Part shown: positions 1-64,000 of the stretch, one piece after another
Position numbering within the stretch: the first letter of the stretch is position 1
Layout of the letters: each line of letters opens with the position of its first letter
Origin: Octopus vulgaris
Taxonomy: Eukaryota
Assembly (NCBI GenBank): GCA_951406725.2
Contig: OX597830.1
Coordinates: forward strand, 42,718,001 to 42,782,000
Length of the DNA: 64,000 nucleotides
Direction of reading: 5' to 3'
The notes under the pieces: model-generated
Told to the model about the DNA's origin: nothing
Database searches by the model: none
Seen by the model: the letters and a program-made list of their open reading frames with translations, nothing else
Translations under genes and position numbers: made by a program

Positions 1-77
1 TCACCTTAACAGCTTCAGTTTATTGTGTTAACAATTCATGTTGTTCTTTATTGTTTACTGGTCTTATTGTTTTCTAG

Positions 78-218
78 GTTGCTATCCCTGATGTTATCAA
101 AGCCACTGAAAATGCTGATATTTTAATATTTGTTTTACCACACCAATTTGTTCAAGGAATATGCAGTACCATTAAAGGAACTGTAAAACCTGGAGCAGTA
201 GCTATATCTTTAATCAAA
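78..218 (+). CDS. GPD1: Glycerol-3-phosphate dehydrogenase [NAD+], internal exon (gene begins upstream of window)
   Basis: ttctag| ... |gtaaat, 141 nt; translates VAIPDVIKATENADILIFVLPHQFVQGICSTIKGTVKPGAVAISLIK with the ADILIFV.PHQF and SLIK motifs of GPD1/GPD1L. Confidence 0.95.
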
Positions 219-1038
219 GTAAATAATCAAAATTTATTAATTTTGTTTGCTTTTTTCCTTTTTTTTTTTTTAGAATATTAATCTTCATTTATTATGAAAT
301 GTTTCAACACATTCAATCAGATTCTAAGGAAGAAAGTTTCATCAATTATTTACGTTTTTTCATGTAACTTTTTTTAATGCTGACATTTACCTGTTTGAAA
401 TGATTAAGAATTGAATACTGAATATCAAGCATCATCTGATGATAACACCTTTCTGATTTAGTCATTAAATTGCATAGTGAAACTGTACACAAAACTGCCT
501 ACATACCATCACCTAAAGTTGTAATGAAATCTATAACAAAATCAGAAATATTAGAATGTATTGCTTTTTTTTTTTTTTGTTGTGTCGTCAATATTGTGCT
601 TGATAGATTAGATTGTAATTACGTATTCAAACTATACCAATATAAACAGTGTATATTTGTGTTTTAGTGTCTCTTTATCGTTTCCTAGTATTTCCTCTTA
701 ATGACTGTATTAAGAAAAAAAAACAAAAAACAATTGTATTAATAAATAGTTGAATTAACAAAAATAAAAAATGTTATATTTTCATTAATTTCAACTATAT
801 TTATAGACAAGAAAATAAATCTCAAATTCTCTGTAGCTGGCTGCTGGAAATTTTTTTTCCGTCTTCTAAGAGTAAGCACCCAGTCTTTTTTAGCTGTTTC
901 CACAGAGATACTGCATTCAAAATATACCTTCCTTTCTGTAAAATACCAACACACTTGGTGCTTATAAAGTTTGTTGTCCTTCCTGGAATGAAGCAATTAT
1001 GCAGATAAACAAATTAGACATAATAGCTTGGGTTTGAT

Positions 1039-1522
<484 letters not shown>

Positions 1523-1940
1523 ATATTTAAGTATAAATATATAGATATTTATATTAATAGACCAAACTTACACAGAGAATAAATGTCAGAGAAAATTGAA
1601 GGGGAAGAAGTAAAGTGTTATAAGATCTGTTGGCGGGCTCAGGGATCCATCATAATGTTGGTAGATGTAAGTTCATCAAAATATGAAGCCAATAATAGAA
1701 GCAAATAAACTTTGGATAAATTGAGCCTCCATCATCAGGGTAGAAATCTTATATTTCAGATCATGATACAGAGAAGTTTAAAGGTGGAATATTCCATGTT
1801 GCATATGATCTTCTTCTAAGTTTCCTTCTGCCAATGAGTTTGAAATAATTACATAATATATTCTGTGTGTGTATATATATATATATATATATACATATAG
1901 CTACACACACACACACACACACATATAGAATGTACATATA

Positions 1941-2222
1941 TATTGACTCAGTCCATGTTTAACTTATATAATATCATCATCATCATCGTTTAACGTCCGC
2001 TTTCCATGCTAGCATGGGTTGGACTGTTCGACTGGGGTCTGGGAAGCCAGGAGGCTGCACCAGGCCCAGTCTGAACACTGCCAGATCAGACTGGGCCTGG
2101 TGCAGCCTCCTGGCTTCCCAGACCCCAGTCGAACAGTCCAACCCATGCTAGCATGGAAAGCAGACGTTAAACGATGATGATGATGATGATATTATATAAG
2201 TTAGATATGGACTGAGTCAATA
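1941..2222. repeat. Near-perfect inverted repeat (arms about 135 bp, 11-nt loop) made of two head-to-head RTE tails inside a short palindrome
   Basis: 1941-2074 is the reverse complement of 2086-2222, with 3 visible mismatches and one extra GAT unit. Confidence 0.95.
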
Positions 2223-2374
2223 CTGGTCAAAACCTACGTATAACATAGATATTTTATCTATATATTAGTTATGTAATACATATATGAACATATTTTGTAT
2301 ATTAAATATTTTTGTTTATTTCTGTGCTTGTTTGTATGTGTCTATATAGAATGTGTCTACATATCTTTTACTAG

Positions 2375-2513
2375 GGTTTTGATATGTTTGAAGGAAGCAT
2401 TAGACTTTTGTCTGATGTAATAGCGAGCAATCTTGGAATAGAATGTGCTGTGTTAATGGGTGCCAACCTTGCACATGAAGTGGCAAATGAATTATTTTGT
2501 GAATCAACAATTG
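2375..2513 (+). CDS. GPD1: GPD1-family exon
   Basis: tactag| ... |gtaaat, 139 nt; [47 protein letters not shown] (LMGAN.A.EVA...FCE.TIG motif); phases match neighbouring exons. Confidence 0.95.
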
Positions 2514-3342
2514 GTAAATATCTACTTTTAATTACCCCAATCTTACTTTACACTTGAATTTAAAACATCTCACTTGAAAAAATTGACTGAGAGTAAATAC
2601 TTCTCTTGGTGTTTGTCCTAAAATCTTTCAGTTTCATCAGTTACACAACCCCTTTTTCCATACTCACCAGGCTGAGGTATACTGCTTGCCCAGCCAGGGC
2701 AGATAGACTATATTCATGATGGTCTCGACTGATAGCCAGATCTGTCCTACGCTCAACAATAGTTGTGTGACATAACTCTGCAAGCCAGAAATGCTCAGAT
2801 AATGTCCCAAGTGCATGCAGTGCAGTTTTGTCAGTCTGTACACATCTCAGACACTTCCACCTTGTAGCATTACTTTCTTGTCTGTAGAATTTATCTTGAA
2901 TCATCGGTCTTCCTTAGTAACACTACCTGGTCAAGTATTTCTGGAAGTTCCCAACTCATATGTCTTCTGGAACAGACTATGCGGTTCATCCTCAGCAGTG
3001 CTTAGAGTTTCCATGAGAACATCATTGTTCTCAAATTCAGACAGTGTTATGGCAAACAAGATATACAAGTCAGAGTAGCTGTTTTGTTTTCATTATCCTT
3101 ATGACTACAGCAGCTCAGTTAGTGTATAGTTATGTATCTTACAGTACTGTCACTCCATCTTTCTCTGCAACTATTTATAATAGTAACATATTTGGTTGTT
3201 GGTTTCGGATGTTTCAGTCACTGATTTTCTATATATTTCTTCTGATGGCAAGCATAGCAAAAGATTGTCAGTAATTCTGTGCTATGCAGATATTTCAAGG
3301 GACTTTTTTTGTAGAGCAACGTTTTTATATTTTTATTTTCTC

Positions 3343-3344
3343 AT

Positions 3345-3379
<35 letters not shown>

Positions 3380-3488
3380 AACACACACAAACACAAACAC
3401 ACACACACAAGCACACACAGACACACAAACACACAAGCACACACACAAACACACACAGACATACACATACAAACATGCACATACACAC

Positions 3489-3578
<90 letters not shown>

Positions 3579-3731
3579 GCACACATGCAAACACACACAG
3601 ACCTATACACACAAGCACACATACAAACACACACAGACATACACATGCAAACACATGCAGAAACACACATACACAAACATACATGCACACACTCACAGAC
3701 ACACACACACACACACACACATGCACACACA
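3343..3731. repeat. (CA)n-rich compound microsatellite
   Basis: Read directly; source of spurious HT/CV ORFs. Confidence 0.98.
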
Positions 3732-3839
3732 GTGCATCTATAAACTGTAAAAAAAGGGGAACTCTTATAACCCAATTAACTTTGCTTTTGAGTTACAGAA
3801 AAGTTTCAATAAAACGTGTTTCTTAACAGAATAATAATA

Positions 3840-4360
3840 ATCCTATTTATCATAGGCACAAGGCCTGAAATTTTGCAAGGAGTGGGAACTTGATTACATC
3901 AACCCCAGTACTCAAATGATACTTACTTTTTCTTAACCTTGAAAGAATGAAAAGCAAAGTCAACCTCAGTGGAATTTGAACTCAGTCGGGCTAAGTGCCA
4001 CAAAGCATTTTGTCTGGTTTGCTAACGATTCTGCCAACTCACCACTTTAATAATGATAATAATAATGATGATGATAATGATAACAATGATGATGATGATA
4101 ATAATAATAATAATAATAATAATAATAGTAATAATAATAATAATAATCCTTTCCACTGAAGGCACGTGGCCTCAAATTAGTGAGGAGGAGACTAGTTGAT
4201 TACATTGACCTCAGTACTTGACTGGTAATTTATTGACCCCGAAAGGATGAAAGGCAAAGTCAACCTCATTGGAATTTGAACTCCGAATGTAATGATGGGT
4301 GAAATACTGCTAAGCATTTAATCCAGTGTGCTGATGATTCTGCCAGATTGTCACCTTAAT
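3840..4360 (-). mobile_element. Two tandem tRNA-derived SINE copies (family of 50059..50295)
   Basis: Each has the reverse complement of the B-box-like gagttcaaattcc and the core gactttgcctttcatcc, separated by (AAT)n. Other copies at about 14710-14900(-), 21330-21540(+), 27280-27490(+), 32875-33010(+) and 37290-37400(+). Confidence 0.8.
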
Positions 4361-5345
4361 AACAACAACAACAGCAACAACAACAACAATAATGATTTCT
4401 TTTGGCAGTAGGGCGAAGGATGACAGGACAATATATAATAATACCAACAACAATATCTAGGACTACATCATCCTATGTCCTTCCATTTTTAGGATCAGTT
4501 GAGGGAGTTTTGACTGCTACTAATTGTAGCAGATTGATCAACTGTATAGAGAGTCCATCATTAACTTGTGTAGAGAGCTGTATTGAAGAGAAGTGAAGCA
4601 AACTTGAGACCAGTGCAGTAATAGTAGAGGTTAACAGAGCTCACTACATAAAAAGAGGTTATAGTTTAAAAGATCCTTTTACAAATGTGAACAATTCTCA
4701 TTTTTATGTCTGAGAAAGTATTTTATCCATTGGTATCATATTTTGCTGACTGACATTTGAATAAAGAAAAGCTTTCCTGATTTAAAATACAAGATACATA
4801 TTTGGTATACACTGTTAGTATAAGAAGGCAATTTTTAACTTAAATAAATGTTATTATTCAGCATCATTTTGATGCAGTTGTAAGAATAAGCAATTAGCAA
4901 ATTACTTAATATGGAGCTGTTCATGAGAAGTGACACAGTGTTATAGTCCTTTTTTTTTCTTGATAATAAGTAATATCTTGTTATTGTTAAAATTTACCAG
5001 GTTATCACATCCATTGTTGCTGATACAGGAAAAGGGTATGACAATATGATATCTAAAACAAAGTATTATACCTTACTAAAATTTATTTATCTAATTTTAT
5101 CCTTAAGTTTTTAATACTCATTTCTGCTCCTTGTTCCCATTTTCTTTTCCTCTTTTCCTGCTTAGTTCTAACTTATGTTTTGTAATTGTGTCTCTTGTAA
5201 ATTATATTTATTCATTTATATTTTTGTTCCCCTAAATGGATAATACTACCATTTTAAATAAGTAATATTTCACTGCTAAACTTCCTGCTTTCATTCCATT
5301 CGATCCAAGGATTAAAGGTCAAGCACAAAGATAAACAATGTTTGT

Positions 5346-5728
5346 ATCATCATCATCATCATCATCGTTTAACGTCCGCTTTCCGCACTAGCACGGGTTG
5401 GACGGTTTGACCGGGTCTGGGAAGCCAGGGGCCGCACCAGGCTCCAGTCTGAATCTGGCAGAGTTTCTACGGCTGGATGCCCTTCCTAACGCCAACCACT
5501 CCGTGAGTGGATTGGGTGCTTTTTACGTGCCACCTGCACAGGGGCCGGAGGGTCCGGCATCGTCACGATCGGTTCGAGCATTTTAACGTGTCAGCGGCAC
5601 GGGGGCAACGAGGTCCGGGGTACTTTGGGGATCCAGGGTACTTTGGGGATCTGGGGTACTTATATGTGGAATTGCTGCAGAAAGCAGCCCAGGTCTTTGT
5701 AGTCACAGCATTTATCGTCACTGAGTAA
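5346..5728 (-). mobile_element. RTE-type 3' tail (young, CpG-retaining subfamily)
   Basis: (CAT)n followed by cgtttaacgtccgctttcc..., the reverse complement of the RTE tail. Confidence 0.8.
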
Positions 5729-6315
5729 GGAAGGGTTGGTGTAGGTTCCTAAGAAATAAAGACATTCGTTATCGTCACTGAGTAACGTTATTAGGTAGAG
5801 GAAAGAATACAGATATTCTAGAGTTGAGTTGGGGAGGGGGGGTCCAGTTGAGGTGGGTAATATAGGGGAGCAACCAGTGGGGAAGGTTGGGGTAAGGAGG
5901 AACGATGGCAGGAAGGGTTGGTGTAGGTTCCTAAGAAATAAAAACGTAGGATATTACGAGGCGGGAGGGTGCTAAAGGGGGATAGTCGGAATGAAGCAGT
6001 GTCCGGAGGAAGCGTAAGATCGGTGGGCAGTTGATGAGCTATGGCGCTAGCAGCTTGTCTTTTCACAGTGAAAGCATATGAGGAGAAGGGGTAGTGGGGG
6101 GAGGAGGAGGGAGTAGGGCTTACCCGGTGTAGATGAGTAAGGCGTATCCGGTGTAGATGGTGAGGACAGGGTATACTGGTATTGGTGGTGGGGGGTGAGG
6201 AACAGTGTTCACCAGTATTGGTGGTGTTGGCGGTGAGAACAGTGTTCACCGGTATTGGTGGTGGGGGTGAGAACAGTGTTCATCGGTATTGGTGGTGGGG
6301 GTGGGGGGCGGGCGC

Positions 6316-7193
6316 ACCGCCAATGGCTGAAAGATGGCTGAAAGATGGGAAGAGATGGGAAGAGATGGGATTACGGCTTGAGGTAGCCTCGCCTAAGGTT
6401 AAATTTTGTAGAGAGAGAGATAGAAAGATAAATCAAGTTATGGCGAAGGCTTGAAAGTAGCCTTAAAAGGTTAAATTTTCGTAACAATGTATGAATAAAC
6501 GTAGTAACAACGAATGGAAATATTAAGATAAATTTTTAAAGAACTTGCTGCGGACATCGATCGGGAGTTGAAATTTAAGAAGTAAGTTAGTTGAATTGGG
6601 AATTTAAATTGTAGAATCGTAATGGTAAGAGGAGGAAAAAAGACCGCCAATGGCTGAAAGATGGCTGAAAGATGGCTGAAAGATGGGAAGAGATGGGAAG
6701 AGATGGGATTACGGCTTGAGGTAGCCTCGCCTAAGGTTAAATTTTGTAGAGAGAGAGATAGAAAGATAAATCAAGTTATGGCGAAGGCTTGAAAGTAGCC
6801 TTAAAAGGTTAAATTTTCGTAACAATGTATGAATAAACGTAGTAACAACGAATGGAAATATTAAGATAAATTTTTAAAGAACTTGCTGCGGACATCGATC
6901 GGGAGTTGAAATTTAAGAAGTAAGTTAGTTGAATTGGGAATTTAAATTGTAGAATCGTAATGGTAAGAGGAGGAAAAAAGACCGCCAATGGCTGAAAGAT
7001 GGCTGAAAGATGGCTGAAAGATGGGAAGAGATGGGAAGAGATGGGATTACGGCTTGAGGTAGCCTCGCCTAAGGTTAAATTTTGTAGAGAGAGAGATAGA
7101 AAGATAAATCAAGTTATGGCGAAGGCTTGAAAGTAGCCTTAAAAGGTTAAATTTTCGTAACAATGTATGAATAAACGTAGTAACAACGAATGG
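6316..7193. repeat. Tandem array, about 2.6 near-identical monomers of 327-338 bp
   Basis: accgccaatggctgaaag... starts at 6316, 6643 and 6981; the length difference is one extra 11-bp atggctgaaag unit. Confidence 0.95.
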
Positions 7194-7288
7194 TTGTTAT
7201 TTTAATGTCTTCCATCTTGTAAAACTGTCTTATTTTAGCTTCAATTAACTGAAAGGTCACAAAAACCCACTGACTAAAAAGTGTGTGT

Positions 7289-7335
<47 letters not shown>

Positions 7336-7342
7336 CAGTTTC

Positions 7343-8857
7343 TAGGGCTGGGTACAGCTAACCAAAAAGTTAGCTTTGCTAACTGCTAATCCACTAAATA
7401 AGAAAGTTAGCTTTGCAAATGCTAAACCGTTAAACAAGTAAAAAAATTAGTGGAAGCTAACACTAAATGATAACTTTTATCATGAATTTAGTTTGGGTTT
7501 GATTTGGGGGGCGGTCTAAAACCCCTAAAAACAGACCTAGAGAGCTAAAATTTTCATGTTGTAGCTTTTCCAAAAAGGTATAGCATGCCAAGATCAGCTG
7601 ATGATTAAGGTGTTTGCAAACAATTAAACGAACAAATGAAATTAAACATTAGTTTTTCAGTCAACATACACTTTATTTATTGTACAAAAAGTATTAGATG
7701 AATCAAAAAGGTATAGTATAGCATAGGTATCATGTCAAGATCAATTGATGGCCTTCTCCATTGCTTTGATGTGATGCTGGTTGCCCTTCATAGACATCAG
7801 TCTCTCAAAGTTACCATCTGACAGGGTGACTCTCTTGGCCCTCAAAATATCTTTGCCTATACAGAACAGGCACTCAACTGCAGCACTGGATGGTATAGTG
7901 ATGTTATACTTGGTGAATACGTTGATCATGACCTGCTCACCCAAAAATGATACTTCAGTGAGGACCTCATTTGAGACGGCCTCCAGCCAGATCTTCATCA
8001 AGTTCTGCATCTGTAGCTCCTGCTCTCCTGGAATCGAGTGATGTTACTAAAGAAATCATCTTCCTCATCCTCATCGCTGGTGGTGCTGCCACTCTCCTCA
8101 TTGGTCTCCATTTGGGCTGCTTCTATGATGGTCTCCATGGTGTCCATTACTCTGCTAACCTGGCTGTTATTATAGTGCTCCAGTTAGAACAGGTGAAACT
8201 TGGGGTGGAAGGCAGTGGCCAGCTGGCACTCCACTCATCAGTAATGGTCACTTCACTACAGCCAGTAGAGGCCAACTTACTCTGTCAATATTATGGAGAA
8301 TGCCATTGGAATCAGTGACTGATTACACAAAATGGCAGTGTGAAAATTATAAAATAATCAAGGTGGCTAACAGCAATTTAAAACCAACAAGGAAATAATT
8401 CACTGTCACTTTATATAAACTAACGAAGAGTATAATCGAGGCCTACTAAAAAAAGAAAAAAAGTAAACTAGCCTCTCATCCGCATCTCCATGTAAGCCGC
8501 AATGGTTTTTGTGAGCATGTGATCTGTACAATTTTTTGTGGGTTAGAAGTGGGCAGGACATTTGATTGTAGTATCTTATAATCATGTTTTGTTTAAAGAA
8601 ATCACACAAATTGTAGTTTAACTTTTGTTATTAGGCTGTTCTAAATTCATGGAAATATTGCTTATAATTTAAAGTCTTGTTCTTAAACTTTTGAAAATAG
8701 TGACACTACCTTGATAGGTAACACAGTGGGGGTGAGGAATTACTGAGATGAGGGATGGAATGATGGTCGGAATTTGATAATTTCAGAACTTAAGGTTCAT
8801 TCATTTGTTATTTCATTAAAGACTGCTGTTTTGGCTGTGAAAACTTAATCATGAGTG

Positions 8858-8903
<46 letters not shown>

Positions 8904-10086
8904 TGTATATTATATATTATGGCATTTATTTCAATTAGCTATTATACATTTTATTACATTAATTAAGAAAATAATCATTTAATAAATGATTAAATAATGA
9001 AGTTAAATTAAGGAAATATGAAATACACCATAATAATAATTTAATCTTGTTTAATTTTAATTTATAAATACCTTGTAAGGTACTCCTCCAGCTGTTCATG
9101 GCTGGCCAAGATTATCCTGCCTAGGGTGCGACGGGACATCTATGTCTTGCTGGGGTTCAGCCTCTTGATCAGGGTGACCAAGGTGGAGTCCACCACATGC
9201 CGTGGTAGCATGTTGTTGACAAACAGCTCTACAATCCTATCCACCATAAACTGACTGATGCCAGTGCCAGAAGTTTGGGCAAATGCCTTGCCAATGCTGG
9301 GCTGGTGCGCTTTCTTTGCACATGGCTGGGACAACTGGCTACTGGCTCTGCTACCAGAAGATTGTCTATGTTTCCCACGGGAAGAGCCGGCTTTGATCTT
9401 TTCCTCAAACTGAATGGCATGTGCTGGGTGTTTCCTCTTGACATACAACTTCAAGTTGTAGAAGCTTGCCGCTTGCCGGTGGTCCCCTTAGGCTGGCACA
9501 TGACACACCGGAAGTATAGGATTTTGGCGTTCCTCTTATCCCTTGATGTAAAGACAAAGTAGTCCTCCATATGGGGACATGGGTTCTGAGACTTTGGCTT
9601 TCAACCTGAGCGACCTTTGCCTCACTCACAGCCATTGCAGACTCCTCAACGGGCCCTTCATCCTCAGGCTGAACAAAAATGTCTTTACCTTCCATAACGA
9701 TAAGCAATAACTTAATAAGCTGATAACATACGTTGCTGTTGCCGACACTGTAGGACTGTCTGTAATGTGTTGACGTCCTAAGTGAACATAACCCAAAACT
9801 GCAAAATTACACAATGCTGCTTAGCTAGCTGCTACTGCATCGACCAATCATGTCTTGTCACATGTACATGTCATCAGCCAATAGCATGCCTGATGGACTC
9901 TTCAAGACATGCTCACAACAGACAAGAACAAACATATGAACTTTATTAGCATACTTAAAGTTAGCAGAACTAAATTTAACGGAAGCTAATTGATCTGTTA
10001 ACAGTTTCCAAAGTTAGTAAAAATGCTAATCCACTAAACGAAAAGTTAGCTTCACAAATTAGCTGATAGCAGATTAGCAAAACTGT
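7343..10086 (-). mobile_element. Degenerate hAT-superfamily DNA transposon
   Basis: 7741-8010(-) encodes a hAT C-terminal dimerisation motif (IPSSAAVECLF...R..LSD.NFERL..MK.N). About 9140-9590(-) has BED-finger-like remnants (YFRCVMCQPK, VKRKHP). Both ends carry ttagc/gctaa subterminal repeats. Left terminus is TAGGGCTGGG; right TIR eroded. Confidence 0.8.
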
Positions 10087-10667
10087 CTGTTTCTTTCTTT
10101 TTGTGTATTATTTTACATTTGACCTAATTTTGATTGTGAATATTGACAATAGAGAAACTAGATAAAGCCTTGTCCTTGCCACTGTATTTGTAGGAGCAGC
10201 AGCAGCAGCACCAGTATGTATATATATACATTCATGTAAAATGCTGGTGCTACGTAAAAAGCATCTAGTCCACTTTGTGAAGTGGTTAGCCTTAGGACAG
10301 GCATCCAACCATAGAAACCATGTCAAAACACACAATTAGAGCCTGGTGTAGCTCTCCAGCTGGCTAGCTCCTGTCAAACCATCCAACTCCTCATGGAAAA
10401 CAGATGTTAAATAATGATGAGGATGATACACACACACGCATGCACACATGCACACACACACACATACTCATTCAGGATGTATGCCCCAAAGACATCTATA
10501 CACACACTGTATAAAAGCTAATGTTTATTAGAATACACTCCATTTTCAAAATTTAATAGAATCTACTGATAGAATTTAATTTTTTTATGAGCCTCTATTT
10601 TCAAACAGATGACCATTCTGGTCCATGTACCGCTGATAATGTGAAGCAATAGAATCACAACCATTAA

Positions 10668-10669
10668 TG

Positions 10670-10703
<34 letters not shown>

Positions 10704-12560
10704 CAACAACAACAACAATGAAATTATTGTGTATAGTGCTCAGGTGCACTACAGCTTATCAAAGGTGCATGTACAATACATAGAATTATGTTCAAAAGTC
10801 AGGAACGTGAACAGTGTATGAGTCATGATATACGTGTGTGCATACATATGGATGGAGGGGGATTTTAGGTGTAGTGTTGGCGAATTTCAAGAAGCATGGC
10901 GGTTTTAAAGGATGCAATGTCTCAGCATCTAACAACTGATGCAAGAAGTTTGTTCCATGCTTCAGCAACACTGAGTGTTAAATAATGTTTCTGAAAGTCA
11001 TGGGAGCTGTGCTGTTTTCTAACTTTGTAGGAATGCCCACATGTGTGTAGGAATTACACACATGGAGTTCAAAAAGGTGCTCAAGGTGGTTGTTGGCACT
11101 ATGGTTAATAAATTTGTGGGTGTCTACCAAGTCAGTTGCCAGATGTTGGAGCTTCAATGTATCTATGCCCAGGGAAGCAAGGCATTCAGAGTATGGTAGA
11201 TGCCTGATGGAGGGTAATTGCTTGGTTGCATGTCCCTGAACAGTTTCCAGGAGGTCAATGTCCTGAGTAAGATAGGGGTTCCAGACTAGTGATGCAAATT
11301 CCAAGTGTAGCCACACCATAGCCATATACAACCTTAAATAGATAACTGGAGGGTGGCTGACAAAGGTCTTGCTGAGTGATGCTAAGACACTCTCAGCCTT
11401 CTTGTCAATTTTAGAGATGTGCTTTGTTCAGTGCAAATTGCTGCCGACAGTAATGCCCAGGTCACGTTCACAAGAAGACTCCTTGATTTTAGTGTTGTGG
11501 ATGGAGTATGTGGATGCTGGGTTTTTCCTCCTAAAATGCATGGTGGTATACTTGTCCACAGCCAGTTTGAGTTGCCAGTCTGTGATCCATTGCTGCATTG
11601 TGTCTATATCTGATTGCAGGAAAGATCTATAGTGTTCAGGATCTGTCCTTTTTATCTCAAGGTACAGCTTGATATCATCTGTATATTTCAGCTCTGTGGC
11701 ATTTTTTAAGTTGGCATCTATGTCATTAATGTATGCAACAAACAAAAGGGGACCAAAAAGAAATCCCTGTGGTACACCAGATAACATCTCATAGAGTAAA
11801 AAATGCTGTCCTAGAACCATGACTATCTTTTTTTGGCTGAGAATGAAGGAATCCAACCAGTTAAAAAGATCATCCTTCACACCCATTACAGAGAATTTTG
11901 CTATAAGTCTTTTGTGTGGCACAGAATTAAAAGCTTTAGCAAAATCAAGGTAAACAACATTCACCCATGAGCTGCCATCAGTGACCTGGGTGATGTCTTC
12001 AAGAAGCTTGATAAGTTGATCACAGCAGCTGGAGTGAGGGATGAATACAAATTGTGAGGGCCAGATAAGGCTGTGAGAATTCCAAAAGTTACTGAGTGTT
12101 CCTCTGACACAGGGTTTCATGCAGCTAGTAGGACTGACTGGGTGATAGTTGACAGGTAACATGCGGTCACCCTTTTTGATCAGAGGAATGACACTGGTAA
12201 TTAAGAACATTTCATTCTGTATTTGTCTGGATTCTTGATTAATGCCTGCTCTCATTTCATCAACTGTTGCTGATTTTTGTACTATAGACTTTATGTTTTA
12301 AGTATCCCCACAAATAAAATGTCCAGTTGTGTGTGGTTCAGTGAATGGTGGAAGATATTCCACTGAACTTCTTTGTCCAGTCTAATCAAGATAGGCCCTT
12401 ACATTACTGTGGTAATATTGGGCTGCTCATCTTGCTGCAAATAAAACTCCAGATTCTCTTGAATGCTTGGCATAACAGATTGTTACAGCAAGTTCAAGTA
12501 AGCAGGGGCAGTCAGAGTATCATACAAAAAGAATGGTTCAATTAATCCTCTAATGATAAG
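10668..12560 (-). mobile_element. CR1-clade LINE, 5'-truncated and degenerate
   Basis: ORFs 11428-12255 (YLDFAKAFNSVPH, GVPQG, YTDD) and 10978-11331 (HLEFASLVWNPYL...); (ATT)n-type tail at about 10668-10718. Confidence 0.9.
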
Positions 12561-12764
12561 CTACACCGTACTTAATTCTTGGTAAATCAATATGTTGTTC
12601 TTCTATAATATGTGGATTCTCTAATTCCTACTAGGTGTAGATGGGGTGGTTAATTAAGCTATTTGATTTAAATGTAGCCTCATTACTCCAATGGCCTTTG
12701 TTTGGAAAGTGTGCTTCTTCTACACATCTTGCCAAGTAAAAATGGTAAAGATAAAGACTCTCTT

Positions 12765-13030
12765 CAGTTATGAATGGCCATGGGATGCACTAGAAAGTTC
12801 CCATCTGAGGCATGAGTTTAGGCAAGGTCATTGATGGAAGACTAGCAGTTGTTCATACATACCAGCCTCCCCTCTCCACACCACTGATGTTATCCAAGGG
12901 AAAGGCAAAGGCTGATATAGCTTGGCACCAGTGTCGTCACAACATGAAATCAAGTGTCTTGCTCAAAAACACAACACAAAGCCCAGTCTGAAAATCAAAC
13001 TCTCTACCTCATGATTGTGAACCTGATGAT
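12765..13030 (-). mobile_element. Degenerate tRNA-derived SINE fragment
   Basis: aagtgtcttgctcaa...acacaacac core shared with the SINEs at 25578 and 60365. Confidence 0.55.
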
Positions 13031-13237
13031 CCAGACAGAAGAGTGGTACTAAAGCATATGGCTCACTGTCTGGATCATCTTCATTGAGAGCATGGACTAT
13101 TCTTGTAATGTAATTTTTCCAATAATAGAACAAATAATTATACATAAAGCTAAATATATACATAACTATATACATATGCATAACTACATACACAATCACA
13201 CATACTAAGTAACTAATATGTATGTATGTATGTAGAA

Positions 13238-13270
<33 letters not shown>

Positions 13271-14031
13271 AAGAAAGAAAGAGAGAGAGAGAGTAATAAT
13301 GTATATTTTATTCTAATATCTTTATATTGAGCTTTCTATATTGATCTATACATTTTTATACCTTCTATTTTATTCATTTTTATTAATTCTGATCTTTATT
13401 CTTTGTCAACTACACCAAAATAAGAGGTATGCACCCAATGCACTAAATCTAGAACCCTGTTTCAGTTTCTGGCTGAGCCCATCTTACATTACTAACATCA
13501 CTAATATTTTGAGAAAATCATGAATGTAACAATAATTTCATCTACCTTTTAAATTTGAGGCTTTGTGCTTGTATAAGAAATGTTATTTGTAAAATTGGGT
13601 TGTGAACTCATAATTGAGGCACTATTTTATGTAAGCTTTTCTTTGTCTCGTAACTGTTTTAAATGGATGAAACTAAAGCAAAAGATATTGATTTTCCCTT
13701 GTTCCACTTTGAATGGTGTGAAAGGTCGTACATTTTCACTCTTATGATTTTGGGTTTAGCCAGTACATTTGGCAGCTTGCTGTCATTTGTGAACTAGAGC
13801 TACAAGTCTTTAATCATATATTTCTGCCTACAGAATAAGTAAGCACAATTACTCAATTAACTTACTTAAACATTTCCTTAAAACTCTAAGCTCGTCTTCA
13901 AAGAAATAAAAGCCAGGGGTGGGGGCTGGGGGAGACCGAAAGAAAAGAAAACAAAAAAAAAACATTCTCAAATAGATTTAAGTGAATCCAAGAAGTAAAA
14001 AAGAATTGAAAAATTTGTTGATATTTTCCAG

Positions 14032-14144
14032 GTTGCAAAAAAAAAGAAGTAGGGCTTTTAATGAAAAATTTATTTGATACAACTTATTTCCGATGCTCAG
14101 TTGTTGAAGATGCTGCAACAGTTGAAGCTTGTGGGGCATTAAAG
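14032..14144 (+). CDS. GPD1: GPD1-family exon
   Basis: ttccag| ... |gtaaac, 113 nt; [37 protein letters not shown] (catalytic Lys of ALKN). Confidence 0.95.
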
Positions 14145-14524
14145 GTAAACTGACAATTGCTTCAATGCATTTTAATTAGTTGACTTACCTGATTTGATTA
14201 ATATTGACAGATTAAATGGCATTCCAATTCATCAGTTGCTATAATATTCAACATTAAGTTCCACATTTAATTCTTCTAATTTATAATATAATTGCATTTC
14301 TAGAAATAAGATAGCATTTTTGTTTATATAGGGATGTTTGTATATGTTTTTATGGAATTATTGAATATATAGATCAGAATATGTTCATAATAGGTCAGCC
14401 TTGGTTATATATTTGTCAATAATTTTAAAATTTTGGTTTCTGTGTGCTTGTGTGTTTGCATGCATTTATATATTCTAATGTCATATACATTCTAATATCA
14501 TGTATGCTGTTACTTTCACTGTAG

Positions 14525-14645
14525 AATGTAGTTGCTGTCGGTGCAGGCATTGGTGATGGCCATAAAATGGGGGATAATACAAAGGCCGCAATTGTCAGAC
14601 TCGGCATGTTGGAAATAATAGAATTCATCAATTTCTTTTTTAAAG
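14525..14645 (+). CDS. GPD1: GPD1-family exon
   Basis: ctgtag| ... |gtggga, 121 nt; NVVAVGAGIGDGHKMGDNTKAAIVRLGMLEIIEFINFFFK (GDNTKAA motif). Confidence 0.92.
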
Positions 14646-15904
14646 GTGGGAATTATTTTGTTTTTATTATAGTTAAATGGTATTTCTGGAAAAGAAAATG
14701 AATAATATTGATTTCAGATTTTGGGACAAGGCCAGTAATTTTTGAGAAATGGGTACATTGATTACAGGGACCCCAATGCTCGGATGGTACTTATTATATC
14801 AACCCCAAAAGGATGAAAGGTAAAGTCAACCTCAGTTGGATTTGAACTCAAACTGTAAAGACAGATGAAGCACTACTAAGTGTTTTGCTTGGGATGCTAA
14901 TGTAGTATTCAAATTGCCCAATAAATATAGACTCTATTGTTGATATTGTATCATTTACAAATCTTCTGAAATAACAATTATTAAATTAATCCTTGTTTTC
15001 TTTTTCTATGTTATCTGCTGTATATTCTGTCAAAAAATGAAAATAAGTACATTTGTTTGTAGATTTGCTATCTTAATATTTGAATTGTTCCTTGACATGA
15101 AATTGATATACAAATCTGCCATTCTGTAGTTTTGGTGCTACAAGTGCTTTTGTGTCCTTTGTCTTTAAATATCCATCAATTAATTGTTGTTATACAAATT
15201 ACCTAATTCAAGAATTTGTTCAGTACCATTATAGTTGTTAGTCTACATTTATAAAGTGTGGTGACACATAAAAGCTATCTACACTGATGATATGTGAACA
15301 GCATCCAGCACATTCTGTGGAGAGGTTGGCATTAGGAAAGGCATCCGGTCATAAAAACTAAACCAAAAACAGACTATGGAACCTGGTGCAACTCTTCAGC
15401 TTACCAGTTCCAGTCAAACTGTCTAACCCATGCCAGTATGGAAAATGGACACTAAATGGTGATGATGAATGCTGAAAATTCACTGCAGTTATTTGTCTAA
15501 ATCTTCTGAAGGGCAACTTTTATTTATTTGGTGTCAACCAAATAAAAGAGTCTTTAACATACTCTATTCAAAACCAGACCCTATTTGATATATTGAGCTC
15601 ATGAGTTAACACACCAAACAATTTCGATCTCAAGACTATTTTCTAATGGTCTTAGATTTAAAATTTGATGTATCTCAATTTCTCTTTTAAATATCCTTAT
15701 TGTTTGATGATTTCCATAATAAAGATTGGATAACAGTTTAAGAACATAGTTTTACTAAAACAACTTGTCAAATGTATAATTTACAAAGACTTGCCAACTA
15801 AACTGTTTTTTTAACTTTAAAGCTTATCTATAAATTATTATTGCTAATTAACATTATTTGATTTTGGCAATGATTTAAACAATTATTGAAATAAATTGTT
15901 TCAG

Positions 15905-16014
15905 AGTCAAATTTGAGAACATATTTTGAAAGTTGTGGCCTCGCTGATCTAGTAACTACCTGTCAAGGAGGACGAAATAGGAAATTAGGAGAAGCTCTTG
16001 TGTACTCTAATAAG
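15905..16014 (+). CDS. GPD1: GPD1-family exon
   Basis: tttcag| ... |gtatac, 110 nt; (E)[36 protein letters not shown] (ESCG.ADL.TTC.GGRNR substrate-binding motif). Confidence 0.94.
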
Positions 16015-16157
16015 GTATACTATTTCATCTATAATTATCTTTATTGAATGTTTCTTCTAATATTTCCACTGTTTTTATATTGATTAATTGATTAGCAAAG
16101 AACAAACTAATTATTTGTATGTCTCATAGATTATATCGACTTTTACATTGAATATGT

Positions 16158-16378
16158 TTAGTCCTTTATCATTTAAACTAGCCAAAATATTCTGTTTTAT
16201 GTTCAAACCAGCCAGATCTGGTCTCCAATACCTACCCTGCAATGTCTAAAAAAAAATTTTTTAATTAGCAGTCGCATCTTCGAAATCTTACAGCTATGAG
16301 ATGATGCATGAGTGATTCAAAATAATAGAATAAATAAGCATTAAATTGGATAGAATAAATTGAATACTAAAGGGTTAA
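16158..16378. mobile_element. Possible piggyBac-type MITE
   Basis: Imperfect termini ttagtcctttatcatttaaa ... ttgaatactaaagggttaa (TTAA-CCCTTT type). Confidence 0.45.
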
Positions 16379-17221
16379 TAATTCTTTTAAATATTTGAAT
16401 ATTTATTCAAAGTTGAATCCTAAACATATAACCAGACACTTCATTTGCATGAAATACATTTAAATTTGAAGATCCCCATATTTTATTTACCTAATGCAAC
16501 CTTGAAATATTGAATATTTAAACATATATGTTAGTTATATTCACTAAGGCATCACTACAATGGTAACGTCATGGCAATAAGGATAAAAGTTTATTTTTTT
16601 ACAGAATATTATCATTATAAGTTGTTTCTCTTGTATTCATTGACCAATGCCTTTGAAAACTCGTGATTACTTGATGTGTCTTCCTTGTAAGTTCTGTTGT
16701 TTGGCTTTAAAGGTATATTAGTGACTATAAAATATGCAAGTCTCTTTTCTAAGTTTTAGAAATCAATCTATCCTGAAATACAAGTTTGTTTATATTCCAA
16801 GAAGGTCTGTGTAGTATCTGAAACTTTATTTTAGACAAGCAAAATAAAAAGAAACAAAACACAATGAAAACTTTTGTTTATAAAATGCTCTGCTGTAAAC
16901 AATATTTTCAGTTAATCCTATGTTATTGGGAAATATCTGTAAATGATTGCCTACTACTAAACAGTAAGGCTATTTATAAAAGAAAGAAGATGTCTCAATG
17001 TTGACACCTATCTTAAGAGACTGATTTCAATATTTCTTGAGACCCAAAAAAACAAAGTCTGACTAGGAATAACAATCTCTTGAATCAAGAGGACAGATCT
17101 GTTGATCTTCTTCATACTTGTTTCCAAGACCATACTGTTATTGTTCTCACATGGTTTCTGTTCAGGAGTTTTGTTACCACCAACATTGAAATTGACAGTC
17201 ATGTCATTGTGTGATTGGGTA

Positions 17222-17428
17222 CATATGAGGGGAGCTGGAAAGTTCCTGACTTTGGATAACAGAAAATACAACAGTTAATTAGGATTTTATTCAACATATT
17301 CCCCTCTCAGATTCATGCACTTATTGCAGCAGTCCTTCAGTTTTCCTAAGCCCTGTAAAAAGAACTCGGAGGGTTGGGCATCCAACCAGGTCTTTCACAA
17401 AACTAGGAACTTTTCAGCACCTCCTTGT
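17222..17428. mobile_element. Tc1/mariner-type MITE
   Basis: Imperfect TIRs gaggggagctggaaagttcct / aggaacttttcagcacctcc. Confidence 0.6.
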
Positions 17429-17926
17429 GGAAGGAAAATGACCACAGTCTTATAAAGTGTTTTAAAAACTAAATAGACAAAACACACTCACTTCTTACTG
17501 ATGAGGAACAAAAGGAATTCTGATCTGGAAGGAGAGAGTGTAGGGGATTTTATCTTCAGTAGCAGTACTTTTCTGTGTACTTATTTTATTGATCTATGGG
17601 AATGAAATGTGAAATTCCTCAGTCTCTCTTTGCATTCGAACGTAGAACATGAAGGGACATAACTAAGTATCGTAAGAAAGTCTAATATTGATTTGCTTTG
17701 TGTGATGATCCTTTACGTGGTTACATTTTAATGTTTCCACTACAAATCACACATTCAAGTGCAAATGAGGTATTCCTGTCCATATTTCTTTCTTGCTTAT
17801 TACATCAGGGTATCTTAGAATCCTATTTATTTCATCTTACCATGGTACTTTGCCACCAGTTTTTGTGGGTCTCAAACACACAAACTTATGCAGATAAGTT
17901 ACTTTCTTTTATTTCTTGGTCTAGAG

Positions 17927-18271
17927 CAGGGGTTCTCAAACATTTTTCACGCATGGACCCCTTTGATTACTATTTTATTCTGGTGGATCCCTAAAGCTAT
18001 TTGGTGTTTAAACACTAGTTTTATAGAAACTTCTTTCAAACTTCCTATTTTGTTTTTCACATATTAACTTGTGTAGGTTGAGCTATGTAAAGCATTAAAG
18101 AAACTAAGCTGTTTCTTGTAATACACACCAATACATACAACTAAAGCAAAATTTTTTCAGGGTCTCTTAAAATACTATTGTGGATCCCCAATTTACTATT
18201 TTGTTGTGTGGACCCCCTAAAATCTTTTATGGACCCTCAGGAGCCATATGGACCCTGGCTGAGAACCATTG
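17927..18271. mobile_element. hAT-type MITE
   Basis: TIRs CAGGGGTTCTCA / TGAGAACCATTG; imperfect 8-bp TSD gtctagag/gtctaaac; second copy at 61201-62010. Confidence 0.75.
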
Positions 18272-18828
18272 GTCTAAACTAAAGGAGAAAAGCAGTAATT
18301 TTGGTTTTATGGGCTCCACTAGGCTGGAGAACCAAATAAGGTTATAGGATGTAGATGTTTGGAAGCAAAAGAAGAGAAGTTACTAAAGAAAGACAATGGA
18401 CAAGGAAATGATTGAATTTTGAGGTACATCTGACTATATAGAGTAGGGATTAAAGAAGACTTCATTGATACAAGTTATAGTAAAGCAAATTGTGAAAGTT
18501 CACTATGCAGACGAGCAGTTTGTTATGATGACTCTAAAGAAGCCTTTCCTAGTTTTGGAATACCTATTTATAAATGTGGCCAAATTAAAGAACAAATAAA
18601 ATTTCAGTTAAGATTAGGAGCACATTCATTTACACTACATTTTATTCTAATTTCTTCATTATAAGTAGGGTCCTGGAATGATCTAGAACGACCATTATAT
18701 TTCCAGTATAATCATGACATAATACATTCACAAGTACCATACACAACTTAGAGAAAATACATAACCACATTTGTAACAACTGTGCTTCACAACATGTAAA
18801 GTATAAACTTTCTGATTTTATTTTAAAG

Positions 18829-18935
18829 ACCCTTCTTGAACTGGAGGAAGAGATTTTAAAAGGCCAGAGTTTTCAAGGACCATTAGTAGCCAAAGCAGTT
18901 TTTGAAATTTTGAAATCCAAAAAGATGGTAGAAAA
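18829..18935 (+). CDS. GPD1: GPD1-family exon
   Basis: ttaaag| ... |gtaagt, 107 nt; TLLELEEEILKGQSFQGPLVAKAVFEILKSKKMVEK. Confidence 0.93.
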
Positions 18936-18999
18936 GTAAGTCACATCTAATTGAACATCAAGGAAATAATTCTTTATCTGTTCACTTTTAATTGTTTCT

Positions 19000-19171
19000 C
19001 TTGCTTGACTGTGCCCATGCTGGAGCATCACTATGAAGAGTTTAGTCTAACAAATCAATCCCAGTTCTTATTTTCCATGTCTGGTACTTATTCTATCGAT
19101 CTCTTTTGCCAAACCACTAAGCAATAGCGTTGGGTGGGGAGCAAACACAAACTCAAACACACTCACACACA

Positions 19172-19233
<62 letters not shown>

Positions 19234-19385
19234 CACATGATGGCATCCACACAGTTTCTGTCTACCAAATCCACTCACAAGGCATTGATTAGCTCAGGGT
19301 TATAGTAGAAGACACTTGCCCAAGGTGCTGTACTGTGGGACTGAACCTGAAACTATGTCATTGCAAAGCAAGCCTCTAAGCCACA
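19000..19385 (-). mobile_element. tRNA-derived SINE (third family) with internal (CA)n
   Basis: Reverse complement of ...ggttcagtcccac...caccttgggcaagtgtcttctactata...gccttgtgagtggatttggtagac; + copies at 62510-62645 and 63225-63385. Confidence 0.75.
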
Positions 19386-19494
19386 AAATTATTCATTTAT
19401 CTCAAATAAAAATGTTTTATTTATGGATTTAAGATTGATTAAAGTATTAACAAATCTTTTCCTGAATGATTCACAGAAGTTATATTTCTTTCAG

Positions 19495-19597
19495 GTTCCC
19501 AATATTTGTGGCTGTCCATTTGACTTGTCAACGCAAAATGAAAACCACTGACTTTATTAACTCACTGGTGAACCATCCAGAACACAAAACTCGTTGA
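19495..19597 (+). CDS. GPD1: GPD1-family last coding exon
   Basis: tttcag|G TTC CCA...; FPIFVAVHLTCQRKMKTTDFINSLVNHPEHKTR* with the characteristic NHPEH terminus. Confidence 0.94.
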
Positions 19598-22500
19598 GAT
19601 TTTATTTATATATTTTAGTTTAGCTTATTTGCTTTTATCTAAATTGATAGGTTAATGCTTTTATTTTTGCTGCTTTCAGTGTTTTAAAAATTATTTTGAA
19701 TTATTGCTTGCTTTTTTTTCTCGAGTTTACTCAGAATTGGATGAAGATACATTTTACTTTCAAGGAAAAATTGAATTTATACTAAATTCACCAGTATTAT
19801 TAACTTTAATTTATTCAAGAAAGGAATAGCTATTTATTTTAAAACATAGATTCTTTTTCTCTTTTATGTAGATCTTCACAATATCATAGCTATATTTATT
19901 GCATGAGCTCTTACTACAAGCATAATATAAATAATGCTTCCTGCCGATATTGCTGGAATATAGGAGTCAACAGAGACTTAATGATTTCATTGGTGAAATG
20001 ATGTGGTTCTATAACTGAAGGACTGATTAATATATCAGTCTACTAATACTGATCTTTTCCATTTATGTATGATATATATATGTATAGTTCTGACATAATT
20101 GGTAAAATTTATCTCAGGGTATTAAGTCTTTTTGTTAACATTTTCAAATAAGATGTTTTCTCAATTGCTCATAAAAGATGAATCTGAATTAAAGACATAT
20201 ACTTATAAACGTCTAAATTTTTCACTGTATATTTACTTCAACTTTGTGTAAATTTAAAACAAAATATTCCTTATGGGTATTTGTGAAAAGTGTGACCAAT
20301 AAGAATGTTATCAGAGCCTTAATTTTTCTCGGTAAACATTCTGCCAAAGTCAAGCATAGCGCATTGACTGAAAGTGGAGAAATGACATCAGCTGACTAAA
20401 TTTAAAAACTATATGATCATTTACTTAATTAGCATAACTAGTCTAAAGAGAGATTTTGTAATGCTGTGGTATTAACACGACATAAATATGCATGAACATT
20501 TTGTTTGATTAAATAATGTTAAACTCTTTGAATTTTGGGCATGATTCAATGAGTCAAATTTTTATATATTCTGTTCTTCCTGCATGTAAATATCTATTTT
20601 TATTTATATTTATATAAACCTATTTTAGAAGAGGGAAATGATATTTATGTGAGCCTGTGCGTGTGAGTGACAGAAAAAAGACAGGCAGCATGTAAGTATA
20701 TAAGTATATAGATGGAGTTCATATATACATGCTGGATTCAGAAAACAATATATTTTCATTATTATATGATTCATCTATTTTTATTTAATTTCATTTGTTT
20801 TTAAGATTAAAAAAAAGCTATTACTAATTTGATGACAGCTATTTTGTTCTGTTCATGATATAAGTCTAAAAAAGGAAATGGAAATATAACGTTTTCAAAG
20901 TTATGTATTGATGTTTCATTTCTGAAATACAAAGAAATGTATTACTATACACAGTCAATATAACAATAGATTGCTGGTCTTGTGCCAAAATTTGAAACCA
21001 ATATGACAATGCAGTTTTTCTCCCCTAAAGAATTTTAATTTATACAGATTTCATTGTTTAAAACATTTTTTGGAGTGATTAAACATGTAATAGAATTTCT
21101 CTTAACTCGTTACATCTTAGAGGCACCATTTCAGTTTTTAGCTTCAAAAAGAGATAAATTAAAACCTCAATTCTCTGAGACAAAAAAAACATGTTTTGAA
21201 CAGTAAAGAACCTTATTGAGTTCCACTCAATGGAGTAATGTGGATACTGAGTCCAACTTAATTTTCATAAAATATCTGATATGGGTTTAAGTGACAGTAC
21301 ATTGATGTTTATGAATATTACAATAAATGAAGGCAGCAAGCTGGCAGAATCATTAGCACACTAGTCAAAATGCTTAGCGGCATTTCATCCATCTTTATGT
21401 TCTGAGTTCAATTTCTGCCAAAGTCAACTGTGCCTTTCATCCTTTTAGGGTTAATAAAATAGAGAACTGGGGTTGATATAATCGATTTACTCCTTCCCCC
21501 TGAAATTGCTGGCCTTGTACTAAACTTTGAAACCAATATTACAATAAATAAGAAATAGATAGAAGTTGTATAGGTGGCCCAAATCCTATACTTCTGTAAA
21601 AGTGTGAGTTGTAATGATGATTATTGTAATGTGGGGATTGTAGTATTGGTTGTCCCTGATCAGCCCTGATCTAGCAGACATATGACCAGCATTCCAACCA
21701 TGACCATTCCATCTATTTAGAAGTATGTAGGATTACACTATTTAATGTACCCTGTTCTTATATTCAGTGGTAGAATTGGAAGGAGAGTTAGCTGCCATTT
21801 CTAACAGATAGAGCAATCATGTAAGGGCACTCTTGCTGGCTTAATATAACATTTTAGGAGTGTATTAGTAGGAATTTTAAAATTTGGACAAAATATATAC
21901 ATGTTACATTTAGTTACAGTCCTTTTCACTGTGAGTTCAAATCTTGCTGAGGTTAACTTGGCCTTTCAACCTTCCAGGGTCAATAAAATAAAGAAGCGAT
22001 CAAGTACTGGTATTGATACTACATTCCTTTAATGCATCTTAGATGTAGATGGAATTATAAATAGCAGACAAGACAAGTTGGTTACTGGTTCAAAGGTGTT
22101 GTATAAATACAACAGCAGGTTGTATAAATACAACTGTATGGTAGATGTAAACATGGTTAAATGATAGTATTGTGGTGTCCCTTGCTTAATCTATTTGGTT
22201 CATAAGTGTTTCACTGAAGATTGCTTTGATGTAGTTATTTTATGGAGAATTAACTTGATGGAGCTCTGACATTTGTCTCCAAGCCTTGTCCACAGGAAGA
22301 ATTAGCCAGCATCTGTGAATTATACTTGTCAGTTTTATACTTCTGTCAATACTTTGAGCAACATGTTATTTTTACACTTCTATTCTTTTCTTTTTTTAGT
22401 TATTTAATTTTGCTAGCACTTAGTCGGGGTGAGAACGGCAGTGCTTGTGCCCTTTATCTTTATAGGGTTTGTAAGACTGATGAGAGGAAACTATCGACAA

Positions 22501-25500
22501 ACTGAAGACTTAGCCTCAATGTTTGCAAATAGGGTGAACTTCTCTAAGAGCACCCAAGGACTAGGTGGGATTTGAATAATAATTAAAAGATTGTGAGTGT
22601 TGGAACAGAATATGCTCTTTATGCTGCTTGTTATAACTAACTAAACTTGAACTTAATTTTATAAAATGATGTACAAGCCTATTAGTTGCATAGTTAATAT
22701 AAAGATGCCCTAAATATATGCCTCTAGTTCTTTGAAATGCTTGTACTGACTGGAGACTATAGTCAACTCTAGCTTAATCTTCATAGAATATTAACACTAG
22801 TTTTTTTCTAATATTCTGTTAAAAAGAGAATTGAAGAAACATAATTGTAGGTGTAGTATTAGTGTAGATGATTTATTATATGATTTTGTTAAAGTTTTTT
22901 TAAAATATAAGAATGGAAAAATTTGTGTAATTTTAGACAAACTTTTTGGGAAAAAAAAATGATTATAGCTTTATCTTGTATTACATGCAATTAAGTAATT
23001 GCCACCAGATTGTTGGTGTTGTCAAAGGATATTATATAATTCCTAAATTTGAAAGAAAACATGAGATGTTATGTTGGTGATGTTGCTGCTGAATGTGAGG
23101 GTGATGAAGATTAAAATCACAAAAAAAGCCATAGACATTTAAAAAAATATTCCTTTATTTAATGTAGTTAGTTTGTACCTTTTCATATTTCATTGATGTA
23201 ATTCAAAGTTTTGAAAATGAACTCTTTTGAAAACAGTTCCAGAACTAAACTATTTAACTGTTTCTCTAATTTATAATGTTGCTTAATTTATTATACTCCT
23301 ATTCCAACATTCCAAATTCCATTAACATGAATTTCCCAGTCTTATTTGTCATTAAAATGTTATTTTTCTTTAACTTTTCTAATTTTATATTCCTTGGAAA
23401 TATTTATTAAAGAAACTAACACTTGTTCTGTTTTATATTATTTTTTACCTTATTTTCCCATATAATTTCTTCAAATAGATGATAAAAACAGGGGGGGGGG
23501 GGATGCTTAAAAGCATCTCTTCCATATTTCTAATCTACTTCAGCTAATCCCTTTAGCTAAAGAGAAAGATTTGTGTTGTGCTAATATATCAGCATGAATT
23601 TGTCCCTAACTAAACATACTGCATGCTATAAACTGAAAGATAAATAGTTTATTGGAAGGTGAAATAACTGTGTAGCAAAAGACTCCTTATGTGTACAGAG
23701 AATGGAGAGGATATATGTCTGTATATATCTATGTGTGTATGTATGTAATATGTAGTATGTATGTGTGTATGCATGCATATATGTGTGCATACGTGAGTGA
23801 GTGAGTGTGTGTCTGTGACAAAGATCATTGAGATTGGTGAAGCAGATATTTGTGAAATAACGAGGTAAATAATGCCTGCTTTTCCATGCTCATATGGGTC
23901 AAACAAAATTTATTGAGGTGGATTTTTCTACAATCAGGTGCCTTTCCTGTTGCCAACCCTTATCTGTTTCCAAGTAGGGTAATATTTCCCATGTCACAGA
24001 AGAATGGAATTAAAGGACACTGCTCATGTGATGCTCACTCACAACTATCAAGTGATGTCAAGTTCTTCAAAAGTGGGCATGAATCTCTTATTAACTGACA
24101 TAGCACATGTTGGTAGAGCAACCGTTTTATCAATGCAAAGATACAACTCAACATAGTCTCCATCATAAGTAATGCATTTGTGCCATTGTTGAATGCATCT
24201 CTTGAATTTGCTTTGAAAAAAAATTCAGATGTGTACTGTGCACTCTTGTACCCACTTATTAGCAGTTACTTTCACCTTGTCAGTGTCATCAGATCATAGT
24301 CCCTGAAGACTGTCCCTCATTTGACCAAACGAGTTTGAAATGAGAGGGCACTAGATCTGGAGTGTACAACAGATAGAGGACCACTGAGCGGGCCAATTTG
24401 TCCGTTGCCTGATTTTGGATCAAAGATGTATGTTGATTATTTTCAGATTCTTGTTTAATTTCTTTCTTCTAATGGTCTCTTTAAATTTTTTGACTCTCTC
24501 AATGTTCCACTTACTGTTCATTGTACAGCCACATTCCAGAAAATTAAGGAGAATGATGTTTTTTTTCATCCTTGGAAACAATGTTCATGACTTTCTCTGC
24601 CAATTGCCAGCTTTTGAACTTCTTAGTTCTTGAAGAAGAGGTGTGATGCCATTCCATGGACTGGGCTTTTGTTTTTGGATCATAAAGATACAACAATGTT
24701 TCATTTCCTGTCACCAGATCAGAAAGAAAATCCCCAAAAGTGTCTATATTTCACTGTTCCTGGGAGAATCACAGAAAGAATGATTGCCATTATCCCTTTC
24801 TACTTTCTATCTTATTACATTCCTTGACAGACAGTAGAGTGTAGCTTGAGGGAGAGTTGGCTGCTATCTCTCAAATGTTGTAGGCTGGGCCTGATGGAAG
24901 CAATGGCCAAGACTTTTGGCATTATGTTGTGTTTGAGAAGAAGAACCATGAAGCCGAGCAAAATTGCAGTCGTGGCGGATACTGGTGTCATGCAAATTGG
25001 CACCCATGCTGGTGGCATGTAAAAGCATCCATTACACTCTTGGAGTGGTTGGCATTAGGAAGGGCATCCAGCCATAGAAAAATCATGCCAAATCAGAATG
25101 GAGTCTGGTGCAGCCTTCCAGCATGCCAGCCCAGTCAAACCGTCCAACCCATGCCAACATGGACAATGGATATTAAATGATGATGATGAAGAGCTGACAA
25201 ATAATTTTCTGACTTTGTTGTTTTCTTCCATTTTACTGTTTCTGAGTACAAGGTGCGCACATATGCACACATGCACGTACACACACACAATTTCATTTTC
25301 ATGTTTATTCTTCCATCAAAACACTTTGTATTTAGAGAAGCTATGATGAAGATACCAGACTTCCAACCTTCTTGAACTGCCTCTTCTTTTTTTTAATGAA
25401 ATAGTTTACTGATTAAATAACAAGTCTCTGGCAGTCAAACGTGTAAGCCTTGCCCATGCTTCTCAACATTTCACATGGTTTTTGCATACCAAAGCCCCAT

Positions 25501-25577
25501 TCAAAACGGTTGCATTTGTTTCCAGTTCACAATGTAACTCTGGTCTGTTGACCTCTGCAAGAAAAATATGAAAGAGC

Positions 25578-25898
25578 ACTCCATTTGTTATGACGACGAG
25601 GGTCCCAGCTGATATAATCAACAGAACAGCTTACTCGTGAGATTAATGTGCAAGTGGCTGAGCACTCCACTGATACATGCACCCTTAATGTAGTTTTCAG
25701 GGAAATTCGGTGTGACACAGAGTGTGACAAGGTTGGCCCTTTGAAATACAAGTACAACTCATTTTTGCCAGCTGAGTGGACTGGAGCAACGTGAAATAAA
25801 GTGTTTTGCTCAAAGACACAACAGGTCACCAGGAATTGAACTCATGACCTTACAATCATGAGTTGAATTCCCTAACCACTTAGCTACATGCCTTCATG
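25578..25898 (-). mobile_element. tRNA-derived SINE (second family)
   Basis: Reverse complement of A-box-like tagctaagtggttag and B-box-like gagttcaattcc; homologous to 60365-60675(+) and 59830-60060(+). Confidence 0.8.
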
Positions 25899-26168
25899 CA
25901 AGAAGAATATAGGTTAAAAGAGAAATTCTAGCGTTGATATCCTGTAGGTGTTGGAAAAAGTGGGAATGGTAGTTAATGCAGGGTTTGGGTTGGGGGACAG
26001 AATGATTATTGAAAGAAGGAGAAACAGATGTGTTGGCTTGGCTTGGCAGGATGTAACATCCAACTGGTTAACTCTGTGAAGTAGAAGCTGTTGTTGAAAG
26101 TCAGTGAAGGGACAGTAGGTTAGATATTTGGTTGTACTGGTAATTAAGACATTGCCTAGAGGCTAGAT

Positions 26169-26607
26169 CAGAGGTTCTCAGTGTGGGTGGTATTAATCCC
26201 AAGAGGGTGCTGGGCATGTCAAAAGAGTTGTTAGACTTTAGGGGCAGTGAGTGTTGGGGGTGGGCAGTGAAGTAACATAACATTAAATTTTACCTATAGT
26301 AGTAATTATACATGATAAAACTAGTGATGGATATTAAAATAAAATGAGATCTCATTAAACACAGAAAAGTCATTAACTTGCAATGTTTAAAGAAATTGAC
26401 AACATTTGTCTTTACTAATTTTTTAACATTTCACAGTTAAAAGCTTATACAATCTGTTTTTAGAGTAAAACTTATAAATTATCATCCATGTTAAGTTATT
26501 TTAGTCATGATAGCTCACTTGCCGTTTAGGTGGGCACTAGGTATAATAATTACTTAAAAGAAGGGGGTTGGTGCTACAAAAAAAAAAAAAGGTGTTAAGA
26601 ACCACAG
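26169..26607. mobile_element. hAT-type MITE
   Basis: Termini CAGAGGTTCTCA ... TTAAGAACCACAG. Confidence 0.5.
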
Positions 26608-27524
26608 CTGGATGGTTTATTTTTGGGTGCTTTTGTGGATAACAGCAATACCAATCCAGAAACTCTAACAAACTACATGTAACTTATGAAATTCCTATCA
26701 GGAATTTCTTTCTTTCATTTATAACTGACTTCAGTGTAGGAAAACCTAATTTAAATTTCAATTCACAAACATTTAAGAATGGTATCAGGAAAATGAACAG
26801 CAATAAAAAAAAAAGTAACAAGAAAGATTATGAACCTAACAAGAGAAAGTGAAACACAACTTTTGTTTATTCTGCAACATAAATTTAGTCCCCCCAAATT
26901 TGATTTCGTAAAAAAGTGTTTTAAAATGTTTTCTCTGATAAATTATGCTGGTTACTTCCAGTTGTTCTTAGGAATTAGTGAAATAGAAAAATTTGTGATA
27001 TTCACAAACATAAACATTATAATTTTCAAATTCCTATGAGCAATAAGAATTTCCTCTTTTACTTCTTTGAAACTAAAGTTTCACTTTCTTTATCTTTGAA
27101 TAGCAAGGAATGGCATGTGTTAGAAATACCACACTGATATACTACCAGATTGTTGACCTAACTATTGCGCTTTTTCAACAGGATATATTCTACTCAAGTT
27201 CCACCCCAACACTACCTCACTCTATCCTGAAAAATATTTTCAGAAGCCACCTCTCTGCTAATATTGTATTTTTTACTAAAGTGGTGAACTGGCAGAATCG
27301 TTAACATTTTGTCCCATCTTTATGTTCAGAGTTCAAAATTCACTGAGGTCAATTTTGCCTTTCATACTTTCAGGGATGGGTGGGGGTATCAGTGTTGCAT
27401 GCGGGGTAGGGAGATGATGTCGATGTAATCAACTTACCCCACCTCCCCTGAAATTTCTGGCCTTGTGATAAAATTTGAAACAAATATTCTACTCATTACT
27501 AATTAAAAGTTTAAAAGAATATAT

Positions 27525-27720
27525 GAGCTGGAAGAGGCCTCATGGCAGGCCCCTCACAAGATGGCTGGATGTGATTGGGGAAGAACTCCAGAGGCTCGAT
27601 GTCACCTGGGAGGATGCAGAGAGGTTAGCATTGGACCACCAGTACTGAAGAGTACTGGTGGACCTGGTCAGCTCTACACATGAAGATGTCTCTGGAACCA
27701 CAAACTTGGAATGAACCCAG
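27525..27720 (+). mobile_element. 3' fragment of an RTE-like LINE ORF
   Basis: GWKRPHGRPLTRWLDVIGEELQRLDVTWEDAERLALD, a typical R..GRP..RW.D C-terminus. Confidence 0.6.
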
Positions 27721-30234
27721 CTCCATCAAGCAAGAGCATGAAGCCAAGAAGCCAAGCCATTAAAAAACAGAATTTGCTAGGAATTACAGACAAATTCTCT
27801 TCATATCACTTCTTGTCATTGAATAAGGAAGGATTGATGAGAAAATGTGGCTCTGGGTAAACAGAACCTTGAATCAAAATGGCATTGTTCAAAGCGGGAA
27901 TACATTCTGATCATATGCTGCTTAATCAGTGCTAGCTTGTAATTAATCAACAACTGAAAAATAAAAGATAAAATCTGCAAAATCATTGTTTTGCATTACT
28001 CACTTTGTGACAAGTATCTATCATCCATTTCTTATATTTAAGCATTTTCTAGCTTTAGTTCTTAACTGATATTTTTAACCTACTCATACTGTATGGTATA
28101 TGTGTTTGGGAATGACCTACTTCACATTGCTGTAAGGATATAATTAATTCAAAATACTTCAGGAGCAGAAAATAGTTCAGTGTATAACTTCAAAGATTTT
28201 ACAAAGCTCATTTGAGATGCCTAGAAGTTCTCATATCTGGAAATTGGTTCTCATGTCTGGACATGTGTTGTTGCTGTGGTACATACAGACACCCTAGTCA
28301 GTACCCGAAGACTGGCCACCTAACTATTTGGAATGGGGTCACTCATCACGCACTCCAACCTCTGGTTCATTGCCATATTGTCTCCTCTGCCTGCTTTTCT
28401 ACTGCTACTGCAGTGGTCCCTGGTTGGTCTCATGCTGTCAACACTCCCAACACTCTCTCCTCTTCTCATCACCCATATTGTTTCTCAACATCCTGTGTTG
28501 CTGTAATTATGGAAATGAAAGATATTTTCAGCCCTTCATTTCTACAATTTTTTCAGACCTCTGAAATTCTCTCTCTACATATGTTTTCTGTAGCTATTGA
28601 CTTGCAACTGTTAAAATGGAATGTTAAATGCATTGACCTCAGATTCCAATTCTGATGACATGTAGTTATGTAAGGTTTGGTGTTTAACAAGTCGTTCCAT
28701 GTTCAACTTGTTGCATACAGCATCTCTCCTCCTCAAGAACTTCCTTCACAAATGAGCCATCAGTTTGCTTCCATACATTTCTTTTACTATGCTTTAGAGT
28801 GTGTGTATGTGTTTGCATTTGCTCTCAATGTTCATGATGTTATTGTTGTTTAATCCCGGGTCAACCCTGAGAGGACTAATCTTTGTTTGAAGGTCATTCT
28901 AATCATGGCCACCCCATCTTGTTTTCAGGGATTGCGAAAACACATCAATGTGCCCTTCCTTTTCAAAACTGTACCATGTAATTTGTGGGGGATTTTACTG
29001 TCGTTTGTATCAGATACGATGACCACATAGATACCCCATCATTTTGCTGTTTTGCTTCTAATATGGGTACCTGTGTTGTATAATGTATAGGGTCTGCTGT
29101 TGTTCTTTACACTTTACTGAAAGGATAGGTCAAACATAACATTATAAAGGAAAGAAAAACATTAAACATTTATACAGCACAGCTTATTATTTGCCAATCC
29201 AACAAGAGAGACTGATGGAACTGTGAGAGCAATAGATGAGATGCCTTGCATTATCTGTTACAGTGTTTTACATTGGGGTAGCAACACTGGCAATGACACT
29301 GCAACCAAGCTTTATCAGCCTTTGTCTTTGATATCATCAGTGACATGAAGAGAAGGGACTTGCTTGTATGGGTAACTGCTAGTCTAACACACACATGCAC
29401 TCTAAAATAGTATTATGTCCAAACCTGCCCCTTCTAGAGGAATTTTCCAGCTATAGAAAATGGTTAGCCATGACCAGAGTTGGCACTATAGACTGCTTAC
29501 AGTTACTAGTTGTTCCTAGCAATGGGACCACTTTACAGTTAGATGGATAAGTCATTTTGAAAGTTAAATATTTTGACCATATACAAAATAAAAAACCAGG
29601 CAAGAAAATGCCAACACTGTGAGCCTATGGAAATGTCTGTTTGCAAGAAGGTAATGATATGGTAAAAAAAATTTATTCTTTCTCTTTTCCTTGAAATTTA
29701 TGATTTTGACTCAAATGAGGGGCTACAAAAATGGTGGTATCTATAATTCCATTACCATCTTTAGATTGGTGAAACGAGAACAAATGTGGGGTACATAGTG
29801 AACTGGTTAACTTCATGAATTGGTACTTTATTATTAACAAAATAAAATAAAATTTAAAGCATAGTTATATCTTGCTTAGCACATAACCAAAGGGCTGTGA
29901 ATTAATGAATTAATTTTGTGTCTAATGTTGAGGACTTCTGAGCCACATTGCGGCATCCTGGTGCCATTCATTGCCCATAAACTAGTATGTTATCTTTTGA
30001 GACTTGTTGGTTTTCCAGGATTTTTATCAAACTTTTGCAAGTACTTCTGCTTGTATAACCAGAGTAATAGTATATATATATCCACTGGATCCAGTGTCTA
30101 TTTTCATTTTTGTTTTGTGTTTTCTTTCATGCAAATTCAAGCTTTGTCATTTTGCAACTCAACTCCATCCAGCAATTGCTAATCCCAGGGTTTTGTTCAT
30201 CGACATTCCCAAGGTCCCATCATTATTTCCCCAT

Positions 30235-31082
30235 CAGATTTGAAATGTTGGTACCACCATAGATTCAGCAAGTAAGCCTGCTACTGTGAGTCATTTGTTC
30301 TGTTTCAGAAGACTCTCCTTCCTTTCTAGGAAATGAGGTACTGAATATAAAGGGTGGCAAATGCAATTGGTTGTCATAAACAAAGTTGTGTTTTCTTCAT
30401 TAACGACTGCTCCACATGTACCCATCTTCTTGCCAACACACATACCAAAGTTGGCTTCATGCAGTTTGTATTTATACCCAGATTTTTCTTGTGAGGGAAT
30501 ATAACTAAATCCCTGTCAAGCCTGTGGATATCCCCAAAAGAGCAACCACCACACTTTTCAGATACCTTTTTATTCTACGTAACCCAATGCAGACATTCCA
30601 GCATATTATTGATACTGTGATATGTGTCTTTTGTTTTTTCTCTATGCAAGTAATTCCAAAGAAAAACATGAAGAGCACCTGAATTTGTTTTACTTACATT
30701 TGACTGAGTATGGGAGCCATTATTAACCCCAACAAGAGAGTTTTTTTTTTTTTATCATTCTTCAGGTACATTCATTGACAAGGAAGGAATCTGTCCACTC
30801 CTCGAGAAAGTGAAGTCCATTATAGATTTTCCAGAACTAACATCAGTGTGGAAACTAAGTGAATTTCTGGAACTGATACTTTCTATCAGAGATTTATTCC
30901 TCACTGTACAGAAATCAGCTTGACCACTCACAGACCTTGTTCAGCACTGAACAAAGAAGAACCAGCCAATAACTCTAAATGAAAATGAGTTTATCACTTT
31001 TTCTAAACTTAAGACATGTTGGCTGAGACTACAATACGGATTCATCCCAAATATGGTGCTCCTCTTAGTTTGTTGGTCGATG
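30235..31082 (+). mobile_element. Degenerate Ty3/Gypsy gag-pol relic
   Basis: Frameshifted fragments in gypsy order: CWYHHRF (gag knuckle); IPVKPVDIPK, RNPMQTFQHIID, EEHL, IDKEGICPLLEKVKSIIDFP and FYQRFIPHC (RT); LAETTIRIHPKYGAPLSLLVD (start of RNase H). Confidence 0.8.
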
Positions 31083-31497
31083 AATTGATAAAATATTTTA
31101 AAGTAATTGATAGCACCAGTACGTTTGAGATTAGCTCGAGACCATATTGTGTACCCTATGAAGAATGTAGTGAGCGAGAGACAGAGAGAGCGTATTTTAG
31201 GTATTGTGTAACAAGAGTGACAATAAAAAATGTCTTGTAATTGAATAAAAGTTGGATTGTAGACGTTTTAAGATGCTTTCAAATGCAAGGGAGGTAACTC
31301 TCAAAGAAAAGATTTCAATGAAATCCGTCCAAGCCAAGTAAATTCGTTCGTTTTTTCAGCATAATACAAATAGATTAAATAATGTTTCTCGTCCTTTAAA
31401 CCAAGGACATCAAAAATTACATGTATATGATACATTAAAAAATTTCTTTAAAGATAATCGTAAACAGTGATGAAAACCACAAAGATCCTTCAGCTGA

Positions 31498-31901
31498 ATT
31501 ATTAACCATCGTGCCAACATCCACCTTAAGCACCTTTTTGAACTCCATGTGTGTAACAGATGTGGGCATGCCTACAAAGTCAGAAAACAGCACAGTTCCC
31601 ATGACTTTCGGAAGCATTTTTTCACACTCAGAGTTGCTGAAGCATGGATCAAACCACCTGCATCAGTTGTTAGATACTGAGACACTGCATCCTTTAAAAA
31701 CCTACATGCTTTCTGAAATTCGCCAACACTACACCCAAAATCCCCCTCCATCCATACACATGCACACACGTATATCATGACTCATACACTGTTCACTTCC
31801 CTGATTTTTGTATATAATTCTATGTACTATACATGCACCTTTGATAAGCTGTAGTGCACCCGAGCACTATACACAATCATTTCATTGTTATTATTATTAT
31901 T
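31498..31901 (+). mobile_element. CR1 LINE 3' fragment
   Basis: Homologous to 10720-11115 and 61392-61780; ends in (ATT)n. Confidence 0.85.
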
Positions 31902-33036
31902 CTGTGTTTTTCCAGAAATATATCTTGACCAATGGTGGCTCATAGATAAAATTAGTAGTGGTGTTGTTTCAGAAAATTTTTAGCCGTTGTTTTAATTTTG
32001 TGTAAAAGGAAACAAACACATAAAATGAAAATTTATGCATAAACTTGATCAGTTCATGTTTTAGCCACTGCCAGGCAGTGTGGTTAATTTGCTCACTGAA
32101 CATTGCCATGAATTTCCCCTTGTTTCTCAAAAATACCCCCTAAATCACAAAATAAGGGTGGAAAATGTGCCCTATTTTTCAAATCCTGGCAGCAACACTG
32201 TAGCTGGAAGTAGGATAATAATCTAATTCTACGTTTTATCCCATTCAAGAATATAAACATGTTTTTAAGCACAACACACATGGAGTCAAAAAGATACACT
32301 ACCTTTCACCAGCACACCAGGGTTGGCACTGCTCGAACCACAGTGCTCTCTCTCCCTAGCATGTAGCTTCCTGTCTTGGACATGTGAGCATGTGCACAAC
32401 AGCCAAACACCTCTGTGAACCACACAGTTCTATACAAGGACTTTTATATTTTTTTCATAAACTGGAGGATGACTACTGACATTAAGCTTAAGGATTATAT
32501 AATGTACAAGCATAAAGAAAGAATTAAAGAAAAAAAGAACTCATTATATTGAATGTTATTGATAATATTGAGTGGAAATAGGGAGTGCTGCAGTTCTGCA
32601 GTGCCTATATATAAGCCACTGCTGATCTTAACTTTTCTTAAAGACAGTATGGTATAATTTTAAGAGCATGTATTTGCTAACTGGCTGAGTGATCACACAG
32701 AGGCCTTAGCATTAGCTTGTACTATCAAGCAGAAATGTCTGCAGGGAATATGGAAATGTGACGAAGTCCTTCCCAACAGCATTTGGACTGACAAAGTCAA
32801 AAGAGTGAAAAAAATAATACTTCAGCTAATGTTCTACTATTTCTGCCAACTTTTCATCTTTAATTTACTGATTGAGAGCAGTGGATTGGCCGAATCATTG
32901 AAGCATCAGAAAAAAATGCCACACAGAATTTATTCCAGTGCTTTATGTCCTGTGTTCAAATCCTATCAAAGTTAACTTTGGTTTTCATCTTCTCAGTGTC
33001 GATAAAATAAATGACCATCTGGTCAAGTACACTTAT

Positions 33037-33845
33037 GGTTGCCAGACGTCCCTTATATATGAGACATTCCATATTTGATAGTTTTGTCCCTTGCCCCATA
33101 CTGACCTTTTAGGGATACCCCAAATGTCCTGTATTTAGCTCATTTTCGAATCTTGTAGTAAAAATATATTTTTACTATCTTCTTATGGTCCTTGGTTGTA
33201 ACTTTATGAGTAATTATGCTTTCTTTTTTCATATTTTCTTGATGAAAATAACCTAAATGTAATGAAGAAATGTGCTGCAAGAAGTTTACACAAAACTGAC
33301 GTTTTTGCAACTTGATAATGTCAGCAAAGTGTGTTGTTACTACTTGCCATGGCCCACTTTCTTTCTAATTTAAAAACTAATCCATCCAGCCCAAGATGCC
33401 AAAATGTAAGTGTAAATTTCGAGATGAATATTCCAGCGAATGGACATTTATCAAACAAAGCAGAAGTTGTTTTGAAGCAAACAGTGGTGTATGTAATTTC
33501 CGTTTCTGTATTGAACATGACGGGAAGTCTGATATCAAGCAACACATAGAAAGAGCAAAGCACGAAAGTAGTATTGCCTTTATTTCAAAAGAAGCTGGTA
33601 AACTAACAAGCTTCTTGATCAAGAAAAATGCAGATGACATTTTATACTGAAATCTTTTTTTCGATTCTGAAGAAAATGTTCCCCCAAATTCTTGTAGAAT
33701 TCTTCAATAATCCACTGAGCGAAGCCTACTTATATCTTGTCAACAGTTTTGAATATGTTTTTAGCAACAGCATTATGAAGAGAGAAAACAGCTTTATTGA
33801 AGTGCTTGGCTGTTTAAAAGAACTCGTTGCACAACCAAGGGCTTA
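33037..33845 (+). mobile_element. Internally deleted hAT-like transposon relic
   Basis: Terminus ggttgccagacgtccc; ORF 33396-33650 MPKCKCKF...FIK...C...F.I.HDGKSDIKQHIERAKH resembles a hAT N-terminal zinc finger; followed by a more C-terminal fragment (EFFNNPLSEAYLY). Confidence 0.65.
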
Positions 33846-34739
33846 AAGAAGCCCTTATAACTGAAGGAGAATAGCAGAGAGTGGATGTGATGATTCTAGG
33901 AGCAGTGATAAGAGCTATTAAAGTGTAAAAAAGGGAACATATTGATAGCTGTGACAAGATGACAGTGATATGGTAACAATGTAGACACATGTGGGGAAGG
34001 AGTGTGAACAGGACAGGGATTAGTGTCTGGGGGTACAGAGGAACAAAAGAACAGAGTGCTAAGGGTGATAAAGTGCACTGTGTAATGGGTTCTAAGATCA
34101 ACCCACTTTATAAGGGTGAATATAAATAGGTGTGAGAGAAAGGGCACATGAAAGAGAGGTGGACAAATATTGTGAGGACCCAGAGAGAGTCAGAGAAAAA
34201 GAGACAGATGTGTGTGTGTGAGGGGGAGGGCTTAGGAGTAGAGTGAAGATGGAGAGATGAGTGTTGAGGTGGTAGAGAAGAAAGGGGTGGACAGTGAGAG
34301 AAAACAAGGATAAGCTGTGAGTGCAATGGGATCAGGGAAGGAATGAAATACTGCAAGGTGCCATAGAGACAGCAGTGTATGTTTGAGGGGAAACAGACTT
34401 TGAATGCAGGTAAGGTAATCCAAGTGAAAAGACTGTGAGGAGAGGGCAGTGAGAGGAAAATGTGGTGGGATATCTGTGAAAGAAAGAAAGACTAGTGAGC
34501 ATTCTAGAGGTGAGGGGGAATAGAAGGTGAAGGTAGCAAGAAGCTTGAAATATGAAGAGGTTGGAAGGAGGAGAGCATCATAGAAATGTAGTAAGTACAG
34601 GGGCCTGAATGCAATAAAAGTGTACTAGATAGAGATGCAGAGGAGAGAGGACAATGAAGATAATGCAGGAGAGGAACAATGAGGAATTGCAGCAATCAAC
34701 ACACCCCTCTATACTGTGGAGGGAGTTGAATACCATCTT

Positions 34740-36010
34740 ACTTCATAAAAAGTGTGATAAAAAAGATTTTTAAAAAACTATTACCTGCTCTCATCTCTAT
34801 AAGCTGTTTACAAAAGTCATAGTCATCAAACTATCAAAACACCTTAACAACCACCAGCCAAGAAAGAAAGAAAGTTTTCTTTAAAAACTATATTACAGTA
34901 GATCACATATTCACTTTGACACAGCTCATAGAACATGCAAATGAATGCAAGCTTCCTTTGTTTATCACTTCTGTTGATTTCAAAAAGGCTTTTGAGAGCA
35001 TCAAAATGAATGCAGTGTTGAAATCCTTGGAAATGCAAGGTGTTGAGACACAATACATCAAATTGCTCAGCGATACAAGCTCTGGATGTATAACAGACAT
35101 AACTCTGCTTCATGACTGGTAAAGTCTCCAGCTGAGAAAGGTATCAAGCAAGGAGACACTATCCCTCCAAAGCTCTTTACTGCATGTCTAGAAATGTTCA
35201 TTAAGGATATTGACTGGACTGGTAGTGTGAACATCAATGGTGAGCAATTAACATATCTCCAATTCACAGATGATATTGTACTCATTGCTGAAACCATGAA
35301 CCAGCTGCAGACCATGCCGGCAGAGGTGGACACTCAGACGTTAGGAATAGATCTTAAAATGAACCACATGGAAACAAAATATATGCTGTCAGAAGACATA
35401 GCATAGGGCTGAATAGAGGTGGAAGTGATGACTTCAAGGAGATGAAGGGGTACATCTACTTAGGGCACACTGTGAATATACACTGAGATCTGATGATGAA
35501 ACCTCACAGAGAATGGAGGGCATTTGACTCCATAAAGGATGTGTTCCAAACAAAGCTAGACAATGCTACATGTGCCAGACTCTTAAACAACTTCATCCTA
35601 CCTGTGCTCTTATATAGATGTGAGATGTGAGCCACTGTGAAGAGGGTAGAACTTTGATTGGCTAAGACTGAAAGGGCTATGGGAAAATTCATGTTAGGAG
35701 TATCATTGAGGGAGCACCTTCAAGATGAAATAATTTGGGAATGGAGTGGAGCGAATGATGTGATTGCATATAGCCAAAAGCACAAGTTCTACTGGGCTGG
35801 ACATGTTGCAAGGTTTATAGACAACAAGTGGACCCATGCAATTACGGAGATGTATCCAAGTGATCAGAAAAGGCCACTTGGAAGGTTTCTACAATAATGG
35901 GGAGACAATTTAGGCAAGCAATTTGGGTCAAGATGGAAAAGAATGTGTAATCAATACAGAATTGGAAGGGCATTGTCACCAGTGGTGTATAACAGCATCT
36001 GATGGTCTGA
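34740..36010 (+). mobile_element. Degenerate RTE-clade LINE RT region (different family)
   Basis: DHIFTLTQLIEHANECKLPLFITSVDFKKAFES, GIKQGDTIPPKLF, LQFTDDIVLIA, WAGHVAR, KRPLGR; contains stops and frameshifts. Confidence 0.88.
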
Positions 36011-36074
36011 TTGATACTGTGATACACACATACATACATACATATATACATACATACATACATACATACATACA

Positions 36075-36105
<31 letters not shown>

Positions 36106-36150
36106 GTACGTACGTACGTACATACATACATACATGTGTACGTAAGTACA

Positions 36151-36182
<32 letters not shown>

Positions 36183-36523
36183 CACACACATATATATATA
36201 TATATGCATATACATTTCCTACATATGCAAGCTTGTTCTTTCAGGTGCTGGTGCCACTTAAAAAGCACCTGTGCTGGTGTTGTGTTAATGCATCCATGCC
36301 AGTGCTGCTTAAACACACTTGTGCTGGTGGCATGTAAACAGTACCCAGTACACTCTGTTAAGTGGTTGGCATCAGGAAAGGCATCCAGCCATAGAAACAA
36401 TGCCATGATGGACAGTTGGAGTCTGGATAGCTCTCTGTTAGCCAGCTTCATGTCAAATAGTCCAACCCATGCCAGCATGATAATCGGATGTTAAATGATG
36501 ATGATGTACAGATATACATAGAA

Positions 36524-36598
<75 letters not shown>

Positions 36599-36995
36599 AA
36601 AGAGAGAGAGAGAGTGAGAAAGAGAGGGTGAGAGAGATGAATAGTTATATTGAGATGGAGTAAGGGTTAAGGAAGGTTAAAAATCAATATGCACATCTTG
36701 TATTTACAAAACGATATTATTACAAAATTTTGTTATTTAATATGGCAAATAAAAAGATGCACAGAAGGTTCTAGATTAAATGAAAAAAAAACACAAGTGA
36801 AAACAAATCATTATGCCTAATTTTGTATTCACAGATTAATAACAAGCAGGAAGAGAAAACGCCAGATTAAAAAGATACATTTTCCCCTTCTCTTTTTAAA
36901 TCAATACGCCTAGTTTTGTATTCACAGATCAATAACCTGTAGGAAGAGAAGTCACCAGATTGAAATGATACTTTTGTTCTTCCTGTTTTTAACTA

Positions 36996-37042
36996 ATGAC
37001 ACCAATGTCAAAGATAATAATGAGAAAGTCTCAGATATGCAG
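36996..37042 (+). CDS. Probable first coding exon of the galactose-3-O-sulfotransferase gene
   Basis: ATG at 36996, MTPMSKIIMRKSQIC+AG, then consensus donor CAG|GTAAGT. Phase 2 matches the acceptor at 52710. Preceded by acceptor ttttgtattcacag (36927). Gives a basic cytoplasmic tail before the TM segment, as expected for a type II Golgi enzyme. The linkage is inferred. Confidence 0.65.
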
Positions 37043-39475
37043 GTAAGTCTTCTTCAATTTCTTCTAATACAAAAGAAAACTTTGCTTCCTTATTTTATCA
37101 TTAAACAAGTTATATGAAAGTTGTGAAAGGTGTTAATAATGGCTGAGAGGTAGTAAAGGGTCTTGACTAAAACTATTACAGCTTTTAGTTTTCTGCCTAT
37201 AAGATCTGAGATCAAAGTCTGTAAGAGGGCTCTTTTGCTATTTCTAGTCCATTGAGAGCTGTTGGTGTTGTGAATGTGGTGAACTGGCAAAACTGTTAAA
37301 AATGGCTTGTGGATATTTGTTTTGGTTCTCTGCACTCTGAGTTCAAATCCAGGTGATGCTAACTTTTTAGCTTTTCATCCTTTCAGAGTTGATAAATAAA
37401 GCATCTGTCCAAGGCAATAGATTGGCAGTATTTTTAGAGCCACTAACAAGATGCTTTGCAGTATCTATTCTCAGTCAATATTCTGGGTTTTAACAATTCT
37501 TGCCAAGACAATTATTATAGAGAAATAACCTCTTCAAGTTGGACTAAGACACCAAAAAAAAAAAAAAAAAATACAAAACAAAACAAAAAAAATACAAAAC
37601 AAAACAAAAAAGGTACCAAACTCCAAAGAGTTTATATACTTATAATCTAAGGGCATAAAGTGCTTAATAACTATGATGATACTGATGATGATGATGATGA
37701 TGACCCCTTTAGTCTCAAACTTGTTAACTCAAATTTGCTGTACTGTTTTCTGACTGCTGTCATTTAATCCATTTACTTTTGCATTATTGGCATTTTTCTC
37801 TTGGGATTCTTCATTGGCATTTTGACATTTTGGTGCAATTTACTTTTTGTCAATTTATAAAACTTCCTTAATACTTTTTGGAAAATTTTCAATTATTAAA
37901 AGAAGTTTTCATGTTTTTTTAGTTTTGTTTCAATATCAATTATTTTTTGGCTGTAAAGCGTGTTGCTTGTAAAAATAGTGAAGTCAGATCAGGAAGATAT
38001 TGCTACTGGTATCACGTAACCCAGTGCTACCTGTTTCATGGTTGGATGGTCAGGGATTATACTGGTCCCAGCAACTGGCTTGTCAGGTGAGGAGGATGTT
38101 GTGGACACTGCAAGGTTAAAACCAGGACCTCTCAAAGGGAGGATAAGCTCATTGTGAGCCAATGACCATCCATACAAGTGGTGTCACAAAAACATTGTGT
38201 ACACGGGCTAGCAGACTGAGTAGACAGGCCAAGACTGTAGCCATGAAAACTCCACTAAAAGACATACTGTGCTTTTAAGTTGGAGTTGGTGTCAATGAGT
38301 GATGGGGCATAGAGTAAGACAAAGAAGTAGAAATAGTAGACTAACAGGAATGGTAATATTTTAACAAAGTGTACCTGGAAAAGGTACCAGAAAATAAGCA
38401 CTGGAAGCTTAAAAATATTGCAGCTGAAGCTGGAATTGAATTTTAAAAAGTGTTTTTAGTTTTATTTTATATAAATGCTTGCCTTTTCATTAGATTCTAA
38501 CTTCTCCAATGAAGAAAATTCTCTAAGGAACTTTCTGTATTTGCTCCCCATAAAGGTTTGAAGCTTTCATACATTATAGAGATGCAGTCTGTCTTTCAAA
38601 ATTTCAAAATGCTTAGCTACCTTCATGTTATGTTATTGCCATGATTGTTGAGTTGATATTTAGATATGAAGAAATATAATCTCTTCTATTTGAGAAGAAT
38701 AACTAAGATACATTTTAATTTACTTAGTAACAGTCAAATAGGCAGCTGAAAAATAATAAGAAATAAATGGTGTGGTGAAAATTGAAAAATGAAAATATAT
38801 TCCCATGGAACTCTGGAAATCCCACACTTTGGAGCTCTTGATAACCATAAAATCCCACTTCCCAGCACTCACGTCTTCTCTAGAGCTTGGCCTAAAAACT
38901 AACTTTTAATTTATCTTCTTCAGGCTCAGCATAAACCGTTCCATATGATTTCAGGTAGACATTCACATGAAACTGTGCTAAGGTGGAGAAAAAATAGCCC
39001 TTCAAATTTAGACATGCTGCTTCAGATTTAGCAATATGTTACTTAAGCATGCACTAGTCTCTTGTTAAATCTTTTCCATACTTTCTCATCTGAAGCCTGT
39101 TCATAAAGCATATTAAATTCAAATTCTATCATCAACTGCAATATTCTTAAGATTCAACTTCTATTCCTGTACTTTCTCAAATTCAGTTAATTAAGAATAT
39201 TATTAATCCAGCACCTAAACATTTTGCTGCAGTACACATGCATGCACGCATGCGCATATGTATGCAGGGTCCTCGTTTGCCAATAAATGATGATTCTTAA
39301 AGGAGCATGTTAGTATTGCTTCTGGTGCCTTTCCCAGACCCTATCACATAAGTAAAATTTTATGCTAAATAAATTTTATATATTCAAATGAAGTTCAGAT
39401 ATAAAAAAATAAGTTTAAAAAGAATTTATTATATCAAATAAACAAAAAATAAAACATAGACGTTTGAATAAAAAC

Positions 39476-40014
39476 TGTAACGAACTTTGTGTGTGTGAGA
39501 GATAGCAATCAATTTCCGTTGCTTTAATAATCCAGAATTCTACCCGTCAGAAACAAACAAGACGCAAATGTAAAATATATATAACTACTTTATTCTCTTA
39601 TGGTGAGAGATCAGTGGTATATCTGATATCCTTGGTTCTGGGCGCGCAAGGCTGAAAGTTAATCGATTGTAATATTTACAATGTTCAGCCGCTAAAAACA
39701 GAATGGGTTAAAGATGGCGTCCGGAACAGGGAAGATGATGTGGTCGGCAACAATTTGGTTAAAAGCTTTCGGCCGACTGCTGCTAGAATCAAATTCGGAC
39801 AGAGAGAAAATATACGTGACCGTTGCCTTCGATAGCCATGTCTCAAGTCGCTGCTTGCTGGACGCTGATGGTCAACGTCTTACGATCCCCTTGCCTCGGC
39901 TAACTGCTACGTAGGCAAAAGGGTTCTTCTTCCGGTGGTGAAAGCACCAACCCCGCACGCGCGAAATGCAAATGGACGCTGCGCGAGCGCGCGCCGTTGT
40001 ATAGGATCACTACA
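39476..40014 (-). mobile_element. Solo LTR (Gypsy-like)
   Basis: TGTAAC...CACTACA termini with 4-bp TSD aaac/aaac; AATAAA on the minus strand; homologous to 43861-44466. Confidence 0.8.
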
Positions 40015-40276
40015 AAACTATAAAGTAAATTTACTGTCTCTTAGAATTTTGCAAATGTATTATATCTCGCATCATTGCTGTCAAAAAATGATTTCCACAA
40101 CAGAACATATCTTTTCCTTGTGGTCCCACACAACAATATCTGGCCAGTTGTGTTTTAGTTTTGTGGCTGTTTTAATTTTGAAGTTCCACTAATATTCTTT
40201 TAACCCATCTGTCTCAATATAATAAACTTTGTCTGTAGGTGTTTTCTATGTGTGTGACTGTTAATCTGTGTGAGTG

Positions 40277-40880
40277 TCTGTCATTATTCAGTTTTATTTC
40301 AAGATTTCTTGCCAATAGTGAAAGAGCTGGTTTCTAAACTAGATCCAAGGTTCCTTCATTGGAATTACAATAACATCAACAGGATATTTTTGCATGTTTT
40401 TGTGTGTATATGCAGTATTTGGATTTAGTGTATGTACAGATTTATATGTTATGTTTTATGTATGCACTCTCATGCATATAGCTGCATGTCTTGACATGTG
40501 CATATACACTTAAGTGATAAACTTCGAGAAAGTTTTACAGCTTTTTACAGTTCCAGTGATGGCTTGAATCTATAGTTTTGGAATCAGCTTTCTCTTTTCA
40601 GGTTTTGAGAAGTTTAATTTCTCAAGATTGGAACTTAAGCAGTGTGTACCCCAATAATTACAGATATAAACCTGAATCTGTAATCTGGGTAGAATGTATG
40701 TATGTATATATGTCATTATTCAGATAATTTCAAGAATTCTTGCCAATAGAGAAAGAACTGGTTTCTAACCTAGATCCAAGGTTCCTTCATTGAAATTTCA
40801 ACATCAACAACAGGGTATTTTTGTATGTATGCATGTATGTGCAGATTTGTATGTTTTATGTATATTCTCATGCATATAGT
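40277..40880 (-). mobile_element. Partial-tandem pseudo-LTR remnants of a Penelope-like family
   Basis: Unit tgtcattattcag...tttcaagatttcttgccaatag restarts at about 40711; the same sequence ends the PLE relic at 50437; degenerate hammerhead-like motif on the minus strand. Confidence 0.6.
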
Positions 40881-40924
40881 TGTGTATGTACATACACACA
40901 CACACACTCGTGCACATACATACA

Positions 40925-40959
<35 letters not shown>

Positions 40960-40967
40960 GCATATAC

Positions 40968-41038
<71 letters not shown>

Positions 41039-41044
<6 letters not shown>

Positions 41045-42125
41045 CTGGCAGTGTCAGCTATAGCCTAGTCACCCATATTGTTAACCAGGTGATACTTGAA
41101 GGAGTCATACCCAATGACTGGTGTAGCAGCACCATAGTCAACTGCTACAAAGGTAAAGGTGATGCTTTAGATAGAAATAACTACAGAAGCATCAAGTTGT
41201 TGGATCAGGTAATGAAGGTCACGGAGAGAGTCATAGTCCAACTAATTAAGGAGAGAGTCAGTTGAGATGAGATGCAGTTTGGGTTCATGCCATGGAAAAG
41301 CACCACTGATGCTACACTTCTCGTATGACAGCTGCAGGAGAAATACCTAGCCAAAGATAAATCTCTGTACCTGGCTTTCGTTGACATGGAGAAAGCCTTT
41401 GACAGGGTCCCCCATGACCTTCGAATCTTAGGCCTCACTGAGGCAATGACTAGTGACCGAGATCTTTGGAAATATGCTGTGCTTGAGAAGACCCAGCAAG
41501 CCAAGTGAGACTATAACCTGTGGCCTATGCCAGGGGTGTAACCAGCCCACTTATGCATACCTTTCCTTCATTGGACACTAAACTCTGCTTGCGAAGACCT
41601 GTTGAGGCAAGTGAGATCGAAATCGAAATCAAATTCGATGACAGTACTGCATGACTGGCATCCATACTAATGGAGCGCTAAGAGCACCATCTGAGCGTGA
41701 TCATTGCCCAAGCAGCTGACTGGCTCCCATGCCGGTGGCACATAAAAAGCACCATTCGAGTGTGATCGTTACCAGCATCACCTTGCTGGCATGTGAAAAA
41801 CATTTGAGCGAGGTCATTGCCAGTGCTGCTGGACTGGCTCCTGTGCAGGTAGCATGTAAAAATCACTATTTGAGCGTGGCCATTGCCAGTACCGCCTGAC
41901 TAGCCCTCATGCAAGTGGCACATAAAAGCACCCACTACACTCTCAGAGTGGTTAGTGTTGGGAAGGGCATCCAGCTGTAGAAACTCTGCCAGATCAGATT
42001 GGAGCCTGGTTTGCCTTCTGGTTTGCCTTCTGGTTTGCCTCAGTCAAATCGTCCAACCCATGCTAGCATGGAAAGCAGACGTTAAACGATGATGATGATA
42101 ATGATGATGATGATGATGATGATGA
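41039..42125 (+). mobile_element. RTE-clade LINE, truncated and internally deleted
   Basis: IPNDW.SSTIVNCYKGKGDALDRNNYR.IKLL, MQFGFMP, YLAFVDMEKAFDRVP joined directly to the ORF C-terminus, then 3' UTR and (GAT)n. Confidence 0.9.
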
Positions 42126-42375
42126 GGTTATGAGAGGCGATGGTGTCAATAAGACCCAAAGGTGTCACGTAATGCTGAGTAAGTGCTATGGACAGACCAT
42201 AGTTAAGCTCCAGGTTCAGTGATTATGCGAAGAAGAGGTCCAATGTAGGTCATATATCAGCATGTGTATATAAAAGAAATTTTTTTTCAGAATGAGATAA
42301 AAAATCAAGGCTGTGAGTTCTAAAATCTTCACAGTCTTGGTTTTTTTTTTATATCACATTCTGAAAAAAAATGTT

Positions 42376-42436
<61 letters not shown>

Positions 42437-42474
42437 GTGTATATATATATGTATATATATAAATATATATTTGT

Positions 42475-42513
<39 letters not shown>

Positions 42514-42543
42514 TATACATATATACATATATATATATATGTA

Positions 42544-43428
42544 CTAGCTGACATACCCAGTAATTCCTGGGAAGGCAAGGCTTAACCCTTGGTTCCATTC
42601 TCATAATTGCTTTACTAATCCAGTAACAACAATACAAAGTATGTAGCCCTTAAAACGGTTTTTGTGCATTTATTGAGAATACCTAACTGTCTAACACAGG
42701 ATCTTGTTTTTCAGAATTCCCAATAAATTATGAATGCCCAAATTGTGAAGTCAGTTATGCAATTACATGAAATTAATTACCTGATAGTAAGAATTCAAAT
42801 AAAGTAGCCCCAAAAAGGGCTTTAATACATTCCTAGAGTATATAGAACTTAGGAAGAAATACTAATAAGGTATATATACTAAAATTGTGAAGCATGTTAT
42901 GTAATAACAGACTAATTAGATATGAGATAATAACAATTCAAAGTAAGTAACTCTAAAAAAGGCTTTTGTGTGTTCACAGAGAATATTTTCCTCAGTCACT
43001 AACCGAAATAAGTGGATCTATAGTTTAGGAGAATACGATTTACTTGTTTAAGCATTGTACTGGATAAATTGCGAAAATAACTGAAATAGTTCAAATACTA
43101 AGAAATAAGCATACTCAATTTGATTTATACCAAATAATTTACAAACATGAATGGGTTATTTCCCTTGGTTATATATATATAAGGATCCCTTTCAGGAGCC
43201 AATGGATTATTTCCCTTGGATGTTTAAAAATAATATATTAGATATATGTAGTAGATATAAGAATATCCTTTCCTCCCTATTATCGATTTTTTCAACAATC
43301 TAAGTATGTCACTAGTTTTCCAGACATGGGTTCATCAAAATCAATAAAACGATGTAGGAGGAGTTGGATAACAACTCTACAAACGAACACACCCACAAAC
43401 AGAATTTTCCACATATGTAGTAGATAGA
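42544..43428 (-). mobile_element. Non-autonomous Helitron
   Basis: On the minus strand it starts a|TCTATCTACTAC and ends with hairpin CCCAG-gaatta-CTGGG, 8 nt, CTAG|t (A-T target); internal diverged tandem units of about 170 bp. Confidence 0.7.
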
Positions 43429-43431
43429 TAT

Positions 43432-43493
<62 letters not shown>

Positions 43494-43544
43494 ATGTATG
43501 TGTGTGTATGTATATACACTTTGATCTATATATACTTTGTATAT

Positions 43545-43843
43545 ACTTTGATCTGTTTTTTATATTGAATACGTATCGCCACCGTGGGCCACTACATCGA
43601 ACACTTTGAACATATAGCATAAATGAACTTACTTCAAACTATATATGAACTTTAAGATGTCTGACTCCGTTGTGAATTGTAAATGAATTTCTTGTGTTTG
43701 ATGGCATGAGCTGTCTTTTTTTATATATAACTTTTTTTGATAAGGTTCATTTCAGGAACCGAAACATGTTATAATGTATATATAAAAATTAAAAATTGTA
43801 TAATATAGCAGCATTTTCGAACTTCATTTTTTACAAATATATA
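43545..43843 (+). repeat. 5' pseudo-LTR of the PLE
   Basis: Direct repeat of 49095-49393. Confidence 0.95.
43716..43790 (+). ncRNA. Minimal type I hammerhead ribozyme motif, U3-A8 core variant
   Basis: TTGATAA (43737-43743), stem II GGTTC/GAACC, GAAA, palindromic stem III ACATGT, GUU triplet; distal stem I tttttatatata/tatatataaaaa. Confidence 0.75.
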
Positions 43844-43860
43844 CCTACTCGTATACGAGC

Positions 43861-44466
43861 TGTAAAGAACTTATTGTTGATATCTTCTCTCTTGTACTTT
43901 CGGGGTACAAGAAAGCAATCACTTTCCGTTGCTTTAATAATCCAGATTCTCTACCAGTCAGAAACAACAAGACGCAGACGTAAAAGATATATATACTACT
44001 TTATTCTCTTTCTTGGTAACAGTAACAATAAGTGGTTATCTGATGTCCTTGGTTCTGGGCGCGCAAGGCTGAAAGTTAATCGATTGTAATATTTACAATG
44101 TTCAGCCGCTAAAAACAGAACGGGTTAAAGATGGCGTCCGGAGGAAGAAGATGGGGTCTGCAACAATTTGGTTAAAGGCCTTTTGGTATGGTGCTGCTAG
44201 AATCAAGTCCGGACGGAGAGAAAATATGCGTGCCCGTCGCCTTCAGTCGCTGCTGTCCCAAGTCGCCGGCCGCCGCCGCCAGCGGTCAAACGCTCCACAA
44301 CCCCCTTGCCTTGGCTAACTACCACGTAGGCAAAAGGGTCGTGCCTCCGGTGGTTCGCGCATGCGCGAGAGGGCCCTTCCCCACCCTCTGCCTTGGCGAA
44401 GGCACCAACACGCGCGAAATAGAAAATGGACGGTGCACGCGCGCGCACCGCCACAGGATCACTACA
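43861..44466 (-). mobile_element. Solo LTR nested in the PLE 5' UTR
   Basis: TGTAAAG...CACTACA; homologous to 39476-40014; flanked by 13-bp ct(c/t)gtatacgagc duplication. Confidence 0.8.
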
Positions 44467-44878
44467 CTTGTATACGAGCTAATCCTATTATAAGTATCAC
44501 ATCACGTACGAGCTCCCGAAAATGCCTGCTAAAAAAGACACCAATGACATCTCCTCAATAAATGAAGAGATACTGAAAGAATTGAAAAGCATAAATTCAA
44601 ACCTAACAGCAGTGTTAAACAAACTCAACCTTAACACCTCGACCTTCTACACAAACTAACGAGGAAACCGAATCGAATAAAACACCCTCTGAAATATTCG
44701 AGAAAGTTGAAAATCTATGCGATACAATGACGACATTCTTCACAAACTTTACGAAACAAGAGCAACAAAAAGAAGGAACACATGAGAAGAACCGAGCAAC
44801 TTCAACATTACAAATAAAGAACCAAGTCCTCCCCAATGGAGAACACTACAGCGAAACAGAAAATTCGCTTTTTGGAAA

Positions 44879-45922
44879 ATGATACAAAATCAGAATAAAG
44901 CAGAGATTTACCAAAAATGGCTAGACTCAACACCCCTAGTCATACCCCCTAAATTACAAATCAAGCCCATCTCGGAAGAACCAGAAGAACAAAGAAAACT
45001 TAGAGAAAAAATGTCATTAGACAAAATGAAGATGGAAATAGAACTACTCAAGCTGAGAGCTAAGACGAATGGAGAAAAAGTAAAAACCATAGACGAGGAA
45101 ATCAACGAAGAAGTCATCAAACTAATAGACGACATCAAAACTGAAACATTACCAGCACTATGGAATGAAGAATGTGAAAAAGAGGAACTTAAGTCCCTCC
45201 AACGATGGGAAAAGAGCGCCATCTGGTTTCTAGATTATGAAACCAACTTCAAAAATGAACACATATCCAACAACCCCTTCATAAAATTAAGTAAATCAAA
45301 ACCAAATACCAACAGAACGGAACAACCACCAAGAAATCCTAACACACTTTACACCAGAAAAGTACACCTAAAACACACCCCACACTACCTACACCAACCC
45401 CAAAACACCTGCAGAGGCCCACCACACCAGTTCGAAAATAGACATACCAACAGAGCAGAACAACCACCAAGAAATCCAAACACACCCTACACCAGAAAAA
45501 TGCATTTAAAACGCACCCCACACTACCTACACCAACCCCAAAACACTTATAGGGTCCGACCACACCATTCCACGAACCTAAGAGCCACAACATACAATAC
45601 TATAAAATACAACCCACATAACCAAACCAAAACGCTACTACCAAACATCCACCCCAGGAACCAACCATACAAACATAACAAACAACAAATGCACTACGGA
45701 GGAAACAACTACCAACACAATATACCTGATGAACTAAGACGGAACACTAGGTACAACAACACACTCCAGAACAGAGCACCACAAACTCACTCTGACAATT
45801 ATAACAACATGAGACAGATAAATAGTAGCTTTGAACATAACTACACCAACCATTTTTTAGACCTTACACACAGGAACAGGGACACACGATGGCAAAGGAC
45901 AAACAAAAGAAACCTCAGGTAA
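44879..45922 (+). CDS. PLE ORF1 (charged helical/coiled-coil-like N half, N/H/P/Q-rich C half); probably began at ATG 44522
   Basis: 347-aa ORF directly upstream of and overlapping the RT ORF, with the same A/C-rich strand bias; upstream coding-like segments 44522-44659 and 44619-44882 in shifted frames. Confidence 0.8.
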   Translation: MIQNQNKAEIYQKWLDSTPLVIPPKLQIKPISEEPEEQRKLREKMSLDKMKMEIELLKLRAKTNGEKVKTIDEEINEEVIKLIDDIKTETLPALWNEECEKEELKSLQRWEKSAIWFLDYETNFKNEHISNNPFIKLSKSKPNTNRTEQPPRNPNTLYTRKVHLKHTPHYLHQPQNTCRGPPHQFENRHTNRAEQPPRNPNTPYTRKMHLKRTPHYLHQPQNTYRVRPHHSTNLRATTYNTIKYNPHNQTKTLLPNIHPRNQPYKHNKQQMHYGGNNYQHNIPDELRRNTRYNNTLQNRAPQTHSDNYNNMRQINSSFEHNYTNHFLDLTHRNRDTRWQRTNKRNLR

Positions 45923-48186
45923 TTAAGATAATCAATCTCTCAAACAAAGAACTTACACCTAACGAAATAAGCATACTCTCCAAAGGACTTAAATTTACAC
46001 CTACCCCACAACGTTCTAATTACTATGAAATGAAAGATGATATTTCGGAATTTTGCAGAAAACTAAGACTCACCGAGGCATTTCAAGACAAAAAAATAGA
46101 GGAGGACCCAATAGCTAGAAACAAGAGCAATTACACCCCCACCAAGGGAAAGAATAAAGCCTTAGACCGCTATTGTGACTACATAACTAATTTCCCGTTT
46201 CAATTCATCAAGAAACAAAAACACAGCCCTAACTTCAACAAAAGAGAATGGAACGACCTCATCAAACTAAGAGAAGACAAAACAATAACAATTAAGGAGG
46301 CAGATAAGGGCAACGCGATAGTAATAATGAATACAAACGATTATAAAAATTTAGTGCTATCCCTATTAAGAGATGAAACGTATTATGAAAGGGCCCAACA
46401 GTATAATCAGCAAAAAATAATGCATAACCTTAGGACATTAATCAACACATACCAAGAAGGACTCACGAACAAGGAGTATGAATACATCACTAACTTCAAA
46501 TGCAAATCGAGTTTGTTCTATGGTATCCCTAAGGTACACAAAAGCCAAATAATTAGAGAAACGTGCAAAACATCCACCGACACACTCATCAAAATCCCTT
46601 CACCAAATGATCTTAAACTAAGACCGATAATAGCAGGGCCAGCATGTGAAACTCACCGCCTCAGCAATTTCTTAGACACACTTCTTAAACCTTTCCTAAA
46701 ACACATTAAAAGCTACGTAAGAGACGATATAGATATGCTCAACCACCTCCCTAAAAGAGTCAATGAGAAAACCCTTCTAGTATCATTCGACGTAGTTAAT
46801 CTTTATTCTAACATCCCTCACAACCTAGGAATAGAAGCGATCACCTTCTGGCTGAATAACTACCCCTTTGAACTCCCAACTCACATAAACAAAGACCTTA
46901 TAATAGAAGGACTTAGATTCATTTTAGAGAACAATTATTTTATTTTTGACAATGATTTCTACAGACAAAGATCGGGAACAGCGATGGGCACGCATACTGC
47001 ACCATCTTTTGCCAACCTAGTGATGGGATACCTCGAGAAAATACTATACCGGATAACACTCGAGAAATATGGAAACACCTTCGCCACCTATATCCATAAC
47101 AACTGGAAAAGATACCTCGATGACTGTTTCATCATCTGGGACAAAGGTATAGAGAAACTTGAGGAATTTAAAATACTATTAAATGGAATAAATGACAATA
47201 TACAATTCACGATGGACCACAACGAAAAAGAATTACCATTTTTAGACATCCTCATTAAGAAAACCGGCAACAAAATAGAGACAGATATCTACTATAAACC
47301 GACAGACTCTAAACAGTACCTACCCTTTGATTCATGCCACCCACGACACACTAGAATGAATGTCCCTTTTTGTTTAGCTAGAAGGATTTGCACCATAATA
47401 TCAGACACAAACACCCGACACACACGTCTCCAGGAACTTAGAACCACACTCACAAATAGAAACTATCCACAGCCCCTAATAGACAGTGCAATCCAACGGG
47501 TACTTAAATTAAATATAGAAGACCTGAGACAAACAAAACCAAAAAAGAAAGAACAATTAAAAACCCTTCCCTACATCTCTACACACAACCCACTCAACAA
47601 TGAGGCCTTCAACACCATACTACAAAGCACAGCCCTACTAAAGGGAGACCCAAAGATGAACCGGATCCTCGAAACATACACCATCATTAAAAGTAAACGG
47701 CAACCAAAATCCTTGAAAAGGATTTTAACCCAAGCTACACTGCACTCAACATCAACCACAAAACCAGCAGTTAGAAAATGTGGAAGGCCCAACTGCGGAA
47801 TCTGTGTCATCTTGAAAGAAGGATCAGAATTTATACTGGAACAAGGCCACCAGTTCACCATTAGAACAAACTTCACCTGCGCATCAGAAAACTTAATTTA
47901 CGTCATAACATGCGCAGGCTGCAATAGGCAGTATATAGGCCATACAAAAAATAGCTTACGTAACAGGATGGGGGTGCATAAATCACAAATTAGAAACCCT
48001 GATTACCGCAAAATACCGGTCAGCGGACACATAGATAGATGTGCTGGAAATGTAAATCCGAAATTTACAACTAACCCGCTCTATAAATTCAGTGACAACG
48101 CAACCTTCACACAACGCCAAAATAAAGAACTGTATTTCATAAAAAAATTTAGACCAAGTTTAAACACCCTGGGCCAGGAATATTAA
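45889..48186 (+). CDS. Penelope-like reverse transcriptase + GIY-YIG endonuclease
   Basis: INLS..L...GLKF.PTP, ADKG, SFDVVNLYSNI, QRSGTAMG, RYLDDCF, LPFLD; Cys linker CGRPNCGIC; NLIY..TC..C...YIG.T....R...H; terminal E..FI.....LN; uninterrupted 765 aa. Confidence 0.97.
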   Translation: MAKDKQKKPQVIKIINLSNKELTPNEISILSKGLKFTPTPQRSNYYEMKDDISEFCRKLRLTEAFQDKKIEEDPIARNKSNYTPTKGKNKALDRYCDYITNFPFQFIKKQKHSPNFNKREWNDLIKLREDKTITIKEADKGNAIVIMNTNDYKNLVLSLLRDETYYERAQQYNQQKIMHNLRTLINTYQEGLTNKEYEYITNFKCKSSLFYGIPKVHKSQIIRETCKTSTDTLIKIPSPNDLKLRPIIAGPACETHRLSNFLDTLLKPFLKHIKSYVRDDIDMLNHLPKRVNEKTLLVSFDVVNLYSNIPHNLGIEAITFWLNNYPFELPTHINKDLIIEGLRFILENNYFIFDNDFYRQRSGTAMGTHTAPSFANLVMGYLEKILYRITLEKYGNTFATYIHNNWKRYLDDCFIIWDKGIEKLEEFKILLNGINDNIQFTMDHNEKELPFLDILIKKTGNKIETDIYYKPTDSKQYLPFDSCHPRHTRMNVPFCLARRICTIISDTNTRHTRLQELRTTLTNRNYPQPLIDSAIQRVLKLNIEDLRQTKPKKKEQLKTLPYISTHNPLNNEAFNTILQSTALLKGDPKMNRILETYTIIKSKRQPKSLKRILTQATLHSTSTTKPAVRKCGRPNCGICVILKEGSEFILEQGHQFTIRTNFTCASENLIYVITCAGCNRQYIGHTKNSLRNRMGVHKSQIRNPDYRKIPVSGHIDRCAGNVNPKFTTNPLYKFSDNATFTQRQNKELYFIKKFRPSLNTLGQEY

Positions 48187-48359
48187 AACAAAAGATAAGT
48201 CCTCCGAAAAGGAGAAGCAAAATTCCACCACGGCCGCTACCTTAAATAGTCACTCGCACTGACGGAAATATGCCTTAGTAAAAAAGGGAAAAAAATTTTT
48301 GTGTGCAAATCTGACCCTGATGGACTGACCACATACGATACAGCTAAGGGTCAGACCCG

Positions 48360-49040
48360 ATTCTGATTGGTCAACATGTTGATGACGTCTAGTTCTGCTA
48401 GAATGGACAGGATACAAACAGGGGGCAGAGATTAGTCAGAATATTGATGACGTCCTTTTCTACTTGACTAGTCACCTAACAAGAAACAGACAGGGGGCAG
48501 ATCTAATGCAGCTATAAGTCGTGATTGGGCAGAATCTTGATGACGTCCCGTTCTGCCTGACTAAGCCACCTAACGAAACGACTGGTCAAACAGGATACAG
48601 ACAAGAGGCAGTTATAATACAGCGATAGGTCACGATTGGTCAGAATGTTGATGACATCCAGTTCTGCTTGACTAAGCCACCTAACGAAAAGGGGCAGATC
48701 TAATACAGCTATAAGTCGTGATTGGTCAGAATCTTGATGACGTCCCGTTCTGCTTGACTAAGCCACCTAACGAAACGACTGGTCAAACAGGATACAGACA
48801 AGAGGCAGTTATAATACAGCGATAGGCCACGATTGGTCAGAATGTTGATGACGTCCCGTTCAGCTTGACTAAAGCCACCTAACGAAACGATTGGTCAAAA
48901 CGTTGATGACGTCACGCTACGCTGGATTGACCACCTAACAGGCATTATAAAACCCGAACATTTCACAAGACTCACCAGAATTCACCAGAATCACCCAGCG
49001 AACACCCACCATGGGTCATCACAATTGCTCAAGGTAAAAA
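48360..49040 (+). promoter_or_regulatory. Putative internal Pol II promoter in the PLE 3' region: 7x (ATTGG + TGACGTC) array, TATA box, mini-exon and splice donor
   Basis: Seven gattggtca..tgatgacgtc-type units (perfect TGACGTCA at 48907), TATAAAA at 48946, caccATGG at 49011, AAG|GTAAAA at 49033/49034. Confidence 0.65.
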
Positions 49041-49094
49041 TGAATTCCTCGCTCTTTCGGGAACATCAATCTTCTGTATTGACTGCTTTCCACC

Positions 49095-49382
49095 ACTTTG
49101 ATCTGTTTTTTATATTGAATACGTATCGCCACCGTGGGCCACTACATCGAACACTTTGAACAGATAGCATAAATGAACTTACTTCAAACTATATATGAAC
49201 TTTAAGATGTCTGACTCCGTTGTGAATTGTAAATGAATTTCTTGTGTTTGACGGCATGAGCTGTCTTTTTTTATATATAACTTTTTTTGATAAGGTTCAT
49301 TTCAGGAACCGAAACATGTTATAATGTATATATAAAAATTAAAAATTGTATAATATAGCAGCATTTTCGAACTTCATTTTTT

Positions 49383-49393
<11 letters not shown>
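49095..49393 (+). repeat. 3' pseudo-LTR of the PLE
   Basis: Direct repeat of 43545-43843, runs into (TA)n. Confidence 0.95.
49266..49340 (+). ncRNA. Second copy of the U3-A8 hammerhead motif
   Basis: Identical to 43716-43790. Confidence 0.75.
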
Positions 49394-49417
<24 letters not shown>

Positions 49418-49724
49418 TATATGTAAATATATATATTATACACACATATACATATCTCATATCTCATCTCATCCACACCTTCCTCAAACACACATACACA
49501 GACACACACAACCTACACTACTATACTTCTGCACTTGCTGACTTATAAACACTTACCGAAAATGTCACACATGCCACTCCCTCTCATATATTTGTCTCTA
49601 AAAACGGATTCACTCTGATACTTGTAAATATGCACCCACCTCTCCTCTCTTCCCATTCCCACCTGACCTCTTGTCCCCCCCCCCCGCTCTCACTGAATTT
49701 TCCTCTTCCCCAGTCCCTATGCTT

Positions 49725-49785
49725 TTCTGTTTCTCCTGATGAAGGATTAACATCAGAAACATTAAGATTTTTCTCTCTTCCTTTT
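49725..49785 (+). ncRNA. Degenerate hammerhead-like motif (relic of another PLE end)
   Basis: CTGATGA-aggat-taac-atca-GAAAC; stem II partly broken. Confidence 0.4.
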
Positions 49786-50058
49786 CAGCATTGAATTAAT
49801 ACAGTATTTGATCAATCTTGTCCCTCCTGTGTTGCTTGTTTTATTGTTTATTGCTTTTACAATATATCATCACCATCATCATCATCATTTGACGATCGTT
49901 TTCCATGATGGCATGGGTTGGACGGTTTGACAGAAGCTGACAAGTCTGATGACTGCACCAGGCTTCATTGTCTGTTGTAACATAGGTTCTATGGTTCGGC
50001 GCCCAACTGAGTGTCTTTTACATGGCACCAGCATTGGTGAGGTATGATTTGGTATGGT

Positions 50059-50295
50059 ACGCTAAGGTGGCAAGCTGGCAGAAACGTTAGCACGCCGGGT
50101 GAAATGCGTAACCGTATTTCGTCTGCCGTTACATTCTGAGTTCAAATTCCGCCGAGGTCGACTTTGCCTTTCATCCTTTTGGGGTCGATAAATTAAGTAC
50201 CAGTTACGCACTGGGGTCGATGTAATCGACTTAATCCATTTGTCTGTCCTTGTTTGTCCTCTCTGTGTTTAGCCCCTTGTGGGTAGTAAAGAAAT
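50059..50295 (+). mobile_element. Young tRNA-derived SINE with 19-bp TSD
   Basis: A-box-like tggcagaaacg, B-box-like gagttcaaattcc, core gcctttcatccttttggggtcgataaa; TSD aggtatgatttggtatggt at 50040-50058 and 50296-50314. Confidence 0.9.
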
Positions 50296-50436
50296 AGGTA
50301 TGATTTGGTATGGTTTTTACAGCTGGAAGCTCCAAGTAATTTGCAAGACAAAGATCCTTTGAAAGGGGCATGGGGTACTGGGGTAGTTGGCCTTGTGCCA
50401 GGTGATGATGGGACAGATAGAAACAGGTGCTATGTC

Positions 50437-51345
50437 TGTCTGACATTATTCAGTTTTATTTTAAGATTTCTTGCCAACAGAGAAAGAGCTTGTTTCTAAC
50501 CTAGATGCAAGGCCTCCCTCATCGGAATTTCAGCATCAACAACAGGGTATTTTTGTTTCTATGCATGTATGTATATGTGCAGACTTTGCTTTATGTAGTT
50601 ACATGCATATAGCTGCATATGTAGACATGATCATATGTACTTAAATGATAAAACTTTTGGGAAGTTTGATGGCTTGGTTCTGTAGTCTTTGAATCAGCTT
50701 TCTCCTTTCTGGTTTTGAGAAGTATAACTAATCAAGATTGGTATTTAGGCAGTGTGTTACATATCCCAGGGCTCCAACAATTACAAGTATAAACCTGAAC
50801 TTGTAATCTGGATAGAGTAACTGCAGATTTCTCAGTAGTTTAGGTATTCTCTGTTTCACTGATCTTCAGCTTTATGTCAACATCAACAACCGTGCACAGT
50901 TGTATGTATGTATGTATGTATGTATGTATGTATGTATGTATGTATGTATGTATGTATGTGTGTGTGTATGTATGTAAGTATGTATGTATGTATGTATGTA
51001 TGTATGTATGCATGTATGTATGCATGCATGTATGTATGTGTGCATGCATGTATGTATGTGTGCATGTATGTATGTATGTATGTATGTATGTATGTATGTA
51101 TGTGTGTGTGTATGTATGTACGTATGTATGTATGTATGCATGTATGTGTGCATGTATGTATGTATGTATGCATGCATGTATGTATGTGTGCATGTATGTA
51201 TGTATGTATGTATGTATGTATGTGCATGTATGTATGTATGTGTGTGTGTATGTATGTATGCATGTATGTGTGTGTGTATGTATGCATGTATGTGTGCATG
51301 TATGCATGTATGTATGTATGTATGTATGTATGTATGTATATATGG

Positions 51346-51401
<56 letters not shown>

Positions 51402-52590
51402 GAAATGAAGCTAGTGTACTCTTTTGGATGTGCATGTGTGTGTACATATATGTATCCATGTTTTTGATATTTATGTATGTGGGCGTGACAGATGTATGTT
51501 AGTGTGGTTGCAACAGTGTTGCTGGGGAAGAGTGAGAAAAACTGGCATTGGAGTGAGGTTTGGTGGTGTAAAGGAGGGAAGGGGGAGAAGTATGTGTTCA
51601 TTAAATGTATGTATGTGTATAGATGTGTATTCACATAGACATGTGTATGTGTGAGTGTGTGTTTTTTGTGTGTGTTGTTGTAGGGGATTACAGGGGGTGC
51701 ATGATGTTGTGGAATTAGTTGCAGTTTGAATAGGCATTATTCGTTAGAAACCCTGTTCTTGATTGTGGAGCAGCCAATGTTAGTTATCAGCAGTCAGTGG
51801 TTTGAAGTTCACCAGGTAGGTGTACCTCTGAAGGCAGCAATAAGATAGTTTGTATTTTCTACTGATAGATCAGTTTGGAGGAAAATGTACAGCCTTTTGA
51901 GGAGGCAGAGCTAGCAATTGTGGGTGCTAGGTGAGTAGGGTGAGGCCTTGTTGATAATGGTCCATTTGATGTTGGAGGTTTCATTCTGGAGGTCACGGGG
52001 TCATTGGAGGAAATGAGACTAAAGTGGAATTCTCTCCATCCCTGCATTGAAGCAAATGTATATGTTGTGAGTACCTTCCCTTGAAGTCATTGGCTTTCAT
52101 GTCAGTGTAGTGCCTTGTGGTACCATCAGATGGTTTGAGGGTGGCTATGTAAAGTACAACCCTTGCAAGATAGGATCCTCCTAGAGATGGAATCTGGTAG
52201 GGTTTTGGAAGTCATAGGTTGGGGTTGGAGGTTGTGCAGGTGCATGTTTGTGTCTGTTGGAGTGTGCATTGTTAGAAGTGATATTATCTAAACAGGTATA
52301 GCTTATCTTCACATTGTGTAATTTAAGGAGCCTAGAATGCTAGTGGCCTCTGGGGAAATACTTCTTAATCAAAGATAGGGAACTCTTGGATACATTGGTG
52401 GAAACTTTTAGGTCAAATGGGGGTGGGGTGGGTGAACCAGATTATGTTTCCCTTCATGGTCCTCTTCAGGTGCAAGAGTGAGAGTTGGGTGGGGGTCCTC
52501 TATATATGCTAACTTCTTGGTAGAGCCACTCCTTACCAATGCATCATTGTAGTGGTGGTGGTGGGGCAGCCTTGTTGAAGATCTCCAGTA
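50437..52590 (-). mobile_element. Degenerate Penelope-like element (second family) with expanded microsatellite in its 3' region
   Basis: Minus-strand fragments NIIWF..PPF...VSTN......LIKKYFP, VKISYTC, IKWTII.KA.PY.....C.LCL, typical of PLE thumb/GIY-YIG C-termini; end sequence shared with 40277-40880. Confidence 0.75.
50902..51398. repeat. (GTAT)n/(GCAT)n compound microsatellite
   Basis: Read directly. Confidence 0.98.
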
Positions 52591-52710
52591 CCATTGTATT
52601 TTATGCTTTGAACATTAACATATAAATGAGTATATTTATGCACAAATATTTGCTAATGTATTATGCATCAGTGTTTTTTACATATCTTTTATGGTATTTT
52701 CTATTTGCAG

Positions 52711-53848
52711 ATATCATCAAAAATATTTGTGTATCATCCAATTGATATCCATGTGTTCTCTGCTAATTTTATCTGTGTTCTGCTTTACCAATATGTTTTT
52801 TCTCATACACCACCAATTCGGTATTAAATCAACCAATGTAAATGATAATTCTGAAACTAAAGCATCAATTTGTGTCCCTCAAAAAAATATAGTCTTTCTG
52901 AAAGTACACAAAACTGGAAGTACAACGATTATGAATATACTACAAAGGTATGGCATTATAAACAACTTAAACTTTGTTCTACCAAAAAATGGACACTACC
53001 TTGGCAAAACTGAAACACTTATGGAAAATAAAATCCTTCCACCTCCTCAAAATGAGTCCTACAACATTCTTTGCAACCATGTTATTTATAATCAAAGTGC
53101 TTTTCAGAGTCTACTTCCAAGAAATATGTACTATTTTACAATTTTGCGAGAACCTTTAAGTCAATTTGTATCTGCTTTCTTGTATTATAGGAATGTGTGG
53201 AGAAATGAATATCTTCTGGCAGTACCTGGAGAACATTTTATAGGTGAATATCTAAAAAATCCAGTAAAGTATGAATCACTGCTAAAAAATCAGGGATTTT
53301 CTTACACAAATAACCGCATGTCATATGATTTAGGTTTGAAACTATCTGATTTCCATAGTGAGGCTAAAATTTCAAAGCATATTTCTGATTTGGATAAAGA
53401 CTTTCACTTAGTATTGATCCAGGAATATTTTGATATTTCAATGATTCTTCTGAAAAGAAAATTATGTTGGCAAATGAAAGATATGCTTTATATAGAAAGG
53501 AATGTAGCTTCTTCCAGAAATACTCCTATCTTAACAGCTGAAGATACAAACCGTTTTAAAAAATGGGCTAAAGCTGACTATATACTTTATGAACATTATT
53601 TGAAAGTATTTTGGCACAAAATAAGGACTGAAGAGGATATTTTGTCTGAAGTTTATCATTACCAATCATTACTATATCAAACAAAGAAATTTTGTATGAC
53701 CAAGAATTCTTTAGTTTTAGAAATACAAGCCAGTGTTTGGAACAAAGAAATACTTTTACTGAGAAAAGACTGTGACATTATGCTTAAAAGTGAATTGGAC
53801 TTAGTGTATGCTTTGCAGAGAGCATATAGGGAAAAACTAAATTTATGA
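52711..53848 (+). CDS. Galactose-3-O-sulfotransferase (GAL3ST / cerebroside sulfotransferase family), main exon
   Basis: Acceptor ttttctatttgcag| at 52710; N-terminal TM segment; PAPS-binding motifs IVFLKVHKTGSTT and TILREP..QF.S.F.YY; N.M.YDLG, F.LVLI.EYFD.S.ILLKR.LCW, D..LY.H. Paralogue number cannot be assigned by eye. Confidence 0.95.
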
Positions 53849-53918
53849 TGAATGTTAATACAAATCATGTGATATCAAATGTTGGTGGTTGTTTTATTAT
53901 AAAATAATGTTAATGGTA

Positions 53919-54978
53919 TTCTCTTGTGTCTGGGGAGAGTCATTTTCTTTTTGTGCCTTATAATATAACACACTCACTGGTAAAATTTCCACTTATTTCT
54001 TATTTTTATTTTCCTAAAATTTTCGTTGCGTCTTGCGACCTTTTCAATAAGGACGTACCCCTTTGAGAATACCATATGCACCAATGATAACTGCAGTTAA
54101 TGCCAGGATTAGCCCTGGCATTAACTGTAGAACTCGAAATGTAGTTAAGATGCATAGACAGTGCTTGTAAGGACATGAACATGACATACATAGGGGAGAC
54201 ATCTAGGAACATTGCAGAATGACTAAATGTACATCTAAGACAATATGATGACAGAAAACAGTCCTCCATACTCTACCAACATGCCAAAGACCACCATGGA
54301 GGTAACTTGGGTCAACTTGACATCTGCATCTTATCCAAGCACCCAAAAGACCCAACACTCAGACAAATATGGGAGTACATCCTTATAAATGAAACCTCCC
54401 CAATACTAAATAAGAAATATACATAGTGGATATCATACCGCCATACCCACAGTTTACACAGGTAGAGTAGAATAGTTAATGGACTGTTAGGTAGATAGAT
54501 GTATGTGTGTGTGTGGGTGTAAGTGTGTGTGTATTTACATTTTTATTTTGTATGTAAGCATATGGATATGACAATAAACAGATCAACATACAGACAGATA
54601 AGTACATAGGTTATAAGAACAGACAAGCACACATACGCAAATGGAGACTGAAACACATGACCATATATACACACACTTTACTTCACACAAGGACACATAT
54701 GGAGACATGGATCCACACATATAAAGATGCACATCCATACATACAAACATGGGACATACTTGCATAACACATGCACACACAAGGAGACAGAGGTGCATAC
54801 ATATATAAACACATGCTCACACACACATACCTAGAAAATGCACAAACACAGACATGCAAGCACATAAATATGCAGGATACATACAGATGCACACACATAC
54901 ATATGCATACACACACATATATACATACATACACATGCAAACATACATACACACATACATACGTACATGCATGCATAG

Positions 54979-55056
<78 letters not shown>

Positions 55057-55308
55057 ACCTACACATATGTGCACAAACAATCAAAAGGGAACGCAGTGTA
55101 AATAATGGACAGAGTCAAGACTATTGAAAAGGTTGCAAGACACAACAAAAATTTTAGGAAAATAAAAATAAGAAATAAGTGGAAATTTTACCGGTGAGTG
55201 TGTTACATTATAAGGCACAAAAAGAAAATGACTCTCCCCAGACACAACAGAATATGCTTCAACACACGAACTCATATAAAGAATCTTGCAAACCAAATGC
55301 AAAAATTA
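53919..55308 (+). mobile_element. 5'-truncated Penelope-like element (third family) with inverted pseudo-LTR segment and 13-bp TSD
   Basis: GIY-YIG remnant at about 54125-54418 (CRTRNVV...TYIGETSRN...H...HA...H...E.ILI....P.LNKK); 133-bp inverted repeat 53917-54049 / 55122-55254; TSD aatgttaatggta at 53906-53918 and 55309-55321. Confidence 0.85.
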
Positions 55309-56057
55309 AATGTTAATGGTAGTTATTATTTAATGAGGTTGAACATTTGGAAATAAAAGGACATTTTAACCTAAGTTGACGTATTTTTGTTTTGTTAATC
55401 AAATGTAGTAATTTTGAAGATTGCAGAATGCCAAGTTGCTGTAATTGTTGTTTAACTCCAAGTTAACCATGGTTGATGAAAGGTGTTCCAGTTGTGACCA
55501 TCCTGTCTTTTATTCAGACAACAATGCATTTAAAATGGCTGATGCTTGAACAAAGATATGCCTGCCAACAGCTGATAGTTACCACCTTCATAGATCTACT
55601 GCTGCTTCCAATTCTATGGAATGACCATGTTTCCTGGAAAATTAAAGCATCAGATGGTTTGCCACCAAGTTTGCTGAGCCTGGTAAGTGCTTACTACAAA
55701 TACAATAAGGAGATTAGAATGTTAGAAGCATGTTGTGGTATCTCTGTTGCTTTATTACCATGACAACAACAAAGCAAATGCTTAATTCATTGGCAGAGTC
55801 ATCTCAAATAGTTTGTCACATCAGTTGCTGATCAGCCAAAGTATTAATATGTGCTCCCATTAATTCTCAACCATGCTGGTAATGGCTACAATAATTAGAG
55901 GAGGACAGCTTAAAATGTGGTTGGATGTCATCAGGTGTGTTGCAGATTTAACTGGTCTTAATATCTAAGGTAGCTTTTTTTCCACTTGGAAGCCATCCTG
56001 GGTGTATGTGTGTGTGTGTGTATTTGTGTATATATATATGTACATATGTATGTATGT

Positions 56058-56829
56058 ATGACTGATGACCTTGTTGTTATAGCTGAATTACAACCAGAAC
56101 TAGAGAAGAAGTTCCAGGTATGGAAGCAAAGTCTAGAATTGAAGGGCCTAGGAATCAACCTAGCAAAAACCAAAGTCTGACTACCTTATTGTAAAGCCTG
56201 GATGTGAGTAGATTTGTAGTAAGCACTTACCAGGCTCAGCAAACTTGGTGGCAAACCATCTGATGCTTTAATTTTTCAGGAAACATGGTCATTCCATAGA
56301 ATTGGAAGCAGCAGTAGATCTATGAAGGTGGTAACTATCAGCTGTTGGCAGGCATATCTTTGTTCTTAGTAAGTAGAAAGGCAGACAAATCACAAATCCC
56401 TTCAGGTAGATGACCCTGTTTAATCTGTAGAAATGATGTAAGTAGAAACTCTATAAGATGTACCTAGTGTAAGCTTTGGACACATAAGAGGTGCAGCAAT
56501 ATCAGAGGAAGGTTAACAGGGAAATTAACTTTTGTGTGTGGAAGATGCAAAGCAAGTGAAATCATAGTCATGGTTGATGCTGGTGTCATGTAACTGGCAC
56601 CCATGCCAGTGGCACATAGAGAGCACCTTTTGAGTGTTGCACCTCACAAAATAGCTGATGCTGGTGGCATGTAAAAGCACCCATTAGCCTCTTGGAGTGG
56701 TTGGTGTCAGGAAGGGCATCCAGCTGTCGAAATCGATCTAAGACTGGGGTCTAGTGCAGTCTTCCAGCTAGTCAGCCCTGGTCAAACCGTCCAACCCATG
56801 CTAACATGGACAAGGGCTGCTAAATGATG

Positions 56830-56872
<43 letters not shown>

Positions 56873-56875
56873 GGA
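56058..56875 (+). mobile_element. RTE fragment interrupted by an inverted copy of flanking DNA
   Basis: DDLVVIAE...WKQSLELKGLGINLAKTKV | LVSRK...PCLIC...C..CKLWTHKRCS; then 3' tail. Confidence 0.85.
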
Positions 56876-56904
56876 GGAGGAGGAGGAGGAGGAGGAGGAG
56901 GAGG

Positions 56905-56945
<41 letters not shown>

Positions 56946-57400
56946 TTAACACCCATTTTCTTTACTGGCATGGGTTAGATGGTTTGACTGCAACTGGTAA
57001 GCCAGAGAGCTGCACCAGATTCCAGTCTGATTTTGCATGGTTGCACAGTGACATTACACATCCAGTGAAGCATACAAGCTTCATTTCTTACAAGCCTATG
57101 CATGTCCTCTGCAGTCACACTCCATGTTTCACTGCTATGTAGCATGGCTGTTTGCGCACAGGCATCATACAATCTTCCTTTCAGAGGTAGAAGCTCTCTG
57201 AACTTTTCCCAGCCTATTCTTATTCTAACAGTTTTCACTCACAGATCATCCACTTCCACTGCTGACATGGCCACCTAGATAATGGAAACTGTCTACTACT
57301 TCCAAATATCCCTCTGGATATTTGACAGTGTTTATTTTCTGTACATTTCCAGTGTTTATTGCACCTATACATCTGCCACACACAAAGAATACTTTCACTG
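56905..57400 (-). mobile_element. RTE fragment, inverted, internally deleted
   Basis: RIRIGWEKFRELLP..KGRLYDAC.QTAMLH.SETW plus tail on the minus strand. Confidence 0.85.
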
Positions 57401-57404
57401 AGAA

Positions 57405-58473
57405 AGTAGTCTCTTGCTCAGAGCAAAAGGTAGATTGTATGATGCATGTGTACGAACAGCCATGCTACATGGCAGTGAAACATGGGCCGTGACTACTGAG
57501 GACATGCATAAGCTTGCAAGGAATGAAGCCAGTATGCTCCTCTGGATGTGTAATGTCAGTGTGCATACTCGACAGAGTGTTAGTACCTTGAGAGAAAGCT
57601 GGACCTAAGGAGCATTAGATGTGGTGTGCAAGAGAGATGATTGTGCTGGTATGGTCATGTGGTGAGAATGGATGAGGATAGCTGTGTGAAAAAGTGTCAC
57701 ACCCTAGCAGTTGAGGGAACCTGAGGAAGAGGTAGACCCAGGAAGACCTGAGATGAGGTGGTGAAGCATGACTTTCAAATATTAGGCCTCACCGAGGCAA
57801 TGACCAGTGACCGAGACCATTGGAAATATGCTGTGCTTGAGAAGACCCAGCAAACCAAGTGAGACCATAACCTGTGGCCTATGCCAGTGGTGTAACCAGC
57901 CCACTTATGCATACCGTTCCTTCATTGGACACTAAACTCTGCTTGCGAAGACCTGCTGAGGCAAGTGAGATTGAAATCGAAATCAAATTCGATGACAGCA
58001 CCGCATGACTGGCATACATGCTAGTGGAGCGCTAAGAGCATCATCTGAGTGTGATCGTTGCCAGGGCAGCTGACTGGCTCCTGTGCCAGTGGCATGTAAA
58101 AAGCACCATTCGAGCATGATCATTACCAGCATTGTCTTACTGGCACTTGTGCCAGTGGCACGTGAAAAACAATATTCAAGCGAGGTCATTGCCAGTGCTG
58201 CTAGACTAGCTCCTATGCAGGTGGCACGTAAAAAACACTGTTTAAGTGTGGCCATTGCCAGTACCGCCTGACTGGCCTTCATGCCGGTGGAACGTAAAAG
58301 CACCCACTACACTCTCAGCGTGGTTGGCATTAAGAAGGGCATCCAGCAGTAGAAAATCTGCCAGATCAGATTGGAGCTTGGTGCAGCCATCTGGCTCACC
58401 AGTCCTCAGTCAAACCATCCAACCCATGCTAGCATGGAAAGTGGATGTTAAACAATGATGATGATGATGATGA
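57405..58473 (+). mobile_element. RTE LINE 3' end
   Basis: LRAKGRLYDACVRTAMLHGSETW...WYGHVVRM...RGRPRKT; full 3' UTR and (GAT)n. Confidence 0.9.
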
Positions 58474-60364
58474 TATATACACATACACATTGGATAAATG
58501 CATTCACGCATTTACATCTAATGCATACTGTGACCCTACTCCTTTCCTTCATAAAATAAAATATTCATTAAAGAAGATATGCAAGTTGCTTCCTGTTAAC
58601 GATGTCATTAAAATTCTCATTATATGTTTCCTACATATAACTCAACAAGTAACATATTGGAAAAATGGATTTTCTAAGCCTACTGAACAAGTACATTAAA
58701 ATTTTGAATAGATAATCAACTTTGCAGAAACAATGAGAAAATCATTTCCACAATAAATGAATTAAATAGCGTAACTGAATGTCATAGAAACTAAATAATT
58801 ACCTGTATCTTCAGTCACCTGGAATTTTTCCTTTCATTTGTCTATGATCAATGACACTCCATACAATCCCATCACATCCTGTATTTTTCATGGGTAGTTC
58901 TCTTTGGATCACGCAACTGAATATCTTCTTTTTTTAAGATGGTAGTGTGTAATTTATAAGGGATTTAACTGCCATTTCTACCAGGTTCAACCACCACATA
59001 GAGACCTCCTCATTTACTCTTTCATTGATTTTTACAGAGAAACAGAGAAATGAAGTAAAAAATCACAATATTTATCTATACACATCAAATGAAGTGTTTA
59101 ACCTACCCAGATCATTTGCTAGATGTCACTGATAGTGTTTGTTTTTTATAATATAACTGGATAATGATGCTGTTGTTGTGGAAAATGATGATGAAGAGGA
59201 CAATGACAATGACTACTCTAATGATGATGATGCCGATGATGGTGGTGGTAGTGGCAGAAGCAGCAGTAGTGGTAGTGTAGTAGTGGTGACAAAGAGGATG
59301 GTGATAATGATCATGATGATAATCATTAGCATGGTAATAATTAAGTTCAGGTCAGTACTGATCAAGCAGAAAAAGCATTCCAGTTACAATCATCCCTGCT
59401 CTTATCCAGACATTGTGTCTTGTGTATCTAGGATGAGAATATCTAATGTATTATACTCATTTTTTTAAGATGGTAGAGTGTGTTTGTGGGGAATTTGGCT
59501 ACTATTTCTAGCAGTGTGAGCAAGTACCAGAAGCTCAATACCTCGTTAATTTTTAGGTGAAGTTATTTGTGCTGGTGGGGTGATTGCCATATAAATGCAA
59601 TCACTGTAATGAGAAAGAAGCGAAACGAGTTCAGGATGTGTGTCATTTCTGTTTAGAATGTTTCCTTCTTGCAAATGTAGACTGCATGGAACATGTGTAA
59701 AATGTGTGATGCTGCAATGAAGTGTGACACAAACGAGATCTGAAGAAACTGAGAAGAAATGAAGCAAATACAATGTCTAGGCAGAGTCCAAGTGAAGTGA
59801 TTAGTGGCTGGGCATTAAAGCCATCAAGTGAGGTGTGTGTGTGGCTTAGTTGTTAGGTTGTTAGGCTCATGATTGTAAGATTGTGGTTTTGAATCCTGGA
59901 CTGGGTGATGTGTTGTGTTCTTGAGCAAAGCACTTCATTTTACGTTGCTTTACTTCAGTTAGCAAAAATGAATAATCATGTGACAGACTGGTGTCCCATC
60001 CAGGGGGAATCAAATGCACCACAGAAACTGGGAAACCCATCCTCTGAGTCTATATGGTTCAGGAAAGATCTATTAACAGCTGGCATGTATAGGGGAAATG
60101 ACCACAGTGACATAGAGATATAATGCAAACTATCAGTGCATGTTGAACGAAAAGGTTCTATGTGTTAATGGCAAAGTGGAGCAACTGTAGAAAATGGCCA
60201 ATATAGACATGGAAGCATTGGTTGAAGTGAGATTTCTAAATAATGGATTTGATTGATAAGGTTCTGGAGAATATATAAGAGTAGGCTTGTCTAAGGCACA
60301 ACAGTCTCTAAAAAAATTGGTCATATATTATGTGTGTGTTTGTGTGTATCATACTGTATTTGTG

Positions 60365-60675
60365 AAGGCACGTGGCTTAGTGGTTAGGGTATTCAGCTTG
60401 CGATCATAGGGTTGTGAGTTTGATTCCCAGCCGCACATTGTATCCTCAAGCAAGACACTTCATTTCATGGTGCTCCAGTCTCCTCAGCTGGCAAAAATGA
60501 GTAGTACCTGTATCTCAAGGGGCCAGCCCTGTCACACTGAATCTCCCTGAGAACTATGTGAAGGGGTACGCATGTCTGTGGAGTGCCCACATAGTTGTAT
60601 GTTAATCTCATGAGCAAGCTGTTCCTTTGATCATATCAGCTGGGACCCTCATCATCATAATTGACAGAGTGCTTC
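60365..60675 (+). mobile_element. tRNA-derived SINE (second family), inserted in an old RTE-like relic (about 60680-61130)
   Basis: gtggcttagtggttagg ... gagtttgattccc; downstream LYGCKIWTL, LPKIFLFGEL. Confidence 0.75.
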
Positions 60676-61391
60676 CTATCATGCTGTATGGATGTAAGAT
60701 ATGGACTCTGAACCTCTATGACCTAAAGAAGTTTGAACTATTCCATCAAAAGAAATTCTGGTCTATCTTGAACATTGAATGAGAAAACTTTGGCAGACTA
60801 AAGAGAGTAGGACAAATTAGCATGGAGGTTACAACCATCAAGCACTGCCTCTGGCGGGCAAGCCATGTGGCTCATATGGGGGAAAACAGGCTCCCAAAGA
60901 TATTCCTATTTGGGGAACTGAACAATGGGAGATGCCCTTGTCGACCCATCATCTTATGAAGAGACAATGACCAGTTGAAAGAAACTCTGAAAAGTAGTGG
61001 TGTAGAGTAAGATTCCTGGGAAATGACAGTCAACCAACACATTGTTTGGTGTAATTTGACTGAGGCAGGAATATCCTGTTTTGAAGAAAACAGAAGGGAA
61101 GTCAGAATGAAATGACAATGGAGGAAAAACAGAGCAACCCACCCCAACCCCAACCAGCACCTATAATCCAATACAATTCTTGCAATAGACTGATTAGAGC
61201 CAGGGTTCTCACCCATTTTTTTATCTATGAACCCCTTTGATTACTGTTTTATTCTGGTGGACCCCCATAACCATCCAATGTTTAAAAACTAGTTTTATAG
61301 AAACTTCTTTCAAAATCTCTATTTTGTTTCTCACACATTAACTTGTTTAGGTTGAACTACGTAAACTGCTAGAGAAAGAAACCTAGCTGTT

Positions 61392-61880
61392 TATTATTAT
61401 TATTATTCCTATTATAATAAATAATAATGAAATTATTGTATACAGTGCTCAGGTGCACCACAACTTGTCAGAAAGTGCATATAAAGTACATGCAGTAGTG
61501 TAGAAATGTCTGGGTGTATGGAGGGGAGAAAATCAAGTGTAGTGTTGGCGAATCTCAGGAAGCATGGAAGTCTTGAAGGAAGCAGTGCTCCGACAACTAA
61601 CAACCGATGTCGGCAGTTTGTTCCACGCTTCAGCAACTCTCAGCGTGAAAAAATGTTTCCTGAAGTCATGGGAGCTGTGCTGTTTTCTTACTTTGTAAAT
61701 ATGTCCACGGGTGTTAGATGGGTGGAGTTTGAAGAGGTGCTCAGAGTTATTGTTTGTGCGATGGTTGATAATTTTATGGGTGTCTGCCAAGTCAGCTGCC
61801 AGACGTCGGAGTTTCAATGTGTCCATGCCCAGGGAGGTAAGGCGTTCAGGATATGGCAAATGCCTGATGGAGGGTATTCT
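61392..61880 (-). mobile_element. CR1 LINE 3' fragment nested in hAT MITE 61201-62010
   Basis: PYPERLTSLGMDTLKLRRLAADL...TRGH.YK...FF..RV...WN.LP; the MITE sequence of 17927-18271 resumes after the insert. Confidence 0.9.
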
Positions 61881-62675
61881 TTAGGTTTCTTGCAATACAT
61901 AAAGTAAAATTTTTTCAGGGACACATAAAATACTATTGTGGATCCTTGATTTTCTATTTTGTTGCACAGAAACCCAAAAATCTTATATGGCTCCTCAGGG
62001 GTTCATATAAGTTTAGAGTAAGAATATATATCATGGTTTAGAGTAAGAGCATATATCATGTAAGATGTAAACATCAATGAGAAAAATGGGAAAAAAGCAC
62101 AACAAAAAACATAAAATAAAAATAAAAAAATACATTACTTTTTGAAATGAAATTCCTTCTGATATTTGTTTTTCACTATATTGCTGACGTACCATCATTT
62201 GTGAGTTACTATTCTTCCCTCAGCCATCCATTTGTTCCACTCCAAATGAATGTTATCTTCAAAATATTTATCTAGTCAAGCACTTGAATGTTAATCCCCT
62301 TGGAATTACTCCAGTTAATATAACATTTTGTTTTGTTAAACATGACCTGATGATATTAATTCTTAAGTAGGATCTGAACCTGTCCTCAACAAAACTTCTT
62401 TACCCATTTGATGCCAACAATTTGAACACAGCACATCACCCAGTCCAGGAATCGAAACCACAATCTTACAATCGTGAGTCCAACACCCCTAACCACTAAA
62501 CCACACATACACTTCCCAACCACATGGTTTTGGGTTCTGTTTCACTGCATGACACCTTGAGTAAGTGTTTTCTAGTGTAGCTCTGGACTGATTAAAGCCT
62601 TGTGAGTAGTTTTGGTAGATGGAAACTGAAAGAAGCCTGTTAAGCCTGTATATGTACACCACCTTAAATACTTTT

Positions 62676-62725
<50 letters not shown>

Positions 62726-64000
62726 TATATATATATGCATGTATGTGTGTATGTATGTATGTGAGCAGATGTGAATATATAGGAATGTGCATGTTAGTTT
62801 GGGTAACTGTGTAACTATTTTGTTGGTACTCATTGATCCATCCTCCTGAATTATTTTCAAATTTAGGTCCATGGAAGATGTCAGTTATTGTAGCACATTT
62901 CTTCTTTGGCATCAACTTCTGAGAGACTTCATTATTCTTCCAGTGTTGTTTGGTGGGATAACAAATACAGTTTGAAGTAAAATAATATTTTCTTTTTTTG
63001 GCTGATTGAGCCAAGGTGATAAAATATATTAAAATGTAACATTTAAAACTGAAAATGGCGAAAGATGTACAACTACAATGGCAACAAAGAAACAATTTTT
63101 GCAATTGGCCAAAGTGGGTGGGTTAGTGGCACTACTAATTGGTTTTAATGCCTTGGAGTTAAATGGCTGAATGCTGTTTAAATACAGTTTACTTTGATAT
63201 TTTGTATTTTTCTGTATGGTATATGGTGTGGCTGTGTGGTAAGAAGTTTGCTTCTCAGCTACATGGTTCTGAGTTCAGTCCCACTGCATTGCACCATGGG
63301 CAAGTGTCTTCTAATATAGTCCCAGGCTGATCAAAGCCTTGTAAGTGGATTTGGCATGCAAAAAACTGAAAGAAGCCCATCATATATATATGCAAACTGC
63401 CATGCTTCACGGTTGTGAAACATGGGCTGTGACTGCAGAGGACAGCCCTGGGGTCGATGTAATTGACTTAATCCCTTTGTCTGTCCTTGTTTTCCAACCC
63501 TATGTTTAATCCCTGTGGGCAATAAAGAAATAAATACTGTGTTCTCCTGAGTTAGCAGTGCACATTACATCACTTATTAAGGTTATCTCTACAGATATCC
63601 TCTATAATTTCTATAGAATATCTGTAGAGATAATCTTAACAGCATGTACATATAATCCATTAGAACATCTTTATGAAAGTTATCAATATAAGCAACAGCA
63701 GTTGAGCATAGTTTTTGCTTGGGAGTCAGCCTATACATAACTGTAAAGTTAACAAGATTTTATAATAAGAATCTTAAGATTCATTCGTATACCAGATTCA
63801 CCTCCAAGCTATAGTTTACAATAATTACAAGTTATTGAGACAGAAACATGATCACAAGTTTATTAAGGAGTATAATTGATCAAATTGCCTCATGTATATG
63901 ATTGATAATTATTTTACCAGTCCAGTGTATGAAAAGTAAAGTTCATGTCAATAGGATTTTAACTCAGATCTTAAAAGGAAAAAACGTTCTAAATAATGTA

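Follow-up and report, generated by a model that had tools for sequence, protein, structure and literature searches.

A probable minimal hammerhead with a U3-A8 core pair in both terminal repeats of an octopus Penelope-like element

A Penelope-like element (PLE) carrying the same hammerhead-like motif in both of its terminal direct repeats (pLTRs) was found in a 64-kb window of the Octopus vulgaris genome, the window being the whole stretch of DNA that was analyzed (64,000 nt). The motif is probably a minimal type I hammerhead of a two-ORF PLE, in which U3-A8 has likely taken the place of the C3-G8 pair of the core, and it would likely cut slowly, as a dimer or with the help of a protein.

The host is an endonuclease-containing PLE, with a reverse transcriptase (RT) followed by a GIY-YIG domain between pLTR direct repeats, and was organized as follows:
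43434..43499, no strand: (AT)n microsatellite of the 5' flank
43545..43843, plus strand: 5' pLTR, a 299-nt direct repeat
43844..43862, plus strand: likely start of the "tail" beyond the pLTR, with the palindrome CTCGTATACGAG at 43848-59
44522..45922, plus strand: ORF1 region, without a Pfam match and divided among three frames in the window copy
45841..48186, plus strand: RT and GIY-YIG open frame, 781 aa from stop to stop
47779-47805, plus strand: C-x4-C-x2-C linker (CGRPNCGIC), which precedes the endonuclease
48187..49094, plus strand: 3' UTR, with tandem repeats at 48430-48888 that contain ATTGG and TGACGT words
48946, plus strand: TATAAA, a putative promoter-like word
49095..49393, plus strand: 3' pLTR, 299 nt, ending in the (TA)n microsatellite
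49387-49455: (TA)n microsatellite of the 3' side

Pfam RVT_1 and GIY-YIG both scored above the cut-off in the 781-aa frame. The two pLTRs differed at 2 sites, both outside the hammerhead motif, and TA microsatellites lay on either flank of the element. The linker agreed with the C-x(2-5)-CxxC pattern that the accessible text of PMC8557442 gives as a mark of Neptune and Nematis elements, the RT tree of the relatives holding unnamed loci only. A non-LTR retrozyme, whose tandem unit would be short, non-coding and equipped with a canonical hammerhead, was rejected, as the unit here is 5550 nt long and codes for protein. At the 5' junction (43518-43555), short repeated pLTR starts (ACTTTGATCT, ACTTTG and ACTTTGATCTG) were parted by TA runs, which suggests repeated template jumps at insertion.

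In the DNA of the family, the tail runs on into the sequence that is found here after 44480 (contig joint 43850-44470, loose ends at 43861). One contig of the DNA run X7, with a depth of 137.8, skipped 43851-44469, and thus the window copy carries a nested repeat:
43851..44469, no strand: nested repeat of 619 nt in the tail palindrome, flanked by the 14-nt near-duplicate CTYGTATACGAGCT

Its depth greatly exceeded the depth at the start of ORF1 next to it. A diverged copy, 83% identical, was present at 39500-39939, and about 75 nt (about 44046-44121) were identical between both copies. The GC-rich part contained GCGCATGCGC at 44357 and AAGATGGCG at 44128, which we take to be NRF1-like and YY1-like words, respectively, and a variant in the family contigs altered both arms of a hairpin near 43893-43913. 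ORF1 was broken in the window copy by two frame changes within 44522-44882, where the family contigs showed 1-2 gap letters; these breaks may be peculiar to the window copy or be assembly errors. Elsewhere in the window, a galactose-3-O-sulfotransferase-like open frame (52619-53848), a second, non-Penelope RT fragment (10978-12297, minus strand) and a family of dispersed repeats that end in (GAT)n, with at least 9 copies, were observed.

The hammerhead motif of the 5' pLTR and its second copy comprised the following parts, in standard hammerhead numbering:
43718..43788, plus strand: copy 1, by the outer limits of stem I, with a weak proximal part at 43731-36/43771-76
43718-29/43777-88, plus strand: distal stem I helix of copy 1, 12 bp, AU-rich, as predicted by folding
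43737..43743, plus strand: core strand U3-U4-G5-A6-U7-A8-A9, reading UUGAUAA, with U3 at 43737 and A8 at 43742
43744-48/43756-60, plus strand: stem II, GGUUC/GAACC, with the 7-nt loop AUUUCAG (43744..43760 as a whole)
43761-64, plus strand: G12-A13-A14-A15.1, sequence GAAA
43764-69, plus strand: palindrome ACAUGU of stem III, with U16.1 at 43769
43770, plus strand: U17, with the predicted cut at 43770/43771, placed by the numbering
49268..49338, plus strand: copy 2, with U3 at 49287 and the predicted cut after 49320

The second copy was identical to the first and lay 5550 nt downstream. A preliminary description had reported a UUGAUAA core with U3 and A8, GAAA, a palindromic ACAUGU, a perfect 5-bp stem II and a weak proximal stem I, and each of these was recovered in its place. 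In the predicted folding, the stem II pairs had probabilities of 0.98-0.99, and G10.1-C11.1 closed the stem in the window copy (p at least 0.98). The proximal stem I reads, in order, U-A, U.U, U-A, U-A, U.U and C-G before the distal 12-bp helix is reached, with predicted pair probabilities of 0.008-0.22. Positions 2.1 and 1.1 are able to pair (p = 0.008), and the adjoining position is U.U, which leaves one contiguous pair at the core. The predicted self-duplex of ACAUGU had an energy of -8.4 kcal/mol; the palindrome lengthens to 8 bp if A14 pairs with U17, a pairing that could, in the folding model, lead to mis-folding of the core.

The motif contained the core N3-U4-G5-A6-N7-N8-A9 with a Watson-Crick 3-8 pair (as U3-A8), G12-A13-A14-A15.1, U16.1-H17 and a palindromic 15.1-16.1 segment that permits a dimer (ACAUGU). 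It failed the strict C3/G8 hammerhead consensus, and a search for CUGANGA would miss it, as had been pointed out. Its position on the sense strand of both pLTRs, with the RT and GIY-YIG domains between them, is that of PLE minimal hammerheads, to which it had been assigned for its palindrome. The extra nucleotide separating position 9 from position 10.1, which is usual though not universal in PLE minimal hammerheads, was absent, and it was likewise missing in the close relatives L007 and L082.

A descriptor composed of UUGANAA, 5 Watson-Crick pairs, GAAA, stem III and UH gave two matches in the 64-kb window, namely the two pLTR copies, where 0.005 matches per window were expected by chance (200 local dinucleotide shuffles); the expectation rose to 0.085 per shuffled window when N3 and N8 were left free. 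The descriptor searches revealed no canonical hammerhead at any other place in the element. No Rfam hammerhead match was obtained at E<=1 for the whole window or at E<=10 for 43600-44300, the output consisting of microsatellite-driven miRNA matches and other sub-threshold ones. That the motif is a chance look-alike in AT-rich DNA, as the lack of an Rfam match, the free N3/N8 expectation and the E=2 score with the relatives' model described below would have it, is highly improbable and largely refuted by position and relatives, since the motif is on the sense strand of the pLTR and follows a 3' UTR rich in TGACGT, at the place where the C3-G8 hammerhead of close relatives sits, and the searches showed no canonical hammerhead elsewhere in the element.

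Another word that resembles a hammerhead, CUGAUGU...GAAA at 44040, was discounted: it lacks A9, its diverged copy near 39624 reads A at position 8 with C3 unchanged, and its GAAA pairs within another predicted helix. The folding z-score of the segment was -0.63. Separately, a decayed C3-G8 minimal hammerhead-like motif with a broken stem II was noted at 49729-49771, 340 nt past the element, and at 50869 (minus strand) a CUGAAGA core was present that has a stem II of 5 bp, a long loop and a stem III of 5 bp but failed the stem I test.

To compare element families, 83 related loci were fetched with an RT-endonuclease alignment of 29 of 120 listed homologues. They comprised 80 metagenome loci (the best 80 of at least 426) and 3 genome loci; no relatives were found among viral contigs. 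Several PLE RT-endonuclease sequences are recorded as belonging to bacterial genomes or symbionts (L081, L082 and L083; proteins P0027, P0037 and P0064); they are most likely animal DNA within the respective assemblies. ORF1 homologues were present in 6 of the 83 loci.

With N3 and N8 left free, the descriptor matched 31 times on the sense strand, and all 31 matches were Watson-Crick paired at 3-8 (23 C-G, 6 U-A, 1 G-C and 1 A-U), repeated copies being included (L061, L069, L083, and L050, which equals L061). The antisense strands of the same loci gave 4 matches (3 C-G and 1 A-A), and 40 shuffles of the 83 loci gave 1.6 matches per set, 22% of them paired at 3-8. One of the U3-A8 matches, L072, is located within the RT match and probably arose by chance. 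U17 was present in 16 of the 31 sense matches, and 29 of them had at least 3 contiguous proximal stem I pairs, a feature that the descriptor filter favors; judged by sequence, stem I of the window copy is weaker than in most relatives. By eye, C3-G8 motifs with short stems II or U.U at 10.1-11.1 were recognized in close relatives that the descriptor had missed (L001, L002, L003, L008, L009, L010, L014 and L081), and L004 had a doubtful G3/G8 core. L005 showed U3 opposite G8 plus an extra U, and its site at about 1925 may be a U3.G8 intermediate. The rarer core pairs G3-C8 and A3-U8 were seen at L030 103 and L063 1969. Extreme minimal hammerheads, with U10.1.U11.1 closure, a 2-bp stem II or almost no stem II, were observed in close relatives at the following positions:
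L003 3050; L008 1593; L009 2534; L002 4105; L001 3757; L010 about 840; L014 about 1870

In an RT tree of 34 segments from loci with a called motif, each given one label on the assumption that the motif belongs to that RT, a starred clade of 10 rows held the window's element together with 9 rows that were all C3-G8. The starred branches forced 5 changes of the U-A label, and still 5 when L072 was dropped, because its sister L074 carries the U-A label. The nearest row by path, L007, has a stem II without the insert, ACAUGU and U17, as in the window, but C3-G8. A covariance model built from 21 C3-G8 relatives, and hence holding C3-G8 cores only, scored the window motif at 10.7 bits with E=2, which placed it 11th-12th among 39 matches in the window; its best match in the window was the motif at 49729-49771 (22.5 bits). 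Five U3-A8 loci were searched with this model, and L022, L069 and L064 were found at E<=0.13, while the motifs of L074 and L072 were missed. Among 21 other loci, the motifs of L063, L069, L022 and L002 were recovered at E<0.01, and those of L074, L030 and L082 were missed.

Variation within the family was read from contigs of four public runs on 43545-44300, not from copies aligned one by one. The numbers of matching contigs (941, 286, 78 and 679 per run) point to a high-copy family, summed depth being no measure of copy number. Among 40 of the 47 variants, 9 substitution sites were listed over 43545-43790, and the 2 of them within 43717-43790 were 43717 T>C and 43760 C>T. The exchange at 43760, which is position 11.1, gives G10.1.U11.1 and accounted for about 93, 92, 45 and 92% of the depth in the four runs, and T carried 82% of the depth at this position in a fifth run. 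This C11.1-to-U exchange is the one common change in core and stems and keeps a G.U pair, which was also present in 5 of the 21 aligned relatives. No C3 or G8 variant occurred among the same 40 of 47 variants, and U3-A8 appears fixed in the family; hence no covariation was seen within it, nor do the two identical copies show any.

In two runs guessed to be RNA, contigs led from the 3' UTR across the predicted cut site and on into (TA)n, and thus either molecules that had stayed uncut or DNA must have been present. Such contigs show neither ends nor strand, nor the share of cut molecules, and none of the listed runs that matched the element was recorded as RNA. Compensation at 3-8, which the preliminary description took to argue for selection on function, is supported by the comparison of different element families (31 of 31 paired against 22% in shuffles) and not by copies of the window's own family. 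In the latter, no C3/G8 variant was listed and stem II pairing was kept.

Two further features of the element bear on the expression of its proteins. One is a heptamer in the overlap of the two frames:
45853..45859, plus strand: U UUU UUA, predicted frameshift site, in phase where ORF1 overlaps the RT frame at -1 (45841-45922)

Among 39 rows examined, 14 distinct loci including the window had an upstream frame of at least 95 codons that overlapped the RT frame at -1. The overlap of 8 of these 14 two-ORF loci contained an in-phase U UUU UUA, and U UUU UUG was seen by eye in three more (L002, L013 and L082); the background of the heptamer was 1 in 4720 codons of ORF1 bodies. Besides the window, the U UUU UUA loci were:
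L001 1330; L003 549; L004 586; L006 3263; L010 2127; L029 936; L080 2923

In 9 of the 14 loci no ATG lay between the upstream stop and the N-terminal motif of the RT; the window has one. No stable structure was predicted downstream of the window heptamer (-3.3 kcal/mol). A programmed -1 frameshift at the conserved heptamer, yielding an ORF1-RT-endonuclease fusion, is predicted. Frameshifting of a PLE ORF1 may already be known, since the legend of Fig. 1 in PMC8557442 describes ORF1 as separable by a frameshift in some PLE types; apart from this legend, programmed ribosomal frameshifting in PLEs was not found in the literature searched, and the supplement of that paper may name the clades.

The other feature is the 3' UTR. 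TGACGT or its complement occurred at least twice between the end of the ORF and the hammerhead or pLTR in 9 of 13 elements (0.25 in shuffles), namely:
window 48187-49094; L001; L002; L003; L007; L008; L010; L081; L082

In the window, TGACGT, presumably a CRE-like promoter word, alternates with ATTGG in tandem repeats upstream of the TATAAA at 48946, and these words are a possible promoter for the next tandem copy. An intron that would have its donor-like AG|GTAA at 49032 (first letter of the word), span the pLTR and end at an AG near 44495 is a guess; no such joint was seen among 15 of the 17 listed.

Taken together, these data are best explained by the minimal hammerhead proposed above. A tandem or read-through transcript would bring two motif copies together, their ACAUGU palindromes would pair and form stem III in trans, and A8 would hold U3 so that the active site could form. 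Cleavage after U17 (43770 and 49320) would release a 5550-nt unit, which could be circularized. At its 3' end the genomic copy oversteps the predicted cut site by 73 nt, and at its 5' end 226 nt lie upstream of the cut site. By this geometry, a linear RNA running from cut to cut could not have served as template for this copy, which would rather have been made from RNA that was uncut or multimeric, or from a circle copied round more than once. Low ribozyme activity fits this picture.

Against activity count the weak proximal stem I and the E=2 score. A hammerhead by descent that is catalytically dead or nearly so, in which U3-A8 and the mismatched stem I are drift and the motif is a dispensable passenger of a recently amplified master element, is a real if minor possibility. 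The poor proximal stem I and the weak covariance score agree with it, as do a young family in which conservation cannot show (2 listed substitution sites in 43717-43790) and genomic copies that span both cut sites. Moreover, the anole element inserts despite hammerhead mutants (PMC11167929) and Naiads thrive without canonical hammerheads (PMC8557442), according to the accessible text of these papers. However, both 3-8 partners have changed together, on at least 5 branches, every other core position is intact, and the common stem II variant of the family keeps its pairing.

More speculatively, and with a low likelihood in our view, U3-A8 and the two U.U mismatches at the core would constitute a tuned, protein-gated switch of the two-ORF clade. 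The 3'-UTR promoter would drive the next tandem copy, ORF1 and the -1 fusion would be gag-pol-like, and the element's own protein would license late dimeric cleavage and circularization. If so, the repeated independent switches from C3-G8 to U3-A8 would record selection for a slow hammerhead.

It is quite improbable that another fold is the active one, with a monomeric stem III ACAU/AUGU (43764-67/43774-77, 6-nt loop) and a cut at GUA after 43778. The hairpin exists, with pair probabilities of 0.08-0.14, similar to those of the proximal stem I pairs (0.01-0.22), but position 1.1 (U43779) would face U2.1, stem I would be possible only with about 8 nt looped out beside the core, and close relatives use the short palindrome register.

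The probable minimal hammerhead of the window by itself matters little, as it is one more family of a described variant. Across PLE families, the 3-8 pair was kept with several U-A switches, which argues that minimal motifs are selected for the catalytic fold; their role in transposition is nevertheless unsettled. Searches limited to CUGANGA undercount PLE hammerheads. The intact RT-endonuclease frame and the near-identical pLTRs make this element a convenient case for protein-assisted cleavage, and the frameshift and 3' promoter leads, which bear on protein expression in this PLE clade, may outweigh the hammerhead in worth.

The novelty implied for the U3-A8 core in the preliminary description is not supported. 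The pair has been published before, both in natural hammerheads (PMC3088659) and in PLEs (PMC4209133), as the accessible text of both papers shows, and the window adds one family. In the former, C3-G8 covaries to U3-A8 in several natural hammerheads, and compensated 3-8 pairs are stated to be active in vitro. In the latter, about 1,300 U3-A8 matches in Schistosoma mansoni were found by way of a Cercyon PLE; similar motifs may stand in its supplements. The literature searched held no paper on a C3U plus G8A exchange in hammerheads, this motif was not found by title or abstract among the listed matches on octopus Penelope hammerheads, and a term search for "U3-A8" had no hit in the accessible text of a 2026 retrozyme preprint (10.64898/2026.07.22.740005).

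Among known systems, and as far as the accessible parts of the respective papers describe them, the motif resembles the Cercyon-type PLE minimal hammerheads (Cervera and De la Peña, 2014; PMC4209133) in being of type I, in its presence in both pLTRs and in its palindromic stem III, U3-A8 core, G10.1-C11.1 pair and ill-defined stem I. Those hammerheads need a partner copy for stem III, and cleaved weakly in vitro as dimers and not as monomers. The window motif differs from them in lacking the nucleotide between 9 and 10.1, in its 5-bp stem II and 6-nt palindrome, and in the two U.U mismatches beside the core with a 12-bp distal helix; its host element, unlike theirs, has a Cys linker and an upstream ORF. 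The natural U3-A8 hammerheads of Perreault et al. (2011; PMC3088659) have the same compensatory core pair, while the window motif is borne by a retroelement and probably needs a partner copy.

With the Anolis Poseidon element PAc (PMC11167929) the window's element shares a pLTR hammerhead, AT-rich targets, and copies whose ends lie downstream of the cut site, at RT start sites of the tail type. The anole hammerhead was cleaved only with the element's protein, in dependence on the 3-8 pair, and was not needed for insertion in vitro. In PAc the pair is C3-G8 and the motif overlaps the start codon, whereas about 130 nt (in the family form) or 750 nt (in the window copy) separate the window motif from the ORF1 that follows it. 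Finally, the Neptune/Nematis-type PLEs (Craig et al., 2021; PMC8557442) have in common with the window's family the order of RT, C-x(2-5)-CxxC linker and GIY-YIG, the pLTRs, the tail, (TA)n targets and a hammerhead near the 3' end; in the window's family, in contrast, ORF1 and the RT frame share a -1 overlap in which a slippery heptamer is conserved.

Follow-up and report, generated by a model that had tools for sequence, protein, structure and literature searches.

The window analysed here, a 64,000-nt stretch of the Octopus vulgaris genome, harbours a Penelope-like retrotransposon (PLE) that has been damaged. Its family has two ORFs, carries an endonuclease (EN+) and inserts into (TA)n. Comparison of related sequences suggests that the reverse transcriptase-endonuclease (RT-EN) of this family is probably translated as a fusion with ORF1, through programmed −1 ribosomal frameshifting at U UUU UUA, because the heptamer is kept across copies and families, while one host family and seven of eight close relatives lack an in-frame AUG.

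A damaged copy of a (TA)n-inserting PLE family

Two pseudo-LTRs (pLTRs) bound the copy (43545..43843 and 49095..49393; window coordinates, features on the plus strand unless stated otherwise). They differ at 2 of 299 nt, consistent with the young age that had been proposed for the copy. A TA-rich microsatellite precedes the 5′ pLTR, and an unstranded (TA)n target microsatellite spans 49387..49455. Targeting of (TA)n, likewise part of the original prediction, was borne out across the family: (TA)n follows the 3′ end in 30/30 insertions and is found at the 5′ end in 8 of the 11 examined. The family further shares pLTRs, partial tandems and a 30–40-nt tail with EN+ PLEs, a tail of ~33 nt being present at 7 of 30 ends.

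The start of the pLTR ‘tail’/5′ leader (43844..43860) is interrupted by a 606-bp solo LTR (TG...CA; 43861..44466; minus strand, as suggested by a PBS-like motif in paired copies), and positions 43848-43860 recur with one mismatch at 44467-44479, across the inserted LTR. This LTR belongs to an unrelated, high-copy family rather than to the PLE, and the insertion is missing in all 19 other PLE copies that cover the junction. Because of this foreign insertion, the 5550-nt period of the window copy is not the unit length of the family.

The RT-EN frame (45841..48186) was correctly predicted to be intact: it is open through 781 codons from stop to stop and contains the Pfam domains RVT_1 and GIY-YIG. 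The endonuclease occupies residues 685-772 of 781—as opposed to the N-terminal GIY-YIG of Naiad—and is preceded by a C-x4-C-x2-C linker (47779..47805). This Neptune/Nematis-type motif, as defined in the consulted part of PMC8557442 (CX2-5CxxC), is kept across alignment A1, where reading by eye also found the CCHH endonuclease residues of Neptune. Together with the (TA)n insertion bias, these features match Neptune; the name is a motif-level label only, as the RT tree (a quick version, with five loci left out for short matches) held unnamed rows only. Sequence searches with RT-EN returned no solved relative.

ORF1 is broken in the window but intact in sister copies

ORF1 (44522..45922) lies in three pieces in the window copy and stops after 45 codons (stop at 44657-44659). 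An extra base near 44630 has no counterpart in any of 24 covering copies, and near 44834 there is one base fewer than in most copies. The element had been treated as intact; with its ORF1 in three indel-broken pieces—and 606 bp of foreign LTR inside the element—the window copy, although young, is probably non-functional. Among 18 other copies carrying the start motif, eight have an unbroken ORF1 of 466 aa. The comparison of copies identifies the two-ORF layout as a family trait, not decay; at family level the sister copies have two ORFs instead of one continuous frame.

The predicted architecture of ORF1 comprises a long-helix N-terminal domain of ~250 aa and a disordered tail rich in N, R, T, P and H. 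On the basis of the structure model (pLDDT 76) rather than of a coiled-coil predictor, we counted this as resembling the upstream coiled-coil ORF1 of Athena and Coprina. Between host families, the ORF1 core shows a pN of 0.31-0.33, with synonymous sites near saturation (pS 0.66-0.83). Homology extends to three of eight close metagenomic relatives at E 1e-47 or better; the range of ORF1 relatives given here is a lower bound. No meaningful match to ORF1 was found in Pfam or in the ESM Atlas (best 0.76), Foldseek returned nothing from the PDB at E ≤0.001, and VIA-align found generic helical bundles only (best Z 8.8). The helical ORF1 of this family is previously unnamed, and the absence of fold matches does not demonstrate a new fold. 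In three distant loci (L111, L119 and L159), ORF1 ends in an SGNH-like domain, likewise in a −1 overlap.

A conserved slippery heptamer in the overlap of the two frames

A slippery heptamer, T TTT TTA (45853..45859), lies in phase with ORF1 within the 82-nt −1 overlap of the two frames (45841-45922), confirming the retrovirus-like −1 slip site that had been read from the window copy. As expected of programmed −1 frameshifting, this in-phase X XXY YYZ heptamer is conserved. Of the 29 other copies of the family, 26 have it unaltered and 27 keep the −1 relation across the junction; it is also retained in two further host families (RT 57-61% identical; 17/23 and 6/6 loci). From a metagenome set of 80 loci, eight close relatives had the RT N-terminus and room upstream of it: six carry an in-phase TTTTTTA, one carries TTTTTTG and one is decayed. 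In a control on 11 loci, four of which had been picked for a long upstream ORF, in-phase TTTTTTA occurred nine times in 224 overlap codons versus once in 8326 same-phase positions elsewhere. The layout is missing from a linker-less group of 45 rows, where an upstream −1 frame reaches at least 120 codons in only two.

HIV-1-type gag-pol −1 frameshifting uses U UUU UUA. The family shares with HIV-1 the heptamer, its phase, the usual following G and a structural ORF upstream of the enzyme; unlike HIV-1, it has no stem-loop after the site and also lacks a capsid fold, a protease, an integrase and true LTRs. A search of the 70 nt following the heptamer for local stem-loops and simple H-type pseudoknots found no conserved 3′ stimulatory structure. 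Folding after the heptamer gave z=+0.9 in the window copy and z ≤-2 against shuffles at only 2 of 16 sites; one pseudoknot candidate beat 99% of shuffles. For the proposed gag-pol-like expression strategy, conservation provides good support, the frame relation and the heptamer persisting across copies and divergent families, several of which have no in-frame AUG.

How else might the two frames be expressed? RT-EN could be translated separately from the AUG at 45889 (45889..45891), by reinitiation, internal initiation or from a shorter RNA, as for LINE ORF2, with the heptamer then a relic, or else a side effect of a Phe-Leu motif. This explanation, which we consider unlikely, gains from the missing stimulator and from an ATG in good context, located 30-36 nt downstream of the heptamer in 29/29 copies of the window family and in one other host family. 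In addition, the ORF1 homologues P0122 and P0123 end in D-T-R-W, a motif whose codons for R and W can read as ATG when shifted to −1. It is at odds with the third host family, where no ATG lies between heptamer and RT at any of six loci, with the lack of an in-frame ATG in 7/8 close metagenomic relatives, and with the retention of the exact T TTT TTA despite near-saturated synonymous sites. In the window family, the frameshift and AUG-start routes could coexist.

Less probable still is a change of frame at the RNA level, with either polymerase slippage on the T6 run adding a base or a small intron joining the frames. A T6 run is conserved, but so are its phase and the following A, and in one distant relative the site reads T TTA AAC, a classic ribosomal heptamer that contains no long run of T. 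Contigs of four runs showed neither a gap nor a GT-AG joint at the junction, although contigs drop rare variants; one RNA-like contig spans the ORF1-RT junction gap-free. Finally, we give very little credence to the split being decay or an assembly error in a truly single-ORF family. The two ORF1 indels of the window copy, the frequency of homopolymer indels in these loci and two single copies in which ORF1 is fused in frame to the RT, via different private indels (two of three long frames examined), would fit such an origin. Against it, this junction recurs in three host families and in unrelated metagenomic contigs, and the best 120 database homologues of RT-EN measure 612-803 aa, that is, RT-EN alone. 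As weak evidence, a search among longer proteins of 696-2000 aa found no ORF1-containing or fused ORF1-RT protein. The comparisons of copies, host families and metagenomic relatives already largely refute decay or assembly error.

Hammerhead-like motifs and a putative 3′ promoter module

Each pLTR contains one minimal type I hammerhead-like motif with a U3-A8 core and a palindromic helix III (43737..43775, predicted cut after 43770; and at 49287, predicted cut after 49320), as anticipated from the variant hammerheads noted earlier; this variant core is a known minimal type (PMC4209133). The minimal core (3-8 pair, helix II, GAAA, palindromic helix III) is present with U3-A8 in three host families and with C3-G8 at loci L081, L082 and L084, the motifs of other families having been found with a looser pattern. 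A core pattern scan detected no hammerhead-like motif on the minus strand, and a hammerhead-like stretch near 44041, within the solo LTR, failed the core pattern. Rfam reported no hammerhead at E values up to 5; its nine matches comprised eight microRNA models, all placed on microsatellites, and a weak snoRNA hit within the LTR. Like the published minimal hammerhead, the motif occurs once per pLTR and combines covariation in the U3-A8 core with a palindromic helix III and a short helix I. It differs in its cut triplet, GUU, and, in most copies, in an A/U-only helix I and at position 10.1-11.1, where 44/49 motif copies have G.U and the window copy has the conserved G10.1-C11.1 pair.

The original prediction went on to propose that ribozymes release unit-length RNA. 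The release of linear unit-length RNA by the hammerhead is unsupported, because insertions end ~65-100 nt beyond the predicted cut; the G.U in most copies also speaks against it. For a Poseidon element, the consulted part of PMC11167929 describes hammerhead cleavage as dispensable in vitro.

The motifs of the predicted 3′ enhancer/TATA/mini-exon cassette are all present upstream of the 3′ pLTR. Enhancer-like tandem repeats (48366..48912; putative function) contain TGACGT and ATTGG six times each. Behind them, 48946..49033 comprises a TATA-like box (TATAAAA at 48946) and a putative mini-exon, in which a Kozak ATG lies at 49011 and the 5′ splice donor at 49033|49034. Direct support comes from one contig in which the mini-exon donor is spliced, at another copy; the contig is RNA-like, the RNA label of the runs being a guess. 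No splice into ORF1 was seen in the contigs, one of which spans the pLTR-ORF1 junction unspliced. A motif scan of 12 loci of the other two families, most of which may not include the upstream 3′ UTR, revealed no clear copy of the module.

In the cycle we propose, the 3′ promoter of the upstream unit in a partial tandem would drive transcription of the next unit, and an optional intron would extend across the pLTR, hammerhead included. Translation would mostly yield just ORF1, a predicted helical protein that would oligomerise and bind RNA, and a minority of ribosomes would slip to produce ORF1-RT-EN. A nick in (TA)n would be the site where reverse transcription begins, with RNA downstream of the hammerhead as template. 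The window copy itself is probably incapable of this cycle, as its ORF1 stops after 45 codons.

Relation to known elements

Neptune and Nematis are clades of Penelope-like elements with a C-terminal endonuclease (Craig et al. 2021, PMC8557442). As far as the consulted parts of that paper go, the family resembles them in its RT with C-terminal GIY-YIG, CX2-5CxxC linker, CCHH residues, pLTRs, partial tandems, 30-40-nt tail, (TA)n bias and hammerhead in the pLTR. Compared by eye, the 25 aa inserted between motifs 1 and 2 of the RT are longer than in the Neptune supplement rows and more Nematis-like. Canonical EN+ PLEs are called single-ORF in the passages available from PMC8557442, PMC11167929 and PMC6515669, whereas here an ORF1 of 450-470 aa overlaps the RT in −1. 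The Fig. 1 legend of PMC8557442, for its part, provides for an ORF1 ‘separated by a frameshift with a pseudoknot’—a structure not found in the window family—and, as this legend names no clade, the drawing may already cover Neptune. A literature search of running text found no description of a −1 frameshift in a Neptune-type element. ORF1 with a frameshift is already drawn for some PLEs; also published are the variant hammerhead, the tail, a 5′ intron and the bias towards (TA)n.

Athena/Terminon and the two-ORF Coprina, in the portions consulted of PMC8557442, PMC6431247 and PMC13159263, likewise have an upstream coiled-coil or disordered ORF1 with a frameshift noted. They are telomere-attached and lack an endonuclease, whereas the window family has a GIY-YIG domain and its copies are scattered among (TA)n sites. 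One sentence in Rodriguez et al. 2017 (PMC5408684) mentions that Neptune-like PLEs in fish and molluscs can carry esterases, a case of extra coding capacity reminiscent of the SGNH-like ORF1 ends described above; the window ORF1 is helical with no esterase motif, and the passage concerned mentions no frameshift.

On a broader reading, which we offer tentatively, a large branch of EN+ PLEs might be gag-pol-like two-gene elements, filed as single-ORF because only the RT-EN frame was annotated. They would use an ancient U UUU UUA −1 frameshift that operates without downstream RNA structure, and would have swapped unrelated ORF1 modules (the helical family here, an esterase in the distant group). 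ORF1-plus-frameshift might then be ancestral or recurrent across PLEs, single-ORF Penelope/Poseidon the exception, and the true retrotransposition enzyme a predicted fusion of ~1200 aa. If frameshifting is correct, studies of linker-bearing PLEs that take RT-EN alone, whether as consensus models or in vitro, would miss a third of the coding capacity as well as the enzyme's real N-terminus. The retroelement class closest to telomerase would also gain a recoding site that is concrete and testable, with a slippery sequence that seemingly works without the usual RNA structure.

The 3′ module has a parallel in D. virilis Penelope and Chlamys-3_cRei, for which the consulted part of PMC8557442 describes a 5′ intron and a pLTR promoter. 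Shared with these is a start site upstream of a 5′ intron spanning the pLTR/body boundary; different here are the TATA box and enhancer-like repeats, located in the 3′ UTR upstream of the element's own pLTR, and the mini-exon with its Kozak ATG, whose acceptor into ORF1 is hypothetical. With a 3′ promoter and splice donor, truncated copies could start spliced transcripts in host DNA, and one such case was seen.

The element and its RT-endonuclease frame

The Penelope-like element (PLE) at 43545–49393 is bounded by direct repeats (pseudo-LTRs, pLTRs) with two differences over 299 nt. Its frame for reverse transcriptase and GIY-YIG endonuclease (RT-EN; 45841–48186) comprises 781 open codons with Pfam matches to RVT_1 and GIY-YIG, and both the near-identical repeats and the open RT-EN ORF of the original prediction are thus present in this copy. 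The frame carries a C-x4-C-x2-C linker (47779–47805) that is conserved across a 28-sequence alignment. Judged by its motifs, the element belongs with Neptune/Nematis-type, endonuclease-bearing (EN+) PLEs and would work in a gag-pol-like manner. Searching the host genome (2.8 Gb) with the ORF1-RT stretch returned 754 candidates, of which 40 were scored and 30 loci, including that in the window, examined.

Just 5' of the element, at 43517–43555, the opening bases of the pLTR occur as two short, partial copies with TA repeats between them, which suggests repeated annealing during 5' joining. Several close RT-EN homologues (P0027, P0037, P0063, P0065, P0078, P0093 and P0104) appear in public databases under the names of bacterial symbionts and probably represent host contamination.

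ORF1 is a real gene that is broken in the window copy

The predicted two-ORF layout holds for the family: from the ATG at 44522, ORF1 runs for 466 codons in 8 of the 18 other copies with a start motif, and RT follows in a −1 overlap. The window copy, by comparison, stops after 45 codons, its ORF1 coding region being split into three pieces, and ORF1 is therefore not part of an intact element here. An extra base near 44630 is absent in all 24 covering copies (of 29 others compared), and a base missing near 44834 is present in 25 of the 29, with two more having it 3–4 nt away. The remaining two (L002 and L014) share the window's missing base and may mark a broken-ORF1 lineage copied in trans.

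ORF1 has four database homologues and returned no meaningful match in Pfam, Atlas or structural searches. The model features five or six long helices across ~250 residues (pLDDT 76), followed by a disordered, N/R/T/P/H-rich C-terminal tail. Within the tail, a 138-nt tandem duplication (46-aa repeat; 45306–45567) also occurs in sister copies.

Upstream of ORF1, 606 bases with TG...CA bounds (43861–44466) had been counted as the element's own. They are instead a solo LTR of a family unrelated to the PLE: wherever the 5' junction is covered in another copy (19 of 19), the pLTR tail directly joins the ORF1 leader, and none of 19 other LTR loci (L032–L050) adjoins a PLE body. A genome search with the LTR gave 816 candidates at ~88–92% identity, often as pairs ~2.15 kb apart. 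Of 15 LTR loci whose two ends could be read, 10 have 4-bp target duplications, and the remaining five are mostly ends of paired elements. The solo LTR in the window is set not in the usual 4 bp but in a 13-nt near-duplication around a palindrome. Paired copies enclose ~1.55 kb with PBS-like and PPT-like motifs, the former presumably resembling a tRNA primer, and the interior of one pair (L040) contains no ORF longer than 143 codons; the paired family is probably a non-autonomous LTR element.

A conserved heptamer at the ORF1-RT junction

The heptamer T TTT TTA (45853–45859), the same as that of HIV, lies in phase within the 82-nt overlap. Of 29 other copies, 26 keep it intact, and 27 are free of indels across 101 nt at the junction. 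A search with an ORF1 homologue yielded 30 loci of other families: a first host family (23 loci; RT ~60% identical) with the in-phase heptamer in 17 and short deletions or stops in the rest, a second with the heptamer in 6/6 loci, and one decayed locus that likewise has it. Pairwise comparison of the three host families gave pS of 0.66–0.83 against pN of 0.25–0.33 for the ORF1 core and RT, indicating purifying selection on both; at such pS, the exact heptamer is not simply inherited. Among 80 metagenome loci, eight were close relatives that include the RT N-terminus and 500 nt or more ahead of it. In-phase TTTTTTA is carried by six of them and TTTTTTG by one, the last being decayed. Their upstream −1 frames span 466, 408, 380, 195+, 179+, 129, 35 and 5 codons, and three contain ORF1 homologues by HMM. 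Across 11 loci, four of them selected because a long ORF lay upstream, we counted 9 heptamers in 224 overlap codons versus 1 in 8326 same-phase control positions. The retrovirus-like −1 slip site predicted for this element is thus retained well beyond the window copy.

These patterns make it likely that RT-EN is produced by programmed −1 frameshifting at the heptamer. We grade this no higher because folding of the 70 nt 3' of 16 sites revealed no structure common to them (z +0.9 in the window; L083, z −3.2, and L111, z −2.0, are the only ones to stand out) and because an ATG shortly 3' of the heptamer is kept in the window family and one other host family. These two observations would fit translation of RT-EN from its own AUG, which we nevertheless hold to be improbable, as the six loci of the second host family have no ATG ahead of the RT motifs and seven of the eight close metagenome relatives lack an in-frame ATG. 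A frame shift at the RNA level appears less probable still. Among three host copies with unusually long frames, ORF1 and RT are fused in two, by different private indels.

Upstream −1 ORFs in other PLEs

Whereas canonical EN+ PLEs are described as single-ORF in the consulted part of Craig et al. 2021 (PMC8557442), the window family departs from this, with ORF1 and RT in −1 overlap. The Fig. 1 legend of that paper, which names no clade, allows for an ORF1 set apart by a pseudoknot-associated frameshift. Excerpts of other papers mention two ORFs in Athena and one Coprina (PMC13159263) and esterases carried by the Neptune-like PLEs found in fish and molluscs (PMC5408684). No frameshift in EN+ PLEs was found in the portions consulted of PMC3846280, PMC6431247, PMC5718144, PMC6515669, PMC13282606 and a retrozyme preprint (10.64898/2026.07.22.740005), nor any description of one in the literature covered, which excludes Repbase and most subscription papers.

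A quick tree built from 92 RT rows (unnamed rows only, five loci left out), which gives neither root nor event order, placed upstream −1 ORFs in three groups: the window's linker-bearing group, a distant SGNH-like group and an EN-less group. The distant group (L108, L111, L119 and L159; support 99; linker in 3/4) has an ORF1 of 640–840 aa (L111:1926–3845, L119:1337–3655, L159:446–2971 and L108) with an SGNH-esterase-like domain at its end, for which the best PDB match was weak (4c1b, 'ORF1-encoded protein', E 0.04); its −1 overlap with RT falls at TTTTTTA or TTTAAAC. In the EN-less group, 7 of 10 rows overlap RT by ~200 codons. In the 45-row linker-less group, an upstream −1 ORF was absent except in two rows, both without the heptamer.

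Seven loci (L120, L130, L141, L149, L156, L157 and L158) encode PLE-like RTs with no endonuclease detected, preceded by a long ORF that shares ~200 codons with the RT frame; A AAA AAC/T occurs near the overlap start, against an A-rich, uncontrolled background.

Targeting, hammerhead motifs and the 3' module

All 30 examined 3' ends abut (TA)n, 23 directly and seven after a ~33-nt tail, compared with a (TA)n background of ~1% in the window, in agreement with the proposed (TA)n targeting. Since 5' ends are also TA-rich (8 of 11 examined), target choice is favoured over a synthesised tail.

Each pLTR contains one hammerhead-like motif with a U3-A8 core, 5-bp helix II, GAAA and a palindromic helix III, which received no Rfam score. 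U3-A8 versions recur in two other host families, and canonical C3-G8 versions of the same architecture in L081, L082 and L084, which shows conservation of the motif with covariation. In the window family, however, 44 of 49 copies of the motif have G.U at 10.1–11.1. Both the U3-A8 variant and the weak activity of minimal hammerheads are already on record (PMC4209133, in part), and hammerhead cleavage was unneeded for insertion of an Anolis Poseidon element in vitro (PMC11167929, in part). Insertions end ~65–100 nt 3' of the predicted cut, and the template is therefore not linear RNA cut there; uncut or circular RNA is possible. Of the predicted ribozyme-flanked element releasing unit-length RNA, the variant motifs stand, but a linear cut template is not supported.

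The 3' module comprises enhancer-like repeats (48366–48912; six TGACGT and six ATTGG motifs), a TATA-like box (48946), a Kozak ATG (49011; 22 of 25 copies picked up by pattern) and a 5' splice donor, AAG|GTAAAA (49033|49034; 25/25). In one of four runs, the sequence of an RNA-like contig departs from the element precisely at this donor, used at another copy, and its continuation has two genome placements, each behind a polypyrimidine tract and AG. One placement has, ~1.1 kb upstream, a 3' fragment of the PLE family that includes the mini-exon; the mini-exon is donated at G000:C9:60905994–60907583 in the host genome (L192, L198), where the acceptor region has an inverted duplicate 54 kb away with no nearby mini-exon. 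In this one contig from one run, the element's donor is thus joined to host DNA by a GT-AG splice. No splice into ORF1 was seen among contigs of the four runs, and a module of this kind is absent 5' of ORF1 in the window copy. The proposed cassette is present in its motifs and has a donor used at another copy, but its promoter activity is one we infer.

Elsewhere in the window, a perfect 338-bp tandem array occupies 6323–7193 (2.6 copies, 100% identity). A dispersed SINE/LINE-like repeat with a (GAT)n end has nine copies (at 1458, 2128, 10368, 15413, 25134, 36452, 42043, 56781 and 58409), and the stretches 41413–41712 and 57767–58066 go with it.

Follow-up and report, generated by a model that had tools for sequence, protein, structure and literature searches.

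A probable −1 frameshift signal between ORF1 and the reverse transcriptase-endonuclease of a Neptune-type Penelope-like element from Octopus vulgaris

A stretch of 64,000 nucleotides from Octopus vulgaris (contig OX597830.1, positions 42,718,001 to 42,782,000 of the forward strand; hereafter, the window) contains a retroelement with two overlapping open reading frames, ORF1 and a reverse transcriptase (RT) ORF, and the question raised by this locus is how the RT comes to be translated. The initial annotation had proposed a −1 frameshift at an in-phase U_UUU_UUA heptamer. The heptamer was found in the phase described, read in the ORF1 frame as CAT TTT TTA GAC, and the RT ORF was confirmed to lie in the −1 frame, opening past the TAA at 45838-45840 and continuing through ATG 45889 to its end (Table 1). 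The site is an X_XXY_YYZ heptamer in phase inside the ORF overlap, as in classical −1 PRF, and its T6 run is unique within 44523-48186, where T makes up 19% of the bases.

The retroelement and its two reading frames

The RT ORF encodes an RVT_1 domain (aa 260-442) plus, at the C-terminus, a GIY-YIG endonuclease (aa 685-772), and the element is bounded by pseudo-LTR (pLTR) terminal repeats; both features are those of endonuclease-bearing (EN+) Penelope-like elements (PLEs). A putative, degenerate hammerhead-like motif was located in each pLTR, with its helix II appearing in the fold of the 3′ copy; no hammerhead was detected in the pLTRs with Rfam, the scan of the window yielding microsatellite noise only. 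Such motifs are known from Penelope pLTRs (PMC4209133; this and the other sources cited here were covered in part). The linker N-terminal to the endonuclease shows the CX2-5CxxC pattern with a long spacer found in Neptune and Naiad and not in Nematis, in a by-eye comparison with the alignment in Fig. S2 of PMC8557442. Since RT and GIY-YIG are combined with direct repeats carrying hammerhead-like motifs and with a Cys linker resembling that of Neptune, the element is assigned from these sequence features to the EN+ Penelope-like retrotransposons of Neptune type, with a separate ORF1.

Neptune EN+ PLEs, in the part of PMC8557442 covered, share the order of RT and C-terminal GIY-YIG, the Cys-rich linker, the direct pLTRs, the hammerhead-like motif (putative in the window) and the (TA)n flanks. 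Canonical EN+ elements in the same source have a single ORF, whereas two ORFs are found here, the group being characterized by a separate ORF1 of 400-480 aa that overlaps the RT in the −1 frame; by contrast with this group, the ORF1 of a killifish Neptune is short and does not overlap (10.1101/2025.05.22.655539). Membership in Naiad/Chlamys was rejected, since it needs an N-terminal endonuclease and GIY-YIG is C-terminal here, as was membership in Athena/Coprina, for which the endonuclease has to be absent.

The element belongs to a young family with many copies 97-100% identical in the 2.8-Gb genome. At one locus (L081) two copies with the same junctions follow each other in a partial-tandem arrangement, which Penelope elements typically show. 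The 3′ non-coding repeats are complex, each with a TGACGT/GATTGG-like core, and are possibly promoter or enhancer elements. Elsewhere in the window another RT fragment (10978-12297, minus strand; RVT_1, E 4.6e-23) is interrupted by a stop, and a 409-aa frame at 52619-53848 (plus strand) matches galactose-3-O-sulfotransferase (E 2.5e-59) and represents a host gene exon.

Table 1. Features of the element in the window (coordinates counted from the first nucleotide of the window; codons counted from the UUA of the heptamer).
Feature	Coordinates	Strand	Remarks
5′ pLTR	43545..43843	+	299-nt direct repeat, 99% identical to 49095-49393
Minimal hammerhead-like motif, degenerate core	43737..43764	+	within 5′ pLTR; regex scan
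ORF1	44523..45922	+	intact copies: 466 aa, with a helical/coiled-coil N-terminal domain and an N/R/Q/H-rich tail
Internal tandem duplication in ORF1 tail	45306..45567	+	138-nt spacing
RT-endonuclease ORF	45841..48186	+	781 aa stop to stop, −1 frame, intact
Slippery heptamer U_UUU_UUA, ORF1 phase	45853..45859	+	sequence; kept in other lineages
ORF1 codon +11, TGG (Trp)	45890..45892	+	putative pause site; overlaps ATG 45889
ORF1 stop TAA	45920..45922	+	21 codons past UUA
C-x4-C-xx-C zinc-finger-like linker	47779..47805	+	N-terminal to endonuclease; by-eye comparison with Fig. S2 of PMC8557442 (part covered)
3′ non-coding tandem repeats	48365..48929	+	41-nt core, 7 copies
3′ pLTR	49095..49393	+	includes second hammerhead-like motif at 49287-49314; (TA)n next

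In comparison with an intact copy, ORF1 of the window is broken by a gain of 1 nt near 44629 and a loss of 1 nt near 44831; the RT frame is whole. The fusion of about 1,100 aa predicted earlier from Met 44879 has to be revised, since this Met is internal and intact copies begin at an ATG matching 44523, and the intact ORF1-RT fusion would be of ~1,220 aa (by arithmetic, 446 + 775). A structure model of ORF1 (pLDDT 75.7) predicts four long helices. No Pfam family scored above the cut-off in eight of eight ORF1 proteins, the fold search gave no PDB match at E ≤ 0.001, and there was no usable Atlas match. When 1.84 billion representatives were searched with a profile built from the ORF1 core, with the tail excluded, 1,067 clusters were recovered at E ≤ 0.001, and by this count the core is a large unannotated all-helical family. 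By analogy, ORF1 possibly has a role in RNA packaging. Retrotransposon proteins of animal type (P0029, P0039, P0066 and P0080; loci L161-L166) were found in records labelled as MAGs or as genomes of bacterial symbionts, most probably through host contamination. A viral-contig scan gave no relatives in 50 pattern matches.

The heptamer in family copies, other lineages and ORF1 proteins

Homopolymer runs are error-prone, and a single missing T had been raised as a caveat to the heptamer. Among 48 distinct family copies, which as top matches are biased to young copies, 44 read T6A, two T5A and two carry a substitution, T7 being found in none, so that the family is T6 and the caveat falls. With many families and independent data sets agreeing with these 44 copies, a sequencing or assembly artefact, or chance, has a negligible probability and is regarded as refuted.

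The heptamer and its phase are conserved in related two-ORF elements down to ~40% RT identity. Across 19 lineages from this genome and from metagenomes the site is in phase as T6A in 16, T6G in two and T7 in one; five of these are represented by decayed copies, and an in-phase site was the criterion by which the further lineages from the genome were chosen. In family B (65% RT identity) the heptamer is present in 11 of 12 copies, the twelfth being 5′-truncated, and ATA replaces the ATG. Families C, D and E retain the heptamer, one C copy seeming one T short and one C-type copy being truncated, and the T7 family K reads U_UUU_UUU in phase in 6/6 junctions (five longer loci, one of which repeats L206). 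Among 86 outside loci, seven of the close class have a whole junction, all seven with T6A or T6G in phase; two more of this class are a T5 relative of a counted locus and an incomplete one. Distant loci (about 25-33% identity), where they could be anchored, are mostly long single frames, and no significant ORF1-domain match was obtained in any of them. A heptamer-anchored pattern search of the genome served as a lead only, since the motif is built into it. A sample unbiased for the heptamer was obtained by choosing 20 genome loci by RT motif alone, and in this sample in-phase T6A is present in nine loci and in-phase T7 in two, seven have a T5-T7 run that an indel has shifted, and two have no such run.

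The heptamer has left a corresponding pattern in the ORF1 proteins. For the tail counts the best 150 of the 1,067 clusters were pooled with earlier matches to give 152 proteins once P0196, a 1624-aa repeat protein, had been removed; the counts were restricted to the 78 that reach 330 aa or more, the 74 shorter matches being left out. Phe-Leu (68) or Phe-Phe (3) occurs in the last 70 aa of 71 of these 78 relatives, with ~15% expected, and K, E, Q, M and W, none of which has a codon ending in U, are absent from the position preceding Phe (0/71; tail frequency 19.6%). In the database proteins the heptamer is read from amino acids only, and this pattern is taken as the family-wide trace of U_UUU_UUR. 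Seven of the 78 have neither Phe-Leu nor Phe-Phe. The excluded matches comprise 51 without either dipeptide, four with the motif at most seven residues from the end, three with it at +11, five at +21 and 11 elsewhere. In P0155, P0256, P0269, P0133 and P0135, which have no Phe-Leu, D-F, N-F, V-F or Y-F lies 11-13 codons before the stop; to judge from the proteins, these tails could mirror G_GAU_UUU, A_AAU_UUU or G_GUU_UUU heptamers.

Together with the in-phase position of the heptamer, these patterns suggest that the RT-endonuclease is very probably made as an ORF1 fusion by −1 frameshifting at U_UUU_UUA. Such a fusion could also be produced if RNA polymerase or reverse transcriptase slipped on the T run and supplied U7 templates, as slippage of HIV RT at U6A has been reported (PMC5737442); T5 copies exist, and one family B copy (L207, about 212,136,100) carries a T7 allele in which ORF1 and RT are fused in one 1008-aa frame. 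Fusions thus arise but are rare: no entry longer than 802 aa is found among the 150 matches listed, the 120 RT homologs reach 803 aa at most and lack an ORF1 domain, and no longer, fused ORF1 protein was seen among 8000 candidates scored (weak evidence). No T-run indel was among those listed for four runs guessed to be RNA. Polymerase slippage, which in addition leaves the 11-codon spacing described below unexplained, is considered highly improbable.

The sequence TTTTTTAG could instead act as a 3′ splice acceptor, the consensus of which it matches, with the RT made from spliced RNA. The heptamer is followed directly by G in 16 of the 19 lineages, and Penelope elements are known to have introns (PMC8557442). 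However, the sequence is T6-GT in L083 and L161 and T7-AC in family K, and these T6G and T7 variants without AG argue against splicing, as does the fixed phase to ORF1, a constraint that splicing would not impose. Among the joints listed for four of four guessed-RNA runs there is none at 45860/45861, and a contig from one such run, covering 45520-46393 without a gap, crosses the site, although contigs cannot show absence. These runs consist of contigs only and are uninformative on expression. With this evidence, splicing is scarcely credible as the source of the RT.

Stops and pause motifs downstream of the heptamer

In agreement with the initial annotation, which had seen no strong downstream hairpin, folding of the window sequence gave z values of +0.8 to +2.1. 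MFE folding of the 19 lineages found no conserved stimulatory stem-loop 5-9 nt downstream, z ≤ −2 being reached in only two of them; L082 is an exception with a real hairpin (z −4.2).

A regularity was found in the position of the ORF1 stop, counted in codons from the UUR codon of the heptamer. The stop lies at +11 in 22 of the 71 proteins and at +1 to +10 in none, where a crude constant-rate model using the later stop rate expects ~2.4 and ~37, respectively; control anchors in the same ORF1 tails were flat. At the DNA level the stop is at +11 in seven of 19 lineages and earlier in none, and codon +11 is Trp in five. Among the 49 proteins with later stops, 11 carry a published collision motif, P-[PGD] or R-X-K, at +9 to +11 (background 1.3%). 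Further classes among the 71, picked post hoc, are Gly-Gly (5) and Trp (3), and 30 of the 71 show neither a stop nor a recognised motif at +9 to +11. The same motif test gives a second P-X/R-X-K peak at +6 (codons +4 to +6; 9/71). Gly is frequent at +1 and +3 past Phe-Leu, and G-rich residues occur in many ORF1 tails. In a hand count over the 19 lineages, C is found directly 3′ of five of the seven stops at +11 and of none of the 12 other stops.

In human cells, ribosomes queued behind pause sites and stops give disome-profiling peaks at 11-codon intervals, and collision-prone stops carry a +4 C (10.1101/710491). In reporters tested in E. coli, the −1 shift of the trailing ribosome is boosted when a stop lies 8-10 codons beyond a slippery heptad (PMC6815119).

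The stops at +11 are not evenly distributed, 19 of the 22 rows falling within one supported clade of a quick tree, and binomial expectations therefore overstate the support. Minimum state changes on this tree are seven for stop-at-11, four for the Pro motifs and three for Arg-X-Lys, and the clustered states represent several, not dozens, of independent events. The stop, Trp, PDP, KEK and RKK states are all found within this one genome.

These sequence patterns make it reasonably likely that the frameshift is stimulated by a paused leading ribosome and not by folded RNA. Most ribosomes would stay in the ORF1 frame until codon +11 occupies the A site and would pause there, the pause signal in relatives being a stop, Pro-Pro/Pro-Asp or Arg-X-Lys at that codon. 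A trailing ribosome would then queue with UUU and UUR in the P and A sites and, its translocation being blocked, would slip by −1. The outcome would be much ORF1 protein and little fusion enzyme, in a ratio linked to ribosome load. In the family of the window, with Trp at +11 and the stop at +21 (~two footprints), the pause would come either from the Trp codon or from two ribosomes queued behind the stop. This is the weakest step of the queue reading, and Trp, which is absent from the cited collision motifs and is overlapped by an AUG in good context, counts against it, as do the 30 of 71 relatives with nothing recognised at +9 to +11 and the second motif peak at +6.

The −1 shift could alternatively be driven by the slipperiness of the heptamer itself, by a scarce Leu tRNA, by a bound protein or by an undetected pseudoknot, with the 11-codon pattern being inherited or serving some other purpose. 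In HIV-1 a rare UUA tRNA increases shifting at U6A, and stimulation by proteins also occurs (PMC7618472); for SARS-CoV-2 the placement of the stop has an effect through a different cause, pseudoknot refolding (PMC8168617). The clustering of stop-at-11 on the tree and the G-rich residues after Phe-Leu in many tails also speak for this explanation. It fits poorly with the lack of any stop nearer than +11 in 71/71 proteins and 19/19 DNA lineages, with the occurrence of distinct motif types at one register across clades and all within this genome, and with the fact that no common downstream nucleotide motif is evident by eye across the 19 lineages. We regard it as possible but unlikely.

ATG 45889 of the RT frame has, as stated in the initial annotation, a good context, and it overlaps ORF1 codon +11, so that separate synthesis of the RT, by internal initiation or by stop-restart at the codon overlapping +11, has to be weighed. 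ATG-G is found at this place in families A and C and CTG-G or TTG-G in others, and many database RT gene calls start with a Met ~10 residues ahead of the first motif. However, the seven stop-at-11 lineages read ATA, CTA, GTA or GTG and never ATG, and stop-restart is disfavoured because 0/7 of these stops overlap an AUG; nothing resembling a start codon is found at this place where the lineage has PDP, KEK or RKK, and separate initiation would leave the heptamer unexplained. The downstream AUG is not conserved either, since a Met precedes the N-terminal RT motif in only two of the 19 lineages, and the first Met comes as late as aa 134 in family K and, in families D and E, aa 154-155. Separate initiation is improbable as the general route; in the family of the window it is a possible side route, and AUG 45889 could give a minor RT-only product.

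Comparison with known systems and implications

With HIV-1 gag-pol (PMC7618472, part covered) the element has in common the U_UUU_UUA heptamer and a structural-type ORF ahead of the enzyme ORF. Unlike HIV-1, it has no stem-loop and is neither an LTR element nor a virus, and a stop or putative pause lies 11 codons downstream. The engineered E. coli collision signal likewise places a heptad one ribosome length before a stop with no RNA structure; that signal is synthetic with a 9-codon optimum, whereas the present one would be natural and eukaryotic, would have a spacing of 11 codons and would use alternative pause motifs (PMC6815119). Among PLEs, the Fig. 1 legend of PMC8557442 gives a type, its clade unnamed in the part covered, in which ORF1 is set apart by a frameshift and pseudoknot. 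In that type, and probably in the window element, a frameshift joins a coiled-coil ORF1 to the RT of a PLE; the window element differs in that it carries an endonuclease and that MFE folding shows no conserved structure downstream. We take the frameshift-pseudoknot type to be the endonuclease-less Athena/Terminon. The literature search found no description of the present signal in EN+ Penelope elements in the parts of the sources covered; an earlier mention is possible. Neither Penelope nor Athena appears in the part covered of a 2016 frameshifting review.

A broader reading, held with confidence only somewhat above even, is one in which a large animal PLE clade (>1,000 ORF1 clusters) uses a natural, structure-free signal composed of a U-rich heptamer and a pause exactly one footprint downstream. 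Lineages would have swapped the pause type in that slot, among a slow stop, Pro-Pro/Pro-Asp, Arg-X-Lys, Gly-Gly or Trp, and collisions would be purposely stimulatory. In the usual account of −1 frameshifting a slippery site is combined with RNA structure or a bound protein; a natural signal relying on ribosome queues would add a third kind, otherwise found in the literature searched only as an engineered bacterial reporter. If this is true, enzyme output of these elements would depend on ribosome traffic. The single-ORF picture of endonuclease-bearing Penelope elements would give way, in a large clade with an unannotated ORF1 family, to a gag-pol-like one, and automatic RT gene calls of these elements are probably wrong at the N-terminus.

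What the first reader, a model, noticed from the sequence alone, without database searches (positions are those of the whole stretch)
48360..49040. LTR-U3-like enhancer array (7x CCAAT + CRE) with TATA box and mini-exon at the 3' end of a PLE
Seen: seven units, each pairing an inverted CCAAT box (ATTGG or variant) with TGACGTC at fixed spacing, while the spacers vary. There is a higher-order duplication of about 197 bp. The array is followed by TATAAAA, TCA-type initiator candidates about 26-36 nt downstream, caccATGG and a donor AAG|GTAAAA just upstream of the pseudo-LTR/ribozyme. Known: PLEs use the upstream tandem copy's 3' end as promoter and can retain introns. Inference: an NF-Y/CREB-responsive (cAMP, stress or neuronal activity) promoter, with an intron that would splice the ribozyme out of the mRNA.
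Basis: partly seen in the sequence, partly recalled or inferred. Interest (0 to 1): 0.7.

Follow-up and report, generated by a model that had tools for sequence, protein, structure and literature searches.

The report
Promoter array in octopus Penelope retrotransposon
An octopus Penelope-type retrotransposon carries, behind its genes, seven tandem CCAAT-plus-CRE-motif units, a TATA box, a start codon and a splice-donor-like site; these likely form its own outward-facing promoter, which at this site could also start an in-frame alternative transcript of the host sulfotransferase gene whose intron it sits in.

Summary
Observation confirmed. Seven GATTGG-N12-TGACGTC units (5 of 7 with both cores intact), a 197-nt higher-order repeat, TATAAAA (48946), caccATGG (49011) and AAG|GTAAAA (49033) lie in the 3' UTR of a young two-ORF Penelope-like element (Neptune/Nematis type) in Octopus. 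Collapsed to one unit, the layout is still rare: CCAAT+CRE+TATA in 21 of 20,000 shuffles, with initiator and donor 0 of 20,000 (features chosen after the fact). Motif columns changed less than the rest of the unit (p=0.015) but not significantly less than the inner spacer (p=0.14).

Corrections: (1) this copy's upstream pseudo-LTR lacks the array, so the array cannot drive these ORFs; (2) the most T-rich acceptors in a modelled tandem lie inside the hammerhead, so splicing would split it; (3) no acceptor joins the mini-exon to ORF1; (4) cAMP or neuronal response is untested.

New: the element is sense in a 15.7-kb intron of a Gal3ST-like gene, and the mini-exon would splice in frame to the host coding exon (386 aa); that phase match has 1-in-3 odds and a competing acceptor. 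Verdict: likely a real LTR-U3-like PLE promoter, a new variant of a known strategy; no transcript data.

The parts
48365..48929 (+). Array of seven GATTGG-N12-TGACGTC units (inverted CCAAT box plus CRE-like site), with a 197-nt higher-order duplication 48489-48675 / 48686-48872
48946..48952 (+). TATA box TATAAAA in G/C flanks
48972..48984 (+). Candidate initiators (TCA; A48974 is 28 nt from the first T of the TATA box, A48984 is 38 nt); start site inferred
49011..49033 (+). Mini-exon coding part from CACC-ATG-G to the donor-like site, 23 nt, phase 2; unspliced it reads MGHHNCSR and stops at the TAA inside the donor
49031..49039 (+). Donor-like site AAG|GTAAAA
49095..49393 (+). 3' pseudo-LTR as delimited by the direct repeat (299 nt, 2 differences from the 5' copy), running into (TA)n
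49287..49320 (+). Minimal hammerhead-like motif, U3-A8 core variant (UUGAUAA, 5-bp helix II, GAAA, palindromic CAUG); holds the candidate acceptors 49294 and 49305
   Evidence: variant described in PMC4209133; no Rfam match
43545..43843 (+). 5' pseudo-LTR, truncated so that it lacks array, TATA and donor; hammerhead-like motif at 43737
43861..44466 (+). 606-nt TGTA...TACA CpG-rich insert in the PLE leader, flanked by a 13-nt direct repeat (12 of 13 identical); solo-LTR-like, a separate element
44522..45922 (+). ORF1, broken between about 44650 and 44830 (homology moves to another frame and back); relatives start MP(P/A)K or M at an internal site
45889..48186 (+). ORF2: RT, CX4CxxC linker, C-terminal GIY-YIG with CCHH; open
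36996..37042 (+). Host Gal3ST-like first coding exon, phase 2, donor CAG|GTAAGT
52711..53848 (+). Host Gal3ST-like main coding exon (membrane anchor and catalytic domain), acceptor at 52710

Best explanation
The array, TATA box, ATG and donor-like site lie in the 3' UTR of a Penelope-like element and likely form its own RNA polymerase II promoter, working like an LTR U3: repeated sites predicted to bind NF-Y and an ATF/CREB-type factor would start transcription near 48974 and, in a head-to-tail tandem, would drive the next copy. Shown: the motifs, their spacing, their place between the RT-endonuclease stop and the pseudo-LTR, and lower variability of the motif columns. Inferred: the unit was amplified by tandem duplication under selection for promoter strength. 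Unspliced RNA would keep the hammerhead and serve as template; a spliced form using an acceptor at 49294 or 49305 would break the upstream ribozyme, keep its cap and carry a short upstream ORF ahead of ORF1. In this copy the upstream array was lost by 5' truncation, so the array points out of the element into the host intron, where it could act as an alternative promoter of the Gal3ST-like gene.
For: The element is a PLE: RVT_1 and GIY-YIG above Pfam cut-offs, a 299-nt direct repeat, hammerhead-like motifs in both repeats. Positions from A48974 are CCAAT -82, CRE -67, TATA -28. The layout is rare in shuffles even as a single unit (21 and 0 of 20,000) and unique among 508 TATAWAW sites. Motif columns take 2 parsimony steps in 12 columns against 22 in 28 others (p=0.015); pairwise difference is 0.048 core, 0.167 inner spacer, 0.279 downstream, and the motif register ties for the lowest variability of 18 slid registers. 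The array is not an inserted solo LTR: 0 of 280 TG...CA pairs have a 4-6 nt target duplication, while the solo element at 39476-40014 has one. The CpG-rich block in the leader is a separate insert; without it the PLE's own leader is about 59 nt, which leaves the 3' array as the main promoter candidate. CRE-like half sites occur between ORF stop and hammerhead in 2 of 6 related loci. [quoted passage not shown]
Against: No transcript, CAGE or binding data. Motif versus inner spacer is not significant (p=0.14), units were put in register on the motifs, one of 528 equally short trees was used, and among the five inner units the contrast is small (0.067 vs 0.100). Two of seven units have lost a core. 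None of 6 related 3' UTRs has a CCAAT array or CCAAT excess, 4 of 6 lack CRE half sites, the two in L002 are one local duplication, and those of L001 may be an RNA hairpin (z -2.1). The tested D. virilis promoter is internal and aligns with TATA-less LINE promoters. Only one copy of this family is in the window, so family-wide conservation is unknown. Initiator and donor are imperfect matches.
Confidence: 0.68

Rival explanations
1. The array is a neutral minisatellite. One chance or ancestral CCAAT/CRE-like word was copied by slippage or RT template jumps, and only the last unit (or none) matters for transcription.
For: PLE UTRs and ORF1 carry local duplications anyway: a 138-nt repeat in ORF1 and 30-nt repeats in the L002 3' UTR. 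The inner spacer is nearly as conserved as the motifs (p=0.14). The 197-nt copies are 95% identical, so several units are very recent. The motif pair alone occurs in 632 of 20,000 shuffles.
Against: The conserved block is centred on the two motifs while unit length varies from 58 to 111 nt. The three most distant units differ at 0.056 of core columns against 0.49 downstream. The array ends at promoter distance from a TATA box.
Confidence: 0.15
2. The repeated word is a binding site or RNA signal for the element's own proteins (ORF1 or the zinc-finger RT-endonuclease) used in packaging or priming, not a host transcription-factor site.
For: ACGTCA words sit 26-45 nt before the hammerhead in L001 and L002, and in L001 they can pair as an RNA stem. 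The whole 25-nt core, not only the two boxes, is conserved.
Against: Two separate textbook motifs, a TATA box and their spacing are explained by a promoter but not by an RNA signal. In the one PLE tested in vitro the needed RNA lies in the first 172 nt of the ORF (PMC11167929).
Confidence: 0.07
3. The block is a promoter and first exon captured from a host gene or another mobile element and carried as cargo, not needed for the PLE's life cycle.
For: ATG, short exon and GT donor with an in-frame stop resemble a first coding exon. The ATG cannot be joined to ORF1 (0 of 11 AGs) and ORF2 relatives mostly have their own Met. This element did accept a foreign LTR-like insert in its leader.
Against: No TG...CA ends with target duplication, no terminal inverted repeat of 8 nt or more, and only one 9-nt flanking direct repeat. 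No second copy in the window. Capture and use as the element's promoter are not exclusive.
Confidence: 0.1

Closest known systems
Penelope of Drosophila virilis (PMC2377424, parts 2-3 of 4 read; PMC4209133, parts 1-2 of 4 read)
   Same: [quoted passage not shown]
   Different: Its mapped promoter is internal to the transcript and aligns with TATA-less LINE promoters. Here the candidate is upstream of the start site, has a TATA box and a 565-nt tandem array, and the exon holds an ATG.
Chlamys-3_cRei (PMC8557442, passages) and Adineta vaga Pen2a (PMC3846280, passages)
   Same: TSS and 5' UTR intron in the pLTR (Chlamys-3); putative TATA plus initiator in the pLTR (Pen2a).
   Different: No upstream enhancer array is mentioned in the passages seen. 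Chlamys has an N-terminal endonuclease and mostly no hammerhead.
HeT-A 3' promoter (PMC5537684, passages)
   Same: The 3' end of one copy promotes the next, giving an LTR-like unit from promoter to promoter.
   Different: Telomeric non-LTR element; no ribozyme or CCAAT/CRE array in the passages seen.
ERV9/LTR12 U3 enhancer (PMC11853044, passages)
   Same: 5-17 tandem repeats, each with an NF-Y CCAAT box plus partner sites, ahead of a TATA-like motif about 30 nt from the start site; acts as an alternative promoter of host genes.
   Different: A true retroviral LTR in primates; partners are GATA-2 and MZF1, not a CRE; repeats are about 41 nt. This is an analogy of design, with no evidence of common descent.
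NF-Y with bZIP composite sites (PMC7793273, passages; ERSE and MHC class II X2-Y spacing recalled)
   Same: ATF1/7, CREM, FOS and JUN co-occur with NF-Y-bound CCAAT, with positional bias of TRE-like motifs in human promoters.
   Different: The ATTGG-N12-TGACGTC arrangement was not found named in the papers searched; it is not ERSE (CCAAT-N9-CCACG, recalled).

Membership tests
EN+ Penelope-like element | RT with C-terminal GIY-YIG endonuclease in one ORF | tested here: met
   PF00078 at residues 260-442 and PF01541 at 685-772 of a 781-aa open frame, both above cut-off
EN+ Penelope-like element | CCHH motif with two cysteines between the GIY and YIG words | tested here: met
   YVITCAGCNRQYIG followed by two histidines in the translation; feature as defined in PMC8557442
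EN+ Penelope-like element | Pseudo-LTR direct repeats from partial tandem insertion | tested here: met
   299 nt, 99.3% identical, 5550 nt apart
EN+ Penelope-like element | Minimal hammerhead motif in the pseudo-LTR | tested here: met
   U3-A8 core, 5-bp helix II, palindromic CAUG in both repeats; fold z -2.6; Rfam gives no hit
EN+ Penelope-like element | Self-cleavage of that motif | not testable with these tools
   Needs an in vitro cleavage assay; position 17 is U and helix I has U-U mismatches next to the core
Neptune/Nematis clades | CX2-5CxxC zinc-finger-like linker before the endonuclease | tested here: met
   CGRPNCGIC; a CX2-5CxxC pattern in the last 180 residues of 120 of 120 listed relatives
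Neptune/Nematis clades | Insertion into (TA)n microsatellite | tested here: met
   (TA)n at 43434-43483 and 49387-49414 flanks the element
Neptune/Nematis clades | RT phylogeny placing it in Neptune or Nematis | not tested
   No labelled reference RTs were on hand
Solo LTR (U3-R-U5) inserted in the 3' UTR | TG...CA ends flanked by a 4-6 nt target duplication | tested here: not met
   0 of 280 TG...CA pairs; the control element at 39476-40014 passes
Solo LTR (U3-R-U5) inserted in the 3' UTR | Tandem factor-binding repeats upstream of a TATA box | tested here: met
   supports 'works like a U3', not membership
D. virilis Penelope-type promoter | Promoter internal to the transcript, without TATA box | tested here: not met
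   Candidate elements lie upstream of the inferred start and include TATAAAA; the start site itself is not mapped
D. virilis Penelope-type promoter | Spliceosomal intron in the 5' UTR ending at the hammerhead | tested here: inconclusive
   Donor-like site present; acceptors 49294 and 49305 rank at the 98th and 97th percentile of 3974 AGs by a crude T-richness score; no reads
cAMP-responsive CREB promoter | CREB binding and induction by cAMP | not testable with these tools
   Full TGACGTCA in 1 of 7 units, TGACG half site in 6 of 7; no assay

The most novel reading that the evidence does not exclude
A Penelope-like lineage has converged on a retroviral-style U3: a signal-responsive NF-Y/CRE enhancer array with TATA box and a portable first coding exon at its 3' end. 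Every 5'-truncated copy is then a ready-made alternative promoter and first exon. At this locus it gives the octopus Gal3ST-like Golgi sulfotransferase a new inducible first exon that swaps only the short cytoplasmic tail (MGHHNCSR for MTPMSKIIMRKSQICR) and leaves anchor and enzyme whole.
Probability: 0.12. Interest if true: 0.78.

Novelty: new variant of a known kind. Interest (0 to 1): 0.5.

Why it matters
PLE promoters have been dissected in very few elements, and the one tested by reporters (D. virilis) is a simple internal promoter whose authors suggested that LTR-type upstream elements arose later (PMC2377424). A PLE with a multi-unit upstream enhancer and TATA box would be the complex form, and a concrete case for the idea that LTRs arise from promoting in tandem. 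It gives a compact, testable cephalopod promoter and a specific splice model in which splicing disables the upstream ribozyme. Because PLE copies are usually 5'-truncated and keep the 3' end, such a promoter could start transcripts in host introns; this locus names one exact junction (49033 to 52711) that existing Octopus RNA-seq can confirm or rule out.

Tried and rejected
Rfam at gathering threshold found nothing in the window; at E up to 10 only microsatellite-driven miRNA hits and one RT-6 hit at E 9.5 in 48150-50000. ARAGORN found no tRNA. The sigma-70 scan is not relevant to a eukaryote and was at chance level, 5 against 3.3. Array as inserted solo LTR: rejected. CpG-rich leader block as the PLE's own internal promoter: set aside because it is a bounded insert with a solo copy elsewhere; it may still promote this particular copy, and whether other copies carry it is unknown. 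Mini-exon as first coding exon of ORF1: rejected, 0 of 11 AGs give an open join and 3 of 4 ORF1 relatives start MP(P/A)K like 44522 (those starts are gene-finder calls and would not show a spliced leader). Mini-exon spliced to 45861 in frame with ORF2: possible (1 of 8 filtered acceptors) but not favoured, since the acceptor is only at the 77th percentile, L001 has no AG there, the closest ORF2 relatives have their own Met and none of 120 has a matching N-terminus (one chance 3-letter hit). My acceptor filter is crude: it missed the real host acceptor at 52710. Helical phasing between units shows no pattern. ESM Atlas gave no usable hit for ORF1. The source records of the ORF1 relatives could not be looked up, so their DNA and organism stayed unchecked. 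L005 was dropped from the 3' UTR count for having no 3' sequence. No octopus genome, RNA-seq or CAGE data were available, and the metagenome and viral contig collections stayed unchecked. Literature: 'Penelope-like'+'CCAAT' gave 1 paper, on a fungal genome, seen as listing only; 'Penelope-like'+'TATA box'+'hammerhead' gave 0; a five-term search with CREB and NF-Y listed 15 of 18 papers, none on PLE promoters by title; some searches gave the comparisons cited. The octopus brain retrotransposon paper PMC9115989 has no 'Penelope' in its main text. The library lacks most subscription papers and Repbase/Dfam entries, and no supplements were opened, so an earlier description may exist.

Full report
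1. The observation. The sequence at 48360-49040 is as described. Seven units begin at 48365, 48430, 48523, 48634, 48720, 48831 and 48889, each GATTGG, 12 nt, TGACGTC. A 25-nt pattern for the unit finds 7 matches in 64 kb, all here, and none in 100 shuffles. Five of seven keep both cores; unit 2 has GATTAG, unit 4 TGACATC, and only unit 7 has TGACGTCA. Unit lengths vary from 58 to 111 nt, whereas the 12 nt between the boxes are fixed in length and mostly conserved. Units 3-4 and 5-6 form the 197-nt duplication. TATAAAA is at 48946, TCA at 48972 and 48982, CACCATGG has its ATG at 49011, and AAG|GTAAAA ends the exon at 49033.

2. Is it more than chance? The repeats are copies, so I collapsed the 3' UTR to one unit and shuffled it 20,000 times: the motif pair alone appeared 632 times, pair plus TATA 21 times, and the full set with initiator and donor never; 1 of 508 TATAWAW sites in the window has both motifs upstream. 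These features were picked after the fact. From A48974 the last CCAAT lies at -82, the CRE at -67 and the TATA at -28, which are usual positions (own knowledge). On one of 528 equally short trees of the units, motif columns took 2 steps in 12 columns against 22 in the other 28 (p=0.015) and 16 in 15 downstream columns (p=0.004), but against the inner spacer the difference was not significant (6 in 12, p=0.14). Sliding the same mask along the unit gives 2 variable columns at the motif register (tied with two neighbouring registers) and up to 10 elsewhere. This is moderate, not strong, evidence of selection.

3. The element. [quoted passage not shown] 574 of 7999 scored candidates were relatives, the best 58% identical. 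An upstream ORF1 starts at 44522 and is broken in this copy; 4 relatives were found among 1161 candidates. A 299-nt direct repeat with 2 differences (43545-43843, 49095-49393) frames the element between (TA)n tracts, so the insertion is young. Each repeat holds a minimal hammerhead-like motif with the U3-A8 core change that PMC4209133 describes for PLEs; Rfam does not detect it. The neighbouring gene is 99% identical to an Octopus sinensis protein and 100% over the aligned part to an O. vulgaris one, so the window is from that species group.

4. Where the array sits. It lies between the ORF2 stop and the 3' repeat, and outside the duplicated part: the 5' repeat begins 62 nt past the donor position. 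No second array exists in the window. The array therefore cannot drive this copy's ORFs; it could do so only in a tandem whose upstream copy is cut further 5'. It is not an inserted solo LTR: 0 of 280 TG...CA pairs have a target duplication. A rival promoter candidate, the CpG-rich block at 44000-44550 with an AAGATGGCG word (YY1 label recalled), proved to be a 606-nt TGTA...TACA insert flanked by a 13-nt repeat, with a solo copy at 39476-40014 that has a 4-nt target duplication. Without it the PLE leader is about 59 nt. Whether that insert is in other copies is unknown.

5. The intron. In a modelled head-to-tail junction without the insert there are 11 AGs between the donor and the ORF1 ATG. 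None joins the mini-exon to ORF1 in an open frame. The two most T-rich, 49294 and 49305, lie inside the hammerhead core and rank at the 98th and 97th percentile of 3974 AGs on a crude score that puts the true host acceptor at the 99th. They would give introns of 261 or 272 nt and upstream ORFs of 28 or 13 codons. Splicing would thus split the ribozyme, close to D. virilis Penelope, where the intron ends at helix I (PMC4209133). An in-frame join to ORF2 at 45861 is possible but not favoured.

6. The host gene. The element lies sense in the 15,668-nt intron (37043-52710) of a galactose-3-O-sulfotransferase-like gene; joining the host exons gives 394 aa, 2 residues different from the O. sinensis protein. 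The host first coding exon is phase 2, and so is the mini-exon. Splicing 49033 to 52711 gives an open 386-aa frame with the hydrophobic anchor at residues 14-32 and the whole catalytic domain. Against reading much into this: phase agrees by chance one time in three; 3 of the other 8 similar donor words in the intron also have an open phase-2 ATG, though 49033 alone has both a TATA and an open ATG; a stronger-scoring acceptor at 49788 lies first and gives a 54-codon dead end; and the ribozyme lies in the path of the nascent RNA.

7. Relatives. One scan of prokaryotic genome contigs gave 7 loci out of 268 candidate stretches, 33-45% identical in the best segment; they are titled as bacterial assemblies but look like eukaryotic PLEs, likely carried-over host DNA. 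Six have 3' sequence. CRE-like half sites occur before the hammerhead in L001 (3, expected 0.04) and L002 (2, expected 0.13, one local duplication) and in none of the other four; CCAAT is enriched in none and no array is present. The L001 sites may instead form an RNA stem. The array is therefore lineage-specific as far as these distant relatives show.

8. Mechanism. Shown: motifs, spacing, position, relative conservation, frames. Inferred: NF-Y and an ATF/CREB-type bZIP bind each unit, TBP binds the TATA box, and transcription starts near 48974 and runs through the pseudo-LTR into the next copy, so that 48187-48973 acts as U3 and the stretch to the ribozyme as a terminal redundancy. Unspliced RNA keeps the ribozyme and is the template; spliced RNA loses it and is the message, read past a short upstream ORF. 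Which bZIP acts, and whether cAMP matters, is open: the GATGACGT half is shared by several bZIP families (recalled), and CCAAT plus CRE is also a common constitutive promoter pair (own knowledge). I put the promoter reading at 0.68 and a cAMP or activity response at about 0.3.

9. Known kinds. Promotion from the upstream copy's 3' end is known for Penelope (PMC2377424, parts 2-3 of 4 read) and HeT-A (PMC5537684, passages). TSS and intron in the pLTR are known for Chlamys-3 (PMC8557442, passages), and TATA plus initiator was noted in a rotifer pLTR (PMC3846280, passages). Tandem NF-Y repeats before a TATA-like box, used as alternative host promoters, are known for LTR12 (PMC11853044, passages); NF-Y co-occurs with ATF/CREM-type factors in human promoters (PMC7793273, passages). 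Also consulted: PMC11167929 (part 1 of 4), PMC12065363 (passages), bioRxiv 10.64898/2026.07.22.740005 (passages, no 'promoter' in the text), PMC9115989 (passages). I found no description of a CCAAT/CRE array in a PLE; the library is partial and supplements were not opened.

10. Verdict. A real feature; a member of the EN+ PLEs; works like an LTR U3 but is not an LTR. New variant of a known kind. Interest 0.5; the bold reading (portable inducible first exon used by the host sulfotransferase) has probability about 0.12 and would merit 0.78.

Noticed in passing
window 43861-44466 and 39476-40014: Two copies (about 83% identical) of a TGTA...TACA CpG-rich solo-LTR-like element with a fully conserved block of about 95 nt ending in AAGATGGCG. 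The solo copy has a 4-nt target duplication; the copy inside the PLE leader has a 13-nt flanking repeat instead, which is odd for an integrase. It could serve as a replacement promoter for this PLE copy.
   Followed up: partly
window 45853-45922; L001 1199-1268: ORF2 overlaps ORF1 in the -1 frame and ORF1 reads T TTT TTA at the overlap, the shape of a slippery site; L001 has T TTT TTG there and no Met in its ORF2 frame, and three full-length ORF1 relatives keep FL[DE]. No strong downstream stem (z +0.97). An ORF1 with frameshift is noted for some PLEs in PMC8557442 Fig. 1 legend.
   Followed up: partly
window 44650-44830: ORF1 homology leaves its frame and returns to it, i.e. two compensating breaks, while ORF2 is open and the repeats are 99.3% identical; may be real or assembly error.
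   Followed up: partly
window 45306-45567: 138-nt tandem duplication inside the low-complexity tail of ORF1 (87% identical).
   Followed up: no
window 49440-49860 (+), core at 49736; and 52469 (-): Two further CTGANGA...GAAAC hammerhead-like cores in pyrimidine-rich settings, likely 3' remnants of other PLE families. The first is followed by a strong acceptor-like site at 49788.
   Followed up: partly
window 48311-48355: 9-bp inverted repeat closing a hairpin just upstream of unit 1 (z -2.05).
   Followed up: partly
window 48555-48568 and equivalent places in units 4 and 5: TGACTAAGC follows the CRE in three units and fits the TGAC-nnn-GC antioxidant-response pattern (recalled); low information, possibly chance.
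   Followed up: no
window 31016-31201, 36926-37048, 52705-53845: The O. vulgaris database model P0126 of the Gal3ST-like gene uses other frames for the first exons than the O. sinensis model P0125, whose exon join is open in this window; P0126 is likely mis-predicted.
   Followed up: partly
window 11428-12297 (-): LINE-type RT fragment (PF00078, E 4.6e-23).
   Followed up: no
window 6323-7193: 338-nt tandem repeat, 2.6 copies, 100% identical.
   Followed up: no
L001-L007: Contigs titled as bacterial assemblies that encode eukaryote-type PLEs, four with hammerhead cores after the ORF (L007 also has a 117-nt pseudo-LTR pair); several protein hits labelled as bacterial symbionts are likewise PLE proteins. 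Likely host DNA carried into the assemblies.
   Followed up: partly
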